Positions 1-64,000 of a DNA stretch of 64,000 nt are shown here, in pieces. How positions within the stretch are numbered: the first letter of the stretch is position 1; the number at the start of each line of letters is the position of its first letter. The notes below the pieces were generated by a model. It ran no database searches. It was not told the origin of the DNA and saw nothing but the letters and a program-made list of their open reading frames with translations. The DNA is from Phycisphaerae bacterium (GTDB taxonomy: Bacteria > Planctomycetota > Phycisphaerae > UBA1845 > Fen-1342). The position numbers were made by a program, and so were the translations under genes. The stretch is taken from assembly GCA_050115495.1 (NCBI GenBank), contig JASFQK010000020.1, forward strand, positions 1-64,000, in the 5' to 3' direction.

Positions 1-80
1 CCGACCTCCAGGATATCTTGCCGAAAATCACGCGCACGCACGCAGCGTTCGATAAGTCATCGAACTAATGAGGCACTACA

Positions 81-797
81 CTAGCTGCGACGGCGGGCGA
101 CAGCACCGGCCGCCACCAACAACAGCAGCAGACCCGACGGCTCAGGAACGAGCGTGCCTTCGATACGCATGGCGGCGTTGGGGCCCATGTAGGCGCTGTC
201 ATCCTTAAGCAACCACGTCTCGGGGAACGGATCACCGGACTCCTGATCCCATAGTTTCCAGGCATTCCAGCCGCAGATGTCGTTCTCGTTGAGGAGCCAC
301 GCAATACCACCGAGAGGATCCAGATCAGTCTCGACGGCAAGCCAGTACTGCGCATCGCCGGTCAGCACCAGAGAATCGAACTCGAACGTCGTCGGCACAA
401 TCTCGTCTTCGCCAAACTCCCCCAGATCAGACGCCAGGGCATCGATCGTCGCCAGACAGGTCCCAGCCACCATCTCTCCCGGGAAATCATCTGGGTTCGT
501 GGGCACACCGTCCGCCGCGTAGATCTTGACCTGGTACCAGAACTGCTCCGGGAACAACGTCTTGTGCGCAAGGGGCAACGTCACGGAGATGTCGGTATAC
601 GCGCCAGCGGCCAGATCGAAGCGCATGGCGTTGTAAAGCGTGGAGTCCATGAACCAGATGTCACCACATGCGTAATGATCCGACGACGAAAAGCTGTCCC
701 CAGGGTAGTTATCGTAGACAATCTCCGCATGTGACACGCTGGCGAGAGCGATGACGATCGCAACTGCTGCGACGCACATCTGTACGAACCGTTCCAT
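81..797 (-). CDS. PEP-CTERM sorting-domain surface protein
   Basis: ATG at 797 after GGAAGGAG; signal peptide MERFVQMCVAAVAIVIALASVSHA; C-terminus VPEPSGLLLLLVAAGAVARRRS (PEP + TM + Arg cluster). Confidence 0.9.
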   Translation of the reverse strand: MERFVQMCVAAVAIVIALASVSHAEIVYDNYPGDSFSSSDHYACGDIWFMDSTLYNAMRFDLAAGAYTDISVTLPLAHKTLFPEQFWYQVKIYAADGVPTNPDDFPGEMVAGTCLATIDALASDLGEFGEDEIVPTTFEFDSLVLTGDAQYWLAVETDLDPLGGIAWLLNENDICGWNAWKLWDQESGDPFPETWLLKDDSAYMGPNAAMRIEGTLVPEPSGLLLLLVAAGAVARRRS

Positions 798-944
798 CTG
801 GCTACTCCTTCCTACGAATCTCGTTGACTTCGATACCTGCAACAATGCAGGTCGAAACTCGCATCGCCCAACGCGACCGCCCCTGCCACCTGCTGTCACC
901 CGCCGGTGACGAGCGGGCCGGCGGATTCACCCGCCGTGAAAATC

Positions 945-973
945 AGGATACTCAGTATCGCAGACTCGTTCAA
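945..973 (-). promoter_or_regulatory. Putative sigma70 promoter for the PEP-CTERM gene
   Basis: Minus strand TTGAAC-17 nt-TATCCT; overlaps the small palindrome GATAC-TCA-GTATC (947-959). Confidence 0.5.
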
Positions 974-1007
974 GAGAATTTTTTCAAATTTCTTTGATCC
1001 ACATCTC

Positions 1008-1036
1008 TTGTCCAGATTAATCTCTCGAATTAGAAT
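1008..1036 (+). promoter_or_regulatory. Putative sigma70 promoter
   Basis: TTGTCC-17 nt-TAGAAT, preceded by an AT-rich tract (971-1000), divergent from the promoter at 945-973. Confidence 0.6.
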
Positions 1037-1065
1037 GCCTTGTGGGCCGTACGGACCGAGCTACG

Positions 1066-2334
1066 ATGGTCATGATGAATGAGGAGAAGCGAACTGCACC
1101 AGCCCGCGGCGTGGCGTTCGCAGACTTGGCGACCACCCGGCTAACGCGGGTTCAGAGTTCCATGCGGAGCTTAATCCGCTCCATCCCTGGAGTTACGAGC
1201 CGCCCGAAGGACCTGGAGCGGACGCTGGGGATCAGCGCGTCTCTCGCGTGGCAGATTCACAAGTTCGCCAACGCCGATGACCCGCTGGCGGAAATCCGTG
1301 TCCTGCCCGGGCAGGTCGCCATCGAACGGTTTCTCAGGGCGGCGGCGAAGCGCGGCGCGCCGGAATCCACGATCGCCCAGGTGCGGACCGCCCTGGGCGA
1401 TATTGAGGAACTGGTTTCCCAGTATGCCGCGAATCGGAAGGAGTTCGAGTCGCTGCTCAGCGGTTTATCAAGGGACGGTGGCGAGGCCGTGGACCTGAAG
1501 AACCGCCTGGCGACGTTTGCCGGCCAGAGTCACCTGCTTGGTTTTCGCGCCGACACGATCGTGAGCTGTTTCGTTTATGCACCATCGCGCGTGGATCCGT
1601 CGTCGCTTGATGCGGCAACGATGCGGACCATCACCGGAATACGTCGGTTTCGATACGACACGAGCATCGTCGTTGCCGAGGTACGTGCCGTCCATGACGA
1701 CGGCATGCCCTTTGAATCCCAGCCGGAACCGCTGGTTGAGGAAACAAGTGGCAGCTACGAGGGGTTGATTCCGCAGTTCTGCAGTCAGCCGCTGCCCGTT
1801 CTGAAGCGCGTCTCGACAGTGGTGGAGAAGGCGAATGTCGAGGTGCAGCCACAGGGACTGGGTGCGAAGTCGGTGATGACGTGCACCATCGGTCATTCCT
1901 TGCGTGCCTGCATGCCTCGATACCGCACCGCGACGGATACGATGCAGCTCAGCCATACGGCCGTCCGCATCCCCTGCAAGCTGCTGATCCAGGACACGCT
2001 GGTGTACCGTGGCGTGTTCGAACCGAATCAACGGGAGGTTGCGGTCTACACCGATCATCGCGGTGTCGACGCCGCCCCCTTCGATCGGAAGTGCGACAAG
2101 CTGCGGGCCGACGTGTCGGCGGTGTTCATGGGCAGCGGAATCCACGTGCTGAACGTGGAAGAGGTACCGATCTACGAGGACCTGATGCGTTTTGCCTTCG
2201 AGCGCATGAACTGGAACATCGACGATTTCGACCTGTACCGCGTGCGGATCCGATATCCACTGATGCCCTCATCGCTCGTCTCCCGATTTGACCTTCGCGA
2301 ACCTCCCGAGGAACGATCATCTGACGGCGAGTGA
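1066..2334 (+). CDS. Uncharacterised protein with N-terminal HTH-like segment; putative regulator, paralog of 61053-62294
   Basis: Long ORF (start uncertain: 1042, 1066, 1072 or 1075); RPKDLERTLGISASLAWQI resembles an HTH; aligns by eye end-to-end with the 61053 ORF. Confidence 0.75.
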   Translation: MVMMNEEKRTAPARGVAFADLATTRLTRVQSSMRSLIRSIPGVTSRPKDLERTLGISASLAWQIHKFANADDPLAEIRVLPGQVAIERFLRAAAKRGAPESTIAQVRTALGDIEELVSQYAANRKEFESLLSGLSRDGGEAVDLKNRLATFAGQSHLLGFRADTIVSCFVYAPSRVDPSSLDAATMRTITGIRRFRYDTSIVVAEVRAVHDDGMPFESQPEPLVEETSGSYEGLIPQFCSQPLPVLKRVSTVVEKANVEVQPQGLGAKSVMTCTIGHSLRACMPRYRTATDTMQLSHTAVRIPCKLLIQDTLVYRGVFEPNQREVAVYTDHRGVDAAPFDRKCDKLRADVSAVFMGSGIHVLNVEEVPIYEDLMRFAFERMNWNIDDFDLYRVRIRYPLMPSSLVSRFDLREPPEERSSDGE

Positions 2335-2434
2335 CGCCGGGCGCGGACGGCGGCGGAGCTCATAGACCACGGCCCGCGAACGGGACGCTCGCGGGCCGCG
2401 GAAGCGGGGCGTGGTGGAGTCGGTGAGGGCCGCG

Positions 2435-3088
2435 TTAGCGGCGGCGCAGCAGCACGCCGGCGACGCCGAGCAGCAGCAGCGACGCCGGTTCGGGGATGCA
2501 CCGCGTGTCGACGATGATCTGGTCGAAGAACAGCTCGTCATAGTCGTTGAGCGCGTCGACGTAGAGTGACTCGAACTCCGGGTTCGGCCAGATGAAGATG
2601 TGCCAGCGCTCGTACCACCAGGTACCGTTGTCGGTGGATTCGAGCGGGAGCTGCATTTCCAGCGACACTTCGTTGACGTACGGCGACCCCGGCTCGTCCA
2701 CGACCAGGTTCGGCGGACCACCGTAGTAGTACGGGTCGGTGGCGTCCACGTAGTACGTCCACTGCACGTAGATCTCCTTGAACTCGTTCGGCTCGGGAAC
2801 GTTCGGGAGATCGATGTAGAAGCGCCAGAAGAAGTTGTAGACGCCCTGCCGGCCCTCCCACGTGTCAAACCATTCGTGGGAGGCGAAGTACGCGTCATCG
2901 ATGGAAGGCTGGCCGTACGGGTTCAAGAGGTTGTCCGCCGGGATCGGATTGGCGTCCGGATCGTTGCCAAACCACCAGGCCTCCCACGTCGTGTTTGGTT
3001 GATCCCTCCACGGGGGCGGATACAGATCGTCCGCCGTGGCCGGTAGCGCAAATGTCAGCAGACATGCGCAAACGATGAAGCTCCTCAT
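2435..3088 (-). CDS. PEP-CTERM sorting-domain surface protein
   Basis: GAGGAG RBS then ATG at 3088; signal peptide MRSFIVCACLLTFALPATA; ends IPEPASLLLLGVAGVLLRRR. Confidence 0.9.
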   Translation of the reverse strand: MRSFIVCACLLTFALPATADDLYPPPWRDQPNTTWEAWWFGNDPDANPIPADNLLNPYGQPSIDDAYFASHEWFDTWEGRQGVYNFFWRFYIDLPNVPEPNEFKEIYVQWTYYVDATDPYYYGGPPNLVVDEPGSPYVNEVSLEMQLPLESTDNGTWWYERWHIFIWPNPEFESLYVDALNDYDELFFDQIIVDTRCIPEPASLLLLGVAGVLLRRR

Positions 3089-3682
3089 TCCACTTCTCCT
3101 CTCGGGGCAGGCGCACGCCCGAGCCGCCGGCGAAGGGCCGGCCCGGCGCGACTTGCCCCAGCAAGGCCCGGCGTCCCCGCGGCGAGCCCGTCCAGCGGAT
3201 TGGCTCGACAGGGAGACACCGGGCAGCCCTTCGACGCCCTCCAGACTCCACGACACCCCGAACAGAACCTGGCGTTTGCCCACTGTCCTCCTCCATGCGC
3301 GCGAACAGACAACGTGGGCGCAGCCAACTGCGCGAGAACAGCAATGCACCAGACCGGTACTTCGCAGACGATGTGGCCCAACGAAATGTGCGGACACAGT
3401 GTACCGCGCCGGGCGGGCGGCGTCCGGGGCTTTGGAGGTCTTTTTTGATGAGAGAAACAGAGACCCGCGCCCGGCTGGCGACGCCTGTCCCCTGAATGGC
3501 GGATTCTCTTCGGTGCTGGAGTTACGCGCCCCAAGTCGGCGGTCGACCATCGCCGGTTGGCGAGATGGCGTGCGGATTCGCGCGCACTTCGCAAGCAGCG
3601 TTGCGGGTCGCGGATTCCGGCCTAACGCATGTCATTCTGGAAAAGGAAGGCGCAAGTCGCGAGTTCGAGGGGGGTTAGGGAA

Positions 3683-3755
3683 CTGGGCTGCCAGGGCTCG
3701 AACCTGGAACCTTCTGATCCAGAGTCAGACGTTCTACCAGTTGAACTACAGCCCA
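3683..3755 (-). tRNA. tRNA-Gln(CTG), CCA not encoded
   Basis: Minus strand TGGGCTGTAGTTCAACTGGTAGAACGTCTGACT-CTG-GATCAGAAGGTTCCAGGTTCGAGCCCTGGCAGCCCAG; acceptor stem, D loop and GTTCGA T loop intact. Confidence 0.97.
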
Positions 3756-3996
3756 ATGCGTTCGCTGCCGGCCAACCTTTTCGGTTGCCTCAGACGGGCT
3801 ATTTAACACTGGACGGCTCGGGGCGTCAAGCCCCGCCGAAGGGCCCCGCCAGGGCGTAAAGTCTGCCTCCCCGCCGACCCCGGGGCGAACCACAAGACGC
3901 TGGCCGGCCGAAATCATACAATCCGCCTCTACGTCCCGGCCGCCGGTGAGCCCCGGCCGGCCGGCGTCCGCAACGCTGGAACAGGATGTCCCGACC

Positions 3997-5709
3997 ATGA
4001 GTCAACCCGCGCCGGAGTCGCCCCGGACCCATTTCATCCAGGACCTCATCAACGAGGATATGAAGACCGGCCGCTTCGACGGCCGCGTGCACACGCGTTT
4101 TCCGCCCGAACCGAACGGCTACCTGCACATCGGCCATGCGAAGTCCATCTGCCTGAACTTCGGCCTGGCCGAGGAGTACGCCGGCGGCAAGTGCAATCTC
4201 CGCTTCGACGACACGAACCCGGTCAAGGAAGAGGAGGAGTACGTCCAGTCGATCATCGACAACGTGCGCTGGCTCGGCTTCGACTGGGAGGACCGCCTCT
4301 GCTTCGGCTCGGACTACTTCGAGCAGATGTACGAGTGGGCCGTCGACCTGGTCAGGAAGGGCAAGGCGTACGTCTGCGACCTGACATCGGACGAGATCCG
4401 CGAATATCGCGGCACGCTCACGCGGCCGGGCCGTAACAGCCCCTACCGCGATCGCTCGGTCGAGGAGAATCTCGATCTGTTCGAGCGCATGCGCAAGGGC
4501 GAATTCCCGGACGGTTCGCGCACGCTGCGGGCCAAGATCGACATGGCCTCGGCCAACCTGAACATGCGCGACCCGATCATGTACCGCATCCTGCACGCCC
4601 GGCATCATCGCTCGGGCGACAAGTGGTGCATCTACCCAATGTACGACTGGGCCCACGGGCTCGAAGACGCCATCGAGCGGATCACGCACTCGATCTGCAC
4701 GCTCGAATTCGAGAACCACCGTCCGCTCTACGACTGGTTCCTCGACGCACTGGGCATCTACCACCCGCAGCAGATCGAGTTCGCCCGGCTCGAACTGACC
4801 TACACGGTCATGAGCAAGCGGAAGCTGCTCGAGCTGGTCAAGGAAGGGCACGTCCGTGGCTGGGACGATCCGCGCATGCCGACCATCTCCGGCCTGCGCC
4901 GCCGCGGCTATACGCCGGAGGCCATCCGCGAGTTCTGCAAGCGGATCGGCGTGGCGAAATTCAACAGCACGATCGACATCGCCCTGCTGGAGAATTGCCT
5001 GCGCGAGGATCTGAACCGCCGGGCCCCGCGGGCCATGGCCGTGCTCAACCCGTTGCGCGTGGTCATCGACAACTACCCCGAGGACCAGGTGGACGAGCTC
5101 GAAGCGGTCAACAACCCGGAAGACCCGGCCATGGGCACGCGGCGCGTCCCCTTCTCGCGTGTGCTCTACATCGAGCGCGACGACTTCCGTGAGGACCCGC
5201 CGAAGAAGTTTTTCCGGCTGGCTCCCGGCCGCGAGGTCCGGCTGCGCTACGCGTATTACATCACGTGTGTCGGCTGCGTGAAGGACCCGCAGACGGGTGA
5301 GGTCGTCGAGCTGCACTGCACGTACGACCCGCAGACGCGCGGCGGCGACAGCCCGGACGGGCGCAAGGTCAAGGCGACGCTGCACTGGGTGTCGGCGGCG
5401 CACGCCATCGAGGCCGAGGTCCGCCAGTACGATCATCTGTTCCGAACGCCGGAGCCGGACGATGTCCCGGAAGGGCAGGACTACAAGGCGAACCTCAACC
5501 CGGACTCGCTGCAGGTGCTGAGTTCGTGCAAGGTCGAGCCGTCGCTGGCCGGTGCAACACCGGGAACGCGCTACCAGTTTGAGCGGCAGGGTTACTTCTG
5601 CGTGGACGCAGATTCCGCCAGCGAACGTCTGGTATTCAACCGCACCGTTCCACTGAAAGACACGTGGGCGAAGATCGAGAAGCGCGAAGAGCCGCCTCAG
5701 AAGGGGTAG
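3997..5709 (+). CDS. glnS: Glutaminyl-tRNA synthetase
   Basis: [24 protein letters not shown] (HIGH), [30 protein letters not shown]. Confidence 0.97.
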
Positions 5710-5861
5710 TGTCGGCGGGTTCGGCGGAGGAATCTGAGGAGTTATCGGCGAATTAATATTCGGGCCCTGGGACCAGCCGGCTTGTAAAACCCACGATTTC
5801 AAGGGGTTCGGTAGCGGTTTCGGGGTACGGCGGCGGTTAAACAGAAGTTGACCATACGGGC

Positions 5862-5890
5862 TTGCCAATCGCTAAATGTTGTAATAGTAT
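5862..5890 (+). promoter_or_regulatory. Putative sigma70 promoter in the glnS-TolC intergenic region
   Basis: TTGCCA-17 nt-TAGTAT in an AT-rich patch. Confidence 0.55.
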
Positions 5891-5897
5891 TAAGAGA

Positions 5898-5989
5898 GAG
5901 CAGGACACCGAACCCCGGGCCGGACTGCGTCGGCGTACGTGTCCCCCCCCGCACGTCCCGACCGCCGGCCCATTTTTCGCGCCCTGCTC
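5898..5989 (+). ncRNA. Candidate structured RNA (long interrupted hairpin with C-rich loop)
   Basis: Four nested helices: 5898-5904/5983-5989, 5917-5923/5965-5971, 5929-5933/5958-5962, 5937-5941/5952-5956; loop TCCCCCCCCG; starts at the predicted TSS. Confidence 0.35.
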
Positions 5990-6224
5990 GGCCGCTTCTG
6001 TCGGGGGAATTTCCTTCTGCTGAGCTTCGTGTCTTGTCGTCTGCAATTGGCCCTTCGGCGCGACTTGCGCGCGACGTGATCTGCTCGGCGAATGATCCGC
6101 CTACGCCGGAGAATACACTCGCGCCGTCGCTCGACAGCGACGGTCCTCACCTGTCGCGGCGCGGCGGCAGGAAAGGGAGGATCGGCGGTTGTTGCCGGTG
6201 CGGCTCGCGGTCGGCGCCGGCAGT

Positions 6225-6254
6225 TTGACACGCCCGTGTGGGCCCACCTATCAT
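6225..6254 (+). promoter_or_regulatory. Putative sigma70 promoter for the TolC/TMTC operon
   Basis: TTGACA-18 nt-TATCAT about 65 nt upstream of the ATG. Confidence 0.55.
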
Positions 6255-6319
6255 CGCGACCTACGCTCGGAGCGAGGACGGCGGGGTGACACCATAGGGG
6301 TGTCGAGGAGAGCAAGGAC

Positions 6320-8182
6320 ATGCCTCGACGAATGTACGGCTGCATGTGGCAGGCTGCGGTTCTGTGGGTCATCGGATCGGCACTCGTGCTGATCCCGGCC
6401 TGCCAGGAACTGAGTGATTCTCCGAACTTCACCACGTCGGCCGGCGTGTACCGCGACCGTATGCTGGCCGAGCACGAGGAGAAGCTCTCCGACCAGCGTG
6501 AGCGGCGCGAAGTGCGGGCCGTGCCGGTGTCGTGGCAAAGCGAACTGCCGGAGCGAGCCGCCCTCGTCACACAGCCGCCCACGGCGGAGCAGCCGTCGCC
6601 GGTGCAGGTCCTGGCCGAAATGCCCGACCCGGACGAAGCGCCCGCGGTGATGCAGCAGCGTCTCGAAACGCTGAAGGAGTCCGCCCGAACGGACGTGCGT
6701 GTCGGCCGGAATTACGAGCGCGTGGTGGTCGAGGCCCTGGAGGAGCTGAAGCGCCTGGGACAGGGGCGTCAGGTCCGGATGAGCCTGGCCGAGTGCGTGC
6801 AGCGGGCGCTCGAGAATAACTACGCGATCCGCATCGAGGCCTACAACCCGGCGATCAGCCAGACGCACCTCGTGGAAGCCGAAGCGGCGTTCGACGCCGA
6901 GTTCTTCCTGGACTCGTCCTGGAGCAAACAGGACCGCAACGTCGGATCCGAGTTGCAGGCGAGCGCGACGGACACACGCACGTATTCGGGCGGGTTCCGC
7001 AAGCTGCTCGCCTCGGGCATGCAGGTGCAGGCTGAGATCGGTCAGACGCGCACCTGGTCCAACTTCCAATATCAGACGCTCAACCCGTCGTACGAGTCCA
7101 CGTTCATGGTCTCGTTCACGCAGCCCCTGCTGCGGAACTTCGGGCTGGACGTGAACCGGGCGACGATCAACATCCGCCGGGCTGAACGCGACATCGCCCA
7201 CGAGAAGTTCGTCCAGATGGTGCGTGACCGGCTGTTCGACGTGGAGTCGGCGTACTGGCGGCTGGCGGCGGCGCGGCGCATCGCGGCCATCTCCGCCGAG
7301 CAGGTCTCACAGAACCACGCCACGTACCTGAACATGGTCGAGCGGCAGGAGCACGACGCGACCGAGGTCGAGCTGGCGAACTCCGAGTCGCGCTGGCGCA
7401 CGCGGCAGGTCGAATTCCAGGAGGCGGTCAAGAGCGTTCGCGACGCCGAGGACACGCTCAAGAACCTGCTGAACGACCCGGAGCTGCTGCTCTCCGAGGA
7501 CATCGAGATCGTCCCGATCGATACGCCGTATGCAGCGGCGCTGGCCCTGGATCAACTGGCCGCGGTTCGGACGGCCGTCGACCGCCGGAGCGAGATTCGC
7601 GAGGCGCTGCGCTACATCGAGCAGGCCCGCATCGCCACCGCCGCTGCCAAGAACCAGACGCTGCCGCAGCTCGACCTGAGCTTCCAGTACGAAGTGCAGG
7701 GTATGAACGTCAGTGCGGACTCCTCGTTCGACAACCTGACGACGAACCGGTTCATCTCGTACGCGGTCCGTGCCCAGTTCTCCTATCCGATCGGCAACCG
7801 AGCCCGGCGGGCCGCCTATCGGCGCTCCCAGCTCCAAGAATCGCAGGCGGTCGTCGGCCTACACCAGACGACGGATGCGATCGTGCAGGAGGTCAATGCG
7901 GCCGTGCGGACGCTCGCCGTTCGCTACGCCCAGATCGCGCCGGGGCTGATCGCCGCGCAATCCGCCGAGCGGAACCTGCGTGCCCTCCAGGCCCGCACGC
8001 AGCGGATCGACCCGAACTACCTGCAAACCGAGCTGTCCGCGGTGGAGCAGCTCTTCGCCGCCCGCCGAACGCTGCTGCAAGTGGTCGCCGAGTACAACAT
8101 CGCCATCGCCGCACTGGAAAAGGCGAAGGGCACGCTGCTCGAATACAACAATGTCGTCGTGACTGATGAGCCGCCAGATTAA
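6320..8182 (+). CDS. TolC-family outer membrane efflux protein (probable lipoprotein)
   Basis: SLAECVQRALENN, FTQPLLRNFG, VESAYWRL, LPQLDLSF, FSYPIGNR motifs; lipobox-like LIPAC. Confidence 0.85.
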   Translation: MPRRMYGCMWQAAVLWVIGSALVLIPACQELSDSPNFTTSAGVYRDRMLAEHEEKLSDQRERREVRAVPVSWQSELPERAALVTQPPTAEQPSPVQVLAEMPDPDEAPAVMQQRLETLKESARTDVRVGRNYERVVVEALEELKRLGQGRQVRMSLAECVQRALENNYAIRIEAYNPAISQTHLVEAEAAFDAEFFLDSSWSKQDRNVGSELQASATDTRTYSGGFRKLLASGMQVQAEIGQTRTWSNFQYQTLNPSYESTFMVSFTQPLLRNFGLDVNRATINIRRAERDIAHEKFVQMVRDRLFDVESAYWRLAAARRIAAISAEQVSQNHATYLNMVERQEHDATEVELANSESRWRTRQVEFQEAVKSVRDAEDTLKNLLNDPELLLSEDIEIVPIDTPYAAALALDQLAAVRTAVDRRSEIREALRYIEQARIATAAAKNQTLPQLDLSFQYEVQGMNVSADSSFDNLTTNRFISYAVRAQFSYPIGNRARRAAYRRSQLQESQAVVGLHQTTDAIVQEVNAAVRTLAVRYAQIAPGLIAAQSAERNLRALQARTQRIDPNYLQTELSAVEQLFAARRTLLQVVAEYNIAIAALEKAKGTLLEYNNVVVTDEPPD

Positions 8183-10337
8183 TGAGCCCGGATCACGTGG
8201 GGGGAGCGTTGCCCTACATCCGGGCTGGGGCGCCTGGCTGGCCGCCGGTCTGGGCGTGCTCTGCTTTCTGAACAGCCTGGGCAACGACTTCACCTACGAC
8301 GATATGCCGATCGTGCGCGACAATCCGCGCACGCGCAGCCTGGCCAACGTCCGCGAGATCTGGCTGTCCGATTGGTGGCAGCCACAGGACGCCCAGGACG
8401 CAGTCGCCCACCGCCATCGCGACCGGCTGTACCGACCGCTGAGCATGTACAGCTTCGCGGTGAATTACGCGATCGGCGGGCGCGATCCCTTCGGTTATCA
8501 CGCCACGAATATCCTCCTGCACGCCGCCGCCTGCGTGCTCGTCTGGCGGCTGGCCCGGCGACTGGTGGGCGATACGACGATCGCGACCATTGCGGCGGTC
8601 GTCTTCGCCGTCCATCCGGTGCACTGCGAGGCGGTGACGAGTATCGTCGGGCGGGCGGAGGTGCTGGCCACGCTGTTCCTGCTGGGCGGGCTGCTGGTAC
8701 TGCTGCCAGAAAAGCGGCCGCCGGGGTGGTCGCACGCGGCAATCGCGGCGGTGCTGTTCCTCGCGGCGCTGTTCAGCAAGGAAACGGCGGTGTGCTATGT
8801 GCCGGTGGCGCTGCTGGCGCTGCACGCGGCGGCCAAGCGTCCGTCGAGTCACGCCCGCCGCTGGTGGCTGCTGCATCTTGTCGCGCTGCTGGCGCCGCTG
8901 GTCGTCTATCTGCCGCTGCGGTACGTCGCGCTCGATCATCATCTGCTGCGGGATTCAGCGCCGTACATCCTCATGAATCCGCTCATCTTGGCGGACGGGC
9001 CGCATCGGCTACTGCACGCGCTTACGGTTCTCGGGCACTACACGCGGCTGCTGATCGCGCCGGTGCATCTCAGTTGCAACTACGGCCTGGCCGTCATCCA
9101 TCCCGACCGCGGGCCGGAGCTCATGACGTTCGTCGGCGTGCTCACACTGGCGGCGGCGGTCGTGGCGCTCGTCGGCTATCGCCGATCGCAGCAGGCGTGG
9201 CGTTGGCTGGCGGTTCTGACCGCGATGTCGATCGCGAGCTACGCGCTGATCTCCAATACGGTGCTGCTCATCGGCGTGTCGCTGGCGGAGCGGCTGATCT
9301 ACTGGCCGTCGGTGCCGATGCTGCTGCTGCTCGTGGTGGCGGTCGTTCACCTGTGGCGGCATGCGGTGCAGCGCGACTGGCTCTCGGTGGATATGGCGCG
9401 GCTGCTGCGTGTTTGCGGCGTGCTGCTGGTCGTGGCGCTCGGCTTGCGCAGCATCGTCCGCAACATGGACTGGAAGAGCAACGGTTACCTGTTCACGCGC
9501 GACGTGCAGACGTACCCGCAGAGCGTCGAATTGAACGAGGGGGCGGCCAACGAGCTGCTGTGGAAGGTCAAGTCGATCTACGAATCCGGGCAGCAGACGG
9601 ACGTGCGCGCGGCCCTCGAGCGGGCCGACAAGTACCTCGCGGCCGCGCTGAAGATCTACCCGCGCTCGGTGTCGGGTTTGCAGTTGCGCGGGCGCACGCT
9701 GGGCATGCTGGGCGAGCGCAAGCTGGCGATGACCTACTTCGATCAGGCCAGCCGGCTCGGCCCGCTCGACCACGTCTCCCGTCAACTCTATGCCAGTCTG
9801 AGCAAGGAAGCTGCGGCGGATGCGGCCGAGCTGGCCGCCCTGGCCGAGCAGGTGACTACGCGGCCGGCGGACGTCGAGCTGCGTGTCGCGTATGCCGAGG
9901 CGCTCCTGAAGCGCGGCCAGAGTCCTGAGGCGCTGCCCATGCTGGAAGAGGCGGTGCGGCTCGATCCGAACCACGCCGCCGCGCTGCGCCTGCTGGGCGA
10001 GACTCTGGTGACCATGAACGAGAGCGAGCGGGCGGAGGAGATGCTGAAGCGGGCGGCCGCCGCCGACCCGACAGACTGGCGCACGCATCTCAACCTGGCC
10101 GTGCTGCTGTCCGCCGAGCATCCGGAGGAGGCGCTGCAACATGCGCAGGAGGCGCAGCGTCTGGAGCCGGACGCGCTCGACACGAACATGACGCTGGCCG
10201 AAGCGCTGGCCATCAACCACCGCACGACGGAGGCTCTGCAGATTCTCCGCCGAATCCTGCCCGGCATACCAGCACAGAGCCCGCTTCGCCCGGCGATTGA
10301 GGCGCGCATTCGCGATTTGGAGCAGGGGCGGCCGTGA
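8166..10337 (+). CDS. TMTC-like (DUF1736) multi-TM GT-C glycosyltransferase with C-terminal TPRs
   Basis: NDFTYDDxPIVxxN, YRPL, GYHATNILLH, FAVHPVHCEAVTSIVGRAE, LFSKETA, AERLIYWPS, RNMDWKS, then TPR repeats; overlaps the TolC stop by 17 nt. Confidence 0.85.
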   Translation: MSRQINEPGSRGGSVALHPGWGAWLAAGLGVLCFLNSLGNDFTYDDMPIVRDNPRTRSLANVREIWLSDWWQPQDAQDAVAHRHRDRLYRPLSMYSFAVNYAIGGRDPFGYHATNILLHAAACVLVWRLARRLVGDTTIATIAAVVFAVHPVHCEAVTSIVGRAEVLATLFLLGGLLVLLPEKRPPGWSHAAIAAVLFLAALFSKETAVCYVPVALLALHAAAKRPSSHARRWWLLHLVALLAPLVVYLPLRYVALDHHLLRDSAPYILMNPLILADGPHRLLHALTVLGHYTRLLIAPVHLSCNYGLAVIHPDRGPELMTFVGVLTLAAAVVALVGYRRSQQAWRWLAVLTAMSIASYALISNTVLLIGVSLAERLIYWPSVPMLLLLVVAVVHLWRHAVQRDWLSVDMARLLRVCGVLLVVALGLRSIVRNMDWKSNGYLFTRDVQTYPQSVELNEGAANELLWKVKSIYESGQQTDVRAALERADKYLAAALKIYPRSVSGLQLRGRTLGMLGERKLAMTYFDQASRLGPLDHVSRQLYASLSKEAAADAAELAALAEQVTTRPADVELRVAYAEALLKRGQSPEALPMLEEAVRLDPNHAAALRLLGETLVTMNESERAEEMLKRAAAADPTDWRTHLNLAVLLSAEHPEEALQHAQEAQRLEPDALDTNMTLAEALAINHRTTEALQILRRILPGIPAQSPLRPAIEARIRDLEQGRP

Positions 10338-10350
10338 GGGATGTCCGGCC

Positions 10351-11517
10351 TCAAACTACCGGCGCGGCGCCGGTTAGGGCGGCGGCCAGGCGTTCGCAGA
10401 CCAGTTGTGGGGCGACGTTTTGATCGAGCATGGTCTCGGCGTGAGTGACGGCGTCGAGGTGGGCGTCGAACTGGTCGGACGACAACTGGCGGGATCGGCG
10501 GGCGGTGCGGTCCCGCTGTGTGGGTAGCGAGGCGGCGGCCGACGGCGCGGCGGACGCCACGAGCGCATCACGCTCATACGCCGCCACCAGCATGAATGCC
10601 AGCTTCAACGCGTCGCGCAGCTCATCGGTGGGCACGGCCTTGCTCTTGGCCGTGCGCGGACCGGCGTCCTCTTCATCTTCTTCCGCCGCAACGTCGCCGT
10701 TATCGGTCGGTGCGTCGTTGGGCTGCGCCGCTCGGGTGGCCAGTCCCGCGGCTGTGTCCACCAGTTTGACGCCGAAAGCTTCGGGGTTCTGGTCGGCGAG
10801 GCCGTCAAGAGCGGCGCCGACCTCTTCGACCGCGGTCAGCAGGCCGATCTGATGCCAGCGCATGGCCGCGCCCAGCCGCCCATCGGCCAGCCGGGCGAGT
10901 GTCTCGGCCTCCGCCGGCGGGAGGGTGAACTCGGCGGCGAGCCGCTGCTGCACGAAATCGGCCGGCAAACGCCCGAACGGCACACATTGGCAGCGCGAGC
11001 GAATCGTCGGCCGCAGCCGCGCCGCTGACGAGGTGACCAGAATGAGCACGGTCTCGCCGGGCGGCTCTTCGAGCGTCTTGAGCAGCGCGTTCTGGGCCCC
11101 CTCGTTCATTCGCTCGGCGTCGCGGATCACGAACACGCGGCGTGACCCCACGCTCGGCTTGACCGTCGCCGGCTCGAGCAGGAAATGGCGGATCAGGTCG
11201 ACGGCGAGGAAGAGCCCCTTACTGGCCCGCACGCTGCGATCGGGATGCAGCTTGTGCAGCCCGCGATGAATCAGGTGGAAATCGGGGTGATTGCCGGCGG
11301 CGAGCAGTCGGCAGCTCGGGCAGGTTCCGCAAGCATCGGCGTCGGCGGCCACCTCACCCTGGCACAACAGCCGGGCTGCCAACGCGTTCGCAGCCATCTC
11401 CTTGCCGACGCCTTCCGGCCCCTCGAACAGGTAGGCGTGGTGCGTGCGTCCGCTGCGCAGACCGCGGCGGATCAGCGAGAGCGCTCGTTCCTGATGCTGC
11501 ACGTCACGGAAATACAC
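10351..11517 (-). CDS. holB: DNA polymerase III delta' subunit
   Basis: HAYLFEGPEGVGK, CGTCPSC zinc motif, NHPDF, AQNALLKTLEEP, PTIRSRC; downstream of tmk. Confidence 0.92.
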   Translation of the reverse strand: MYFRDVQHQERALSLIRRGLRSGRTHHAYLFEGPEGVGKEMAANALAARLLCQGEVAADADACGTCPSCRLLAAGNHPDFHLIHRGLHKLHPDRSVRASKGLFLAVDLIRHFLLEPATVKPSVGSRRVFVIRDAERMNEGAQNALLKTLEEPPGETVLILVTSSAARLRPTIRSRCQCVPFGRLPADFVQQRLAAEFTLPPAEAETLARLADGRLGAAMRWHQIGLLTAVEEVGAALDGLADQNPEAFGVKLVDTAAGLATRAAQPNDAPTDNGDVAAEEDEEDAGPRTAKSKAVPTDELRDALKLAFMLVAAYERDALVASAAPSAAASLPTQRDRTARRSRQLSSDQFDAHLDAVTHAETMLDQNVAPQLVCERLAAALTGAAPVV

Positions 11518-12190
11518 GACGCACCGCGTCCTGCACGTCGGCGAACACCGCTTCCGGCTCCTGGTCAGCGGCGACCATCACCACCGGCGCGGGATAAACG
11601 TCCGGCAACTCGTGAAACAGCTCACGCACCCGCCGGTGAAATTCGAGCGGTCGGCGCTCCATCGCGTCCGGCGCCGTGCCTTCGAACAAAGCCCCCTGCC
11701 CCGCGGCACCGTTACGGGCCCGCTGGCCGATGTGATGCGGCCGGCGACCGGTACGCTCGAAGCCCACCTCGGGCGGCAGGTCAAGCAGGATGGTCAGGTT
11801 CGGCCAGGTATCGGCCACGGCCAGTTGTCCGAGTGCCAGCACGTCCTTGCGGGCGTAGCCGGCGGCCACCTGATACGCACACGTCGCCGAGATGAAGCGG
11901 TCGCAGAGCACGGTTTGGCCGCGGGCCAGCGCGGGGCGCACCACTTCGGCCACGAGCTGCGCCCGCGAGGCCATGAAGAGCAGCGCCTCGCAGTGCGGGG
12001 CCATCTTCGATAAGTCGAAGCCGAGCAGGACGTGCCGGATGCGGTCGCCGATCTCGGTCCCGCCCGGATCACGGGTCCGCAAACAGTCGAAGCCCTCGGC
12101 AGCGAGCCAGGTCGCCAGACGTTCGAGCTGCGTCCCTTTCCCTGAGCCGTCGGGTCCGTCGAGAACGATGAACTTACCGTGGAGATCCAT
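11504..12190 (-). CDS. tmk: Thymidylate kinase
   Basis: FIVLDGPDGSGKGTQ P-loop, RDPGGT, LCDRF, AYQ. Confidence 0.95.
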   Translation of the reverse strand: MDLHGKFIVLDGPDGSGKGTQLERLATWLAAEGFDCLRTRDPGGTEIGDRIRHVLLGFDLSKMAPHCEALLFMASRAQLVAEVVRPALARGQTVLCDRFISATCAYQVAAGYARKDVLALGQLAVADTWPNLTILLDLPPEVGFERTGRRPHHIGQRARNGAAGQGALFEGTAPDAMERRPLEFHRRVRELFHELPDVYPAPVVMVAADQEPEAVFADVQDAVRRVFP

Positions 12191-12325
12191 GTCGCGAAGT
12201 TAGTGGAATCCGCCTCCGCCGGCAACCGCCGCCACTGTCGTTCGTACTACCTACAGATGCCGGCCGAGAGCGATTCCTTGACGCCGGCCAGCGGCGGGCG
12301 ATGATCGGCCCGCGGAGGCCACGGG

Positions 12326-12898
12326 ATGGATTGGCTCACCTGGGTATTGTTCGAGAATCTGGCGGCCCTGGCGGCTGTGCTGGGCACCGCCCTCTTCATC
12401 CTGCTCGTCTACTGGCGACGCACGGGGCGACCGCTGCCGCTGCTGATCGGACTGGCCGTCGCCATGGCCGCGCTTGCCGTGCAGACGCTGGTCGTCACGC
12501 GGCGTGAGCAAGCCGGACAGGTGCTGGCGGGGATCGCCGACGACGTGCGGGCGGCCCGAACGGACGCATTGGCGGCCGCCCTGGCCCCGGAGTTCCTGGC
12601 CGGCGAAATGACGCCCGAGGAATTCGTGGAGTACGTCGGGCGGCAGTACGACAAGGTGCGCGTCCGCGAGGTCGTGTGCAGCAGCCTGACCATCAAGGAA
12701 TCTGCGGAGGACCGGTTCGTGGCCGCCGCCGCGTACCAGGGCGACATCACCGCCGACGACTACCGCGGCTGGATCCGCACGCGGTGGGAGATCACGTTTG
12801 TGCGCACGGACACCGGCTGGCAGATCGCGCAGATCCTCCCGACGTACATCGACGGCGTTCCGAACGCGAACTGGCGGGCGATCGACGCCCACCCCTGA
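12326..12898 (+). CDS. Membrane protein with two N-terminal TM helices and a possible NTF2-like domain
   Basis: Hydrophobic N-terminal helices; C-terminal WEITFVRTDTGWQI strand pattern. Confidence 0.65.
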   Translation: MDWLTWVLFENLAALAAVLGTALFILLVYWRRTGRPLPLLIGLAVAMAALAVQTLVVTRREQAGQVLAGIADDVRAARTDALAAALAPEFLAGEMTPEEFVEYVGRQYDKVRVREVVCSSLTIKESAEDRFVAAAAYQGDITADDYRGWIRTRWEITFVRTDTGWQIAQILPTYIDGVPNANWRAIDAHP

Positions 12899-12905
12899 GC
12901 CGCTG

Positions 12906-14918
12906 CTACCCGCCTAACAGGCCCACGAAGACGCTGATGTCGAAGTTGTCGACGGCCCCGTCCACGTTGACGTCGGCGCACCAGTAGCAGCCGGCGGGGT
13001 ACAGGTCGACGAACTCCCCTTCCGTGTGCGTGACGGCGTAGACGAACGGGCTGATGTCGAAGTTGTCGACGGCGCCGTCGCCGTTGACGTCGCCGGGCAG
13101 CGTGTCCGGCACGCACTCCAGCGTCCACACCTGGAAGTCATCGACGAGGGCCTCGACCAGCGAGTTGTTCGGCGAATCGTCGACGGTAAAGCGCACGCGC
13201 ACCTGCGACGTGGGCGTGACGTAATCGCTGACGCGCCACGCGACGTACGTCCACTCCTCGCGGTTGTCGATCGTCTCCACGGTCGTCCAGCTCGCGCCAT
13301 CGTTGTTCGAGACGGCGACGATGAGCGCATCGTCCCATTGCGTGCTGATGTGGTACCAGCGCCAGTAGCTCACGGTGGCGTCGAGGCCGGCCAGGTCGAA
13401 GGCGGGCGAAGTCAGGTGCGTGGGGCCGCCGTCGAGATCGAAGTCGCCGACGGATGAGCCGGCCGCGGCCTGCGTCACGTAGCAGAGCGTACCCGCCGGC
13501 GTGTGGTCGTCCTCGGGCTGAACGACCTGCCCGTTGTTCGAGGTTACCTCCGGATCAGCCCACTCCCAGTTTCCGGTGTCGGCACCGGCAACGACGGTCC
13601 AGCCCTGATCGGTCTCGAACGTATCGTCGAAGAAGACGGTCTGGCCGGTGGCGACGAGGGCGCGGTAGGCGTCCGCCGGCGCCTGCGACGGATCGTAGAG
13701 CCGGCCGACGGTGGCCTCGGCGGCGCTGACGTACCAGGAGAACTCGGTGAAGCAGTCGGCGGCGGGCAGCGTGGCCTCGTAGAGACCGGCGCCCAGGGAG
13801 GCCATGGGCACGGTCACGTAGGCCGCACCGTTCTGACTGTAGTGCAGTTGACCGCTGTCGGGGACGGGTACGCCGTCATGCTCGCCGGCGACCTGGACGC
13901 GGAACGTCGTGGGCCGCTCGGGCGCGAGCCACTGCGGCCGGCCGTCCGGGTAGGAGAAGGTGAGGCCGGGTTGGGCGCCGGCGTACACGAGGTACAGGCC
14001 GTTGTAGCCGACGCGTGAGCAGTTGTACTCGATGCGCATGTAGCCGTCTTCGCCCCAGCCGGAGCCCCAGCTATTGCGCAGGAACCAAACGCCGTTGGCG
14101 CCCTGGCTGTCGTCCCAGCCGACGAGGACGACGGCATGGTTGATGTTCGTGTCCTCGCAGACGTTGAAGACGCCGCCCGTGTAGCCGTGGAAAGCGTCGT
14201 TGGCGTAGACGCAGACGGTGATGGGGCCGTGGTCGACGATGGCCTGCTTGAGCTGGGCGACGGTGGGGATGCCCCATTCCGGTCCGATGAACGCCCAGTC
14301 CTCAAGGCAGTACGGGTGCGTGTACGGGCAGCCGCAGGGCGCCTCCCAGGCGACGTAGGGGAACTCCTCCTCCAGAACGGCCCCGAAATCGCCGCATTGA
14401 TCTGTGTATTGGCCGGTGCACAAGCAGTAGTCGGCAGCGTTACCCGGCCACTCACCCCCGCAACCGCCGAGGTCGAGGCAGCTCACGAGCCACTGCTCGG
14501 ACAGGTCGACGACCTCGTTGTCGGCCAGCACGATCGCTGACTCGAAGGCCCCGTGGAGGGCGAAGGCCCAGCAACTGCCGCAGCCGCCCTGGTGCTTGAT
14601 CGGCGTGCAGGCACCCTGGGTCCGCCAGTCGAAGCTGGGCGGCAGTCCGCCGCGCGGCGGGCTGTTGTCGAAGCGGGCCCCTTCGCGCCAGTTGGCGGGC
14701 ACAACCACACCGCAGAGTTGTTCGAGCGGATAGGGCGTGGCGGAGTTCTCGCCGACGGTGAAAGTCCAGCCCTCCTGCTGGCCGTGGGACTGCAAGGCGA
14801 TGAGGTCCTCGCGGGAGAGCTGGGCGAAAGCCGCGCCCGCTCCGAGCAGGATCGTGAGCAGCAGCGCCAGCCAGGTCGGCGTGCGCCGATGAGAGCCCGG
14901 TGCGCTCGTCGTGTTCAT
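12906..14918 (-). CDS. Secreted papain-family (C1A) cysteine peptidase with beta-sandwich module and dockerin-like C-terminus
   Basis: Signal peptide; LPPSFDWR, HQGGCGSCWAF, LSEQWLVSC, NHAVVLVGW, RNSWG; two [14 protein letters not shown] repeats. Confidence 0.92.
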   Translation of the reverse strand: MNTTSAPGSHRRTPTWLALLLTILLGAGAAFAQLSREDLIALQSHGQQEGWTFTVGENSATPYPLEQLCGVVVPANWREGARFDNSPPRGGLPPSFDWRTQGACTPIKHQGGCGSCWAFALHGAFESAIVLADNEVVDLSEQWLVSCLDLGGCGGEWPGNAADYCLCTGQYTDQCGDFGAVLEEEFPYVAWEAPCGCPYTHPYCLEDWAFIGPEWGIPTVAQLKQAIVDHGPITVCVYANDAFHGYTGGVFNVCEDTNINHAVVLVGWDDSQGANGVWFLRNSWGSGWGEDGYMRIEYNCSRVGYNGLYLVYAGAQPGLTFSYPDGRPQWLAPERPTTFRVQVAGEHDGVPVPDSGQLHYSQNGAAYVTVPMASLGAGLYEATLPAADCFTEFSWYVSAAEATVGRLYDPSQAPADAYRALVATGQTVFFDDTFETDQGWTVVAGADTGNWEWADPEVTSNNGQVVQPEDDHTPAGTLCYVTQAAAGSSVGDFDLDGGPTHLTSPAFDLAGLDATVSYWRWYHISTQWDDALIVAVSNNDGASWTTVETIDNREEWTYVAWRVSDYVTPTSQVRVRFTVDDSPNNSLVEALVDDFQVWTLECVPDTLPGDVNGDGAVDNFDISPFVYAVTHTEGEFVDLYPAGCYWCADVNVDGAVDNFDISVFVGLLGG

Positions 14919-15052
14919 CCCCTTCTTCCTCCTTTCACGTTTGCGCTCGCCCTCCGGGGAAGACGAACGCGTCGCCAGAAAACGACGCGGCCGGCGACGG
15001 GCGGGGACGACCACGGTGGCCGCACCCGCCCGCCCCGGCCGGCACAAACGGA

Positions 15053-17464
15053 TCAGGGACTGGTCAGCAGGCCGACGAACGCGCCGATGTCGAAGTTGTT
15101 CAGCTCGCCGTCGCCATTGACGTCTCCATTCAGCAGGTTGCAGTCGGGGTACTGCTCGGCATAGCCCTCGGGGTTAGTCAGGGCCAGCACGAACGGGCTG
15201 ATGTCGAAGTTGTCGATGGTGCCGTCGCAGTTCAGGTCGCCCGGCGACGTGCCCTGGCCCTCCACGAAGTGGGCGTAGACAATCTTCGTGTTGGTCATGA
15301 CCAGCGTGCGCGGGTTGACCGAGCCGCTGAGCGACCCGCTCCAGTGATCGAACTCCCAGCCCTGGGCGGCGTCCGCCGTCAGCTCGACGGTCGTGCCCCA
15401 GGCGTACTCACCGCCCGGCGGATCCAGAATGACGGTGCCCTCGCCCTCGACGTACACCCAGAGCTCACACGTCGTCGGGGCAAAGTGGGCCGTGACCGTC
15501 TTGTCGCCGTCGATCACGATCGCGTCCGGGTCGTAGGTGCTGTTCAGGTCGCCGGTCCACTCCTCGAAGTGCCAGCCCAACTGCGCGGTGGCGTCCAGCC
15601 ACACGAGCGAGCCCTCGATATAGGTGCCGCCCGGCGGATCCAGCGCCACCGTGCCGCTGCCGTCGATGTCCACCGTGAGCGTGTAGTACTGCGGCGGCTG
15701 GCAGTAAGCCGTCGCGACGGAGAAGTCGTCGATCAGCGCCTCGACCAGCGAGTTGTTCGGCGAATCGTCGACGGTGAAGCGTACGCGCACCTGCGACGTG
15801 GGCGTGACGTAGTCGCTCACCTTCCACGAGACGTGCGTCCATTCCTGGCGGCTGCTGACCGACTCGACGGTCACCCAGGACGAACCGTTGTTGTTGGACA
15901 CGGCCACGACGAGCTCATCGTCCAACTGCGTGCCGATGTGATACCAGCGCCAGTAGCTGATGGTGGCGTCGGCGTCGGACAGATCGAACACGGGGGAGAT
16001 CAGGTGGCTCGGCCCGCCGTCGACGTCATAGGAGCCGGCGCCGGTGCCGGCCAGCGGCCCCGTTACATAGCAGAGCGTGCCCGTCTCACTGTGGTCGTCG
16101 CCGGGCTGAATGATCTGGCCGCTGGACGTCGTTTGCTGCGGGTCGGCCCGCTCCCAGTTGCCCGTATCCGCGCCGGCCTGGACCGTCCAGCCCTGGTTCG
16201 TCTCGAAGTCGTCCTCGAACACCGCCTCGTAGCTCGTGGCCACGACGGTGTCGTACGTCGTCGTCGGCGCGTCCGGCGGATCGTACACCATGCCGATCGT
16301 CTCCTCTTCGGCGCCGACGTACCAACGGATGTTGTCGTAGCACTCTCCGCCGGGCAGCGTGGCGTTGTACCAGTTGTCGACCATCTGGCTCATGGGCACG
16401 TTCGACCAAGCCCCGCCATTGATCGAGTAGTAGAGCCGCCCGGTCCCCGGCACCGGCGCGCCGAAAGGCGAGCTGACGATGACGCGGAACGTCTTTCCAG
16501 TGAGGGGGCACAGATCGGGCAGGCCCCACGGATAGCTGAAACGCAGCTCGGGCGGTGGAGGATTGCCGCCGGTGTAGATGACGTACGCCGGGTCAGAGCC
16601 AACGCCGTTGCAGCCGTAGGGTATGCGGCAATAGCCGCCGTTCTCGCCCCAGCCCGTGCTCCAGCTATTGCGCATGAACCAGACGCCGCCGGCCTGGTTG
16701 TCGTCCCAGCCCACGAGCACGACGGCGTGATCCAACGGACCGGTTTCGCAGTTGTTGAAGATGCCGCCGGAGTAGGCCTGGAGTGCATCCGAGGCGTGGA
16801 TGCCCACGGAGACGGGGCCGTAGTCCATGATGGCCTGCTTGATGCTGGAGATCCCACCGGAGATGTAAGCCCAATCGTCGATCGTGAAGTGGTGCACGTA
16901 GGGGCAGCCGCAGGCCTCGTCCGTGGCGGAGTACGGGAAGTCGGCCTCCCAGAGCCCACCAAAGCCGCCGCAGGTATCGGTCTTCCACTGGAAGTAGTCG
17001 AAGGCGTAGAAGCCGCCGCTGCAGTCCCAGCCGTCGCGGTTGCAGCTCACGAGCCACTGTTCCGATAAGTCAACGGTGATGCCGTCCCGAATCAGGATGT
17101 TGCACTCGAGGGGGCCCATCGTCGAAAAGGCCCAGCAACTGCCGCAGCCACCCTGGCTCTTCACCGGCGTGCAGAGGTTCTGGCCGTTGTAGTTGCGCCA
17201 GTCGAACGTCGACGGCAGGTCGCGCGTCGGCGGGCAGGGATCCCAGCGGGCGAGATCACGCCAGTTTTCCGGCGGCTGGAAGCCGCAAAGTTGCTCCAGC
17301 GGGTATTCCGTGACCGGATTCGGATCCACCGTAAACGTCCAACCCTCAGCCTCCCCTCTGGCCCGCAGCGCGTCCAGGTCAGCGTCCGTAAGCTGTGCCT
17401 GAGCCGCCACGCCAAGCGATAACACGAACACCGTGCCCATCACCACATCCATCCACCAGCGCAT
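15053..17464 (-). CDS. Secreted papain-family (C1A) cysteine peptidase with beta-sandwich module, two InlB-B-like repeats and dockerin-like C-terminus
   Basis: SQGGCGSCWAF, DHAVVLVGW, RNSW; two ~70 aa repeats (GTVxLDPPGGxY...GWxFxxWxG...AHF); [31 protein letters not shown]. Confidence 0.92.
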   Translation of the reverse strand: MRWWMDVVMGTVFVLSLGVAAQAQLTDADLDALRARGEAEGWTFTVDPNPVTEYPLEQLCGFQPPENWRDLARWDPCPPTRDLPSTFDWRNYNGQNLCTPVKSQGGCGSCWAFSTMGPLECNILIRDGITVDLSEQWLVSCNRDGWDCSGGFYAFDYFQWKTDTCGGFGGLWEADFPYSATDEACGCPYVHHFTIDDWAYISGGISSIKQAIMDYGPVSVGIHASDALQAYSGGIFNNCETGPLDHAVVLVGWDDNQAGGVWFMRNSWSTGWGENGGYCRIPYGCNGVGSDPAYVIYTGGNPPPPELRFSYPWGLPDLCPLTGKTFRVIVSSPFGAPVPGTGRLYYSINGGAWSNVPMSQMVDNWYNATLPGGECYDNIRWYVGAEEETIGMVYDPPDAPTTTYDTVVATSYEAVFEDDFETNQGWTVQAGADTGNWERADPQQTTSSGQIIQPGDDHSETGTLCYVTGPLAGTGAGSYDVDGGPSHLISPVFDLSDADATISYWRWYHIGTQLDDELVVAVSNNNGSSWVTVESVSSRQEWTHVSWKVSDYVTPTSQVRVRFTVDDSPNNSLVEALIDDFSVATAYCQPPQYYTLTVDIDGSGTVALDPPGGTYIEGSLVWLDATAQLGWHFEEWTGDLNSTYDPDAIVIDGDKTVTAHFAPTTCELWVYVEGEGTVILDPPGGEYAWGTTVELTADAAQGWEFDHWSGSLSGSVNPRTLVMTNTKIVYAHFVEGQGTSPGDLNCDGTIDNFDISPFVLALTNPEGYAEQYPDCNLLNGDVNGDGELNNFDIGAFVGLLTSP

Positions 17465-17614
17465 AATCATCTCCTGATTGTCCTGAACAGGCAGGAAGGG
17501 AGGGCCGCGACCAGCTTCACGGACCACCCCACAACATCACTTATACCAACTGGCCCCGGAGGTCGCCAGATCAATGTGCGTCCGGCGGCCCCGCGGACGC
17601 CGCGTCAGAAGCCG

Positions 17615-17650
17615 GCGGGGCGGCGGCGCCGGAATGTGCAGCCGCCCCGC
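17615..17650. repeat. Conserved intergenic GC stem-loop, copy 1 of 4
   Basis: GCGGGGCGGC...GCCGCCCCGC just past the stop of 17677-21381. Confidence 0.7.
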
Positions 17651-17676
17651 ACGGGTGATCCCTTCGTGCTGGCCGC

Positions 17677-20600
17677 TTACGGGCCGGACAGCAGGCTGAC
17701 GAAGGGACTGATGTCGAAGTTGTTCAGTTCACCGTCGCCGTTGATGTCGCCGTTCAGAATGTTGCAATCCGGGTAGGCGGCCGCGTATCCCGCCGGGTTC
17801 GTCAGGGCCAGGATAAATGGGCTGATGTCGAAGTTGTCGACAAGGCCGTCACAGTTCATGTCTCCCGGCAGGTACTGCAACTCGCACTCGAAAGCCACGA
17901 CAACGAAGTCGTCGATCGCGGCTTCGATCAGCGAGCCGTCGCCCTCGTCCGCGGCGACGAAGCGCAGTTGAACCTGCGCGGTCGGCGTGATGAGGTCGGC
18001 GACGTCGAACGTGTGCCGGTACCAGCCGCCGCCGGCCTCGGACCCGGTGGGGCCGACGACCTCGACGTTCACCCAACTGGCGCCGCCGTCGTTCGTGATG
18101 TCAACCGTGAACACGTCCGCGTTGGGGGAGGCCCCGGTATCGTTCGAGTACCACCGCCAATAGGTGACGGTGATGTCCGTGTAAGCCGCCAGATCCAGCA
18201 TGGGGCTCTTCAACGTGGTCTTGCCGCCGTCGACATCGTAGTCACCGAGGCTGCCGCCGCGGATGTCCGTGGCCCAGCAATTGACGCCCGGGGCGGGCGT
18301 GTGGTCGTCTTCCGGCTGGGCCTCGGTGCCGACGGGATCACCCCAACTCCAGACGCCGGTGGTGGCGTCGTCGCCGGTGTCGCCGACCGTCCAGCCGGTG
18401 GAGACCTCGCAGCCGTTATCCTGGATGGTGATGAGGTTGCCAACGGTTGCGTGGTAGACGGTGTCCGGCGCATCGCGCGGCAACACGGCCGTGCCGCCGC
18501 CGTCGCCCGACGCGCTGAAGTAGAACTCGGGCGTGGCGTCGCACAGGGCGGCCGGCAGGGTCGCGTGGTAGAGGTCGCCGCCGAGCGACGTGAACGGGAC
18601 GGTCTGCCAGGCGCCGTCGTCATAGCGGTAGTACAACATGCCGGTGCCGGGCTCGTACGTTTCGGCGCCGTCGAGGATCTGCACGGGGATCGGTGTCGGC
18701 TGGCCCGGATCGATGTAATCGGGCGCGCCGTCGGGCAGGAGCAGGTGCACGGCCGGCTCCTCGCCGCCGACGGCGATGATCTGCACATCGTCGATGTTCC
18801 AGCCGCAGTACCGCCAGCCGCTGTCGGTGGCGCCCATGGTCCAGCGGAGGTAGACGGTTGGCTGGTTGTCGGCGACGTCGGAGATGTCGATCGACATCTG
18901 CGTCCATTCGGTGTCGGTGATTTCCGCCGTGTTCCGCCAGACGTTCGTCCAGGTAGTGCCGTCGTTGCTCGCGCGGACGTAAGCGTGGTCACAGTTGGGC
19001 TGCTCGACCCCCAGCCAGCGCCAGAAATTCAGCGTCACGTGGCCGAGGCCGGTGCAGTCGATCGGCTCGCTGGTGAGGTGATACTCCGGAATGTAGTTGC
19101 CGTAGTCACCGCTCAGGTTGTAGCCGTACACGTTGTCGCCGGTATAACCGCTGGTCGGGTCGGGACCGCCATACTCGCCGCCACCGCCGGTCGGCTGTCC
19201 CCAGGCCCACTGGCCCTCAACGGTCCAGCCGGGATCGGTGTCCATCGTCCATTCGTAGACCAGCATGGGAACGCCGACGTAGAGGGTCACGCCGCGGGTG
19301 CGGTTGCCGACACCGTCGGTGAGGTTGATGAAGCTGATCGTGTCCTCAAAGCCGCCGTTGCCCAGGCTGTTCGCGTCGTCGTTGATCGACACCGTCACGG
19401 TCACTGAGGTGTGAGGCGCCAGGTAGCCGGAGGCGTTGGTTACGGTCACCCAGGGCTGGATGTGGGTCACTTCGTAGTCAACGCCGTAGTCACCGATGTT
19501 CTCGACGGTGTAGTCGATGCTGTCGGGCGTGAACGGCCCGCCGCGCGGCCCTTCGGCCACGAGTTCCGCCGGCGGGGTGACGACCAGGCCCGCCATCTCG
19601 TACAGGGGTATGGTCGGATCGCCGAACAGGGTGATCTCGTAGTAGCACCAACGCATGCAGTCTTCGTTGACGCGGTAGAGGTTGTCCTCCTTCGAGTCGC
19701 AGTTGGCCGGGCCCAATTGACACTTGAACTCGTCGCGGCTGAAGACGGCGTCCCAGAACTCGCGGTGGAAGCGCTGCGAGGGGCCGTCCGTGCTGTAGTT
19801 CGCACCCCAGCCATAGCGGGCATTCATGATCACGGCGAAGGCGCCGTAGTCCGTTCCGATGTGGATCGTCTCGGCCCAGCAGTCCGTGCCGTCGAAGTGC
19901 CCGGCCAGGCAGGTCTGTGAGTCGACGAAGCACAGGGCGGTGTTGTGCAGCATGCTGACAATGGTCAAGTTCGTCAGGTTCATCGCGGAATCCGGGCTGC
20001 CGTGGCCCAGGTGGTTGAGGAAGTGCACGCCGTTGTTGATCTTGTTGACGATGTCGACCGTGTCCCAGTCCCCATCCCGCTCGTACAGCTTGTCGATTTC
20101 GTATTCGCTGGAGGGGATGCCCACCGTCGTGTAGCCGTCGGCGCTCGAGCCGTCGATGAGCTGATCCATCATGTTTCCGCCCCAGTCGGCGACACCACCG
20201 AAGCCGAGGTACTCACCCACCATCAGCACCTTCTCCGGGTGCGGATGCTGGCCGCTGAGGTACCAGATCGTCTTCGTAACGAACCGGGCGGCCTCGGTTG
20301 GGGTACCTACGGAAGCACGGCCGACGTACACGTCGGCGATCAGCTTGATGCTACCGCCGCCCGGACCGTCGTTCGGCTCGCCCCAGTAGGCGTCACCGTC
20401 GTAGTTCCAGGTGCCGTCGAGGCAGGCGAAGTAGATATCTCCGGGCATCGCCGTCTCGATGTCGCCGCCCGGATAAGCCTGCACGTACAGGTCCTTGGCG
20501 GGGATGAAGTCGTCGTCGGCACCGATGATCACGAAGCCGATGCCGTCATTCGCGAAGCAGGTGGTGATGTAGCTGCGGATCGTGTCGGGGTCGGTGCCGC

Positions 20601-21381
20601 CGGCTTCCGTCGTCGTGTGGATCTCGGTCGGAACGCCGTGAGCGTTGTGGTAGTCGGCGAGCGGCTGAAACGAGGGCGCCAGGGTCGGCGTGGTCAGAAT
20701 GAGCAGCGAGTAGTTCTGCGAGCCGCGGATGCCCGTCGCGGCATAGGTCCGCGTCTGCTCCGGATTGTCCACCTTCGACAGGACCGCCGCCTCATCTCCC
20801 GGCAGGCCGCGGTACAGCGAGGGAACGCGACCCGTTTCCACCAGCGTGACCTGCACGGTCAGGTGCGGGGCGTAGTACAGCTCGCCGCTGGCCGGCAGGT
20901 ACCGCACGGGCCGGAGCTTCACAATCAGGATCTGGTAGCCGCGAAAAGCGTGGATGCCGATCCGCTTGCCACTGGCCGGCGGGAACGGCTCGTTCGAACC
21001 GTAAATCACCGGGTCGGGCACTGGCGGCAGCGCCTGGGCCACGTCCGGCCGGAGCGGGACGGGCCGCGCGCCCGGCTCGATCCGATAACCCTGCCCGACG
21101 AGGATCCATTCGTCGGCGATGACCTGGACGTCCGCCACTTCCGTGCCGCAGGGCAGCAGGATGCGGGCGCCGCTCGCCGGCAGCAGTGGCTGGCCAGCGT
21201 TGCCGCCGTTGGCGCAGCCGGGCATGATAACGCGGTCGTAAGCCTGATCCCCCACGGTGACCGACACGACACTCGGACGTTCGAAAGCGTAGTCCACCGT
21301 CAGCGGTTCCTGAGCCGCCGCAGTCATGGCCACGCTGAGCAGTAAGAGCAGTCCCATCCCGGTTCGATAACACCAGCGCAT
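17677..21381 (-). CDS. Secreted gingipain-like (C25) cysteine peptidase with propeptide, Ig-like and two beta-sandwich modules, dockerin-like C-terminus
   Basis: GQPLLP propeptide, [16 protein letters not shown], catalytic NHLGHGS and [30 protein letters not shown] tail. Confidence 0.9.
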
Positions 21382-21590
21382 GTCCGACCTCCTCGAGCGA
21401 AGAAGAAATGAAGTGCTCACACGCCGCCTGGGCAGCACCCACCGGGGCACTCCCCCGATCCAGTTTACAAAGGTCTTAATCTGTATTCCAGCCGCGTATT
21501 GTCCTGAATTGGTTGGCGCCGGCGGATATATCGGACTCAGGCGTGGATGTGCGTCCCCCGTCGGTCGGCTGGCGGCACGCCAGAAAGCGA

Positions 21591-21625
21591 GCGGGGCGGC
21601 TGCGCCTCAAGCGCCGCCGCCCCGC
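21591..21625. repeat. Conserved intergenic GC stem-loop, copy 2 of 4
   Basis: GCGGGGCGGCTGCGC-CTCAA-GCGCCGCCGCCCCGC. Confidence 0.7.
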
Positions 21626-21657
21626 GCGGGTGATCCCTTACTACTGGTGCTGGCCGC

Positions 21658-24519
21658 TTACGGGTTGGTCAGCACGGTCACGAAGGGACCGATATCGAAG
21701 TTGTTCAGCTCGCCGTCGCCGTTGATGTCGCCGTTCAGGATGTTGCAGTCCGGATAGGCTTCTGCATATCCCGTCGGGTTCGTCAGGGCCATGACGAACG
21801 GGCTGATGTCGAAGTTGTCGACGAGGCTGTCACAGTTCATGTCGCCGGCGACGTACTGTAGCTCGCACTCAACACCTATGATGAGGAGGTCATCGATCGC
21901 TGCCTCGACGAGCGAACCCTGTCCCTCGTCGGCGGCGATGAAGCGCAGTTGGACCTGCGCGGTCGGCGTGACGATGTCGGCCACGTTGAACGTGTGCTGA
22001 TACCAGCCGCCGCCGGTCCCGGTCCCCGAGGGGCCGACGACCTCGACGTTCACCCAACTGCCGCCGCCGTTGTTCGTGACGTCGACCGTGAACACGTCCG
22101 TGTTGGGCGTAGCCCCAGCGTCATTCGAATACCAGCGCCAGTAGCTGATGGCCGCATAATCCTGGCCCGACAGGTCGAGCACGGGGCTCTTGAGCGTGGT
22201 TTTGCCGCCGTCGACGTCGTAGGTGCCCAGGTCACCGCCGCGGATGTCCGTGGCCCAGCAGTTCACGCCGGGGGCGAGCGTGTGGTCGTCTTCCGGTTGC
22301 GCCCCGGTACCGACGGGGTTGCCCCAGCTCCAGATACCAACCGTGGCGTCGTCGCCGGTGTCACCGACCGTCCAGCCGGTGGACGCCTCGCAGTTGTCCT
22401 CGTGCAAGGTAACGAAGGCACCGACGGGCGCGCTGTAGACAACGGCAGGCGCATCCTTCGGCTCGACGATCGTGGTGCCTCCATCGCCCGTGGCGCTGAA
22501 GTAGTATTCTGGTTCCGCGTCGCACATGGCGGCCGGCAGGATCGCCTCGTAGAAGTTGCCGCTGACAAACGTCATCGGGGCAGTTTGCCAGGCACCACCG
22601 TCATAGCGGTAGTGGAGCAGGCCGGTACCGGGCTCATACACTTCGACGGCGTTCATGATCTCGACGGTGACGGGTGTCGCCTGGCCTGGCTCGAGGATGT
22701 CGGGCACGCCCTCGGGCAGGCGGAGGCACAGGGCCGGCTCTTCTAGGCCGATGTGGATGGTCGGATCACCGAAGAGGGTGATCTCGTAGTAACACCAACG
22801 CATGCAGCTTTCGTTGATGCGGTAGAGGTTGTCTTCTTTCGAATCGCGGCTGGCCGGGCCCAACTGACACTTGAGCTCGTCCACGCTGAAGACCGCGTCC
22901 CAGAACTCGCGGTGGAAGCGCTGCGAGGGGCCGTCCAGGCTATAGCTCGTACCCCAGCCGTAGCGGGCATTCATGATCACGGCGAAGGCGCCGTAGTCCG
23001 TCCCAATGTGGATAATCTCGGCCCAGCAGTCCGTGCCATCGAAGTGGCCGGCCAGGCAGGTCTGTGAGTCGACGAAGCACAGGGTAGTGTTCGTCAACTC
23101 CAAGAGCTGGTAGTCGTACAGATTCATCGCGTGATTCGGGCTGCCGTGGCCCATATGGTTGAGGAAGTGCACGCCGTTGTTGATCTTGTTGACGATGTCG
23201 CTCGTGCCCCAGTTCTGGTCCCGCTCGTACAGCTTGTCGATTTCGTAGTCGCTCGTCGGAATGCCCACCGTCGTGTAGCCGTCGGCACTCGAACCATCGA
23301 TGAGCTGGTCCATCATGTTTCCGCCGTAGTTGGCGATGCCACCGAAGCCAAGATACTCGCCCACCATCAGCACGCGCTCCGGGTGCGGATGCTGGCCGTT
23401 GAGGTACCACAACGTCTTCGTGACGAAGCGGGCAGCCTCGGTCGCATTGTCGACCGAAGCGCGACCGACGCACACCTCGGCCAGCAGGTCGACGTCGCCG
23501 CCACCCGGACCGTCGGTCGGCTCGCCCCAGCGGGCGTCGCCGTCATAGTTCCACGTGCCGTCGAGGCAGGCGAAGTAGATGTCGCCGGGCATCGCCGTCT
23601 CGGTCTCCCCGCCGCCGGTGACGTACAGGTCCTTGGCGGGAATGTCGTCGTCGTCGGCACCGATAATCACGTACTCAATGCCGTCGTTCATGTAACGGGT
23701 CGTGATGTAGCTGCGGATCGTGTCGGGGTCGGTGCCGCCCGCTTCCGTCGTCGTATGAATCTCGGTCGGAACGCCGTGGACGTTATGGTAGGTGGCCAGC
23801 GGCTCGAACGTCGTGGCCAGCGTCGGCGTGGTCAGAATGAGGAGCGAGTAGCTGCGCGAGCCGCGGATGCCCGTCGCGGCATAGGTCCGCGTCTGCTCCG
23901 GATTGTCGACCTTGGCCAACACCGCCGCCTCATCTTCCGGCAAGCCGCGGTACAGCGAGGACGCGCGACCCGTTTCCGCCAACGTAACCTGGACGGTCAG
24001 GTGCGGGGCGTAGTACAGCTCGCCATTGGCCGGCAGGTACTGCACCGGCTGGAGCTTCACGACCAGGATCTGATAACCACGGAAACCGTAGGTGCCGATC
24101 CGCTCACCACTGGCCGGTGGGAACGGCTCATTCGAGGCGTAGATCACCGGGTCGGGCACTGGCGGCGGCGCCTGGGACACGTCCGGCCGGAGCGGGACGG
24201 GCTGCGCGCCCGGCTCGATCTGATAGCCCTGCCCGACCAGGATCCACTCGTCGGCGATGACCTGGACGTCCGCCACTTCCGTGCCGCAAGGCAGCAGGAT
24301 GCGGGCGCCGCTCGCCGGGAGCAGTGGCTGGCCAGCGTTTCCGCCGTTGGCACAACCAGGCATGACGACGCGATCGTAAGTCTGATCCCCAACGGCGACC
24401 GGAACGACATTCGGACGATCGAAGGCGTAATCCACCGACAGCGGCTCCTGAGCCGCCACGGTCGTGGCCACGCCGGCCAATAAGAGAAGTCCCAAACCGA
24501 TTCGACAACACCAGCGCAT
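21658..24519 (-). CDS. Secreted gingipain-like (C25) cysteine peptidase with dockerin-like C-terminus
   Basis: GGAGG RBS, ATG at 24519; NHMGHGS, SQTCLAG, LFGDP; close paralog of 17677-21381. Confidence 0.9.
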   Translation of the reverse strand: MRWCCRIGLGLLLLAGVATTVAAQEPLSVDYAFDRPNVVPVAVGDQTYDRVVMPGCANGGNAGQPLLPASGARILLPCGTEVADVQVIADEWILVGQGYQIEPGAQPVPLRPDVSQAPPPVPDPVIYASNEPFPPASGERIGTYGFRGYQILVVKLQPVQYLPANGELYYAPHLTVQVTLAETGRASSLYRGLPEDEAAVLAKVDNPEQTRTYAATGIRGSRSYSLLILTTPTLATTFEPLATYHNVHGVPTEIHTTTEAGGTDPDTIRSYITTRYMNDGIEYVIIGADDDDIPAKDLYVTGGGETETAMPGDIYFACLDGTWNYDGDARWGEPTDGPGGGDVDLLAEVCVGRASVDNATEAARFVTKTLWYLNGQHPHPERVLMVGEYLGFGGIANYGGNMMDQLIDGSSADGYTTVGIPTSDYEIDKLYERDQNWGTSDIVNKINNGVHFLNHMGHGSPNHAMNLYDYQLLELTNTTLCFVDSQTCLAGHFDGTDCWAEIIHIGTDYGAFAVIMNARYGWGTSYSLDGPSQRFHREFWDAVFSVDELKCQLGPASRDSKEDNLYRINESCMRWCYYEITLFGDPTIHIGLEEPALCLRLPEGVPDILEPGQATPVTVEIMNAVEVYEPGTGLLHYRYDGGAWQTAPMTFVSGNFYEAILPAAMCDAEPEYYFSATGDGGTTIVEPKDAPAVVYSAPVGAFVTLHEDNCEASTGWTVGDTGDDATVGIWSWGNPVGTGAQPEDDHTLAPGVNCWATDIRGGDLGTYDVDGGKTTLKSPVLDLSGQDYAAISYWRWYSNDAGATPNTDVFTVDVTNNGGGSWVNVEVVGPSGTGTGGGWYQHTFNVADIVTPTAQVQLRFIAADEGQGSLVEAAIDDLLIIGVECELQYVAGDMNCDSLVDNFDISPFVMALTNPTGYAEAYPDCNILNGDINGDGELNNFDIGPFVTVLTNP

Positions 24520-24766
24520 GTTCAGCCTCCTGGACAACAGAAAACAGGCGGCAAACGCCGCCAAGACAGCACCCACCCGGGCACTCTCCGTATCGTGTTC
24601 AGTATACAGAGGTCTGAATTCACGATCCAGCGAAGCCCCGGTTTCGCCGCGGACGAGACGATCGTGTTGGTTAGTTGGTGCTCGCGCGAGCCGCGCGGGC
24701 ACGAGCGGCTCGTCGACATATCGGACTAAACGCACGTGGTCCCTCGAACCCGCCCCTCAAGCAACC

Positions 24767-24798
24767 GGGGCGGCCGCGCCGCAAGACGCCGCCGCCCC
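24767..24798. repeat. Conserved intergenic GC stem-loop, copy 3 of 4
   Basis: GGGGCGGCCGCG...CGCCGCCGCCCC. Confidence 0.7.
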
Positions 24799-24828
24799 TT
24801 CCTGCTTAGCGTGATGCGAACCTGACCG

Positions 24829-27663
24829 TTACGGCTCGGTCAGCAGATTCACGAACGGGCTGATGTCGAAGTTGTTCAGCTCGCCGTCGCCGTTGATGTC
24901 GCCGTTCAGGATGTCGCAATCCGGGTAGGCGGCCGCGTATCCCGTCGGGTTCGTCAGGGCCAGCACGAACGGACTGATGTCGAAGTTGTCCACCGTGCCG
25001 TCACAGTTCATGTCGCCGACGGGCCGCGGTTCCGGCTCCAGACCCCAGATGACCACGTCGTCGATGTTCCAGCCGGAGTAGGACCAGGCGGAGGCGCCGA
25101 CGCGGTAGCCCCAACGGATGTAGACGGCGGGCTGGTTGTCGGCCCAGGCCGAGATGTCGTAGGTCTGCGGCGACCAGGCTGTCTCTTCGATCTCGGTGGA
25201 ACCGTTCACCCAAAGCTCGACCCAGTCAGCGCCGTCGACGGAGAGTTCAACCGTGGCCTCTGCGTACGGCTGGTAGTCGATGTTGAGCCAGCGCTGGAAG
25301 CACACACTCGTCCTCGTCAGGTCGGACAGGTCGACGGGCCCCATGGTCAGGTAGTACGGGCCGCCGGGTGTCGTCGAGTAATCGCCCTGGAGATTGACGC
25401 CGTAGACGTTGGTACCCGTGGCGCCGGCGGTGGGATCGGGATTCCCATGGAGGCTGCCACCCTGGCCGGTCGGCTGGCCGAAGGCCCACTGGCCCTCAAC
25501 GGTCCAGCCGGGATCGGTGTCCAGCGTCCACACGTAGATCGGCCTGGGCACGCCCACGGTGAGCGTCACGCTGCGTGCGCAACTGCCGGTGTCGTCAGTG
25601 AGGTTGACGAAGTTGATCGTGTCCTCATGGGTACCGTGGCCGAGGCTGTTGGCCTGGGCGTTGATGGACACGGTGACCGTGATCGAGTCTTGCGGGGCGA
25701 GGTAGCCGGTCGTCTCGCTCACTGTCACCCAGGGCTGGCTGTGTGTCACTTCATAGTCGACACCGTAGTCACCGATGTTCTTGACGATGTAGTCGATGCT
25801 GTCAGGCGTAAACGGGCCGCCGCTCTGACCGGTCGCGGTTAGATTCGTCCTCGGGCTGACGCTGAGACCCGACATCTCGTTAAGCGCGATAGTCGGATCG
25901 CCGAAGAGCGTCAGTTCGTAGTAGCACCAACGCATGCAGTCTTCGTTGACGCGGTAGAGGTTGTCCTCCTTCGAATCGTGGTTGGCCGTGCCTAACCGGG
26001 CCTTGTTCTCGGCGGGGTCGAAGACAGCGTCCCAGAATTGGCGGTTGAAGCGCTGCGAGGGACCGTCCGTGCTGTTGTACTGGCCCCAGCCCTCCCGGGC
26101 ATTCATCACGACCGCAAAGGCACCGTGATCCGTCTTGATGTGGATCGTCTCCGCCCAGCAATCCAGCCCGTCGAAGTGCCCGGCCAGGCAGGTCTGCGAA
26201 TACACGAAGCAGAGGGTGGTGTTGGTCAAGTCGCTGAGAAGGTCGTCGCATTCCAGCTTCATGGCTTCCACCGGGCTGCCATGCCCCAGGTGGTTGAGGA
26301 GATGCACCCCGGCGTTGATCCGGGCGACCAGCTCCGACGGTGGCCAGTCGTACTCGGGGCTGTCGTAGAGGGTCTCCACGTCGTAGTCGCTCGTCGGGAT
26401 GCCTACTGTCGTGTAGCCGTCATCGCTCGAGCCGTCGATGAGCTGATTCAGTGTGGCGGTGGCGTATTGGGCCACGCCGCCGTGGCCGAGGTACTCACCC
26501 GCCATCAGCGCGCTATCCATGTTCGGATGCTGGCCGCTGAGGTACCACATCGTCTTGGTGACGAAACGGGTAGCCTCGGTCGTGTCGCCGACGGAAGCCC
26601 GACCTACGCACACGTCGGCGACCAGGTCGACGTCGCCGCCGCCGGGACCGTCGGTCGGCTCGCCCCAGTAGGAATCGCCGTCGTAGTTCCACGTGCCGTC
26701 AAGGCAGGCGAAGTAGATGTCGCCGGGCATATCCAACTCGGTCGGACCGGTCGAAGTGAGCCGCACGAACAAATCCTTGGCGGGGATGACGTCGTCATCG
26801 CCGCCAATGATCAGGTACTCGATGCCGTCGTTCATGTAGCAGGTGGTGATGTAGTCGCGAACGGTCTCCGGATCGCTGCCCCCCGCGTCGGTCGTCGTGT
26901 GGATCTCGGTCAGCGTGTCGTGGGCGTTGTGGTAGTCGGCCAGTGGCTGGAACGCGGCAGCCAGGTCCGGCGTGGTCAGAATGAGCAGCTCGTAGCTCCG
27001 CGAGCCACGGATGCCCATCGCGGTGTAGGTCCGCGCCTGGTCCGGATTGTCCACCTTCGACAGAACTGCCGCCTCATCTTCCGGCAGGCCGCGGTACAGC
27101 GAGGGCACGCGCCCCGTTTCCGCCAGCGTGACGTGCACGGTCAGGTGCGGGGCGTAGTACAGTTCGCCGCTGGCCGGCACGTACTGCACCGGCTGGAGCT
27201 TCACAACGAGAATCTGGTAACCGCGGAAGCCGTAGGTGCCAATCCGCTCGCCACTTGCCGGTGGGAACGGGTCGTTCGAGGCGTAGATCACCGGGTCGGG
27301 CACCGGCGGCGGCGCCTGGGATGCGTCCGACCGGAGCGACACAGGCTGCGCTCCCGGCTCGATCCGGTAACCCTGCCCGACGAGGATCCACTCGTCGGCG
27401 ATGACCTGGACGTCCGCCACTTCCGTGCCGCAGGGCAGCAGGATGCGGGCGCCGCTCGCCGGCAGCAGGGGCTGGCCGGCGTTGCCACTGTTGGCGCAGC
27501 CGGCCATGATGACGCGATCGTAAGCCTGATCCCCCACGGCAACCGGCACAACATCCGGACGATCAAAGGCGTAATCCACCGACAGCGGCTCCTGAGCCAC
27601 CACGGTTGTGGCCACGCCGACCAGTAAGAGCAGTCCCATCCCGGTTCGATAGAACCCGCGCAT
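24829..27663 (-). CDS. Secreted gingipain-like (C25) cysteine peptidase with Ig-like and beta-sandwich modules, dockerin-like C-terminus
   Basis: GGAGG RBS, ATG at 27663; [36 protein letters not shown] tail. Confidence 0.9.
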
Positions 27664-27838
27664 GATGTGATCCCTCCACATTAGCGGTTACCTGACGCAA
27701 AAATGATGGTCGCCTGGACACTCACCGAGCCTTGCACGCCCTCCGTTTCGGCGACACCCCGCGTCCGCGCGGGCGCGCCCCATTACCGTCACTCGCTCCA
27801 CGGTCCATGTCGACGCGTGGCTGTGTGCCACGCACAGA

Positions 27839-27872
27839 CGGGGCGGCCGCGCCAGAAAGCGCCGCCGCCCCG
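27839..27872. repeat. Conserved intergenic GC stem-loop, copy 4 of 4
   Basis: CGGGGCGGCCGCGC-CAGAAA-GCGCCGCCGCCCCG. Confidence 0.7.
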
Positions 27873-27903
27873 CCGCTACTTGACGCGACGCAAACCCAAC
27901 CGC

Positions 27904-30816
27904 TTAGGGCTGGGTCAGCAGGTTCACGAACGGACCGATGTCGAAGTTGTTCATTTCGCCGTCGCCGTTGGTGTCACCGTTCAGGATGTTGCAGTCCGGA
28001 TAGGCTTCTGCATACCCTGTCGGGTTCGTCAGGGCCAACACGAACGGACTGATGTCGAAGTTGTCCACCGTGCCGTCGCAGTTCATGTCGCCGGGCAGGT
28101 ACTGCAACTCGCACTCGAAGGCCACGGCCATGAGGTCGTCGACCGCCGCTTCGACGAGCGAGCCCTGTCCTTCGTCGGCGGCGATGAAGCGCAGTTGCAT
28201 CTGAGCAGTGGGGGCGACGATGTCGGCGACGTTGAACTCATGCAGATGCCAGCCGCCGCTGGTTCCGGACCCTGAGGGTCCGACGACCTCGACGTTCACC
28301 CAATTGCTGCCGCCGTTGTTCGAGATGTCGACGGTGAACACGTCCGCATTGGGCGAGGCCCCGGTGTTGTTCGAGTACCAACGCCAGTAGCTGAGGGTGA
28401 CGTCGTCGTAAGCCGACAGGTCGAGCACGGGGCTCTTCAGCGTGGTCTTACCACCATCGACGTCGTAGTCGCCGAGGCTGCCGCCGCGGATGTCCGTGGC
28501 CCAGCAGTTCACGCCCGGCGACGGAGAGTGGTCATCTTCCGGCTGGGCCTCGGTGCCCACCGGGTCGCCCCAGCTCCAGACGCCCGTGGTGGCGTCGTCG
28601 CCGGTGTCGCCGACTGTCCAGCCGCCGGCCACCTCGCACTGATCATCCATCATGGTGACGTACTCACCGACGAGGAGCGAGTACGTGCTGCCCGGGGCGC
28701 CGTACGGGCTGGTGACCGTCGTGCCGCCGTCGCCGAGGGCGCTGACGTAGTACTCGGGCGTAGCGCTGCAATTCGCCGGCGGCAGCACGGCCTCGTAGAG
28801 GTTGCCGCCGAGCGGGGTCAGGGCCGCCGTCTGGAACGCGGCGCCGGCATAGCGGTAGTGCAGCGTCGCGCTGCCGGGCACGTAGGCCTCGGTGCCGTTG
28901 GCGATCTGCACGTCGATCGTGGTCGGCACACCGGGCAGAGTGATGTCGGGGCGACCGTTGGGGAAAGCGATGCGCAGCTTCGCGGGGACGCCCAATTCGA
29001 GGTCGGGGTTGCCCCACAGCGCGCCCCACTCAAACATCTCGTACCGGGCGTAGTCCCACAGGCCCATGGTGTACATCTGCCGCAGGCCGTACTGGAGTGC
29101 GGCTCCCTGCGTATACTCACCCGAGGTCACGCAGGTCGTGAACATGTAGTCCAGCGACTGGCTCGAACCGTCGTACGCGCTGCTCCAACCCGGGCAACCG
29201 AGGGCCACCTTCGTCGCCCCGACGAAGCCGACGGCCCCGTGCTGAAGCATCGACTGCCCGATGTTCACTTCGTCCGTATCGGAGTTGCTGCACGCGTCGG
29301 CGAAGATGATCGCCGGATACTCGTCGCTCAGGCTCGGGCAGTCCGACGAGGAAATGAACGCCGGCGCACCGAGGCCGTAGATGTGGCACGAGGTCGGCGA
29401 GCCGTGGCCGGCCCAGTTGACGAAAGCGAAGTGGCCCGTCGGCCAGACGTTCATCACGTTGCTGTTGAGCAGCGGGTAATCGCAGTCGAAGGATGACCAG
29501 TAGTCGGTATTCTTCTCGTACATCCGCGTGACCGTCCAGTCCTCCATCCAGGGCTGGTCGATCTTCGCTTCCATCAGCCTGGCGTTATCCGTGTCCGCCC
29601 AGAAGTACGCCCCGAGCAGCAGGATGTTCTTTTTGTACGTCGGGTCGTCGTTCTGCTCGTAGGCGATCGACTTCGCGCAGATGGCCTGCACCGTCGCCGC
29701 ACTGTCCCACGGAATGCGGCCCACGTTCACTTCGGCGTAGAAGTCGATGGGGTCGGAGTTCTCGCCCCACTGATGATCACCGTCCGCGTCCCACGAGGCG
29801 CTGTCGGGCTGCGTCAACTCGGCGTAGTAGTAGTCGGTTTCGGGCTGGCCATAGCCAACGTTCTGCGCCGTGCGGCGCATCGGCACGGTGTCGTAGCCGC
29901 CGACCAGCAGGACGTCCTGGATGCCCCACTCCCCCGCCGGATACTTGTCACGCAGGAAGTTGCGCATCCGCTCGGCCAGGTCGTAGCCGGTGTAGTTCGA
30001 GTTGATCCAGGTGGTGGTGACCACCTCGACGGTGCGGCCCTTGGTCGTCTCCCAGTCGACCAGCGCCGCGACGGACGAGACCAGCGAGTCCGTCGTAATG
30101 ATGACGAAGTCGTGCAGCCCGCGACCGTCCACGGAGTCATGCCCGTACCAGCGCTGGGCGCGGTCGTGGTTGTAGACGATGTCCGCGGCGATCTGCTCGG
30201 TCGCCGGCAGGCTGTCCACCATGACCGGCTCCGGCTGCGCCTTCGCCTGGTACGTCACGGTGACGGTGATGTTCGGGTAGTACACGAGCTGGCCCGACAC
30301 CGGCCGATACGCAAACGGCGTGACCAGCACGTCGACCAGGTTGTACCGCCGATATCCGGCGGTCCGCTCGAACGCCACCGGGCTCGCCGGATAGACGTCG
30401 TCGCTGCCGTAGACCGCGTCGTGGTTCAGCGCGTAGCGAAGCTGCTCCTGTTCGTACAGGGCCGGGTCCTCGCCCGTGACGACGCGCGGCAGCGGCGCCG
30501 GAGCGATCTGGTAGGTCCCGTCCAGCAGAAGGCCTTCGCCGGCGTCGTACTCAATGCCGACGACTTCCGTCCCGGGCGGGATGGCGATGGCGAAGATGCG
30601 CGAGGGCAGGCGCGGCTGTCCCGGGATCAACCGGTTACCCAGGCCCTCAACGTATAGCTCCTGACCCTGGTCCGTCTGCACGACCTGGTAGTCGCCGACG
30701 GAGATGGTCACCCGTTCCTGTCCAACTCCCGGGGGCAGGAGCGCCTGTGCCGCACCGGGTGCAGCCAGGACCAGAGCAAGGAACAGAACGACTGTACAGC
30801 CCATCCAGCAGCGCAT
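27904..30816 (-). CDS. Secreted gingipain-like (C25) cysteine peptidase (divergent core) with dockerin-like C-terminus
   Basis: AAGGAG RBS, ATG at 30816; PGQPRLP propeptide, [32 protein letters not shown]. Confidence 0.88.
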
Positions 30817-30965
30817 GCCAATTCTCCTTCTGTACGTGTTCTTCAGAGACGATGCATCTTCCACCTGCCCCACGATTGTGAATCCAGTATACACCTCCCA
30901 TTGTCTCGGTTCTAGATCGAATAGTCCGATTGTGACATGAACCACCCCCGCTCGGGCGCTCCACC

Positions 30966-32609
30966 CTACCCCGGCGACCGCGCCGCGATCGGCATGCGTC
31001 GGCCGAAACCGAACGCTCGCGACGTCACCTTCAGCCCGGGCGCCGCCTGCTGTCGCTTGTACTCGTTGAGCTGGATCTTGCGGATCACGTCAGCTACCAC
31101 GGTGCGGTCGTGGTCGGCAGCTACAATTTCCGACAAACTCGCCAGCTCTTCTTCGTGACGCCGGAGGATGTCGTCGAGGACCTCGTACGCCGGCAGCGAG
31201 TCCTGGTCGGTCTGATTCGGGCGCAGCTCCGCCGACGGCGGCTTGGTGAGCGTGCTGGCCGGCACGACCTCGCGGCCGGCGCGGGCGTTGGCCTCGCGGG
31301 CCACAGCGTAGACCATCGTCTTGGGCACGTCGCTGATCACCGCCAGTCCGCCGCACATGTCGCCGTAGAGGGTGCAATAACCAACAGCGAGCTCGCTCTT
31401 GTTCCCGGTCGTCAGCAGCAGGCTGCCGAACTTGTTCGACAGGGCCATCAGCGTCACACCACGCAGGCGGGCCTGGATGTTCTCCTCGGTGACGTCGGGG
31501 CCGCGACCGGCGAAGTGCGGCGTGAGCTGTTGCTCGAACGCGGCGTGCAACGGCTCGATCTCGATGACCGAGAAGCGGATGCCGAGGTTCTCGGCGAGGG
31601 TGCGGGCGTCGGCGATGCTGTGGTCGCTGCTGTAACGACTGGGCATGGCCACGCCGAGCACGTTCTCGGGCCCGAGCGCCGCTGCCGCCACGACAGCCAC
31701 GACGGCCGAGTCGATGCCGCCGGAAAGACCCACGACGGCCTGGCGGAAACCACACTTGTGCACGTAGTCGCGTACGCCCATAACCAGGGCATCGAGCAGG
31801 TTGGCCGCGCCGCGAGGATGCTCGACGATGCGCGAGCCGGCCGGGTGTTCGAGGTCGATCAGCAGGACATCCTCAGCGAAAGCCGCGGCCTGGGCGACGA
31901 GCTGGCCCTCGGCGTCGACGGCACAGCTTCCGCCGTCGAACAGCAGCTCGTCGTTCCCGCCGACCTGGTTGCAGAAGAGGATGGGCACGCGCCGCTTGCG
32001 GGCGTGGCCCTGGAGCAACCCGAGGCGGGATTCGTGCTTGCCGAGGTAGTACGGCGAGGCCGAGATGTTGATGAGCACATCGGCTCCGGCCCGCACGAGG
32101 TCGGCTAATGGGTCGATGTCGTATAACCGCCGGGCGAGCAGCTCTTCGTCGGACCACATGTCCTCGCAGACGGTCAGGCCGAGGCGCCGGCCGCCGAAGT
32201 CGATGACCGGCTGCGGCCCGCCGGGTTCGAAGTAGCGCACTTCGTCGAAGACGTCGTAGGTGGGCAGTAGGCGTTTCCGGGAACGGGCGACGATGCGGCC
32301 CTGGTGCAACAGCGCGGCGGCGTTGAATACGGGGCGTCCGAACGGACGATCGGTCGGTTCGGCGAAGCCCAGGACGACGCCGACCTCGCCCGTCTGCCGG
32401 GCCAGTTCATCAACGGCCGCCACGTTTCGCTGGATGACATCCCGACGAAGGAGCAGGTCTTTGGCGGGATAGCCGAGGACGGCCTGTTCGGGGAAGACGA
32501 CGAGCTGGGCGCCGGCGGTCGTGGTCTGGCGGATCGCGTCGCGGATCTTCGCCGTGTTCCCGTCCACGTCGCCGATGATGGGGTTGTGCTGGACGAGGGC
32601 GACTTTCAA
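30966..32609 (-). CDS. nadE: Glutamine-dependent NAD+ synthetase
   Basis: Nitrilase domain ([21 protein letters not shown]) plus synthetase ([40 protein letters not shown]); TTG start after AAGGAA (alternative GTG at 32657). Confidence 0.95.
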
Positions 32610-32809
32610 GGGCGTTCCTTTCTGGGCGGCGCGGGGGCGTTGGGGGCTCTGCTCCACCGCCGGCCGCCCATCCTACCGCCCGCCGCCGCGGCGTACACGC
32701 CGGGCCAGGAAGGGAGCCGGCGGCGTCTGGCTGGTGGTTCGGGGGCGGCGTGCGCGATTTCGGAGGGGGTGGGCGGAGAATTTGCGCGTCGCCGACCGAT
32801 AGGAGGGTC

Positions 32810-33334
32810 ATGACGACCACGCTCGAGCTGCACGCCGGTCCGTGTCCGCTGCCCTTCTCGATCGCCTTGCCGGCCGCTGCCTGGTTCGCGCGGGCTTGCG
32901 CCGCCGACCGGGCCGGCGCCGCGGTTGAGGCCGCGACGTGCTACCGCCATGCGCTCGAGCAGGACCCGGAGCACGTCTCCGCCCACTACAACCTGGGACT
33001 GCTGCTCCGCCGGGAGGGGGCGCTCGACGAAGCCGAAGCGTGCTTCCAGGCGGCGCTGGAAATCGAGCCGACGCATCACAAATGTCTGATGATGTGGGGC
33101 AGCATTTGCGCCGCCCGCGGCGACTGGGAGCAGGCGAAAGAGCTGACGCTCGCCGCCCACGAGCTGGCCCCGGAGTACGTCAAGACCATCCAGAACCTCA
33201 TCGCCATCCACCGGCATCTCGGCGAAACCGGCCTAGCCGCGCGCATGCAGCGCGTGCTCGACCGCGTGCTGGGGCAACCCGACGCACGACCCGCCCGCCG
33301 CACCGCACGCCACTTGTCTGGCCGCCTACACTAG
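32810..33334 (+). CDS. TPR repeat protein
   Basis: AGGAGG RBS; YRHALEQDPEHVSAHYNLG and FQAALEIEP TPR patterns. Confidence 0.8.
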   Translation: MTTTLELHAGPCPLPFSIALPAAAWFARACAADRAGAAVEAATCYRHALEQDPEHVSAHYNLGLLLRREGALDEAEACFQAALEIEPTHHKCLMMWGSICAARGDWEQAKELTLAAHELAPEYVKTIQNLIAIHRHLGETGLAARMQRVLDRVLGQPDARPARRTARHLSGRLH

Positions 33335-33384
33335 TAGTAAGCGGTTGCAGCGTCGGAACAGACAGGTGGCCTATGGGGGCAGAG

Positions 33385-35565
33385 ATGACCAATGCGCTTG
33401 TGCCGCGCACGGAGGTCAGACGGTCAGGCTACGCCACGATCCACCGAGGGTGGTGGCTCGCTCTTCTTGCGCTGGCGCTGGCCATCCGCGGACTGTACCT
33501 CCTCCAGTATGCCGGCAACCCGCTGTTCTGGACCCCGGTTGGCCCGGATGTAGAGGAGTACGACGCCAACGCCCGACTCATCCAAAACGGGTGCTGGTTG
33601 TGGCAAACCGTCGGCACACACGGTCCGCTGTACTCGTACGTCCTCGCCGGGTGGTACGCGCTCACGGGGCAATCGTTGCTGGCCGTGCGCACGCTGCAAT
33701 TGCTGCTGGGTATGCTGGGCGGGATTATCGTGACGCTCGCCGTGAAGTGCCGCTATAACTCCCGGGTCGCCTTCGCGGTGGGGGCATTGTGGGTGCTGTA
33801 CATACCGGCGATCCACTATGAGGCCGAGCTGCTCAGCGAAGGGCTGGCGCTATTCCTGAATGCCCTGGTCATCGCCATCCTACTGCGCAAGCCGGAGATC
33901 ACGCCGCTATGGGCGGGCGTGGTCGGGCTGCTGCTCGGCCTGGGCTCGATCACGCATGCCAGCGCGCTGCTGTTCGGCCTGCTGATCCTGGGCTGGCTGG
34001 CGTGGGTCGGGTTCCGCGTGTCTGCCCGGCGAGCCGCAGTGATCGTCCTGCCGGCGCTGTTGGGGTTGGCGCTGCCGACTGTGCCGGTGGTGGCGTACAA
34101 CTCTCACTTGCAGGGCGGCTTCGTCCTGCTCCAGGACACGGGCAGCATCAACCTCTACATCGGCAACAACCCGGAGGCCGACGGCACGCACTACGCCCGC
34201 CTCGGGCCGGACTGGGACCGGATTGTAGCGCTGCCGTACGTGGCCGGCGGCGTGCGGGAGGGTCCGGCGTACAACGCGTACTTCTACCGGCAGGTGGCGA
34301 AGTTCATTTTCGAGTCACCTGGACAATGGCTGGCGCTAGTGGGCAGGAAAGCCGCCCTGAGCGTGAGCGCACAGGACATCACCGCCAGCATGCCGTGGGC
34401 GGCGATCCGCAACGACGTGCCCATGCTGCGGAACGGCACGTTCGCGTTCGGCGTGCTGCTGGCGCTGGCGCTGGCCGGCCTGGTCTGTGTGAGGGAGGCC
34501 CGCTTTCGTCCGATCCTGCTGTTGGCACTGGCGTACATCCTGAGCCAGATGATCTACGTCGCGTCGGGGCGGTACCGTGTGCCGATGCTGCCGGGGCTGT
34601 TCGTGCTGGGCGGGTTCGGCCTGGCTCACCTGCTGGAGAGCCTGCGAACACGGTCGGGACGCTCGCTGGGCCGGGCGGCCGGCGCGCTCCTGATCGGTCT
34701 GGGCGTCGCCTTCCTGCCGGTTGTCCCGCAGCACAACGACGATCCGGCCGAGGGTGCCTTGGTGCGGGCGGACGCCTATCTCCATCTCGGCGACCCGCAG
34801 CGCGCCGAGGCCGACATGCGGCAGGCCATCGCCCTGCGGCCTGATTACGCGATGGCTCGGTTGTTCCTGGCGGACCTCCTGAATGGCGACGGGCGGTCGG
34901 ACGAAGCACTGGAGCAGTATCAGGCTGCCGCCGCGGCGCGTCCGGATTACGTGCAAGCGCACCTCGCGCTCGCCGAGGCATTCATCCACCGCAACGACCT
35001 CGCCGCCGCGCGGCCGGAATACCTGCGGGCCCTGGAGCTCGACCCCGAGAATTACCACGTGCGTCACCTGTTCGGCCGCGCGCTGCTGGTGTGGGAAGAC
35101 TGGCAGGGCGCCGCGGAGCAGTTCGGCTTCATCCTGTCTCGGAAGCCGGATGCGCAGGCCTGTTGGGGGATGGGGGAGTCCCTGGCACGCCTGGGGCATT
35201 ATGCGGAGGCGGCCAAGCTGCTGGAGCAATCCGCGGCGGCCATGCCGGACAATGCCCGCCTGCTTGCCGCGCTGGCGCGCCTGCGTGCGGCGTGCCCGGT
35301 CGACCAACTGCGCAACACGGAGGAAGCCCTGGTGCTGGGGGCGCGTGCCGCCGCTCTCACGCGCTTCACCGATCCGTGGGCCGTCGATGCGCTCAGCATG
35401 GCACTGGCCAACGCCGGGCATTTCGAACAGGCCGCGCACGGCGCCGACATCGCCGCGGAAATCGCCGGCGAGCGCGGAGACGATCCGCTACGGCAGCAGG
35501 CACTCGCCCGACGCGAGCTGTACCTCAAGAACAAACCGTACCGCGATCCTCCCCCCGCGGAGTAG
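33385..35565 (+). CDS. GT-C (PMT/ArnT-like) membrane glycosyltransferase with C-terminal TPRs
   Basis: Multi-TM N-terminus, PLYSYVLA, LLSEGLA, NLYIGNNPEADG, RYRVP; TPR tail; start 33373 or 33385. Confidence 0.8.
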   Translation: MTNALVPRTEVRRSGYATIHRGWWLALLALALAIRGLYLLQYAGNPLFWTPVGPDVEEYDANARLIQNGCWLWQTVGTHGPLYSYVLAGWYALTGQSLLAVRTLQLLLGMLGGIIVTLAVKCRYNSRVAFAVGALWVLYIPAIHYEAELLSEGLALFLNALVIAILLRKPEITPLWAGVVGLLLGLGSITHASALLFGLLILGWLAWVGFRVSARRAAVIVLPALLGLALPTVPVVAYNSHLQGGFVLLQDTGSINLYIGNNPEADGTHYARLGPDWDRIVALPYVAGGVREGPAYNAYFYRQVAKFIFESPGQWLALVGRKAALSVSAQDITASMPWAAIRNDVPMLRNGTFAFGVLLALALAGLVCVREARFRPILLLALAYILSQMIYVASGRYRVPMLPGLFVLGGFGLAHLLESLRTRSGRSLGRAAGALLIGLGVAFLPVVPQHNDDPAEGALVRADAYLHLGDPQRAEADMRQAIALRPDYAMARLFLADLLNGDGRSDEALEQYQAAAAARPDYVQAHLALAEAFIHRNDLAAARPEYLRALELDPENYHVRHLFGRALLVWEDWQGAAEQFGFILSRKPDAQACWGMGESLARLGHYAEAAKLLEQSAAAMPDNARLLAALARLRAACPVDQLRNTEEALVLGARAAALTRFTDPWAVDALSMALANAGHFEQAAHGADIAAEIAGERGDDPLRQQALARRELYLKNKPYRDPPPAE

Positions 35566-35614
35566 GTGAAGCGGCGCCGGGTCAGTCCGCAGAGCTCGGC
35601 CCCGCAGCCCCACC

Positions 35615-38500
<2,886 letters not shown>

Positions 38501-38745
38501 GTTCCGCCTTCCGGCTTCCAGCGGGTTCGGCCCGTCGAGGGGGTACGTCGGGCCGGAGGACCGCCCATAAACCCGTCAGTATAGCGGATTCTGTCGCCGG
38601 TTGCTGCGCCTCGTTGCCGACTGGCGTCCATACCACGCCCGCGGCGGATCGCGTATAGTGCCGCGCGTGGCAGGCCCCGGGATCGGCCGGACCGCGGTGC
38701 CGGCCGTCGCCGCACCGCCCATCTGGCACTTGGAGGAAGATGACC

Positions 38746-39672
38746 ATGTTCCATATCCGGAAGTGTCTCGTCGCGATCGTCGTGATCGGGGTGTTGAGCG
38801 TTGTGCTCGCCGGCTGCGCCAGCTCGCAGCGCACACCCGCCGTTCAGAGCACGCCAACCGAGCCGCAGCCGGCCACGACGGCCGACGCGGCCCCGGCGCC
38901 CGCCGCCGAGCCGGCCCCCGCCGTCGCCGAGCAGGAACCGGCACAGACGCAGGCGGCTGATGCGGAGGACAAGGCGCAGAAGGAGCGCGAGGAGCAGGAG
39001 AAGAAGGCCAAGGAGGAGGCCAAGAAGGCTCGCGAGCGGGAGCGCAAGCTCGCGCACCTGGAACGTGACCTCGAAACGGCCAGGCTTCGCTTGCAGAAGA
39101 CGAAGCTCGACAACGAGGCGGCCGCGCTGCGCTATGCTCAGTCGCTGGAGCAGGCCCAGACCGAGCTGCAACTGGCCCAGGAGAAGTTCGACACGACGCA
39201 GGCGCTCGAAGTGCCGCAGCGCATCGCCTGGTCGGAGCTCAACCTCCAGCGCAGCCGCGACAACCTGCAAAACGCGACCGAGGAACTGGAGCAGCTCGAA
39301 CTCATGTATAAGGACGACCAGTTCGCCGATCAGACGAAGGAGATCGTCATCAGCCGGTCCCGCCGGGAGCTGGAGCGCACGCAGCGCGACGTTCAGCTCC
39401 GCGAAGAGGAGCACCGCCGGCTGCTGGAGGTCTACCTGCCACGCGAGAAGCGCGAGCAGGAGCTGCAACTGGCCAAGCAGGAACGCGGCGTGGTGAACAT
39501 GCAGAGCGACGAGCAGCGGGCGGTGATTGACCGCCAGATCGCGCTGATCAACGCCGAAGCCGCCATCACCAAGCTCGAAGAGCAGCTCAGCGATCTGCGC
39601 GAGGAGATCGCCGAAGCCGCGGAGCAGAAGGCCAAAGAGAGCGAGAAGCCGGCCGCCGACCAGGGCGACTAG
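38746..39672 (+). CDS. Coiled-coil lipoprotein of unknown function
   Basis: Lipobox LAGC, Pro/Ala linker, long E/K/Q/R-rich heptad region. Confidence 0.75.
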   Translation: MFHIRKCLVAIVVIGVLSVVLAGCASSQRTPAVQSTPTEPQPATTADAAPAPAAEPAPAVAEQEPAQTQAADAEDKAQKEREEQEKKAKEEAKKARERERKLAHLERDLETARLRLQKTKLDNEAAALRYAQSLEQAQTELQLAQEKFDTTQALEVPQRIAWSELNLQRSRDNLQNATEELEQLELMYKDDQFADQTKEIVISRSRRELERTQRDVQLREEEHRRLLEVYLPREKREQELQLAKQERGVVNMQSDEQRAVIDRQIALINAEAAITKLEEQLSDLREEIAEAAEQKAKESEKPAADQGD

Positions 39673-39695
39673 CGAACCACCAGGAGGCCAGCGCC

Positions 39696-40907
39696 ATGAA
39701 CACTCCGGCGCGATGTCTGCTGATGCTGCTGGCGGCGGGCGCCGCTGCCTGCGCCCATGCGACCGAACCGCTGAAGCCCGAGGACGTGACGCCGCAGCGG
39801 GCCGAGGCGTCGCTGCGGGCCGGCTTGCACTTCCTCCTCGAATCGCAGAACGCCGACGGCTCGTGGGGCGGGGCCTGGGACTCGCTGACGACGTGGAGCG
39901 GCTGGACGTGGAACAACCCGGAGTCGCACCGTTCGTGGCGGGTGGCAACGACGGGCCTGTGCGTGCTGGCGTTGCTCGATGCCGGTCAGGATGAGGCCGA
40001 GCTCGCCGCCGCCGACCGGGCCGTCACGTACCTCGTGGCCAACGCGGACGTGCGCCGCCCGAGCGAGTGGGACACGATGGATTGCTGGGCGCACATCTAT
40101 GGGATGCAGGGCCTGGCGGCTGCGTATGCCCATCCGCGTTATTCCGACCCAACCAGTCGCGAAGACATTCAGCGAGCCATCGAGGCGCAACTGAAGGGTC
40201 TGGCCCGCAGCGAGGCGTTGTGTGGCGGGTGGGGCTACCTCGAGTTCGCCGCCCCGCGCACGGCTCACCCGCAGTGGGCCACGAGCTTCACAACTGCCGC
40301 CGGTATCGTCGCCCTGCTCGACGCGCGACAGGAAGGCGTGGCGATCGATGAGGGCGTGCTGGGCCGGGCGGTTAAGGCCGTCCGTCGGTGTTACCTGCCG
40401 AACGGCGCGTATACGTACTCCGTGCGGACCGTCCCGAATCCGCGCAAGATCGGCTCGATCAACCGGGTGAACGGCTCGCTGTGCCGAATCCAGTGCTGCA
40501 ACCTGGCGCTGTTGATGGCCGGGGACGAGATCAGCGAGGAGCGTTTGCGCTGGGGGCTCGAAGTGTTCTTCCGCGAGCACCGCTTCCTGGATATTGCCCG
40601 GCTCAAGCCGGTCCCGCACGAGTCATACTACCAGAACTCGGGGTACTTCTACCTCTTCGGCCACTACTACGCCGCCCGGGTGATTGAGCAGCTTCCGCCC
40701 GAAGACCGCCTGCGCTTCTGGCCGATGCTGCAATACGAGGTCATGAAGATCCAGGGCGACGACGGTGCCATGTGGGACTACGACCATCACGCGTACGACA
40801 AGCCGTACGGGACGGCGTACAGCGTGCTGGTGCTGGCGCACAGCCTGCGCGACGAGAACAAGCTGCAAGGCCCGGTAACATCCACGCCCACCGCCCCGCC
40901 ACCCTGA
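39696..40907 (+). CDS. Secreted prenyltransferase/squalene-oxidase-repeat (alpha/alpha barrel) protein
   Basis: [41 protein letters not shown] (QxxDGxW repeats); GGAGG RBS. Confidence 0.75.
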
Positions 40908-41068
40908 CAAACGCCCTCGCGCGGCCGGCATGGACGCCGGGCGCGGTGGCGAAATCCACCTTCGGCCCCGACCGGCCACCTCGTATAATGGCTCCGTGGC
41001 GGCGCCCGCCGGGCGACATGGCTGCCACCGTGCGGTCGGCACACCCGGGGGCGGAAGGAGCGGATCGA

Positions 41069-43228
41069 ATGAGTGCCTCGCGCTGGGTATGTGGCGTTCT
41101 CGTGTTGCTGATGGCGACGGTCTGCTGGGCGCAGCCGGCGACGACCGAAGCCCCGGATCGAGTCGTCTGGGACGAAACCAACCCCATGCCGAAGTACATG
41201 ACCGAGGCCGAGCGGCGCATGCCGCTGCCGACGGTCGAGCGCACCGGACGCGGGGGGCCCTCCGGCGTCGTCCACTGCTCCGCCGAGTACGAGCCGATGG
41301 ACGGCCTGCTCATCGCCTGGGAGGGTTATACGAACCTGCTCACGCAGATGACGGTGCTACTCACCACCAACGATCCCAACGCCCACGTCTACGTGGTCGT
41401 CGACAGCACCAGCGAGCGGACCACCGCCACCAACACGCTGACCAATGCCGGCGCCGAGATGGACCAGGTCAAGTTCATCGTCCAGACGACTGATTCGGTG
41501 TGGATACGCGATTACGGCCCACGCTACATCTTCGAAGACGGCGTGCGCACCATCATCGACCACACGTACAACCGCCCCAAGCGCCCCAATGACAACCTCT
41601 TCAACGACTACCTCAGCACATACTGGGGCGAACCGCAGTATGACATTCCGCTCGACCACGGCGGCGGGAATTTCCACCTGTTCGCCAACGGCGACGCGTT
41701 CATGACCACACTGATCACCGCGGAGAACCCCGACCTGACGGAGCAGGACGTCAAGGACCTGTACCGCGAGTACCAGAACGTCGACCTGACAATCTACACG
41801 GGTTTCCCGACGTCGTTCGACTCGACGCGGCACATCGACATGTGGATGCTGCCCGTCGGTGACTACAAGGTCATCATCGGGGAGTACAACTCCTCGACCG
41901 GGCAGCCCTACACGATCACCGAGGGCGCCGTCGCCGACCTGACCAGCCGCGGCTACACCGTCTACCGCACGCCCGGGTGGCAGTCGGGCGGCACGCACTA
42001 CACGTACACCAACGCCGTCATCCTCAACAACCAGGTGCTGGTGCCCACGTTCAACGGCTATACGTCGCAGAACGCGCAGGCCCTGGCCACCTTCCAGGCC
42101 GCCCTGCCCGGATACACGATCCACCAGCTCAACTGTTCCGACATCATCACCTACGCTGGAGCCATGCACTGCATCGTCATGCACGTGCCCGCGCATGAGC
42201 CCAACCCCGAGCCGGTGGTCAGCCTGATCGTACCCAACGGCGGCGAAACGTGGACCGTCGGCGAGACCTACGACATCCGCTGGTCCGCCTATGACGACGT
42301 CGCCGTCACCGGCATCGATCTGTTCCTGTCGACCGACGGCGGCGCCACGTACCCGTACACGATCGGCACGGACCTGCCGAACACGGGCACGCTCGCGTGG
42401 GAGGTTCCCAGCCTCGCTTCAGAGACGTGCCGCGTCTGGGTCGTGGCCCATGACGGCGACGGCCACACGGGCGAGGACACCTCGGCCGCCGACTTCGAGA
42501 TCACGCCCTACGGTCCGCGCGTGGCGTACGAGTTCCTGCTCGACAGCGATCCCGGCTGGCCGTGCGAGGGCCAGTGGGCGTTCGGTCAGCCCGCCGGCCT
42601 GGGCGGCGCCTCCCACGGCAACCCCGATCCGACCGCCGGCGCCACGGGTCTGAACGTCTACGGCGTGAACCTGCACGGCGACTACGCCAATACGCCGGGC
42701 GGACCCTGGTACGTCACGCTCGGTCCGGTCGATCTGCGCGGCTACGACGACGTCACGCTCCAGTTCCAGCGCTGGCTGAACAGCGACTATCAGCCGTACG
42801 CTTATGCGACGGTCGAAGTCTCGGCCAACAGCTCAGACTGGACGACCGTCTGGCAGAACGGCACGACGGAGATGGCCGACGGCGCCTGGACGCTCTGCGA
42901 GTACGACATCGCCGCCGTGGCGGACGAGCAGGCCACCGTCTACGTCCGCTGGGGCTATCGCATCGGCTCGAGCGCTTACGCGTATTCCGGCTGGAACATC
43001 GACGACGTGCGGCTGATCGGCGTGCCTCTGTTCAGTCCGGGCGACATGAACTGCGACGGGGCCGTCGACAACTTCGACATCAGCCCGTTCGTCCTGGCCG
43101 TGACCAACCCCACCGGCTACGCCGCGCAGTACCCCACTTGCAACATTCTGAACGCGGACATCAACGGCGACGGCGCGGTGGACAACTTCGACATCAGCCC
43201 ATTCGTGACGCTGTTGACGAATCCGTAG
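41069..43228 (+). CDS. Secreted Porphyromonas-type peptidyl-arginine/agmatine deiminase with Ig-like and beta-sandwich modules and dockerin-like C-terminus
   Basis: Signal peptide; AEYEP, WIRDYGP, GGN, HIDMW, YTN, GAMHCI (catalytic Asp/His/Asp/Cys); PNGGE Ig-like module; [17 protein letters not shown] tail. Confidence 0.88.
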
Positions 43229-43256
43229 CGTCCGGCGCGGCCAAGCGCGCCAGGCG

Positions 43257-44309
43257 TCAATCGGCGCTGGTGTGCCGGCCCCACGAATGGCCGCCGGTCG
43301 GGCGCGTGTACTCGGTGAGAATCTTGTCGTAGTCCGGGTAGTGGCCGGCCTCGGCAAAGGCTTCGAACATAATGAGGCGGCGGTCGTCGGTGACGCCGAT
43401 GGCCGCCGCGTCGTTGTAATCACTGGCGATGAAGCCACCGGCGGGGGTGCCGTACGTGGTGTAGAGCTGGCGGGCCTGCTCGCGAATCTCGTCGTAGGAG
43501 CCGGCGGGCAGCGTGGACTGTGTATCGACGATGGCCTCGAAGCAGATGCGACCGCGGTAGCGCTCGCCGAACTCCCGGAGCCCGACGGTGTTGGGCTGCT
43601 GGTTGTTGATGACCTCGAGGCCGCAATCGATGAGCTCCTCGACGACGTCGTTGATGCGGCCGCAGGAATGCATCCAGGTGTGCAGGCCGGCCGCCTTGAT
43701 CTCGTCGAAAAGCTTCTGGTAGCGGGGCTTGAAAAACTCGCGGAAGACCTTGAGGCTGACGAAGGCCCGGTCCTGCATGCCCCAGTCATCGGCCAGGGCG
43801 GCGGCGTGGATGCGCCCGTCGGCGATCTGCACGCAGCGGCGGAACACGCGCAGGTGATGGTCGAGCACGCGGTCGAGGATCTCGTGCACCTGCTCCTTCT
43901 GGCGAACGAAAGCCGGCAGGGCCGTGCTCAGGCCGGTGAGCATGTGCAGGCGCTCGAAGATGCCCTGCCCGAAGCAGAACATGACGAAACGGTCATCGGC
44001 CCCGGCGAGCTGCTCGGCGAAGCCGGCGTAGCGGCGCGGATCTTCCGGGTCGGGCCAGCGGTGCTCGGGCAGGCGAGCGAGGTCAGCCAGCGGGTGGCCG
44101 GTGACCTGTCCCGTGTTGGACACACCGGTGCGGCTCCAAACGCAGCCCCACTCGTCCGGCGTGGGCTGCTCAAACGCCCAGGACCAGCCGGTCGGATCCA
44201 GCGTCCACACATCGTAGCAGTCGTTGACGCCGACGATGTCGAACTTCATCGGGATGCGCGGCGGGTTGTCAAAGGTGATGGCCCGCTCAACGATCTCTTT
44301 GCGCGTCAT
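43257..44309 (-). CDS. UroD/MtaA-family (methylcobamide methyltransferase-like) protein
   Basis: MTRKE start, DEWGCVW, WPDP, DDWGMQ, FREFFKPRY, MHSCG, IDCG. Confidence 0.85.
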   Translation of the reverse strand: MTRKEIVERAITFDNPPRIPMKFDIVGVNDCYDVWTLDPTGWSWAFEQPTPDEWGCVWSRTGVSNTGQVTGHPLADLARLPEHRWPDPEDPRRYAGFAEQLAGADDRFVMFCFGQGIFERLHMLTGLSTALPAFVRQKEQVHEILDRVLDHHLRVFRRCVQIADGRIHAAALADDWGMQDRAFVSLKVFREFFKPRYQKLFDEIKAAGLHTWMHSCGRINDVVEELIDCGLEVINNQQPNTVGLREFGERYRGRICFEAIVDTQSTLPAGSYDEIREQARQLYTTYGTPAGGFIASDYNDAAAIGVTDDRRLIMFEAFAEAGHYPDYDKILTEYTRPTGGHSWGRHTSAD

Positions 44310-44347
44310 GCGTATGCCTCGTGTTCGGCTCCGGCAGCCGATGCCAA

Positions 44348-45460
44348 TTAATCATAGCGCCCCAGCCGCCGCACCTCAGACAGAAGCCACTGGTAGGTCT
44401 CCAGCGTCACCCCCGGGGGGATGGAATGATCCGAATGATAGATGTAGCCGTGGTACGGCATGGCGGCGCGCAGCTTGCTCTGGAGTTCCTCGTGGATCCT
44501 GTCGCGGTCGTTGGTGGTCAGGACGGTCACGTCGATGTTGCCGACGAAGCCGAGCCGCTCGCCGTACTGCGGAACGAGCTCGCGGACATCCATATTGGCC
44601 CGCGCTTCGAGCGGGTTGATGGCCGTGACGCCGTTCTCCAGGAACGCCGGCAGCAGCGCCCGGATATCCCCGTCGGAGTGGACCACCACCGGCATGTCGC
44701 GGCGATGGAACTCGTCGAAGAACCGGCGGTGGTACGGCTGGACGAACTCGCGATAGTGGCGCGGGCTCATGAAGGGACCGTTCTTGTAGGCAATGTCGGC
44801 GTAGATGAAGGCCCCGTCGCAGACCATGCCCTCGGCTTCGGCCAGGCGAAACATGTCGATCTCGAACTGGGCGAAGGTGTCGAAGACGTCGTGCACCCAC
44901 TCCGGCTGTTTGATCATCGCCCGCAGCATCATCTCGTGGCCGAGCACGTCCTTGACCGACTCGATGATCTCGACGCCGGCGTAGAAGACGAAACGGTCGC
45001 GCTCGCGGGCTCGGTGGTAGCGCGGCCAGAACTCGGGCCAGCGGATGCGCTCGCGGGAGGCGGTCAGCAGCGGCTTGACCGCGGCCCACTTCTCCGGCGT
45101 GTCGATGCCGAAGGAGACGTGCTCGGGCGTGCCGCCCTTGTTCTTCCACCAGCGTAAGAGGGCGTCGTTGCCGTCGCGCTGGAGGACCCAATCGTCGGTC
45201 TCCTCGACGACGGTGGGCGGGACGAGGCGCAGGCGCTGGTCCGGCCAGGCGACCTGCATGAAGTCCATGTCGAAATATTCCCAGAGCGTGAGCAGGTCGT
45301 AGTTCGCCGGGCTGGCGCTGTTGATGCCCGCACCGAGGCGCGGGTCGTTGAGCTGCCGGACGAAGTCCAGCTCGGTCTCCTTCCAGAACCAGTCGGTAAT
45401 GGGAACACGGTCCGGCGGCCGGCGAGCGAGGGCGCAGGCCACCCGTTCGCGCGAAGTCAT
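44348..45460 (-). CDS. UroD/MtaA-family protein (HSDG variant)
   Basis: MTSRERV...PDRVP, DIAYKNGPFMSP, VHSDG, INPLE, GNID, YIYHSDHSIP. Confidence 0.85.
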   Translation of the reverse strand: MTSRERVACALARRPPDRVPITDWFWKETELDFVRQLNDPRLGAGINSASPANYDLLTLWEYFDMDFMQVAWPDQRLRLVPPTVVEETDDWVLQRDGNDALLRWWKNKGGTPEHVSFGIDTPEKWAAVKPLLTASRERIRWPEFWPRYHRARERDRFVFYAGVEIIESVKDVLGHEMMLRAMIKQPEWVHDVFDTFAQFEIDMFRLAEAEGMVCDGAFIYADIAYKNGPFMSPRHYREFVQPYHRRFFDEFHRRDMPVVVHSDGDIRALLPAFLENGVTAINPLEARANMDVRELVPQYGERLGFVGNIDVTVLTTNDRDRIHEELQSKLRAAMPYHGYIYHSDHSIPPGVTLETYQWLLSEVRRLGRYD

Positions 45461-45510
45461 GCTGTCGGGCTTGCTGGGCGCGGGCAGGTTCTGTCTCCGC
45501 AGAGCGGCTT

Positions 45511-46179
45511 CTACCGGCGCGGATCGCCGGCCAACCGCCTGGCCACTTCTGCCCCCGTCGCTGCATCGCCACCGTAGCCGTCCGCGCCGACTTGCTGCGC
45601 GAACTGCTCGGTTATCGGTGCCCCGCCGATGATGACCTTCGGCGAAGGCGACACCTCCTCGTGGATTCTCTTGATGATCGTCGCCATCTGCGGCATGGTC
45701 GTGGTCAGCAAGGCGCTCAGGCCGACGACATCCACGCGGCGCTCGCGACAGGCGGCGACGAACTGCTCGGCGGTCACGTCCACCCCCAGGTCGATCACCT
45801 CGAAGCCGGCGCCCTGCAACATGGTGGCCACCAGGTTCTTCCCGATGTCGTGCAGGTCGCCCGAAACGGTGCCGATCACGGCCGTGGCTTCGGGCCGGAC
45901 GTTCTCGCTGGCCAATCGCGGCTGGAGAAGCTCCATGCCGCATTTCATGGCGTCGGCGGCAACGAGCACCTCCGGAAGGAAGTACTCGCCATCGCGGAAG
46001 AGGCGTCCCACCTGGTCCATGCCGGCGAGCAGCCCCTTGTTGAGCAACTCCTGCGCCGACATGCCGTCACGCAACGCCTGCTCGAGCAGGGTGCGCGTCT
46101 GTTGGTCGTCCCCCTCCAGCACCGCCTTGGCGATCTGGTCCGTTACTGCGCTCGACAACTTCGGTTCTCCTGTGGGCAT
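45511..46179 (-). CDS. Corrinoid (B12-binding) protein, MtaC/MtbC-like
   Basis: Cap domain GMDQVGRLF...FLPEV; GDLHDIGKNLV (DxHxxG), SALLTTT, IIGGAP. Confidence 0.92.
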   Translation of the reverse strand: MPTGEPKLSSAVTDQIAKAVLEGDDQQTRTLLEQALRDGMSAQELLNKGLLAGMDQVGRLFRDGEYFLPEVLVAADAMKCGMELLQPRLASENVRPEATAVIGTVSGDLHDIGKNLVATMLQGAGFEVIDLGVDVTAEQFVAACRERRVDVVGLSALLTTTMPQMATIIKRIHEEVSPSPKVIIGGAPITEQFAQQVGADGYGGDAATGAEVARRLAGDPRR

Positions 46180-46433
46180 GGCGGGCCGCCGGTTGCCGGC
46201 CGGCGGCGCCTGCCAGACGGGAACTCTAAGGTGGGTCGCCGTCGGTTCGCAAGCGAAAACCACATTGGATCCGCGGTTCCGGACACGTTCACTCCGCGGC
46301 CGAGCGTCTCGTCCAATAACCCCATTTGATCGCAGACGGCGGTGGGCGACCGGCGAAACCGCCGCAGGCGGCCTATGATTGTCGACTGCCGACTGGCCGC
46401 CGCCGCGGCCCTGACTGGAGGACGAAAGACCGC

Positions 46434-46961
46434 ATGAACCGCCGAGACTACGTGGCGCTGGCCGCCGCCGGGGCACGGGCGGTGATCGCTTGCGAACCGA
46501 CGGCGAGTACGGCCTACGTGTCACCGCGACAGATGAGCGGGCCGGGGGGCGTGTTCGATCGGTACGCCATGCACTGGAACCGGCGAGTGCGCGAGGTCGA
46601 CGCCGAGTTGATCTTCCATTGCTGCGGCGAGCTCAACGACGACACGGTCCGCCGCTTCGGCAGCCTCGAGCCGGTGATCCTCAGCCTGGGCAGCTCGCGG
46701 CGGCTGTGGGAGGATGCGGTGCTGGTGCCGCAAGACGTGGTCCTGTTCGGCAACCTGCCGTCGCGGAAGTTCTTCTCCGACGACGAGATCACGGCGGCGG
46801 AGCTGACGGCACGCATGCAGGCCGCGGGCCACCCGTTCATCCTCGGCAGCGAATGCGACATCCTGAGCGTGCGGGGAGCGCACGACGTCATTCTGCGGAA
46901 GGTGGAGGCCATGCTCGACGCGGGCCCGGGGCGCCGCGGGGGGCACACCGGGTCCGCGTGA
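46434..46961 (+). pseudogene. Short, probably internally deleted UroD/MtaA-family gene
   Basis: 175 aa; retains CEP, FHCCG, FGNLP, LGSECD of the C-terminal half but lacks the N-terminal half of the barrel. Confidence 0.55.
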
Positions 46962-46974
46962 GCGGGGTGAACGG

Positions 46975-49804
<2,830 letters not shown>

Positions 49805-49856
49805 ACCGCAACCCTTCCTGACGCGGCCGGCTCCCCTCCCGGCCGCGGAGGCGTTC

Positions 49857-51977
49857 ATGATCACGCATAAGCCTACCGGCTGGAACACGTGGGATTTCCG
49901 CGGGTTCAATCGCCTGGTGTACCTGCGCCAGGGTCGGACCATCATCAACCTGCAGTACGCCATCTGGGACGAGGACCATCGGCCGGCGGACGAGGTCAAG
50001 AACCGCGGCGGACTGCATCACAACCTGCGCTGGCAGCATGCGACGCGATTGGGGCCGCATGCGCCGCTCGGCCTGCCTGCCAAGCTCGAGTTCAAGATCA
50101 ACGAAACGTCGTTCGAGGCGGAAGCGATCGACGAGAACGGCACGCTTTGCCTGACGGTCCGGCCGCTGAGCGAGACGCGGATGCGCGTTGTGTATCGGCT
50201 ACTGGCGCCCGACGGCGACGCTGTGCACAAGACGTCAACGACGTCCGGAACGTTCGCCGGCTGCCGGCTGGAATTCACGGGGGCGACGTGGCCGCAGGAT
50301 TACTTCCTGAACGTGGCCGAGCCATATGCGCTCGGCGGGCCGGGTGGTGCGGCGACGGTGCGGGTCACGCCGCCGGGAGCGACTTCTTCATCGGGCGGGA
50401 CGTTGGCCGCATTGGAGAGCACGAGCGTGGTCGGCGAAGGGGCGCTGGCCGATGCGCCCGGAGCCATGCTGCCGGCGGTGACGTGGAACACGCTGTACGA
50501 CACCCGGCGGCGGCTGGTCTCATCGCCGGTGAGCCGCGACTGGATGGCGGACTGGCGCGGCGTCACGGTGTTCTGCTGGGACACGTACTTCGTCGGGGCG
50601 ATGATCGCTCATGCGTTTCCGGAGCTGGCCCGTCTGAATTTCGAGACGGTGACGGCGGCGATCGACGAATTGGGTCACGTGCCGAATTACTACATGGCTC
50701 ACGGCGCGGCCTCGTTTGACCGCTCGATGCCGCCGATCGGCGCGTACATCGTGTGGAAGACGCAGGCGGCACGGCCCGACACGGCCTGGCTCCTCCGGAT
50801 GTATCGCCCGCTATGCCGCTGGCACGCGTACTGGATGGCGCATCGCGACGGCAACGGCGACGGACTGCTCGAATGGGGTTCCGACGCGGCGCCGGCGTTC
50901 GAGTTCCCGCAGCTCTTGCAGGACAACCCGCAGTTACAGCATTCGGCGAAGTGTGCGATGTACGAGTCGGGTCTCGACAACTCGCCGATGTACGACGATG
51001 TGCCGTTCAACGCGCAAACCAATACGTTTGAGTTGGCCGACATTGGCCTGTCGAGCTACTACGCGCTCGATTGCGAGGCGCTGGCCCGCATCGCCGCAGC
51101 GCTCGGCCGCAAGAGCGACGCCGCCCGCTATCAGCGCGAATACGAGACGATGGCCCGGCGGATCAACGAGACACTCTGGGATGAGGAAGCAGGCATCTAC
51201 GCCAATCGCCACTGGGACGGCCGGTTCTCCCGGCGGTGGTCGCCGACGTCGTTCTTCCCGCTGCTGGCCGGAGTCGCGCCGGCGGAGCGAGCGGCCCGTC
51301 TCGTGCATGAGCACCTGCTCAACGAGCGTGAGTTCTGGGGCGAGTACGTGCTGCCTTCCATCGCCCGCAACGATCCGGCGTATCCGGACAACGACTACTG
51401 GCGCGGGCGGATCTGGGGGCCGTTCAACTTCCTCGTGGCCGAGGGGCTGCGGCGCTATCGCTTCGACGACGTGGCCGCTGAGCTCGCCCGCCGAAGTCTG
51501 GACCTGTTCATGCGGAACTGGCGGGCGGACGGCGGCGTGTACGAGAACTACAACGCCGACACGGGCGTCGGGGCGGACGTGTGGAACGCGGCGCGGCTGT
51601 ACCACTGGGGCGGGCTGCTGGCGTATATCGCGATGCAGGAGCTGATCGACGTCGAGCCGACGGGATACCTGCGCTTCGGCTCGCGCAAGTTCCCGCACGC
51701 GGGTCTGCGGCGGGTGCACGTGGGCGGCGCTGTGTACGACGTCGACATGCAAAATGGTATGCGCGTGTGGCGCAACGGGGCGCTGCTGCTCGAAACCGAG
51801 CCACGGGCGATCGTGCGACTGCCGCTGGCGTGCGCGGGCGATGTGCCGATCGAGATTTCCACCGAGCAGGGCGGGCGATTGACATTGCACGAGTCGAAGA
51901 CGCCGCCGCGGCCAGCGCGGGTCAACGGTGAGACGCTCATCACGCCGACGGGGACACCGGCGACGTACACCTGGTAG
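49857..51977 (+). CDS. GH63/MGH1-like (alpha/alpha)6 glycoside hydrolase
   Basis: FCWDTYF, SMPP, ESGLDNSPMYD, LWDEE, YWRGRIW, YENY. Confidence 0.8.
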   Translation: MITHKPTGWNTWDFRGFNRLVYLRQGRTIINLQYAIWDEDHRPADEVKNRGGLHHNLRWQHATRLGPHAPLGLPAKLEFKINETSFEAEAIDENGTLCLTVRPLSETRMRVVYRLLAPDGDAVHKTSTTSGTFAGCRLEFTGATWPQDYFLNVAEPYALGGPGGAATVRVTPPGATSSSGGTLAALESTSVVGEGALADAPGAMLPAVTWNTLYDTRRRLVSSPVSRDWMADWRGVTVFCWDTYFVGAMIAHAFPELARLNFETVTAAIDELGHVPNYYMAHGAASFDRSMPPIGAYIVWKTQAARPDTAWLLRMYRPLCRWHAYWMAHRDGNGDGLLEWGSDAAPAFEFPQLLQDNPQLQHSAKCAMYESGLDNSPMYDDVPFNAQTNTFELADIGLSSYYALDCEALARIAAALGRKSDAARYQREYETMARRINETLWDEEAGIYANRHWDGRFSRRWSPTSFFPLLAGVAPAERAARLVHEHLLNEREFWGEYVLPSIARNDPAYPDNDYWRGRIWGPFNFLVAEGLRRYRFDDVAAELARRSLDLFMRNWRADGGVYENYNADTGVGADVWNAARLYHWGGLLAYIAMQELIDVEPTGYLRFGSRKFPHAGLRRVHVGGAVYDVDMQNGMRVWRNGALLLETEPRAIVRLPLACAGDVPIEISTEQGGRLTLHESKTPPRPARVNGETLITPTGTPATYTW

Positions 51978-51980
51978 CGA

Positions 51981-54290
51981 CTACCGCTCGGTGTATGGAA
52001 TGACCTGCGAGCCGCCGCGCGATGGGTCGTAGGGAACATCGTCGACGCAGATGGGCAAGTCGGGGGCCGGGCCGTCGATGGGTGTGATCGTGACGGCGTG
52101 GCGGTCGATGTGCACATCGAGCCGCCGGTCACGCAACATGAGCGAGAAGCGCAGCGCTGACCACTTCGCCGGCAACCGCGGCTCGATCGACAAGCCATTC
52201 TCGCGCAGGTGCACGCCGCCGAAGCCGAACACCGCCGCCATCCACGCTCCGCCGAGCGCCGTGCCGTGCAGGCCGGCATGCGTGTCGCTGCGCCCGGTAA
52301 GACTTTCGTCGAGATCGAGCCCGGCGGTGATGAGGAACTGCTCGTATGCCTCATCGCGGTCGCCGACATCCGCGGCCATGATCGCGTTGATGGCAAAGCT
52401 CATCGACGAGAAGTTCATGCTCTTGTCTTTGTAGTACGCCCAGTTGGCCTGGCGAACGTCCTGCCCGAACACGTCGCGGAACATCACCAGGGCCATCACC
52501 ACGTCCGGCTGGTTCATCGCCTGGTAGTCGGCCAGCGGGATGAACCAATCGCGGCGGCCGGACAGCAGCTCCGCCGGCGGCGGCGGGAGCTGGTAGAACC
52601 CGTCGTATTGCTCGTACAGCCGCGTCGTCGGGTCGAACAGCAGCGTCAGGCGAACCGCGATGGCCCGCCACTGCGGCGGCTCATGCGGGTCGATGTTCAG
52701 TCGCGCCATGACGGCGGTGCGCTCGGCGGACGGTAAAGCGTCCAACACGTCAGCAGCCCAGCCCAACGTGCGGGCGGCGAGGTAGTTCGTGTAGAAGTTG
52801 TTCGTGCTTTCGCAATGGCCTTCGTCCGGGCCGGCGACGTCGTGCAGGTCGTACGCATTCCGGGCCGCATCATGCTTCGCCCGACCGGCATAGAACCGGG
52901 CCGACTCGACGAGCAGGTCGAGGCCCTTCTCGCGCAAAAACGTCGCGTCGCCGGTAGCGTGGGCGTAGTTCATCAAGGCATTGGCGACGTCGCCGTTGAT
53001 GTGGATGTTCGTGTGCGTGAAGCGGTACCAGCGGCCGAGGCACTCTTCGCCGTACGGGCCGGCCTGCCAGGCGAGCTTCGCCCCGGGCAGGCTGAGTTCG
53101 GCGGCGATCTTCCGCCCCTCGGCGAGGCCGGCGACGCGGAAGTTGAGACACGTCCGGGCGTATTCCGGAAAGACAAACGTGTAGAATGGCAGGATGTGCG
53201 TTTCGGTGTCGTAGAACGTGTTGCCCTGGTAGTAGTCGCCGCTGAGTAGCTTGACCGGCACGCTGAGCCGATCGCTGAAGCGCGGGGCGGCGGCGATCAG
53301 GTGGTGCAGGCAAAAACGCAGATAGCGCTGCGCCTGGTCATCGCCGACGATCTCGACGTCCGCCCGCCGCCACAACGCCTGCCACGCGCTCAATTGCCGG
53401 CCGAGCGCTTCGCCGAAGCCCTGCTGTACGGCGGCGTCGAGTTCGGTCGTGATCTCGGTGGCGACGCCGTGCCGCTCATCTTCGGAGCTGCACAGCACGA
53501 CGGTGCGGTCGATGGCGGCCGACCGACCGGCGGGCACTTCGTACAGCAGCTCGGTGTAGACGGCATCGTGGCCGACGACGCCGCGCACTTCGCGCGGCGT
53601 GGTGCCACCGTGCGGTGTGGTCTCGACGCCGAGATCAACGGTGATACCGCGGGCGGGCGTTCGCACGCGCAGCAGGCAGCGTGACGCCGGCTCAGCCGAG
53701 AGCGTCTGCACGGTGAACTGTCGCTCGCGCGTCGCGTTGGCGTGCACGGCTGCATTGATACCGCTGAGGATGCGCAGCGGCGCGTCATGGTCGAGCGGCG
53801 TGGCAGAGTAGCGCATGAAGACCCGGTGCGGGTCACTCAGTGCGGCGAAACGCTGCATGGCGATGCGCGTCGTCCGGCCCGCCGCATCGTGATAGTCAAA
53901 CGTGCAGATGTACAACCCGCTGCTCAGCACGAGCGTCTGCGTGAAGTCGCTGACCTCGCCGCGATCCAGCGAGACCTCGCGGTCGCCGACGAACAGCCGC
54001 ACGAACAGCGGGTCGGGCAGGTTGGCGACGCCGGGGCTGCGACCGGCGGTGTCGAAATACGCCGGGTCGAGCCACCGGCGGCGTTGCCCCGAGGCCCGCA
54101 GCAGCCCGAACATGTCGAGCTCGTCATAGACACCGTGGATGATCGTGGTCGGGCAGTCCCCCCCGCGCTGCTCCGGCAGGTTGCCCTTGAGGCCGAGGTA
54201 TCCATTGGCGATCGTGCAGACGCTGTTGAACTGGGCGAGGTGCTGCGGGTCGTGATGGTGATTGACGATGGTCCAGGTGTCAGGGGTCAT
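51981..54290 (-). CDS. GH65 glycoside phosphorylase/hydrolase
   Basis: IANGYLGLKG, YQGNTFYDTE, HINGDVA, LVESARF, GPDE (catalytic Glu), NNFYTN, QPDVV, SSMS, GFGG. Confidence 0.88.
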   Translation of the reverse strand: MTPDTWTIVNHHHDPQHLAQFNSVCTIANGYLGLKGNLPEQRGGDCPTTIIHGVYDELDMFGLLRASGQRRRWLDPAYFDTAGRSPGVANLPDPLFVRLFVGDREVSLDRGEVSDFTQTLVLSSGLYICTFDYHDAAGRTTRIAMQRFAALSDPHRVFMRYSATPLDHDAPLRILSGINAAVHANATRERQFTVQTLSAEPASRCLLRVRTPARGITVDLGVETTPHGGTTPREVRGVVGHDAVYTELLYEVPAGRSAAIDRTVVLCSSEDERHGVATEITTELDAAVQQGFGEALGRQLSAWQALWRRADVEIVGDDQAQRYLRFCLHHLIAAAPRFSDRLSVPVKLLSGDYYQGNTFYDTETHILPFYTFVFPEYARTCLNFRVAGLAEGRKIAAELSLPGAKLAWQAGPYGEECLGRWYRFTHTNIHINGDVANALMNYAHATGDATFLREKGLDLLVESARFYAGRAKHDAARNAYDLHDVAGPDEGHCESTNNFYTNYLAARTLGWAADVLDALPSAERTAVMARLNIDPHEPPQWRAIAVRLTLLFDPTTRLYEQYDGFYQLPPPPAELLSGRRDWFIPLADYQAMNQPDVVMALVMFRDVFGQDVRQANWAYYKDKSMNFSSMSFAINAIMAADVGDRDEAYEQFLITAGLDLDESLTGRSDTHAGLHGTALGGAWMAAVFGFGGVHLRENGLSIEPRLPAKWSALRFSLMLRDRRLDVHIDRHAVTITPIDGPAPDLPICVDDVPYDPSRGGSQVIPYTER

Positions 54291-54293
54291 GGC

Positions 54294-55697
54294 TCAGGGC
54301 GCCTCCCGCAGCAGGAGGTTCTCGGCGAGGATCAGCTCGGGCAGACCGCCGTGGATGATCTTGGCGGCGGCGGTGTAGTCCTGACCGCCGGTGTCGCGGT
54401 TGGGCAGAGCGACGGCACAACCAACGCCCGCCGCCCGTAGGGCAACGATGCCGGGCTCGGTGTCTTCGAGGCCGACACAGTACGGGTAGTCGGCTCGCGG
54501 CAGCGACATCTGGTAGAGGGCGATGCTGTACAGATCGCGGTGCGGCTTGAGCCGCGCCTCATGAGCGGCGGAGGCGTCGACGAACCCGTCGAACACAGTA
54601 TGCAGGTCGGCGAGCTTCTCGGCCAGCCGCTCCTTGCATTCGTTGCTGACGGGCCACGTCGCGGCTTCGGCGGCGACCAGTCGCAGGATCTCCTTCATCA
54701 CGGCGTGCGCCTCGTAGGCGGTCGACGCGGTGACGAGGGCGAGCTTCGCCGGATGCCGGGCGAAATGCGTACCCAGGCGGGCCAGCCGCGGACGCCAGGC
54801 ATCGACCTGCGCCGACGACCAGTGTTTCCGCGGGTCGGCGAGCAGCGCTTCTCGCAATGGCTCGAACAAAGCCGCCGCTTCCGCCCCGAGCCAGCCACGG
54901 ACGAGCGGGACGAAGACCGCGTAGCCCGGCATCGGTTCGACCAGGTGGCGTGAGGCGTCACCCAGCAGTTCGCGGCTGAGCGCATTGCCGGCCCCCTGCT
55001 CCATCTTCCGCAGGGTGCTGTGATAGCGCAGGTAATAGACGTCGAGGGCGACGCTGACCCGCACGACGTGCGGCTCGTCGCGGAACGCCGATGCGTAGCG
55101 GGCGAGCAGCGGTCGCACCAAATCGCCGACGCTCTCAGCGTTGACCTGGCCTGAGGCCACCAGTCGGCGGAATTCGTCGTCGTCGAGCAGCGCGCCGAGT
55201 CCGCAGGCGCGGGCGTTGTGCACCACCTCGCGCCGCCGGTGTTCGTCGGTCATGCACGCCAGCGTCCACAGCACGGCTTCGCCGAACGCCTGGCACAGAG
55301 CCGCACGGTCGAGGGCGTCGCCGTAGCGTTCGAGGAGGAACTCGGTGTGGCGAAAGTTGCTGTTGCCGATGACGTAGGGGTAGTCGGCGTGCGGATCGAG
55401 GCCGGGCCAGGCCGCCCGATCGAGTCGCCCGGTAAACCGCCGGACCATGTACTCGAGGGCATGCAGGGCGAGCGGCTCGGTCGTCGTGCTGGTGCCGTCC
55501 ATATCGACGGCGAAGGCGGCGATGCGCTCCAGCGGCGGCGTGACCCGCGGGGCGAGCGGGTAGAGTTCGAACGGGGCGAAGACGTAGTCGAGATTGCGTA
55601 CGCGGGCGAACTCGGTCGCGCCCAGCTTCGCCGCCTCGGTGTGCAGGAGGCCGGCGGCCTCGTCGCCGCTGAGGTATTCCACGAGTCGTTGCTTCAT
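54294..55697 (-). CDS. Enlarged HAD-superfamily (beta-phosphoglucomutase-like) protein
   Basis: Motif I AVDMDGT, motif II LVTAS, motif III LKPHRDLY, motif IV LEDTEPGIVALRAAG; immediately upstream of GH65. Confidence 0.75.
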   Translation of the reverse strand: MKQRLVEYLSGDEAAGLLHTEAAKLGATEFARVRNLDYVFAPFELYPLAPRVTPPLERIAAFAVDMDGTSTTTEPLALHALEYMVRRFTGRLDRAAWPGLDPHADYPYVIGNSNFRHTEFLLERYGDALDRAALCQAFGEAVLWTLACMTDEHRRREVVHNARACGLGALLDDDEFRRLVASGQVNAESVGDLVRPLLARYASAFRDEPHVVRVSVALDVYYLRYHSTLRKMEQGAGNALSRELLGDASRHLVEPMPGYAVFVPLVRGWLGAEAAALFEPLREALLADPRKHWSSAQVDAWRPRLARLGTHFARHPAKLALVTASTAYEAHAVMKEILRLVAAEAATWPVSNECKERLAEKLADLHTVFDGFVDASAAHEARLKPHRDLYSIALYQMSLPRADYPYCVGLEDTEPGIVALRAAGVGCAVALPNRDTGGQDYTAAAKIIHGGLPELILAENLLLREAP

Positions 55698-55797
55698 GGC
55701 CGCCAGCGTAACGGTGGCGGCGGGTCGGGGCCAGCGCGGGCCCCTGGGCGGCCGCTGGATGTCTCGTTATGCTGGGGGCGTCTCGCCTGGGGCACGC

Positions 55798-57528
55798 ATG
55801 TCGCGAGATCTGAACAACTCTGCCGTCGGTCCTACGTGGACGCAGCGCATCGGTTTCTGGCTGGGTCTGGCGCTGTTTATCGGTCTGCTGGCCGTGTCGC
55901 CGCCGACGAGCATGCACCGGGCGGCCCGGCTCCATTTTCGCACGGAGCTGGCGGCCGACGTGAACCGCATGCTCGCCCGGGCCGGCACGCCGGACGCACC
56001 GCCCGAGTCGGCGGAGTATCAAGCGGTCGAGGACCGGGCGGTGCAGGCCCGGGCCCGCATCATGATGGGGGCGGCGGCGGTGACGGCCCTCGTGGCCTGC
56101 TGGTGGATCACGGTGGCCGTGCCGATTCCGGTGACGTCGCTGCTGCCGCTGCTGCTGCTGCCGTTGGTCGGGGTGCTGCCCGTTCGCCAGGCGGCCGTCC
56201 CGTATGCTGATGCGAACGTGTTCCTGTTCATGGGCGGCTTCGTCATCGCTCTCGGCGTCGAGCGCTGGGGGCTGCATCGGCGGATCGCCCTGCACATCGT
56301 CCGGATCGTCGGCACGGGGCGGTCGACGATTGTGCTGGGGTTCATGATCGCCAGCGCGGTGTTGAGCATGTGGATCAGTAACACGGCTACGACCCTGATG
56401 ATGCTGCCCATCGGCCTGGCGGTGATCGGAGCGCTGGCGGACCTCACACCGCAGGACGGACCACGACCGCGGGCGAACTTCGCCGCCGCGCTGATGCTGG
56501 GCATCGCCTATGCCGCCAGCGTCGGCGGCGTGGGCACGCCCATCGGCACACCGCCAAACATCTCCTTCCGCGGGCAACTGGCCCGGCTGTACCCGGCGGC
56601 GCCGGAGATTAGCTTCGGGCAGTGGCTGCTGTTGCTCCTGCCGCTGGTCTGCGTGTTTGTGCCGGTGATCTGGCTGGTGCTGGTGCGGATCACCTGCCCG
56701 GTGGGACGCGGCGGGCTGCGCGCCGGTCGTGAGGTGATCCGTCAGCAACTCGCCGCTCTCGGCCCCATGCGCCGGCCGGAGATCACGATGCTGATCGTCT
56801 TCGTGGCGACGGCGCTGCTGTGGATCACGCGGAGCATTCCGCTCGGCGAGGATGCGAATTGCGGCTGGGCGGCGTTGCTGGAAGGCTGGCTGGCGCCGGC
56901 GGATGGCTCACCGTCGCGGTTCAACGCGGCGTTCATCAACGATGCAACGGTGGCGCTGCTGATGGCGGTGCTGATGTTCGCCATTCCCGCGGGCCGTGAC
57001 GCCGAGGGCACGCCCCAACGGCTGATGAACTGGGAGACGGCAACGCGCCTGCCGTGGGGGATTCTGCTGCTGTTCGGCGGCGGTTTCGCGATCGCCGCCG
57101 GCCTGCGGGGCAGCGGTCTGAGCCTGTGGTGCGGGCAGGTTTTCGCCGAGATGGACCTGCATAATCCGCTGCTCCTCGTGCCGGGCGTATGCCTGCTGAT
57201 GACGTTCCTGACCGAAATGACCAGCAACACGGCGACGACCGAGGTCATGCTGCCGATCGTGGCCAACGTCGGCCAGGCCCTCGGATATCACCCGCTGCTG
57301 CTGATGCTGCCGGCGACGATCTCTGCCTCGTGCGCGTTCATGCTGCCGGTGGCCACGCCGCCGAACGCGATCGTCTTCGGCTCTGGGCAGGTCGAGATGG
57401 GGCGGATGGTGCGGACGGGGCTCATCCTCAACCTCATCGGCGTCGTGCTGGTGACGGCGGTGATCTACTTCCTGGTGCAGCCGGTGCTCGGCATCGATCT
57501 GCGCGAGCTGCCCGACTGGGCCAGGTGA
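55798..57528 (+). CDS. SLC13/DASS family sodium:anion symporter
   Basis: LFMGGF, LHRRIAL, LSMWISNTATT, GTPIGTPPN, LFGGG, TSNTAT, AFMLPVATPPNAIVFG. Confidence 0.93.
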   Translation: MSRDLNNSAVGPTWTQRIGFWLGLALFIGLLAVSPPTSMHRAARLHFRTELAADVNRMLARAGTPDAPPESAEYQAVEDRAVQARARIMMGAAAVTALVACWWITVAVPIPVTSLLPLLLLPLVGVLPVRQAAVPYADANVFLFMGGFVIALGVERWGLHRRIALHIVRIVGTGRSTIVLGFMIASAVLSMWISNTATTLMMLPIGLAVIGALADLTPQDGPRPRANFAAALMLGIAYAASVGGVGTPIGTPPNISFRGQLARLYPAAPEISFGQWLLLLLPLVCVFVPVIWLVLVRITCPVGRGGLRAGREVIRQQLAALGPMRRPEITMLIVFVATALLWITRSIPLGEDANCGWAALLEGWLAPADGSPSRFNAAFINDATVALLMAVLMFAIPAGRDAEGTPQRLMNWETATRLPWGILLLFGGGFAIAAGLRGSGLSLWCGQVFAEMDLHNPLLLVPGVCLLMTFLTEMTSNTATTEVMLPIVANVGQALGYHPLLLMLPATISASCAFMLPVATPPNAIVFGSGQVEMGRMVRTGLILNLIGVVLVTAVIYFLVQPVLGIDLRELPDWAR

Positions 57529-57623
57529 GCAGGCCCCGACCGGCCGGCGGGCTCAAGCGGAGTGGGCCGAATGGCCGATACGACGCGCAGGATCTTCCAG
57601 TGGTGCCGGTGGGACCCGCGCCC

Positions 57624-57857
57624 ATGCCCGACGAGACCGAACAGCAGACCGCGGGGGCGGAGACACCGATCGGCGACGGGCCGCATGCGCCGCGCCCGTA
57701 TATCGGCGTCCTGTTCGAGTGCTGCGGAGTGTACGCGCGGATCTATCGCCGGCCGGAGCAGAAGTACTACTGGGGGCGTTGTCCGAAATGCCTGCGCACG
57801 GTGCATGTGCGCGTGGGGCGGGACGGGGTCAGCACACGTCAGTTTCGGGCTTCGTGA
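57624..57857 (+). CDS. Small putative zinc-ribbon protein
   Basis: 77 aa; RPYIGVLFECCGVYARIY...GRCPKC. Confidence 0.7.
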   Translation: MPDETEQQTAGAETPIGDGPHAPRPYIGVLFECCGVYARIYRRPEQKYYWGRCPKCLRTVHVRVGRDGVSTRQFRAS

Positions 57858-57863
57858 GGCAGA

Positions 57864-59585
57864 TCAGCCTTCGGCGTCGGGGGTTTCCTCGGCAGGCGGC
57901 GTTTCGTCGGTGGATTCCGCCGGGGGCGTGTAACCCGTGATCTCGCGCAGGTGATCCCGCAGCAGAACGGGCACGCGCAGGTACGGGCTCTGCTCGCGTC
58001 CGTCGGTCGCTTCGTTGATCGTCTGCACGGCGTCGGCCAGGAGGATATCCGCCTCGGCAGGGTTGACCCGCGCCTGAAGCTGGCAGGTCACCGCCAGGCC
58101 GGTCTGGGCGATCCACTTGATGTTGACCGGGGCCTTGGTGATGAGCTTCTCGTAGATGGTGCGGGCGTCGCCCAGAACCTTGATGGCGTTCTCACGAGCT
58201 ACGGCGACCTGTTCCTCGTACGCCGCCGGGTCGAAGCTCGTCCCCGGCCGCATCTCGGTGATCTGCCGCATGTCGGCGATGAGGGCTTCGTTGGCCTCGA
58301 TCCGCTGGGCGTGGATGCGGCCGGTCAACAGGAGTGCTGCGGCCTGGCCACTGTTGCCGACCAGCGGGATCGTCGTGTCGCCCGTCATCATCTTCAGCCG
58401 CTCGTTGAGGCGTTCGGTGTCGCGCTCCGACTGCACCTCGCGGGCCGAACTCTGCCACGCGTCGGCGGCCTGCTGCGCTGCTCTGAACGCGTCGACCGAT
58501 CGGCGGGCGGCCTGCAACGCGGCGTCCTCGGTCTTGGCTGCCGCCACGGCCAGATCGGCCAGCGGCTTGAGCAGCTCCTCTTGCGAGGCCTTCAGCTTGT
58601 CCTGCAACTCGGCGTATTCGCTCTCGCCCTGCTTGGCGGACGTGCCGGCCTGCTCGACGAAGCGGATGTGGTCTTCCAGAGCGGTGGCGGCCGCCGTCAG
58701 CCGGCGGGCTCGCTCCTCAGCGGTGGCCAAGCGACCCTTCAGGGCCTCGAGGCTGACGACCGGCTCGCCGGTGACCTCACCTGCGCTGGGGTCGTCCTCG
58801 GTCCACTGGGCGTTCCGCAGCCCGCCGAGGCTCAGAAGCTGCTCTTCGGCCTCGAGGTCGCGGAGTTGCGCGGAGAGGTCCACGAACCGGTCGCGAAACG
58901 CCGTAAACGACGCGTCGTCGCCGGGCGTGAAACTCTGCTGTTCGAGCGTGCGCAGCTCTTCCTGCAACGACTCCCGCGTGGCGACCACGCCGGCCAGATC
59001 CTGTTCGCGCTGGGCGACTTCGGCGCTCAGCACGGAGACGTTCTCCTGGGCCTCGGTGCCCAGACCACGCATTTCCTCCAGGTCTGTCCGCAACTGGCTG
59101 AGGATCTCGCGCACGTCCAGCCCGGCCAGATAGTCCTGGTTGGCCCGGTAGGTCGCCCACTGCGTCGTGAGCCGCAACAGGCGGGATTGCAACAGGCGCT
59201 GCTCCTGACGAAGCGCCTGGGACTCGGCGAAAAGACCGGAGGCCCGCACGTAGTCAGCCATGCCGGCGACCTGCGGCACGCCCAGCACCGTGGCCCCTTC
59301 TCCGCTACGGGCCTGCTGGGCTTCCTGCGCGGCCCGCTCCAGCAGAGCGTCGTTCTCATGCAACAGGGCGGTGAACTTGGGGTTCTCGGCGCCGGCGGAG
59401 CCCGTGAGCGGGCCCAGATGCGGCAACTGACTGTCGTAGTGACTCAGCAACCGCTGGGCGAGCGCAGCCTGTCGCGAGGCGTCCTCGCCCGCCTTGGCGC
59501 TCGACGACCGCAGATGCGGAGCAACCAGTGCCGCCGCCAGAATGACAAGGCCGATCAAACTGCCGACGAGGATGGGCACTCTCAA
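57864..59585 (-). CDS. Membrane-anchored coiled-coil protein of unknown function
   Basis: TTG start after GGAG; one N-terminal TM helix, long helical heptad body. Confidence 0.75.
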   Translation of the reverse strand: MRVPILVGSLIGLVILAAALVAPHLRSSSAKAGEDASRQAALAQRLLSHYDSQLPHLGPLTGSAGAENPKFTALLHENDALLERAAQEAQQARSGEGATVLGVPQVAGMADYVRASGLFAESQALRQEQRLLQSRLLRLTTQWATYRANQDYLAGLDVREILSQLRTDLEEMRGLGTEAQENVSVLSAEVAQREQDLAGVVATRESLQEELRTLEQQSFTPGDDASFTAFRDRFVDLSAQLRDLEAEEQLLSLGGLRNAQWTEDDPSAGEVTGEPVVSLEALKGRLATAEERARRLTAAATALEDHIRFVEQAGTSAKQGESEYAELQDKLKASQEELLKPLADLAVAAAKTEDAALQAARRSVDAFRAAQQAADAWQSSAREVQSERDTERLNERLKMMTGDTTIPLVGNSGQAAALLLTGRIHAQRIEANEALIADMRQITEMRPGTSFDPAAYEEQVAVARENAIKVLGDARTIYEKLITKAPVNIKWIAQTGLAVTCQLQARVNPAEADILLADAVQTINEATDGREQSPYLRVPVLLRDHLREITGYTPPAESTDETPPAEETPDAEG

Positions 59586-59739
59586 GGTGATACTCCCTGT
59601 CTTCGCGCCTCTTCGCCCAAGCCTGCGGTCCCCAGGATACCCGTCCCCCGCGGGTTATCGTGCAAGCGAAACAACCTATTCCGCGCTGTGTAACCGCCCC
59701 CGCGTCCGCTGTCAATCGCCCGTCATCGCCGCCCGCGGC

Positions 59740-60879
59740 CTACGGCTGCGACGGCTCGTCCACGGCCGGCTCAGCCAGGGCGCGGGCCGCCAGCGCCTCC
59801 CATTCTCCGGTCTCGGTCGACCCCGCCAGCCGGCCCCGGCGATCCAGGACGAAGACGCGCGGCACCCGGGTCACGCCCCACTGCCGGGCGAACCCGTTCG
59901 CCGGCCCCAGCCCGTCCTTATACTGCGGCCACGACAGGCCGAGATCGCGGCAGGCCGCGTCCATGTCCTCCCGGCGGATGTCCAGGTTGACGCCGACCAC
60001 GGCCAGTTCCGGGTGCGATTGGCGGTAGGCCTCGACCTGCGCGGCCCGCTCACGGGCTTCGGCGACCCAGTTGCTCCAAACGACGATCAGGACGGGCCGG
60101 CCGACCCACTCGCGGGTATCGATCTGCGAGCCGTCGGACTGTTCGAACGTCAGCCAGAACGGGTGCCCCACCGTTCGCTCACGCCGCCATTGCGCTTCGA
60201 GCGCAGCCGTCAGCGCATGGTCCGGGAAATTCCTCACCAGCAGGGCTGCCAGCGTCGCCATCTGCTCGCGGCCGCCGGCGCGGGTGGCGTCGTCGAACAG
60301 CGTGGCCGCCATGGCGGGAACGCGAGGGCTGCGCGGGTAGCGGTCGATGTAGGCGCGGTACGCCGCCAGGAGATCGCTGTCGGGGCCGGCGGCGGGATCG
60401 GGCACGGGCTGCGTGGCGGCGGCGGCACGCTCCAGTCGCTGACAGAGGATGTCCCAGTACGCCGCCTCCCATTCCACCGGGTCTTCCGGGCGGGAGACGC
60501 TCAGGTGCTCGTTGAGCCGCCGCCGGAGCGCGGCGTAGCTCCCGCCCCGGAGTGAGCCGAGTTCGAACAGCGCGGTTAATTCGAGGCGCACGGCTTCGAC
60601 GCGGTGCCGCCCGCCGGGGTAGAGCGTGAGATACGTCCGCAGCTTCTCCGCCAGCGCTTCGTGTTTTCGCTTGTTCTGCTGGAACCACGCGGCGTAGGGC
60701 TGGGTAGTGGTGGGCTCGCCGACGAGCGTGAGCGCCTCCTGCCAGAGCGCTTCCTCGGGCGACAGCGGCGCAGAGGAGGTGGTGGGCGGGTCGCCGTCGG
60801 GCGGTGCGGCGACGGGGCCCGCCGTCGGCACCAGGCCACAGCACACCAGGACCGCTAATGTCGTTATCCGGATCAGCAC
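59740..60879 (-). CDS. Exported TlpA/redoxin-fold protein lacking CxxC
   Basis: GRPVLIVVWSNWVAEA, VVGVNLD, WPQYKDG, WGVTRVPRVFVLDRRGRL; start uncertain (GTG at 60879). Confidence 0.75.
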   Translation of the reverse strand: MLIRITTLAVLVCCGLVPTAGPVAAPPDGDPPTTSSAPLSPEEALWQEALTLVGEPTTTQPYAAWFQQNKRKHEALAEKLRTYLTLYPGGRHRVEAVRLELTALFELGSLRGGSYAALRRRLNEHLSVSRPEDPVEWEAAYWDILCQRLERAAAATQPVPDPAAGPDSDLLAAYRAYIDRYPRSPRVPAMAATLFDDATRAGGREQMATLAALLVRNFPDHALTAALEAQWRRERTVGHPFWLTFEQSDGSQIDTREWVGRPVLIVVWSNWVAEARERAAQVEAYRQSHPELAVVGVNLDIRREDMDAACRDLGLSWPQYKDGLGPANGFARQWGVTRVPRVFVLDRRGRLAGSTETGEWEALAARALAEPAVDEPSQP

Positions 60880-60959
60880 GAGGGCGTATCCTAAGGCATC
60901 CGGCGACAGAGTGTAGCGGTTGGGGACGCGCGTGGTGCAGGTCAGGGTGGTGCATAGAC

Positions 60960-60985
60960 GGGATACGTTTCCGGAAACGTATCCC
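60960..60985. promoter_or_regulatory. Perfect 26 bp palindrome, putative operator
   Basis: GGGATACGTTTCCGGAAACGTATCCC equals its own reverse complement. Confidence 0.7.
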
Positions 60986-60994
60986 AACTTGCGC

Positions 60995-61023
60995 TTGACA
61001 CAGGTTTCGTCCCGTGCTAAGCT
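60995..61023 (+). promoter_or_regulatory. sigma70 promoter
   Basis: TTGACA-17 nt-TAAGCT with extended -10 TG. Confidence 0.7.
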
Positions 61024-61052
61024 CGCACCCAGGAGCGATGAGGAGGAGTTGA

Positions 61053-62294
61053 ATGCCCACGAGTGGAGGACAGACCTCCTTCCAGGCGGAGACACGCAAC
61101 GTAATCAGCGGCGTACGCCGCGCTTACGCCGACGTGGTCAGCCATCTACCGGTGTCCCCCGCCCGGACCTGCGACCTGCACAAGGTCCTCCACATCGACC
61201 GAAAACTCGGCTGGAAAATCGCCAAAGTGCTCGGGGAAGAGGACCTGCTACTGGCGGCTCAGCACATGCCGGGGGTCGCCGCCGTCCAGGGCTTCCTCGA
61301 CGCCGCCGCCGCCAGGGGCGTTCCGACCGACGTCATCGCAACGGCGAAGCAGGCCGGAGAGGAATTCCAGCGTCTCGTCGCGACCCACGCCGACCAGCGG
61401 GCCTCCTTCGACCGCATGCTGCTCGGTTGCTCGCCGAGCAAGAGCGAGCAATTGGGTCTGACGCATCGCAAGGCGGCGGTGGCGGCCAACAGCTTCATCT
61501 GGGGCATCCGGGCGCGGACGCAGCTTGCCGGGTATTTCCTGGCGGCGTCGGCGGACGGATCGAAGGTTGATATCGCCGGCGTGCGCGGCTTCGACGCGTT
61601 TCGCCTGCTGCGGCCGAACACGCCATGGGTCATTGCCCGCGTCGGGCACTTCCATGACAACCGGGAGGAAAGCGACCCCTACCGCCCCGAGCCGCTGGGC
61701 GACGTCGACCCGGAGCGGCCGGACCTGGCGGACGTGCCGCTGCTGACGGAGTTTTGCTCGAAGCCGTCGCCGAAGATCCGGCAGGTCTGCGCCCCGGACG
61801 GCTGCTATGAATACGAGTTGGTGGATGTGCCGGTCGGTAACAAGGGGGCCCAGACATGCGTCATGGGCGAGGTATCCCGCGCCGTGGGCACGCGCTATCG
61901 CGACGAGGACAACGAGTACGCGAAGTTCATCGCTCGGCTGCGCACGCCCGTGGACACGTTCCTGATGGATCTGTTCATACCCGCGAACCTGTTCGGCCCG
62001 CTGCAACCCGAACTGCTGATGTACAGCGACCTGAACAGCGCCAGCAGCGCCGGCGATGCCGAGCGTCAGCCGCGCGAGCTGATGGAGACGGCGGAGACCG
62101 TGCGGCACCTGGGCCGCGGCGTGGCGACGGCCTACACGCCGACGGTGCCCGGCTACGCCGACCTGGTCGGGTTCGTGTTCCGGCGGCTGAGGTGGGAGCC
62201 GACCGTGTATGACCATTATCGCGTACGCCTGGAGTTTCCGGCGATTCCGACGACGGTGAAGGTGCGCTTCCCGTTGCCGGCACGCCCGAGTTGA
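61053..62294 (+). CDS. Uncharacterised protein with N-terminal HTH-like segment; putative regulator, paralog of 1066-2334
   Basis: GAGGAGGAG RBS; RTCDLHKVLHIDRKLGWKI; shared motifs PG, FLxAAAxRG, FCSxPxP, RYR, YRVRxxxPxxP. Confidence 0.8.
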   Translation: MPTSGGQTSFQAETRNVISGVRRAYADVVSHLPVSPARTCDLHKVLHIDRKLGWKIAKVLGEEDLLLAAQHMPGVAAVQGFLDAAAARGVPTDVIATAKQAGEEFQRLVATHADQRASFDRMLLGCSPSKSEQLGLTHRKAAVAANSFIWGIRARTQLAGYFLAASADGSKVDIAGVRGFDAFRLLRPNTPWVIARVGHFHDNREESDPYRPEPLGDVDPERPDLADVPLLTEFCSKPSPKIRQVCAPDGCYEYELVDVPVGNKGAQTCVMGEVSRAVGTRYRDEDNEYAKFIARLRTPVDTFLMDLFIPANLFGPLQPELLMYSDLNSASSAGDAERQPRELMETAETVRHLGRGVATAYTPTVPGYADLVGFVFRRLRWEPTVYDHYRVRLEFPAIPTTVKVRFPLPARPS

Positions 62295-62385
62295 GGAGGT
62301 CAGCCCGTCGCGTGACGGGCAGGAATGAGCCGCATGAGTGGTACGTAGCAGGCTCCGCGCAGGAGTCGGGAGACGGAGGAAGAGA

Positions 62386-63111
62386 ATGAGCACCCAACGT
62401 GTATGCGGAACGGTAGTAGTGCTGTTGGTGACGGGCGCGCTGGCTGGGCAGGCCATGGCGAACGCGGTCTTCAACTACACGTCCCACGAGCGCTATCCCT
62501 ACTACGAAGGCAATGTCAACAACGGAGGTTACGACGAGAACTGGGACGAATACAACGGCAGCACCGGACCCTGGACCGTCGACATCGCCGGCGGGCCGGC
62601 GTTCGAGGATTACTTCATTGACACGGCCACCGGAATGCAGAGCAACATCGGCACCGACGAGATCACTTACACGGGCTACGCCTCAATGGACTGGGACGTC
62701 GGCCCGTACGAGTGGAGCTGGCCGGATACCTTCGCTGGCGTCGCCTCGCGCATGTACATCAAGTTCACCGTGGATGAACCGCTGACCCTCGAACTCACCT
62801 ACGACGTCGGCACGGAAGTGCCCACGGGTGATGATTGTCAGGTGTACTCCAACGTGCGCCTGCACGACCTGACCGAGGGTGTGACCCTGTTCAACTACGG
62901 GGTCGGCTCCGGCGCCGGCACGACGACCGTTAACGTTGAGCCCGGCCGGACGTACTGGTACATCTGCAAGAACGATCTGGCGCTGGGCACGGACGACGAT
63001 CCGGCGTCGGGCTACTGGCGAGACGACGTCACTGCCACGTTGACCATCGTGCCCGAGCCGGGTGCGCTGGGCCTGCTGCTGGTGGCGGCGGCGGCGCTGC
63101 GTCGCCGGTAG
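62386..63111 (+). CDS. PEP-CTERM sorting-domain surface protein
   Basis: GGAGG RBS; signal peptide ending QAMA; ends VPEPGALGLLLVAAAALRRR. Confidence 0.9.
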   Translation: MSTQRVCGTVVVLLVTGALAGQAMANAVFNYTSHERYPYYEGNVNNGGYDENWDEYNGSTGPWTVDIAGGPAFEDYFIDTATGMQSNIGTDEITYTGYASMDWDVGPYEWSWPDTFAGVASRMYIKFTVDEPLTLELTYDVGTEVPTGDDCQVYSNVRLHDLTEGVTLFNYGVGSGAGTTTVNVEPGRTYWYICKNDLALGTDDDPASGYWRDDVTATLTIVPEPGALGLLLVAAAALRRR

Positions 63112-63147
63112 TTCCGGACTGATTGGATAGGAATTGGCGCAATACTG

Positions 63148-63184
63148 AGCGCGGGAGGCGCTCGCCCGGACCGCCTCCCGCGCT
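63148..63184 (+). terminator. Stem-loop after the PEP-CTERM gene
   Basis: 13 bp stem AGCGCGGGAGGCG/CGCCTCCCGCGCT; U tract weak. Confidence 0.55.
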
Positions 63185-63225
63185 TGACCTTCCGGGATCT
63201 TATGGTATAATGGCCATATAGCCAT
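63184..63225 (+). promoter_or_regulatory. sigma70 promoter and putative ArsR operator
   Basis: TTGACC-16 nt-TATAAT with extended -10 TG; inverted repeat ATGGC-N6-GCCAT at 63210-63225. Confidence 0.7.
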
Positions 63226-63565
63226 GAAACTAAAGGTCGTCAGACCGCGACATTCACGAGAACGTTACGAAGCCCGGGCGCAGATTGCCAAGGCGCTGGC
63301 CCATCCGAGCCGGCTGCTGATGCTCGACGCCCTGGCCGACGGTGAGTTGTGCGTCTGCGAGTTGACGGCCCTGGTCGGTGCGGACCAGTCGACGGTGTCG
63401 AAGCACTTGGCGGTGCTGCGGCAGGCTGGGCTGGTCGCCGATCGAAAGGAAGGCACGCAGACGTTCTGCCGCGTGAAGGTCACCTGCCTGCAAGGATTCT
63501 GGGAGTGTGTCGAGTCGGTGCTGAAGGAAAACCTGAGAGTGCAGGCGGCGGCGATGCAGGAGTAG
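63224..63565 (+). CDS. ArsR/SmtB family metalloregulator
   Basis: KALAHPSRL, GELCVCEL, QSTVSKHLAVLRQAGLV. Confidence 0.93.
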   Translation: MKLKVVRPRHSRERYEARAQIAKALAHPSRLLMLDALADGELCVCELTALVGADQSTVSKHLAVLRQAGLVADRKEGTQTFCRVKVTCLQGFWECVESVLKENLRVQAAAMQE

Positions 63566-63615
63566 CGCCCGCCGGCCGCACTCGTTTTTTTGCCTTCATT
63601 CATGGCGTCGTGACC

Positions 63616-64000
63616 ATGAAGCAATGGAGTCCGCGCGTTCGCACGCTGGCCCTGCTGGGCGTGATGATCGGGGTGTTCGGGCTGGCGTACTCGTTGCCGG
63701 TTGGCGACCTGCCGGCGGATAGCTGGCTAGTCGCCGCCGGCCGCGAGTCGTTGCTGATGCTGCAGGACTACGCCCGGCACCATGTGCTGCTCTGCCTGGT
63801 GCCGGCGCTGTTCATCGCCGGCGCGATCTCATGCTTCGTGTCGCAGGCGGCGGTGATGAAGTACTTCGGGGCGCGGGCGCACAAGGCCGTCGCCTACAGC
63901 GCGGCGGCCGTGTCGGGAACGGTGCTGGCGGCCTGCTCGTGCACGATCTTGCCGCTGTTCGCGGGCATCTACACGCGCGGGGCGGGGCTCGGGCCGGCAA
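63616..64000 (+). CDS. DUF318/ArsP-type permease (partial, runs off the window)
   Basis: Not in the ORF track; translates MKQWSPRVRTLALLG...HVLLCLVPALFIAGAI...SGTVLAACSCTILPLFAGIYTRGAGLGPA. Confidence 0.85.
   Translation, partial: MKQWSPRVRTLALLGVMIGVFGLAYSLPVGDLPADSWLVAAGRESLLMLQDYARHHVLLCLVPALFIAGAISCFVSQAAVMKYFGARAHKAVAYSAAAVSGTVLAACSCTILPLFAGIYTRGAGLGPA

Follow-up and report, generated by a model that had tools for sequence, protein, structure and literature searches.

The protease array

The window analyzed here is a 64,000-nucleotide stretch (positions 1 to 64,000, forward strand) of contig JASFQK010000020.1, from the assembly GCA_050115495.1 of a Phycisphaerae bacterium (UBA1845; Fen-1342). 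This source genome is 92% complete and is designated G000; other G numbers designate genomes of relatives. Six co-oriented genes occupy positions 12906-30816, all on the minus strand, and in the order of transcription, four C25 protease genes are followed by two C1 protease genes (Table 1).

Table 1. Coordinates of the array genes, their C-terminal modules (tails) and related features. Positions refer to the window unless a contig is given.
Feature	Position	Strand	Description
Gene 1	27904..30816	-	Signal peptide, Propeptide_C25, Peptidase_C25 (His471/Cys509), Ig-like and MAM-like modules, tail
Tail of gene 1	27907..28104	-	Two repeats of Ca loop and helix, each with Asn-Phe at positions 10/11; dockerin fold by prediction
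GC-rich hairpin 3' of gene 1	27829..27903	-	Arm motif shared by the hairpins 3' of genes 2-4 and by no other of 166 tail carriers
Gene 2	24829..27663	-	Signal peptide, Propeptide_C25, Peptidase_C25, BACON-like, MAM-like module, tail
Tail of gene 2	24832..25029	-	
Gene 3	21658..24519	-	C25 protease; mosaic: N-terminal part resembles genes 2/4, C-terminal cassette resembles genes 1/4
Tail of gene 3	21661..21858	-	
Gene 4	17677..21381	-	C25 protease, two MAM/choice-of-anchor-J-like modules, tail
Tail of gene 4	17680..17877	-	
Gene 5	15053..17464	-	C1A protease of the papain family with a MAM-like module, two InlB B-like repeats and the tail
Tail of gene 5	15056..15253	-	
Gene 6	12906..14918	-	C1A protease of the papain family with a MAM-like module; its tail is a variant with two cysteines in the linker
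Tail of gene 6	12909..13109	-	
Seventh tail carrier	40772..43228	+	Porphyromonas-type peptidyl-arginine deiminase domain; tail at 43028-43225
Family E genes	G000:C31:43279-44124 and 44486-45289		

The C25 domains of the four genes scored 142-172 bits with Peptidase_C25 and 38-42 bits with Propeptide_C25, all above the Pfam cut-offs, and the C1 domains of genes 5 and 6 scored 155-156 bits with Pfam. A basic-hydrophobic, signal-peptide-like N-terminus was recognized heuristically in all six protein sequences. The catalytic residues are intact, with GHG and xxC[LS] in all four C25 proteases and QxxCGSCW, HAV and NSW in both C1 proteases. The assignment to C25 is based on the catalytic domain, the propeptide and the His/Cys dyad, all present in genes 1-4, and that to C1A on the Gln/Cys/His/Asn active site of genes 5 and 6. 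The first-pass annotation had described the array in these terms, and this description holds. The His and Cys are invariant in all 12 aligned C25 domains of G000 and align with His211 and Cys244 of gingipain R. The C25 profile matched PDB 1cvr at an E-value of 4e-50, although gene 2 as a single-sequence query matched nothing in PDB. The catalytic domain of gene 1 is only about 25-27% identical to those of genes 2 and 4.

The intergenic gaps are 134-306 bp and a GC hairpin lies 3' of each gene; therefore, a single operon is not established. Counts in the promoter and terminator scan did not exceed those of shuffled sequences (1 vs. 2.4; 5 vs. 7.1). All 14 strong C25 matches of G000 carry the tail, and two C1 paralogs have a hydrophobic-basic C-terminal signal in its place. 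The array represents tandem duplication inside a probable genome-wide display system; taken by itself, it is an ordinary tandem expansion.

The tail and its predicted fold

The shared C-terminal module of two Ca-loop repeats is present as first reported, and the other array tails are 52-85% identical to that of gene 1. Its proposed dockerin architecture is reproduced by the predicted model, which has the dockerin fold with a pLDDT of 96.3 and helices at 15-26 and 53-64. The top 10 Foldseek rows consist entirely of dockerin chains (probability 0.96-1.0, TM 0.63-0.72), yet their E-values are 0.089 or worse. The Asp/Asn/Gly positions of the loops are 79-100% conserved among 159 copies, and 107 of 127 copies in G000 combine a loop Cys with a linker Cys. 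The Dockerin_1 HMM, which the first-pass annotation had proposed as a check, does not recognize the array: all six tails fall below the cut-off, with genes 5 and 6 at 17.1 and 18.9 bits against 22.9 and genes 1-4 unmatched at E 0.01. Four other tail carriers outside the array pass it. NCBIfam NF041540 (GC-type dockerin domain-anchored protein) is likewise an expanded C-terminal dockerin-like module, but the tail scores only 11.5-11.8 bits against its cut-off of 29.

The tail shares with the type I dockerins known, with their cohesin partners, from clostridial cellulosomes (dockerin-cohesin pairs PF00404/PF00963; PDB 4fl4, 2vn6 and 6kge) the duplicated Ca-loop/helix, the predicted fold, the internal symmetry and residues at positions 10/11 that are specific to each genome. 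It differs from them in its score below the Pfam cut-off, its conserved cysteines and its longer linker. The array C25 proteins resemble the gingipains RgpB and Kgp (C25; PDB 1cvr and 4tkx) in the propeptide, the His/Cys dyad and the Ig-like and MAM/adhesin-like modules. Unlike gingipains, they end in the predicted dockerin-fold tail where gingipains have the CTD of the T9SS, as the first-pass annotation pointed out. No T9SS CTD was matched in Pfam and NCBIfam scans of the array proteins, and a search for SprA in G000 gave no match, with no signal from its own controls either. It is likely that the tail takes the anchoring role that the CTD has for gingipains.

Distribution and code of the tail

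The first-pass annotation took the tail for the tag of a protease complex. The genome-wide count does not bear this out: about 150 proteins of many kinds end in it. The module was found in 166 ORFs of G000, 139 of them signal-peptide-like by the heuristic, and it is C-terminal in 150. Many dockerin-bearing secreted enzymes, as in a cellulosome, are thus present. Peptidases account for 29 of the 109 carriers scanned, and for 23 of 102 when those of the array and window are set aside. The module is also N-terminal, internal (inside Rhs proteins) and in tandem arrays of five to six, and is therefore unlike a strict C-terminal signal. Among the PEP-CTERM proteins of G000, 14 of 135 share a region with a tail carrier; tail and membrane anchors interchange on similar passengers.

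Positions 10 and 11 are the specificity positions in cellulosomal type I dockerins. In the tail, each genome keeps one pair of residues there, the same in both halves, and the pair differs from genome to genome (NF, FG, GF and VG). NF is the pair in G000 (116/127 and 120/127 repeats). With the 30 best-scoring loci per genome counted in relatives, FG was observed in 23/30 and 26/30 repeats of G019, GF in 21/23 and 23/23 of G021, and VG in 24/28 and 21/28 of G014. This genome-specific code is new here. The same code in both halves fits two equal binding faces. Recent DNA copying was considered as the source of the uniformity and rejected, as codon use at invariant residues is close to the genome average, which is weak evidence because of GC bias. 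The tail sequence behaves like that of a receptor-binding module, and docking on a shared anchor is likely.

Cohesin-like proteins

The window contains no cohesin or scaffoldin, in agreement with the first-pass annotation; 16 cohesin-like ORFs lie elsewhere in the genome. Each has one such domain, no multi-cohesin scaffoldin was found in G000, and none of the modules containing these 16 domains follows the tail in its distribution. Seven proteins are adaptor-like (cohesin, HYR and dockerin), two of them above the Pfam Cohesin cut-off and five with HYR by Pfam. The tail itself is present on one adaptor and one partner cohesin. One cohesin type ends variously in PEP-CTERM, another dockerin or the array-type tail. 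Matches among the three cohesin types, all true or likely cohesins, reach only 46-84%.

Adaptor cohesins were not found in nine tail-rich genomes (G005, G009, G010, G012, G014, G015, G019, G020 and G021) and were found in the tail-poor G016-G018. Neither the three cohesin types nor any Pfam cohesin above the cut-off was detected in G010, G015, G019, G020 and G021. Adaptor and type C cohesins were rejected as general tail receptors, since they co-occur with each other and not with the tail. The type A cohesin-PEP, which has a cohesin fold (Foldseek E 9e-8), was also rejected: it lies behind the gene of a different dockerin in 5/6 cases in G000 and at 16/27 loci of relatives, and was not found in 11/24 genomes of the family, including the tail-rich G019 and G021. 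This pairing is a precedent in G000 for a PEP-CTERM-anchored dockerin partner.

Family E, a candidate receptor

Family E consists of unannotated proteins with a signal peptide and PEP-CTERM, encoded by two tandem genes in G000. It came from a candidate screen restricted to the PEP-CTERM proteins of G019 and G021 (29 and 28 recovered). Using a profile built from tail-rich genomes only, for a family that diverges fast, E was found in 42/44 tail-rich and 0/19 tail-poor genomes of the host's family, the tail-poor ones representing 11 genera and not being independent. In the 40 held-out genomes, used for neither profile, the counts are 25/26 and 0/14. Such presence and absence, tracking the tail across the family, is also new here. 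A RecA tree scatters five tail-poor genomes among tail-rich ones, with weak deep support. No E was detected in the tail-rich G002, G003 and G073. The same holds for G025 and G035, which belong to another family and have 36 and 22 tails.

E adjoins ribF in nine genomes. In the tail-poor G018, G022 and G024, the gene after ribF is the one that follows E in G007; the neighbourhoods in G016 and G017 end near contig ends, and G001-G003 are rearranged there. E resembles the tail code in being uniform within genomes and divergent between them: the identity of E-PEP proteins has a median of 72% within genomes and 24% between, and those of G000 are 26-36% identical to those of its own genus, where RecA is 81-83% identical. 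In X3, an RNA run, both E genes are matched by identical contigs with a depth of 80-196 and array contigs are at 2-6, a comparison that is a hint only, with uncovered array stretches uninformative; no contig lies on ribF.

Like other exosortase substrates (TIGR02595 and PF09721), E has a signal peptide and a PEP-TM-basic end, and G000 has one exosortase gene and about 135 PEP-CTERM proteins, including two cohesin types. Database homologs of E end in PEP-CTERM in 49 of 57 cases. No Pfam family and no PDB relative were matched by E, hhalign against all three cohesin types gave probabilities under 3%, and the Atlas look-up reached a cohesin cluster only at 0.80, which is chance level.

Interpretation and alternatives

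The reading we favor, and hold to be reasonably probable, is that the tail, shared by the array proteases with about 150 other proteins of G000, docks each of them one-to-one on an exosortase-anchored candidate receptor, family E. The proteins would be exported by the signal peptide, whose motif is seen. The tail, with its predicted fold, would contain two Ca ions and probably one disulfide. By analogy with cellulosomal dockerins, either half may bind the receptor via positions 10/11/14, the genome-specific code. With E presumably abundant, monovalent and fixed to the cell surface by the exosortase, proteases, amylases and putative adhesins would together coat the cell, in place of a scaffolded complex. 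The proteases, judging from their families, would free peptides at the surface. The strongest candidate for the anchor is small and monovalent; docking on such a protein, and not on a big scaffold, is likely. A bolder version is possible but doubtful: E as a dockerin receptor without a recognizable cohesin, forming a dense exosortase-anchored coat, with tail and receptor co-evolving as a species-specific lock and key, so that about 150 secreted proteins are displayed with neither scaffold nor T9SS and enzymes are captured only from the organism's own kind.

An explanation of the tail as primarily a signal for export, sorting or stability, read in transit as a CTD-like address, is unlikely; E would then be an abundant surface protein or export accessory gained and lost with the tail and not holding cargo. 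The predominantly C-terminal position, the tail on every strong C25 match and the lack of a cohesin profile match for E would suit it, and a genome-specific code could equally suit one translocon partner. The N-terminal, Rhs-internal and tandem copies and the equal code in both halves argue against it. The C25 enzymes were rejected as PorU-like sortases for the tail: their PorU scores are 27-67 vs. 420, and they are absent from the tail-rich G010, G014, G015 and G021. Binding to a non-PEP-CTERM receptor, a surface polymer or other tails, with the match of E reflecting shared ancestry, is decidedly improbable. It draws on the restriction of the screen to PEP-CTERM proteins of two genomes and on G025 and G035, which have tails with E undetected; against this, the match between tail and E holds in the held-out genomes and at the ribF site, and ancestry alone does not predict that E shares the code's sameness within genomes and change between them.

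The first-pass annotation proposed assembly on a shared scaffold or anchor as a protein-degrading complex. A shared anchor remains likely, given the dockerin fold and the receptor-module-like sequence; a scaffolded, protease-specific, cellulosome-like complex does not. Assembly on a multi-cohesin scaffoldin or on planctosome-type cohesin-HYR-dockerin adaptors is very unlikely. The adaptor-like proteins do match the adaptor in Fig. 5 of PMC6461901, two components bear the tail, and a repetitive scaffoldin could be unassembled because G000 is 92% complete. The uniformly single cohesin domains, the adaptors found in tail-poor and missing from many tail-rich genomes, the five tail-rich genomes with no cohesin detected and the minority of peptidases among carriers speak against it.

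The first-pass annotation pointed to the planctosome as a similar idea proposed for some planctomycetes. As far as the account of Andrei et al. (2019, PMC6461901) goes, the planctosome of Nemodlikiaceae places M12B and M14 peptidases on an adaptor, with a 2,210-aa lamin-tail/P-domain/cohesin protein as the hypothetical anchor. The planctomycete host, the dockerin-bearing peptidases and the seven adaptors are shared with it. Here, in contrast, the adaptors are not distributed as the main tail is, the candidate anchors are small PEP-CTERM proteins and the cargo numbers about 150; lamin-tail and P-domain are absent from all cohesin ORFs scanned in G000, and pairing of peptidase dockerins with the adaptor cohesin was not seen, judged by co-occurrence only. 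A C25 peptidase that resembles gingipains and ends in a dockerin has already been reported in the cellulosome-like complex of Ca. Stygibacter (Cloacimonadota). As outlined in PMC8542988, that complex includes a scaffoldin of 3,755 aa bearing cohesins in tandem, unlike anything found in G000. Clostridial cellulosomes differ in the multi-cohesin scaffoldin, and here the host is diderm, the cargo is not cellulases and the candidate partner E has no cohesin profile match. The literature search found no paper combining PEP-CTERM, cohesin and dockerin.

In planctomycetes and other microbes without cellulosomes, dockerin-like tails that occur with no detectable cohesin are a standing puzzle, and the planctosome proposal is a hypothesis resting on domain lists. 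Family E offers a concrete, small and expressible candidate partner, together with a predicted specificity code. If the favored reading is true, it would link dockerin docking to exosortase anchoring, both of them known systems, and the family would hold a natural set of orthogonal tag-receptor pairs. It would also explain how uncultured planctomycetes of wetlands and sediments retain their degradative enzymes.

Features of the protease array

ORF, domain, and motif checks bore out the first-pass annotation of six co-oriented genes, four C25 and then two C1A, with catalytic residues intact. The array is filled by six minus-strand ORFs, in transcription order four C25 peptidases with Propeptide_C25 and two C1 peptidases, and all six proteins retain their catalytic motifs. 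The C25 His and Cys are invariant in the 12 aligned domains (14 in the genome). The C25 profile matches gingipain R (E 4e-50) over a span including His211 and Cys244, and the gene 5 domain matches papain-family structures (E 1e-33). The N-terminal parts of genes 2-4 are 60-69% identical to each other, and a C-terminal cassette of 360-380 aa is common to genes 1, 3, and 4 at about 70% and to the C1 genes at 36-42%. The array genes are mosaics, and their shared parts suggest an origin by tandem duplication with module exchange. The genes are spaced 134-306 bp apart, and a hairpin lies 3' of each. The array itself is real and ordinary. The window stretch is present in three wetland runs, one of which may be its source.

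The window also encodes, 10 kb away from the C25 array, a Porphyromonas-type peptidyl-arginine deiminase with the tail; the P. gingivalis enzyme acts together with Arg-gingipains. In two C1A paralogs of genes 5 and 6 on contig C3, the tail is replaced by a Cys-containing hydrophobic-basic signal, which we take to be MYXO-CTERM-like.

The tail, its cargo, and its genome-specific code

The identification of the ~62-aa tail as a dockerin stands at the level of predicted fold. The AlphaFold model (42 sequences in the alignment) has a pLDDT of 96.3 and its top Foldseek matches are all dockerins (ranks 1-10, probability 0.96-1.0), with E-values of only 0.089 or worse because the domain is short. It does not stand by profile, as the tail scores below the cut-offs of both Pfam Dockerin_1 and NCBIfam GC-dockerin. 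Atlas neighbours of the tail are Planctomycetota.

The tail had also been regarded as the mark of a protease complex, which the genome-wide count does not support. In the host genome (G000; 5.97 Mb, 67% GC, 92% complete), 166 ORFs have the module, at the C-terminus in 150. The carriers form 128 clusters, 101 of them single-gene and the array the largest. A domain scan of 102 carriers outside the window found 23 peptidases (9 C25, 8 S8, 2 C1, 2 M14, 1 C10, 1 M28), 3 starch-type hydrolases, and 13 beta-helix proteins; 41 had no family match at E 1e-7 or 1e-5. With the window's seven carriers added, peptidases are just 29 of 109. The tail is present on all 14 strong C25 matches of G000 and on one of 61 C25 ORFs in gene 1-related loci of other taxa, many of the remainder ending, by inspection, in other dockerin-like or sorting tails. 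These mostly different end tags suggest that the C25 enzyme adopts the local tag of its host.

In cellulosomal dockerins, the region of positions 10/11 sets species specificity, and symmetry permits two binding modes. Among the 127 G000 modules caught by pattern, tail positions 10-11 are NF in 116 (repeat one) and 120 (repeat two). In related genomes, among the best 30 of 134-150 matches, they are FG in G019 (23/30 and 26/30), GF in G021 (21/23 and 23/23), and VG in G014 (24/28 and 21/28), with position 14 mostly N, D, and N, respectively. Such uniformity over more than 100 unrelated cargo proteins suggests, at the sequence level, one co-evolving partner per genome. The code is new as far as the literature searched reaches.

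Three neighbouring starch enzymes (two alpha-amylases, one GH57) have the tail. Two tandem secreted proteins (L010) consist solely of five and six dockerin-like modules separated by thrombospondin type 3 repeats, with the genome's code in the last module only. In Rhs/YD-type proteins, the module is internal or N-terminal, ahead of a variable C-terminal part. Loci L011 and L012 and the contig ends of C20, C23, C36, and C70 carry members of one multi-copy family, in which a solenoid-like body rich in glycine is combined with an NF-type dockerin and a conserved helical domain at the C-terminus; its near-identical copies break the assembly.

Coordinates of features in G000 (the six type A ORFs are L045-L050)
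Feature	Locus	Contig	Positions	Strand
Protease array		window	12906-30816	-
Peptidyl-arginine deiminase		window	40772-43228	+
C1A paralogs		C3	197319-203547	
Starch enzymes	L233	C33	17179-25680	
Multi-dockerin proteins	L010	C9	91018-94414	
Rhs/YD-type		C34	74508-80081	
Rhs/YD-type		C69	6368-12019	
Rhs/YD-type		C8	118455-123443	
Rhs/YD-type		C67, C74, C82		
Type A		C6	77512-78039	
Type A		C2	142894-143427	
Type A		C53	15040-15702	
Type A		C5	153752-154297	
Type A		C37	22949-23521	
Type A		C8	47398-48135	
Adaptor genes, then type C	L008/L051	C38	14735-25750	
Adaptor genes, then type C	L005	C3	22965-26962	
E+tail fusion	L249:3421-4404	C18	117326-118309	

Cohesins

A shared scaffold had been proposed, and the cohesin search gave a different picture. 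Iterated profiles found 16 cohesin-like ORFs in the 92% complete G000, each with one domain, and no multi-cohesin scaffoldin among them. Six (type A), missed by Pfam, are small proteins with a signal peptide, a cohesin domain, and PEP-CTERM; their predicted fold is clearly cohesin (Foldseek E 9e-8). Type A lies directly behind a large secreted-protein gene with its own dockerin type in 5/6 cases in G000 and in 16/27 loci of relatives, and behind a tail-bearing gene in none of either set. Type A and its neighbour look like private dockerin-cohesin-exosortase pairs, in relatives as well. Seven adaptors combine a cohesin, HYR-like repeats, and a three-loop dockerin. Three type C ORFs adjoin adaptors; their C-terminal ends are PEP-CTERM, the tail, or a third type of dockerin. 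A cohesin and a dockerin paired in this way could build alternating chains. Type C and adaptor co-occur across genomes, and neither tracks the tail. G010, G015, G019, G020, and G021, with 32-150 tails, have none of the three types and no Pfam cohesin over the cut-off. The cohesins of G000 appear to serve dockerins other than the tail.

Family E

A receptor screen of PEP-CTERM proteins, comparing G021 (28) and G019 (29) with G000, found one family common to the three. This family, E, has a signal peptide, a domain of 170-240 aa with an invariant Arg-Trp, and PEP-CTERM. In G000, E occurs as a tandem pair of genes on C31 and as one E+tail fusion on C18, and an exosortase gene is present. The fusion adjoins dnaK, is ~50% identical in G004-G006, and is more conserved than E-PEP genes; it may serve to lengthen chains or to bind a different class of dockerin.

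Over three profile rounds, E was detected in 7, 10, and 18 of 41 genomes, tail-rich every time, and finally in 18/22 tail-rich and 0/19 tail-poor genomes. New matches inspected in nine genomes have the identical domain build. A second sample consisted of 63 genomes of the family, with no more than 98 candidates scored in each. Tail counts there split cleanly into 44 genomes with at least 32 and 19 with at most 4, and E was found in 42/44 and 0/19, respectively. Among 40 held-out genomes, outside both profiles, E is in 25/26 tail-rich vs. 0/14 tail-poor. E was not found in G003 and G073, nor, in the first sample, in G002, G025, and G035.

E adjoins ribF in G000, G004-G007, G009, G011, G015, and G023; in G018, G022, and G024, ribF is directly followed by the gene that stands after E in G007. 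Median E-PEP identity is 72% within and 24% between genomes (20 sequences, 8 genomes). In RNA run X3, a single sample in which contig depth is a poor expression measure, zero-mismatch contigs cover the two E genes (depth 80-196) and extend into their upstream leaders; the array has identical contigs at depth 2-6 and ribF has none. G021 has 17 E copies (L331-L333); many of them sit, as recurring modules with two or three copies each, behind a secreted protein of 640-700 aa.

E has no Pfam family match and no PDB relative; none of its 57 database homologs has an informative name, one being 'MYXO-CTERM domain-containing'. Profiles gave no match between E and cohesins, and the true cohesin types of G000 match each other only at 46-84%. 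By eye only, the alternating strand pattern of E is cohesin-like.

Tail-poor genomes comprise 11 genera, and their state may reflect few events. In a RecA tree of 40 genomes (partial G037 left out), G016+G024, G017+G018, and G022 are placed within the tail-rich set; the deep branches of the tree have weak support. Tail-poor genomes such as G016, G022, G048, and G058 have 72-251 first-look dockerin-like candidates, yet at most 4 tails; they may have expanded other classes of dockerin, with other receptors.

Relation to known systems and possible function

The caution that a planctosome-like idea is not wholly new was justified: the planctosome is in print (PMC6461901), and the likeness to it is limited to the adaptor side-module of cohesin, HYR-like repeats, and dockerin. 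Its Supplementary Figures 13-14 treat domain co-occurrence and may bear on novelty. For Ca. Stygibacter, PMC8542988 describes a multi-cohesin scaffoldin and a C25 peptidase that bears a dockerin. Neither dockerin-tagged C25 nor the planctosome idea is new to the literature. No literature joining PEP-CTERM, cohesin, and dockerin was found in a search mostly of journals open without subscription, and further papers, judged by title and start of abstract, did not treat the tail/E system. Within that reach, the candidate anchor E is new.

A scaffolded complex of the tail-bearing enzymes is very unlikely, as no multi-cohesin scaffoldin was found in G000; for the same reason, the tail system differs from a cellulosome. 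It is unlikely that the tail is an export or stability signal. Binding to a partner other than E is quite unlikely, given E in nearly all tail-rich and no tail-poor genomes, the few tail-rich exceptions notwithstanding.

It is rather probable that secreted proteins dock one-to-one via the tail on E. The tail of each would bind one E, which would be abundant and fixed at the surface by exosortase, in a manner like cohesin-dockerin surface display. The outcome would be a mixed coat of cargo on the cell surface.
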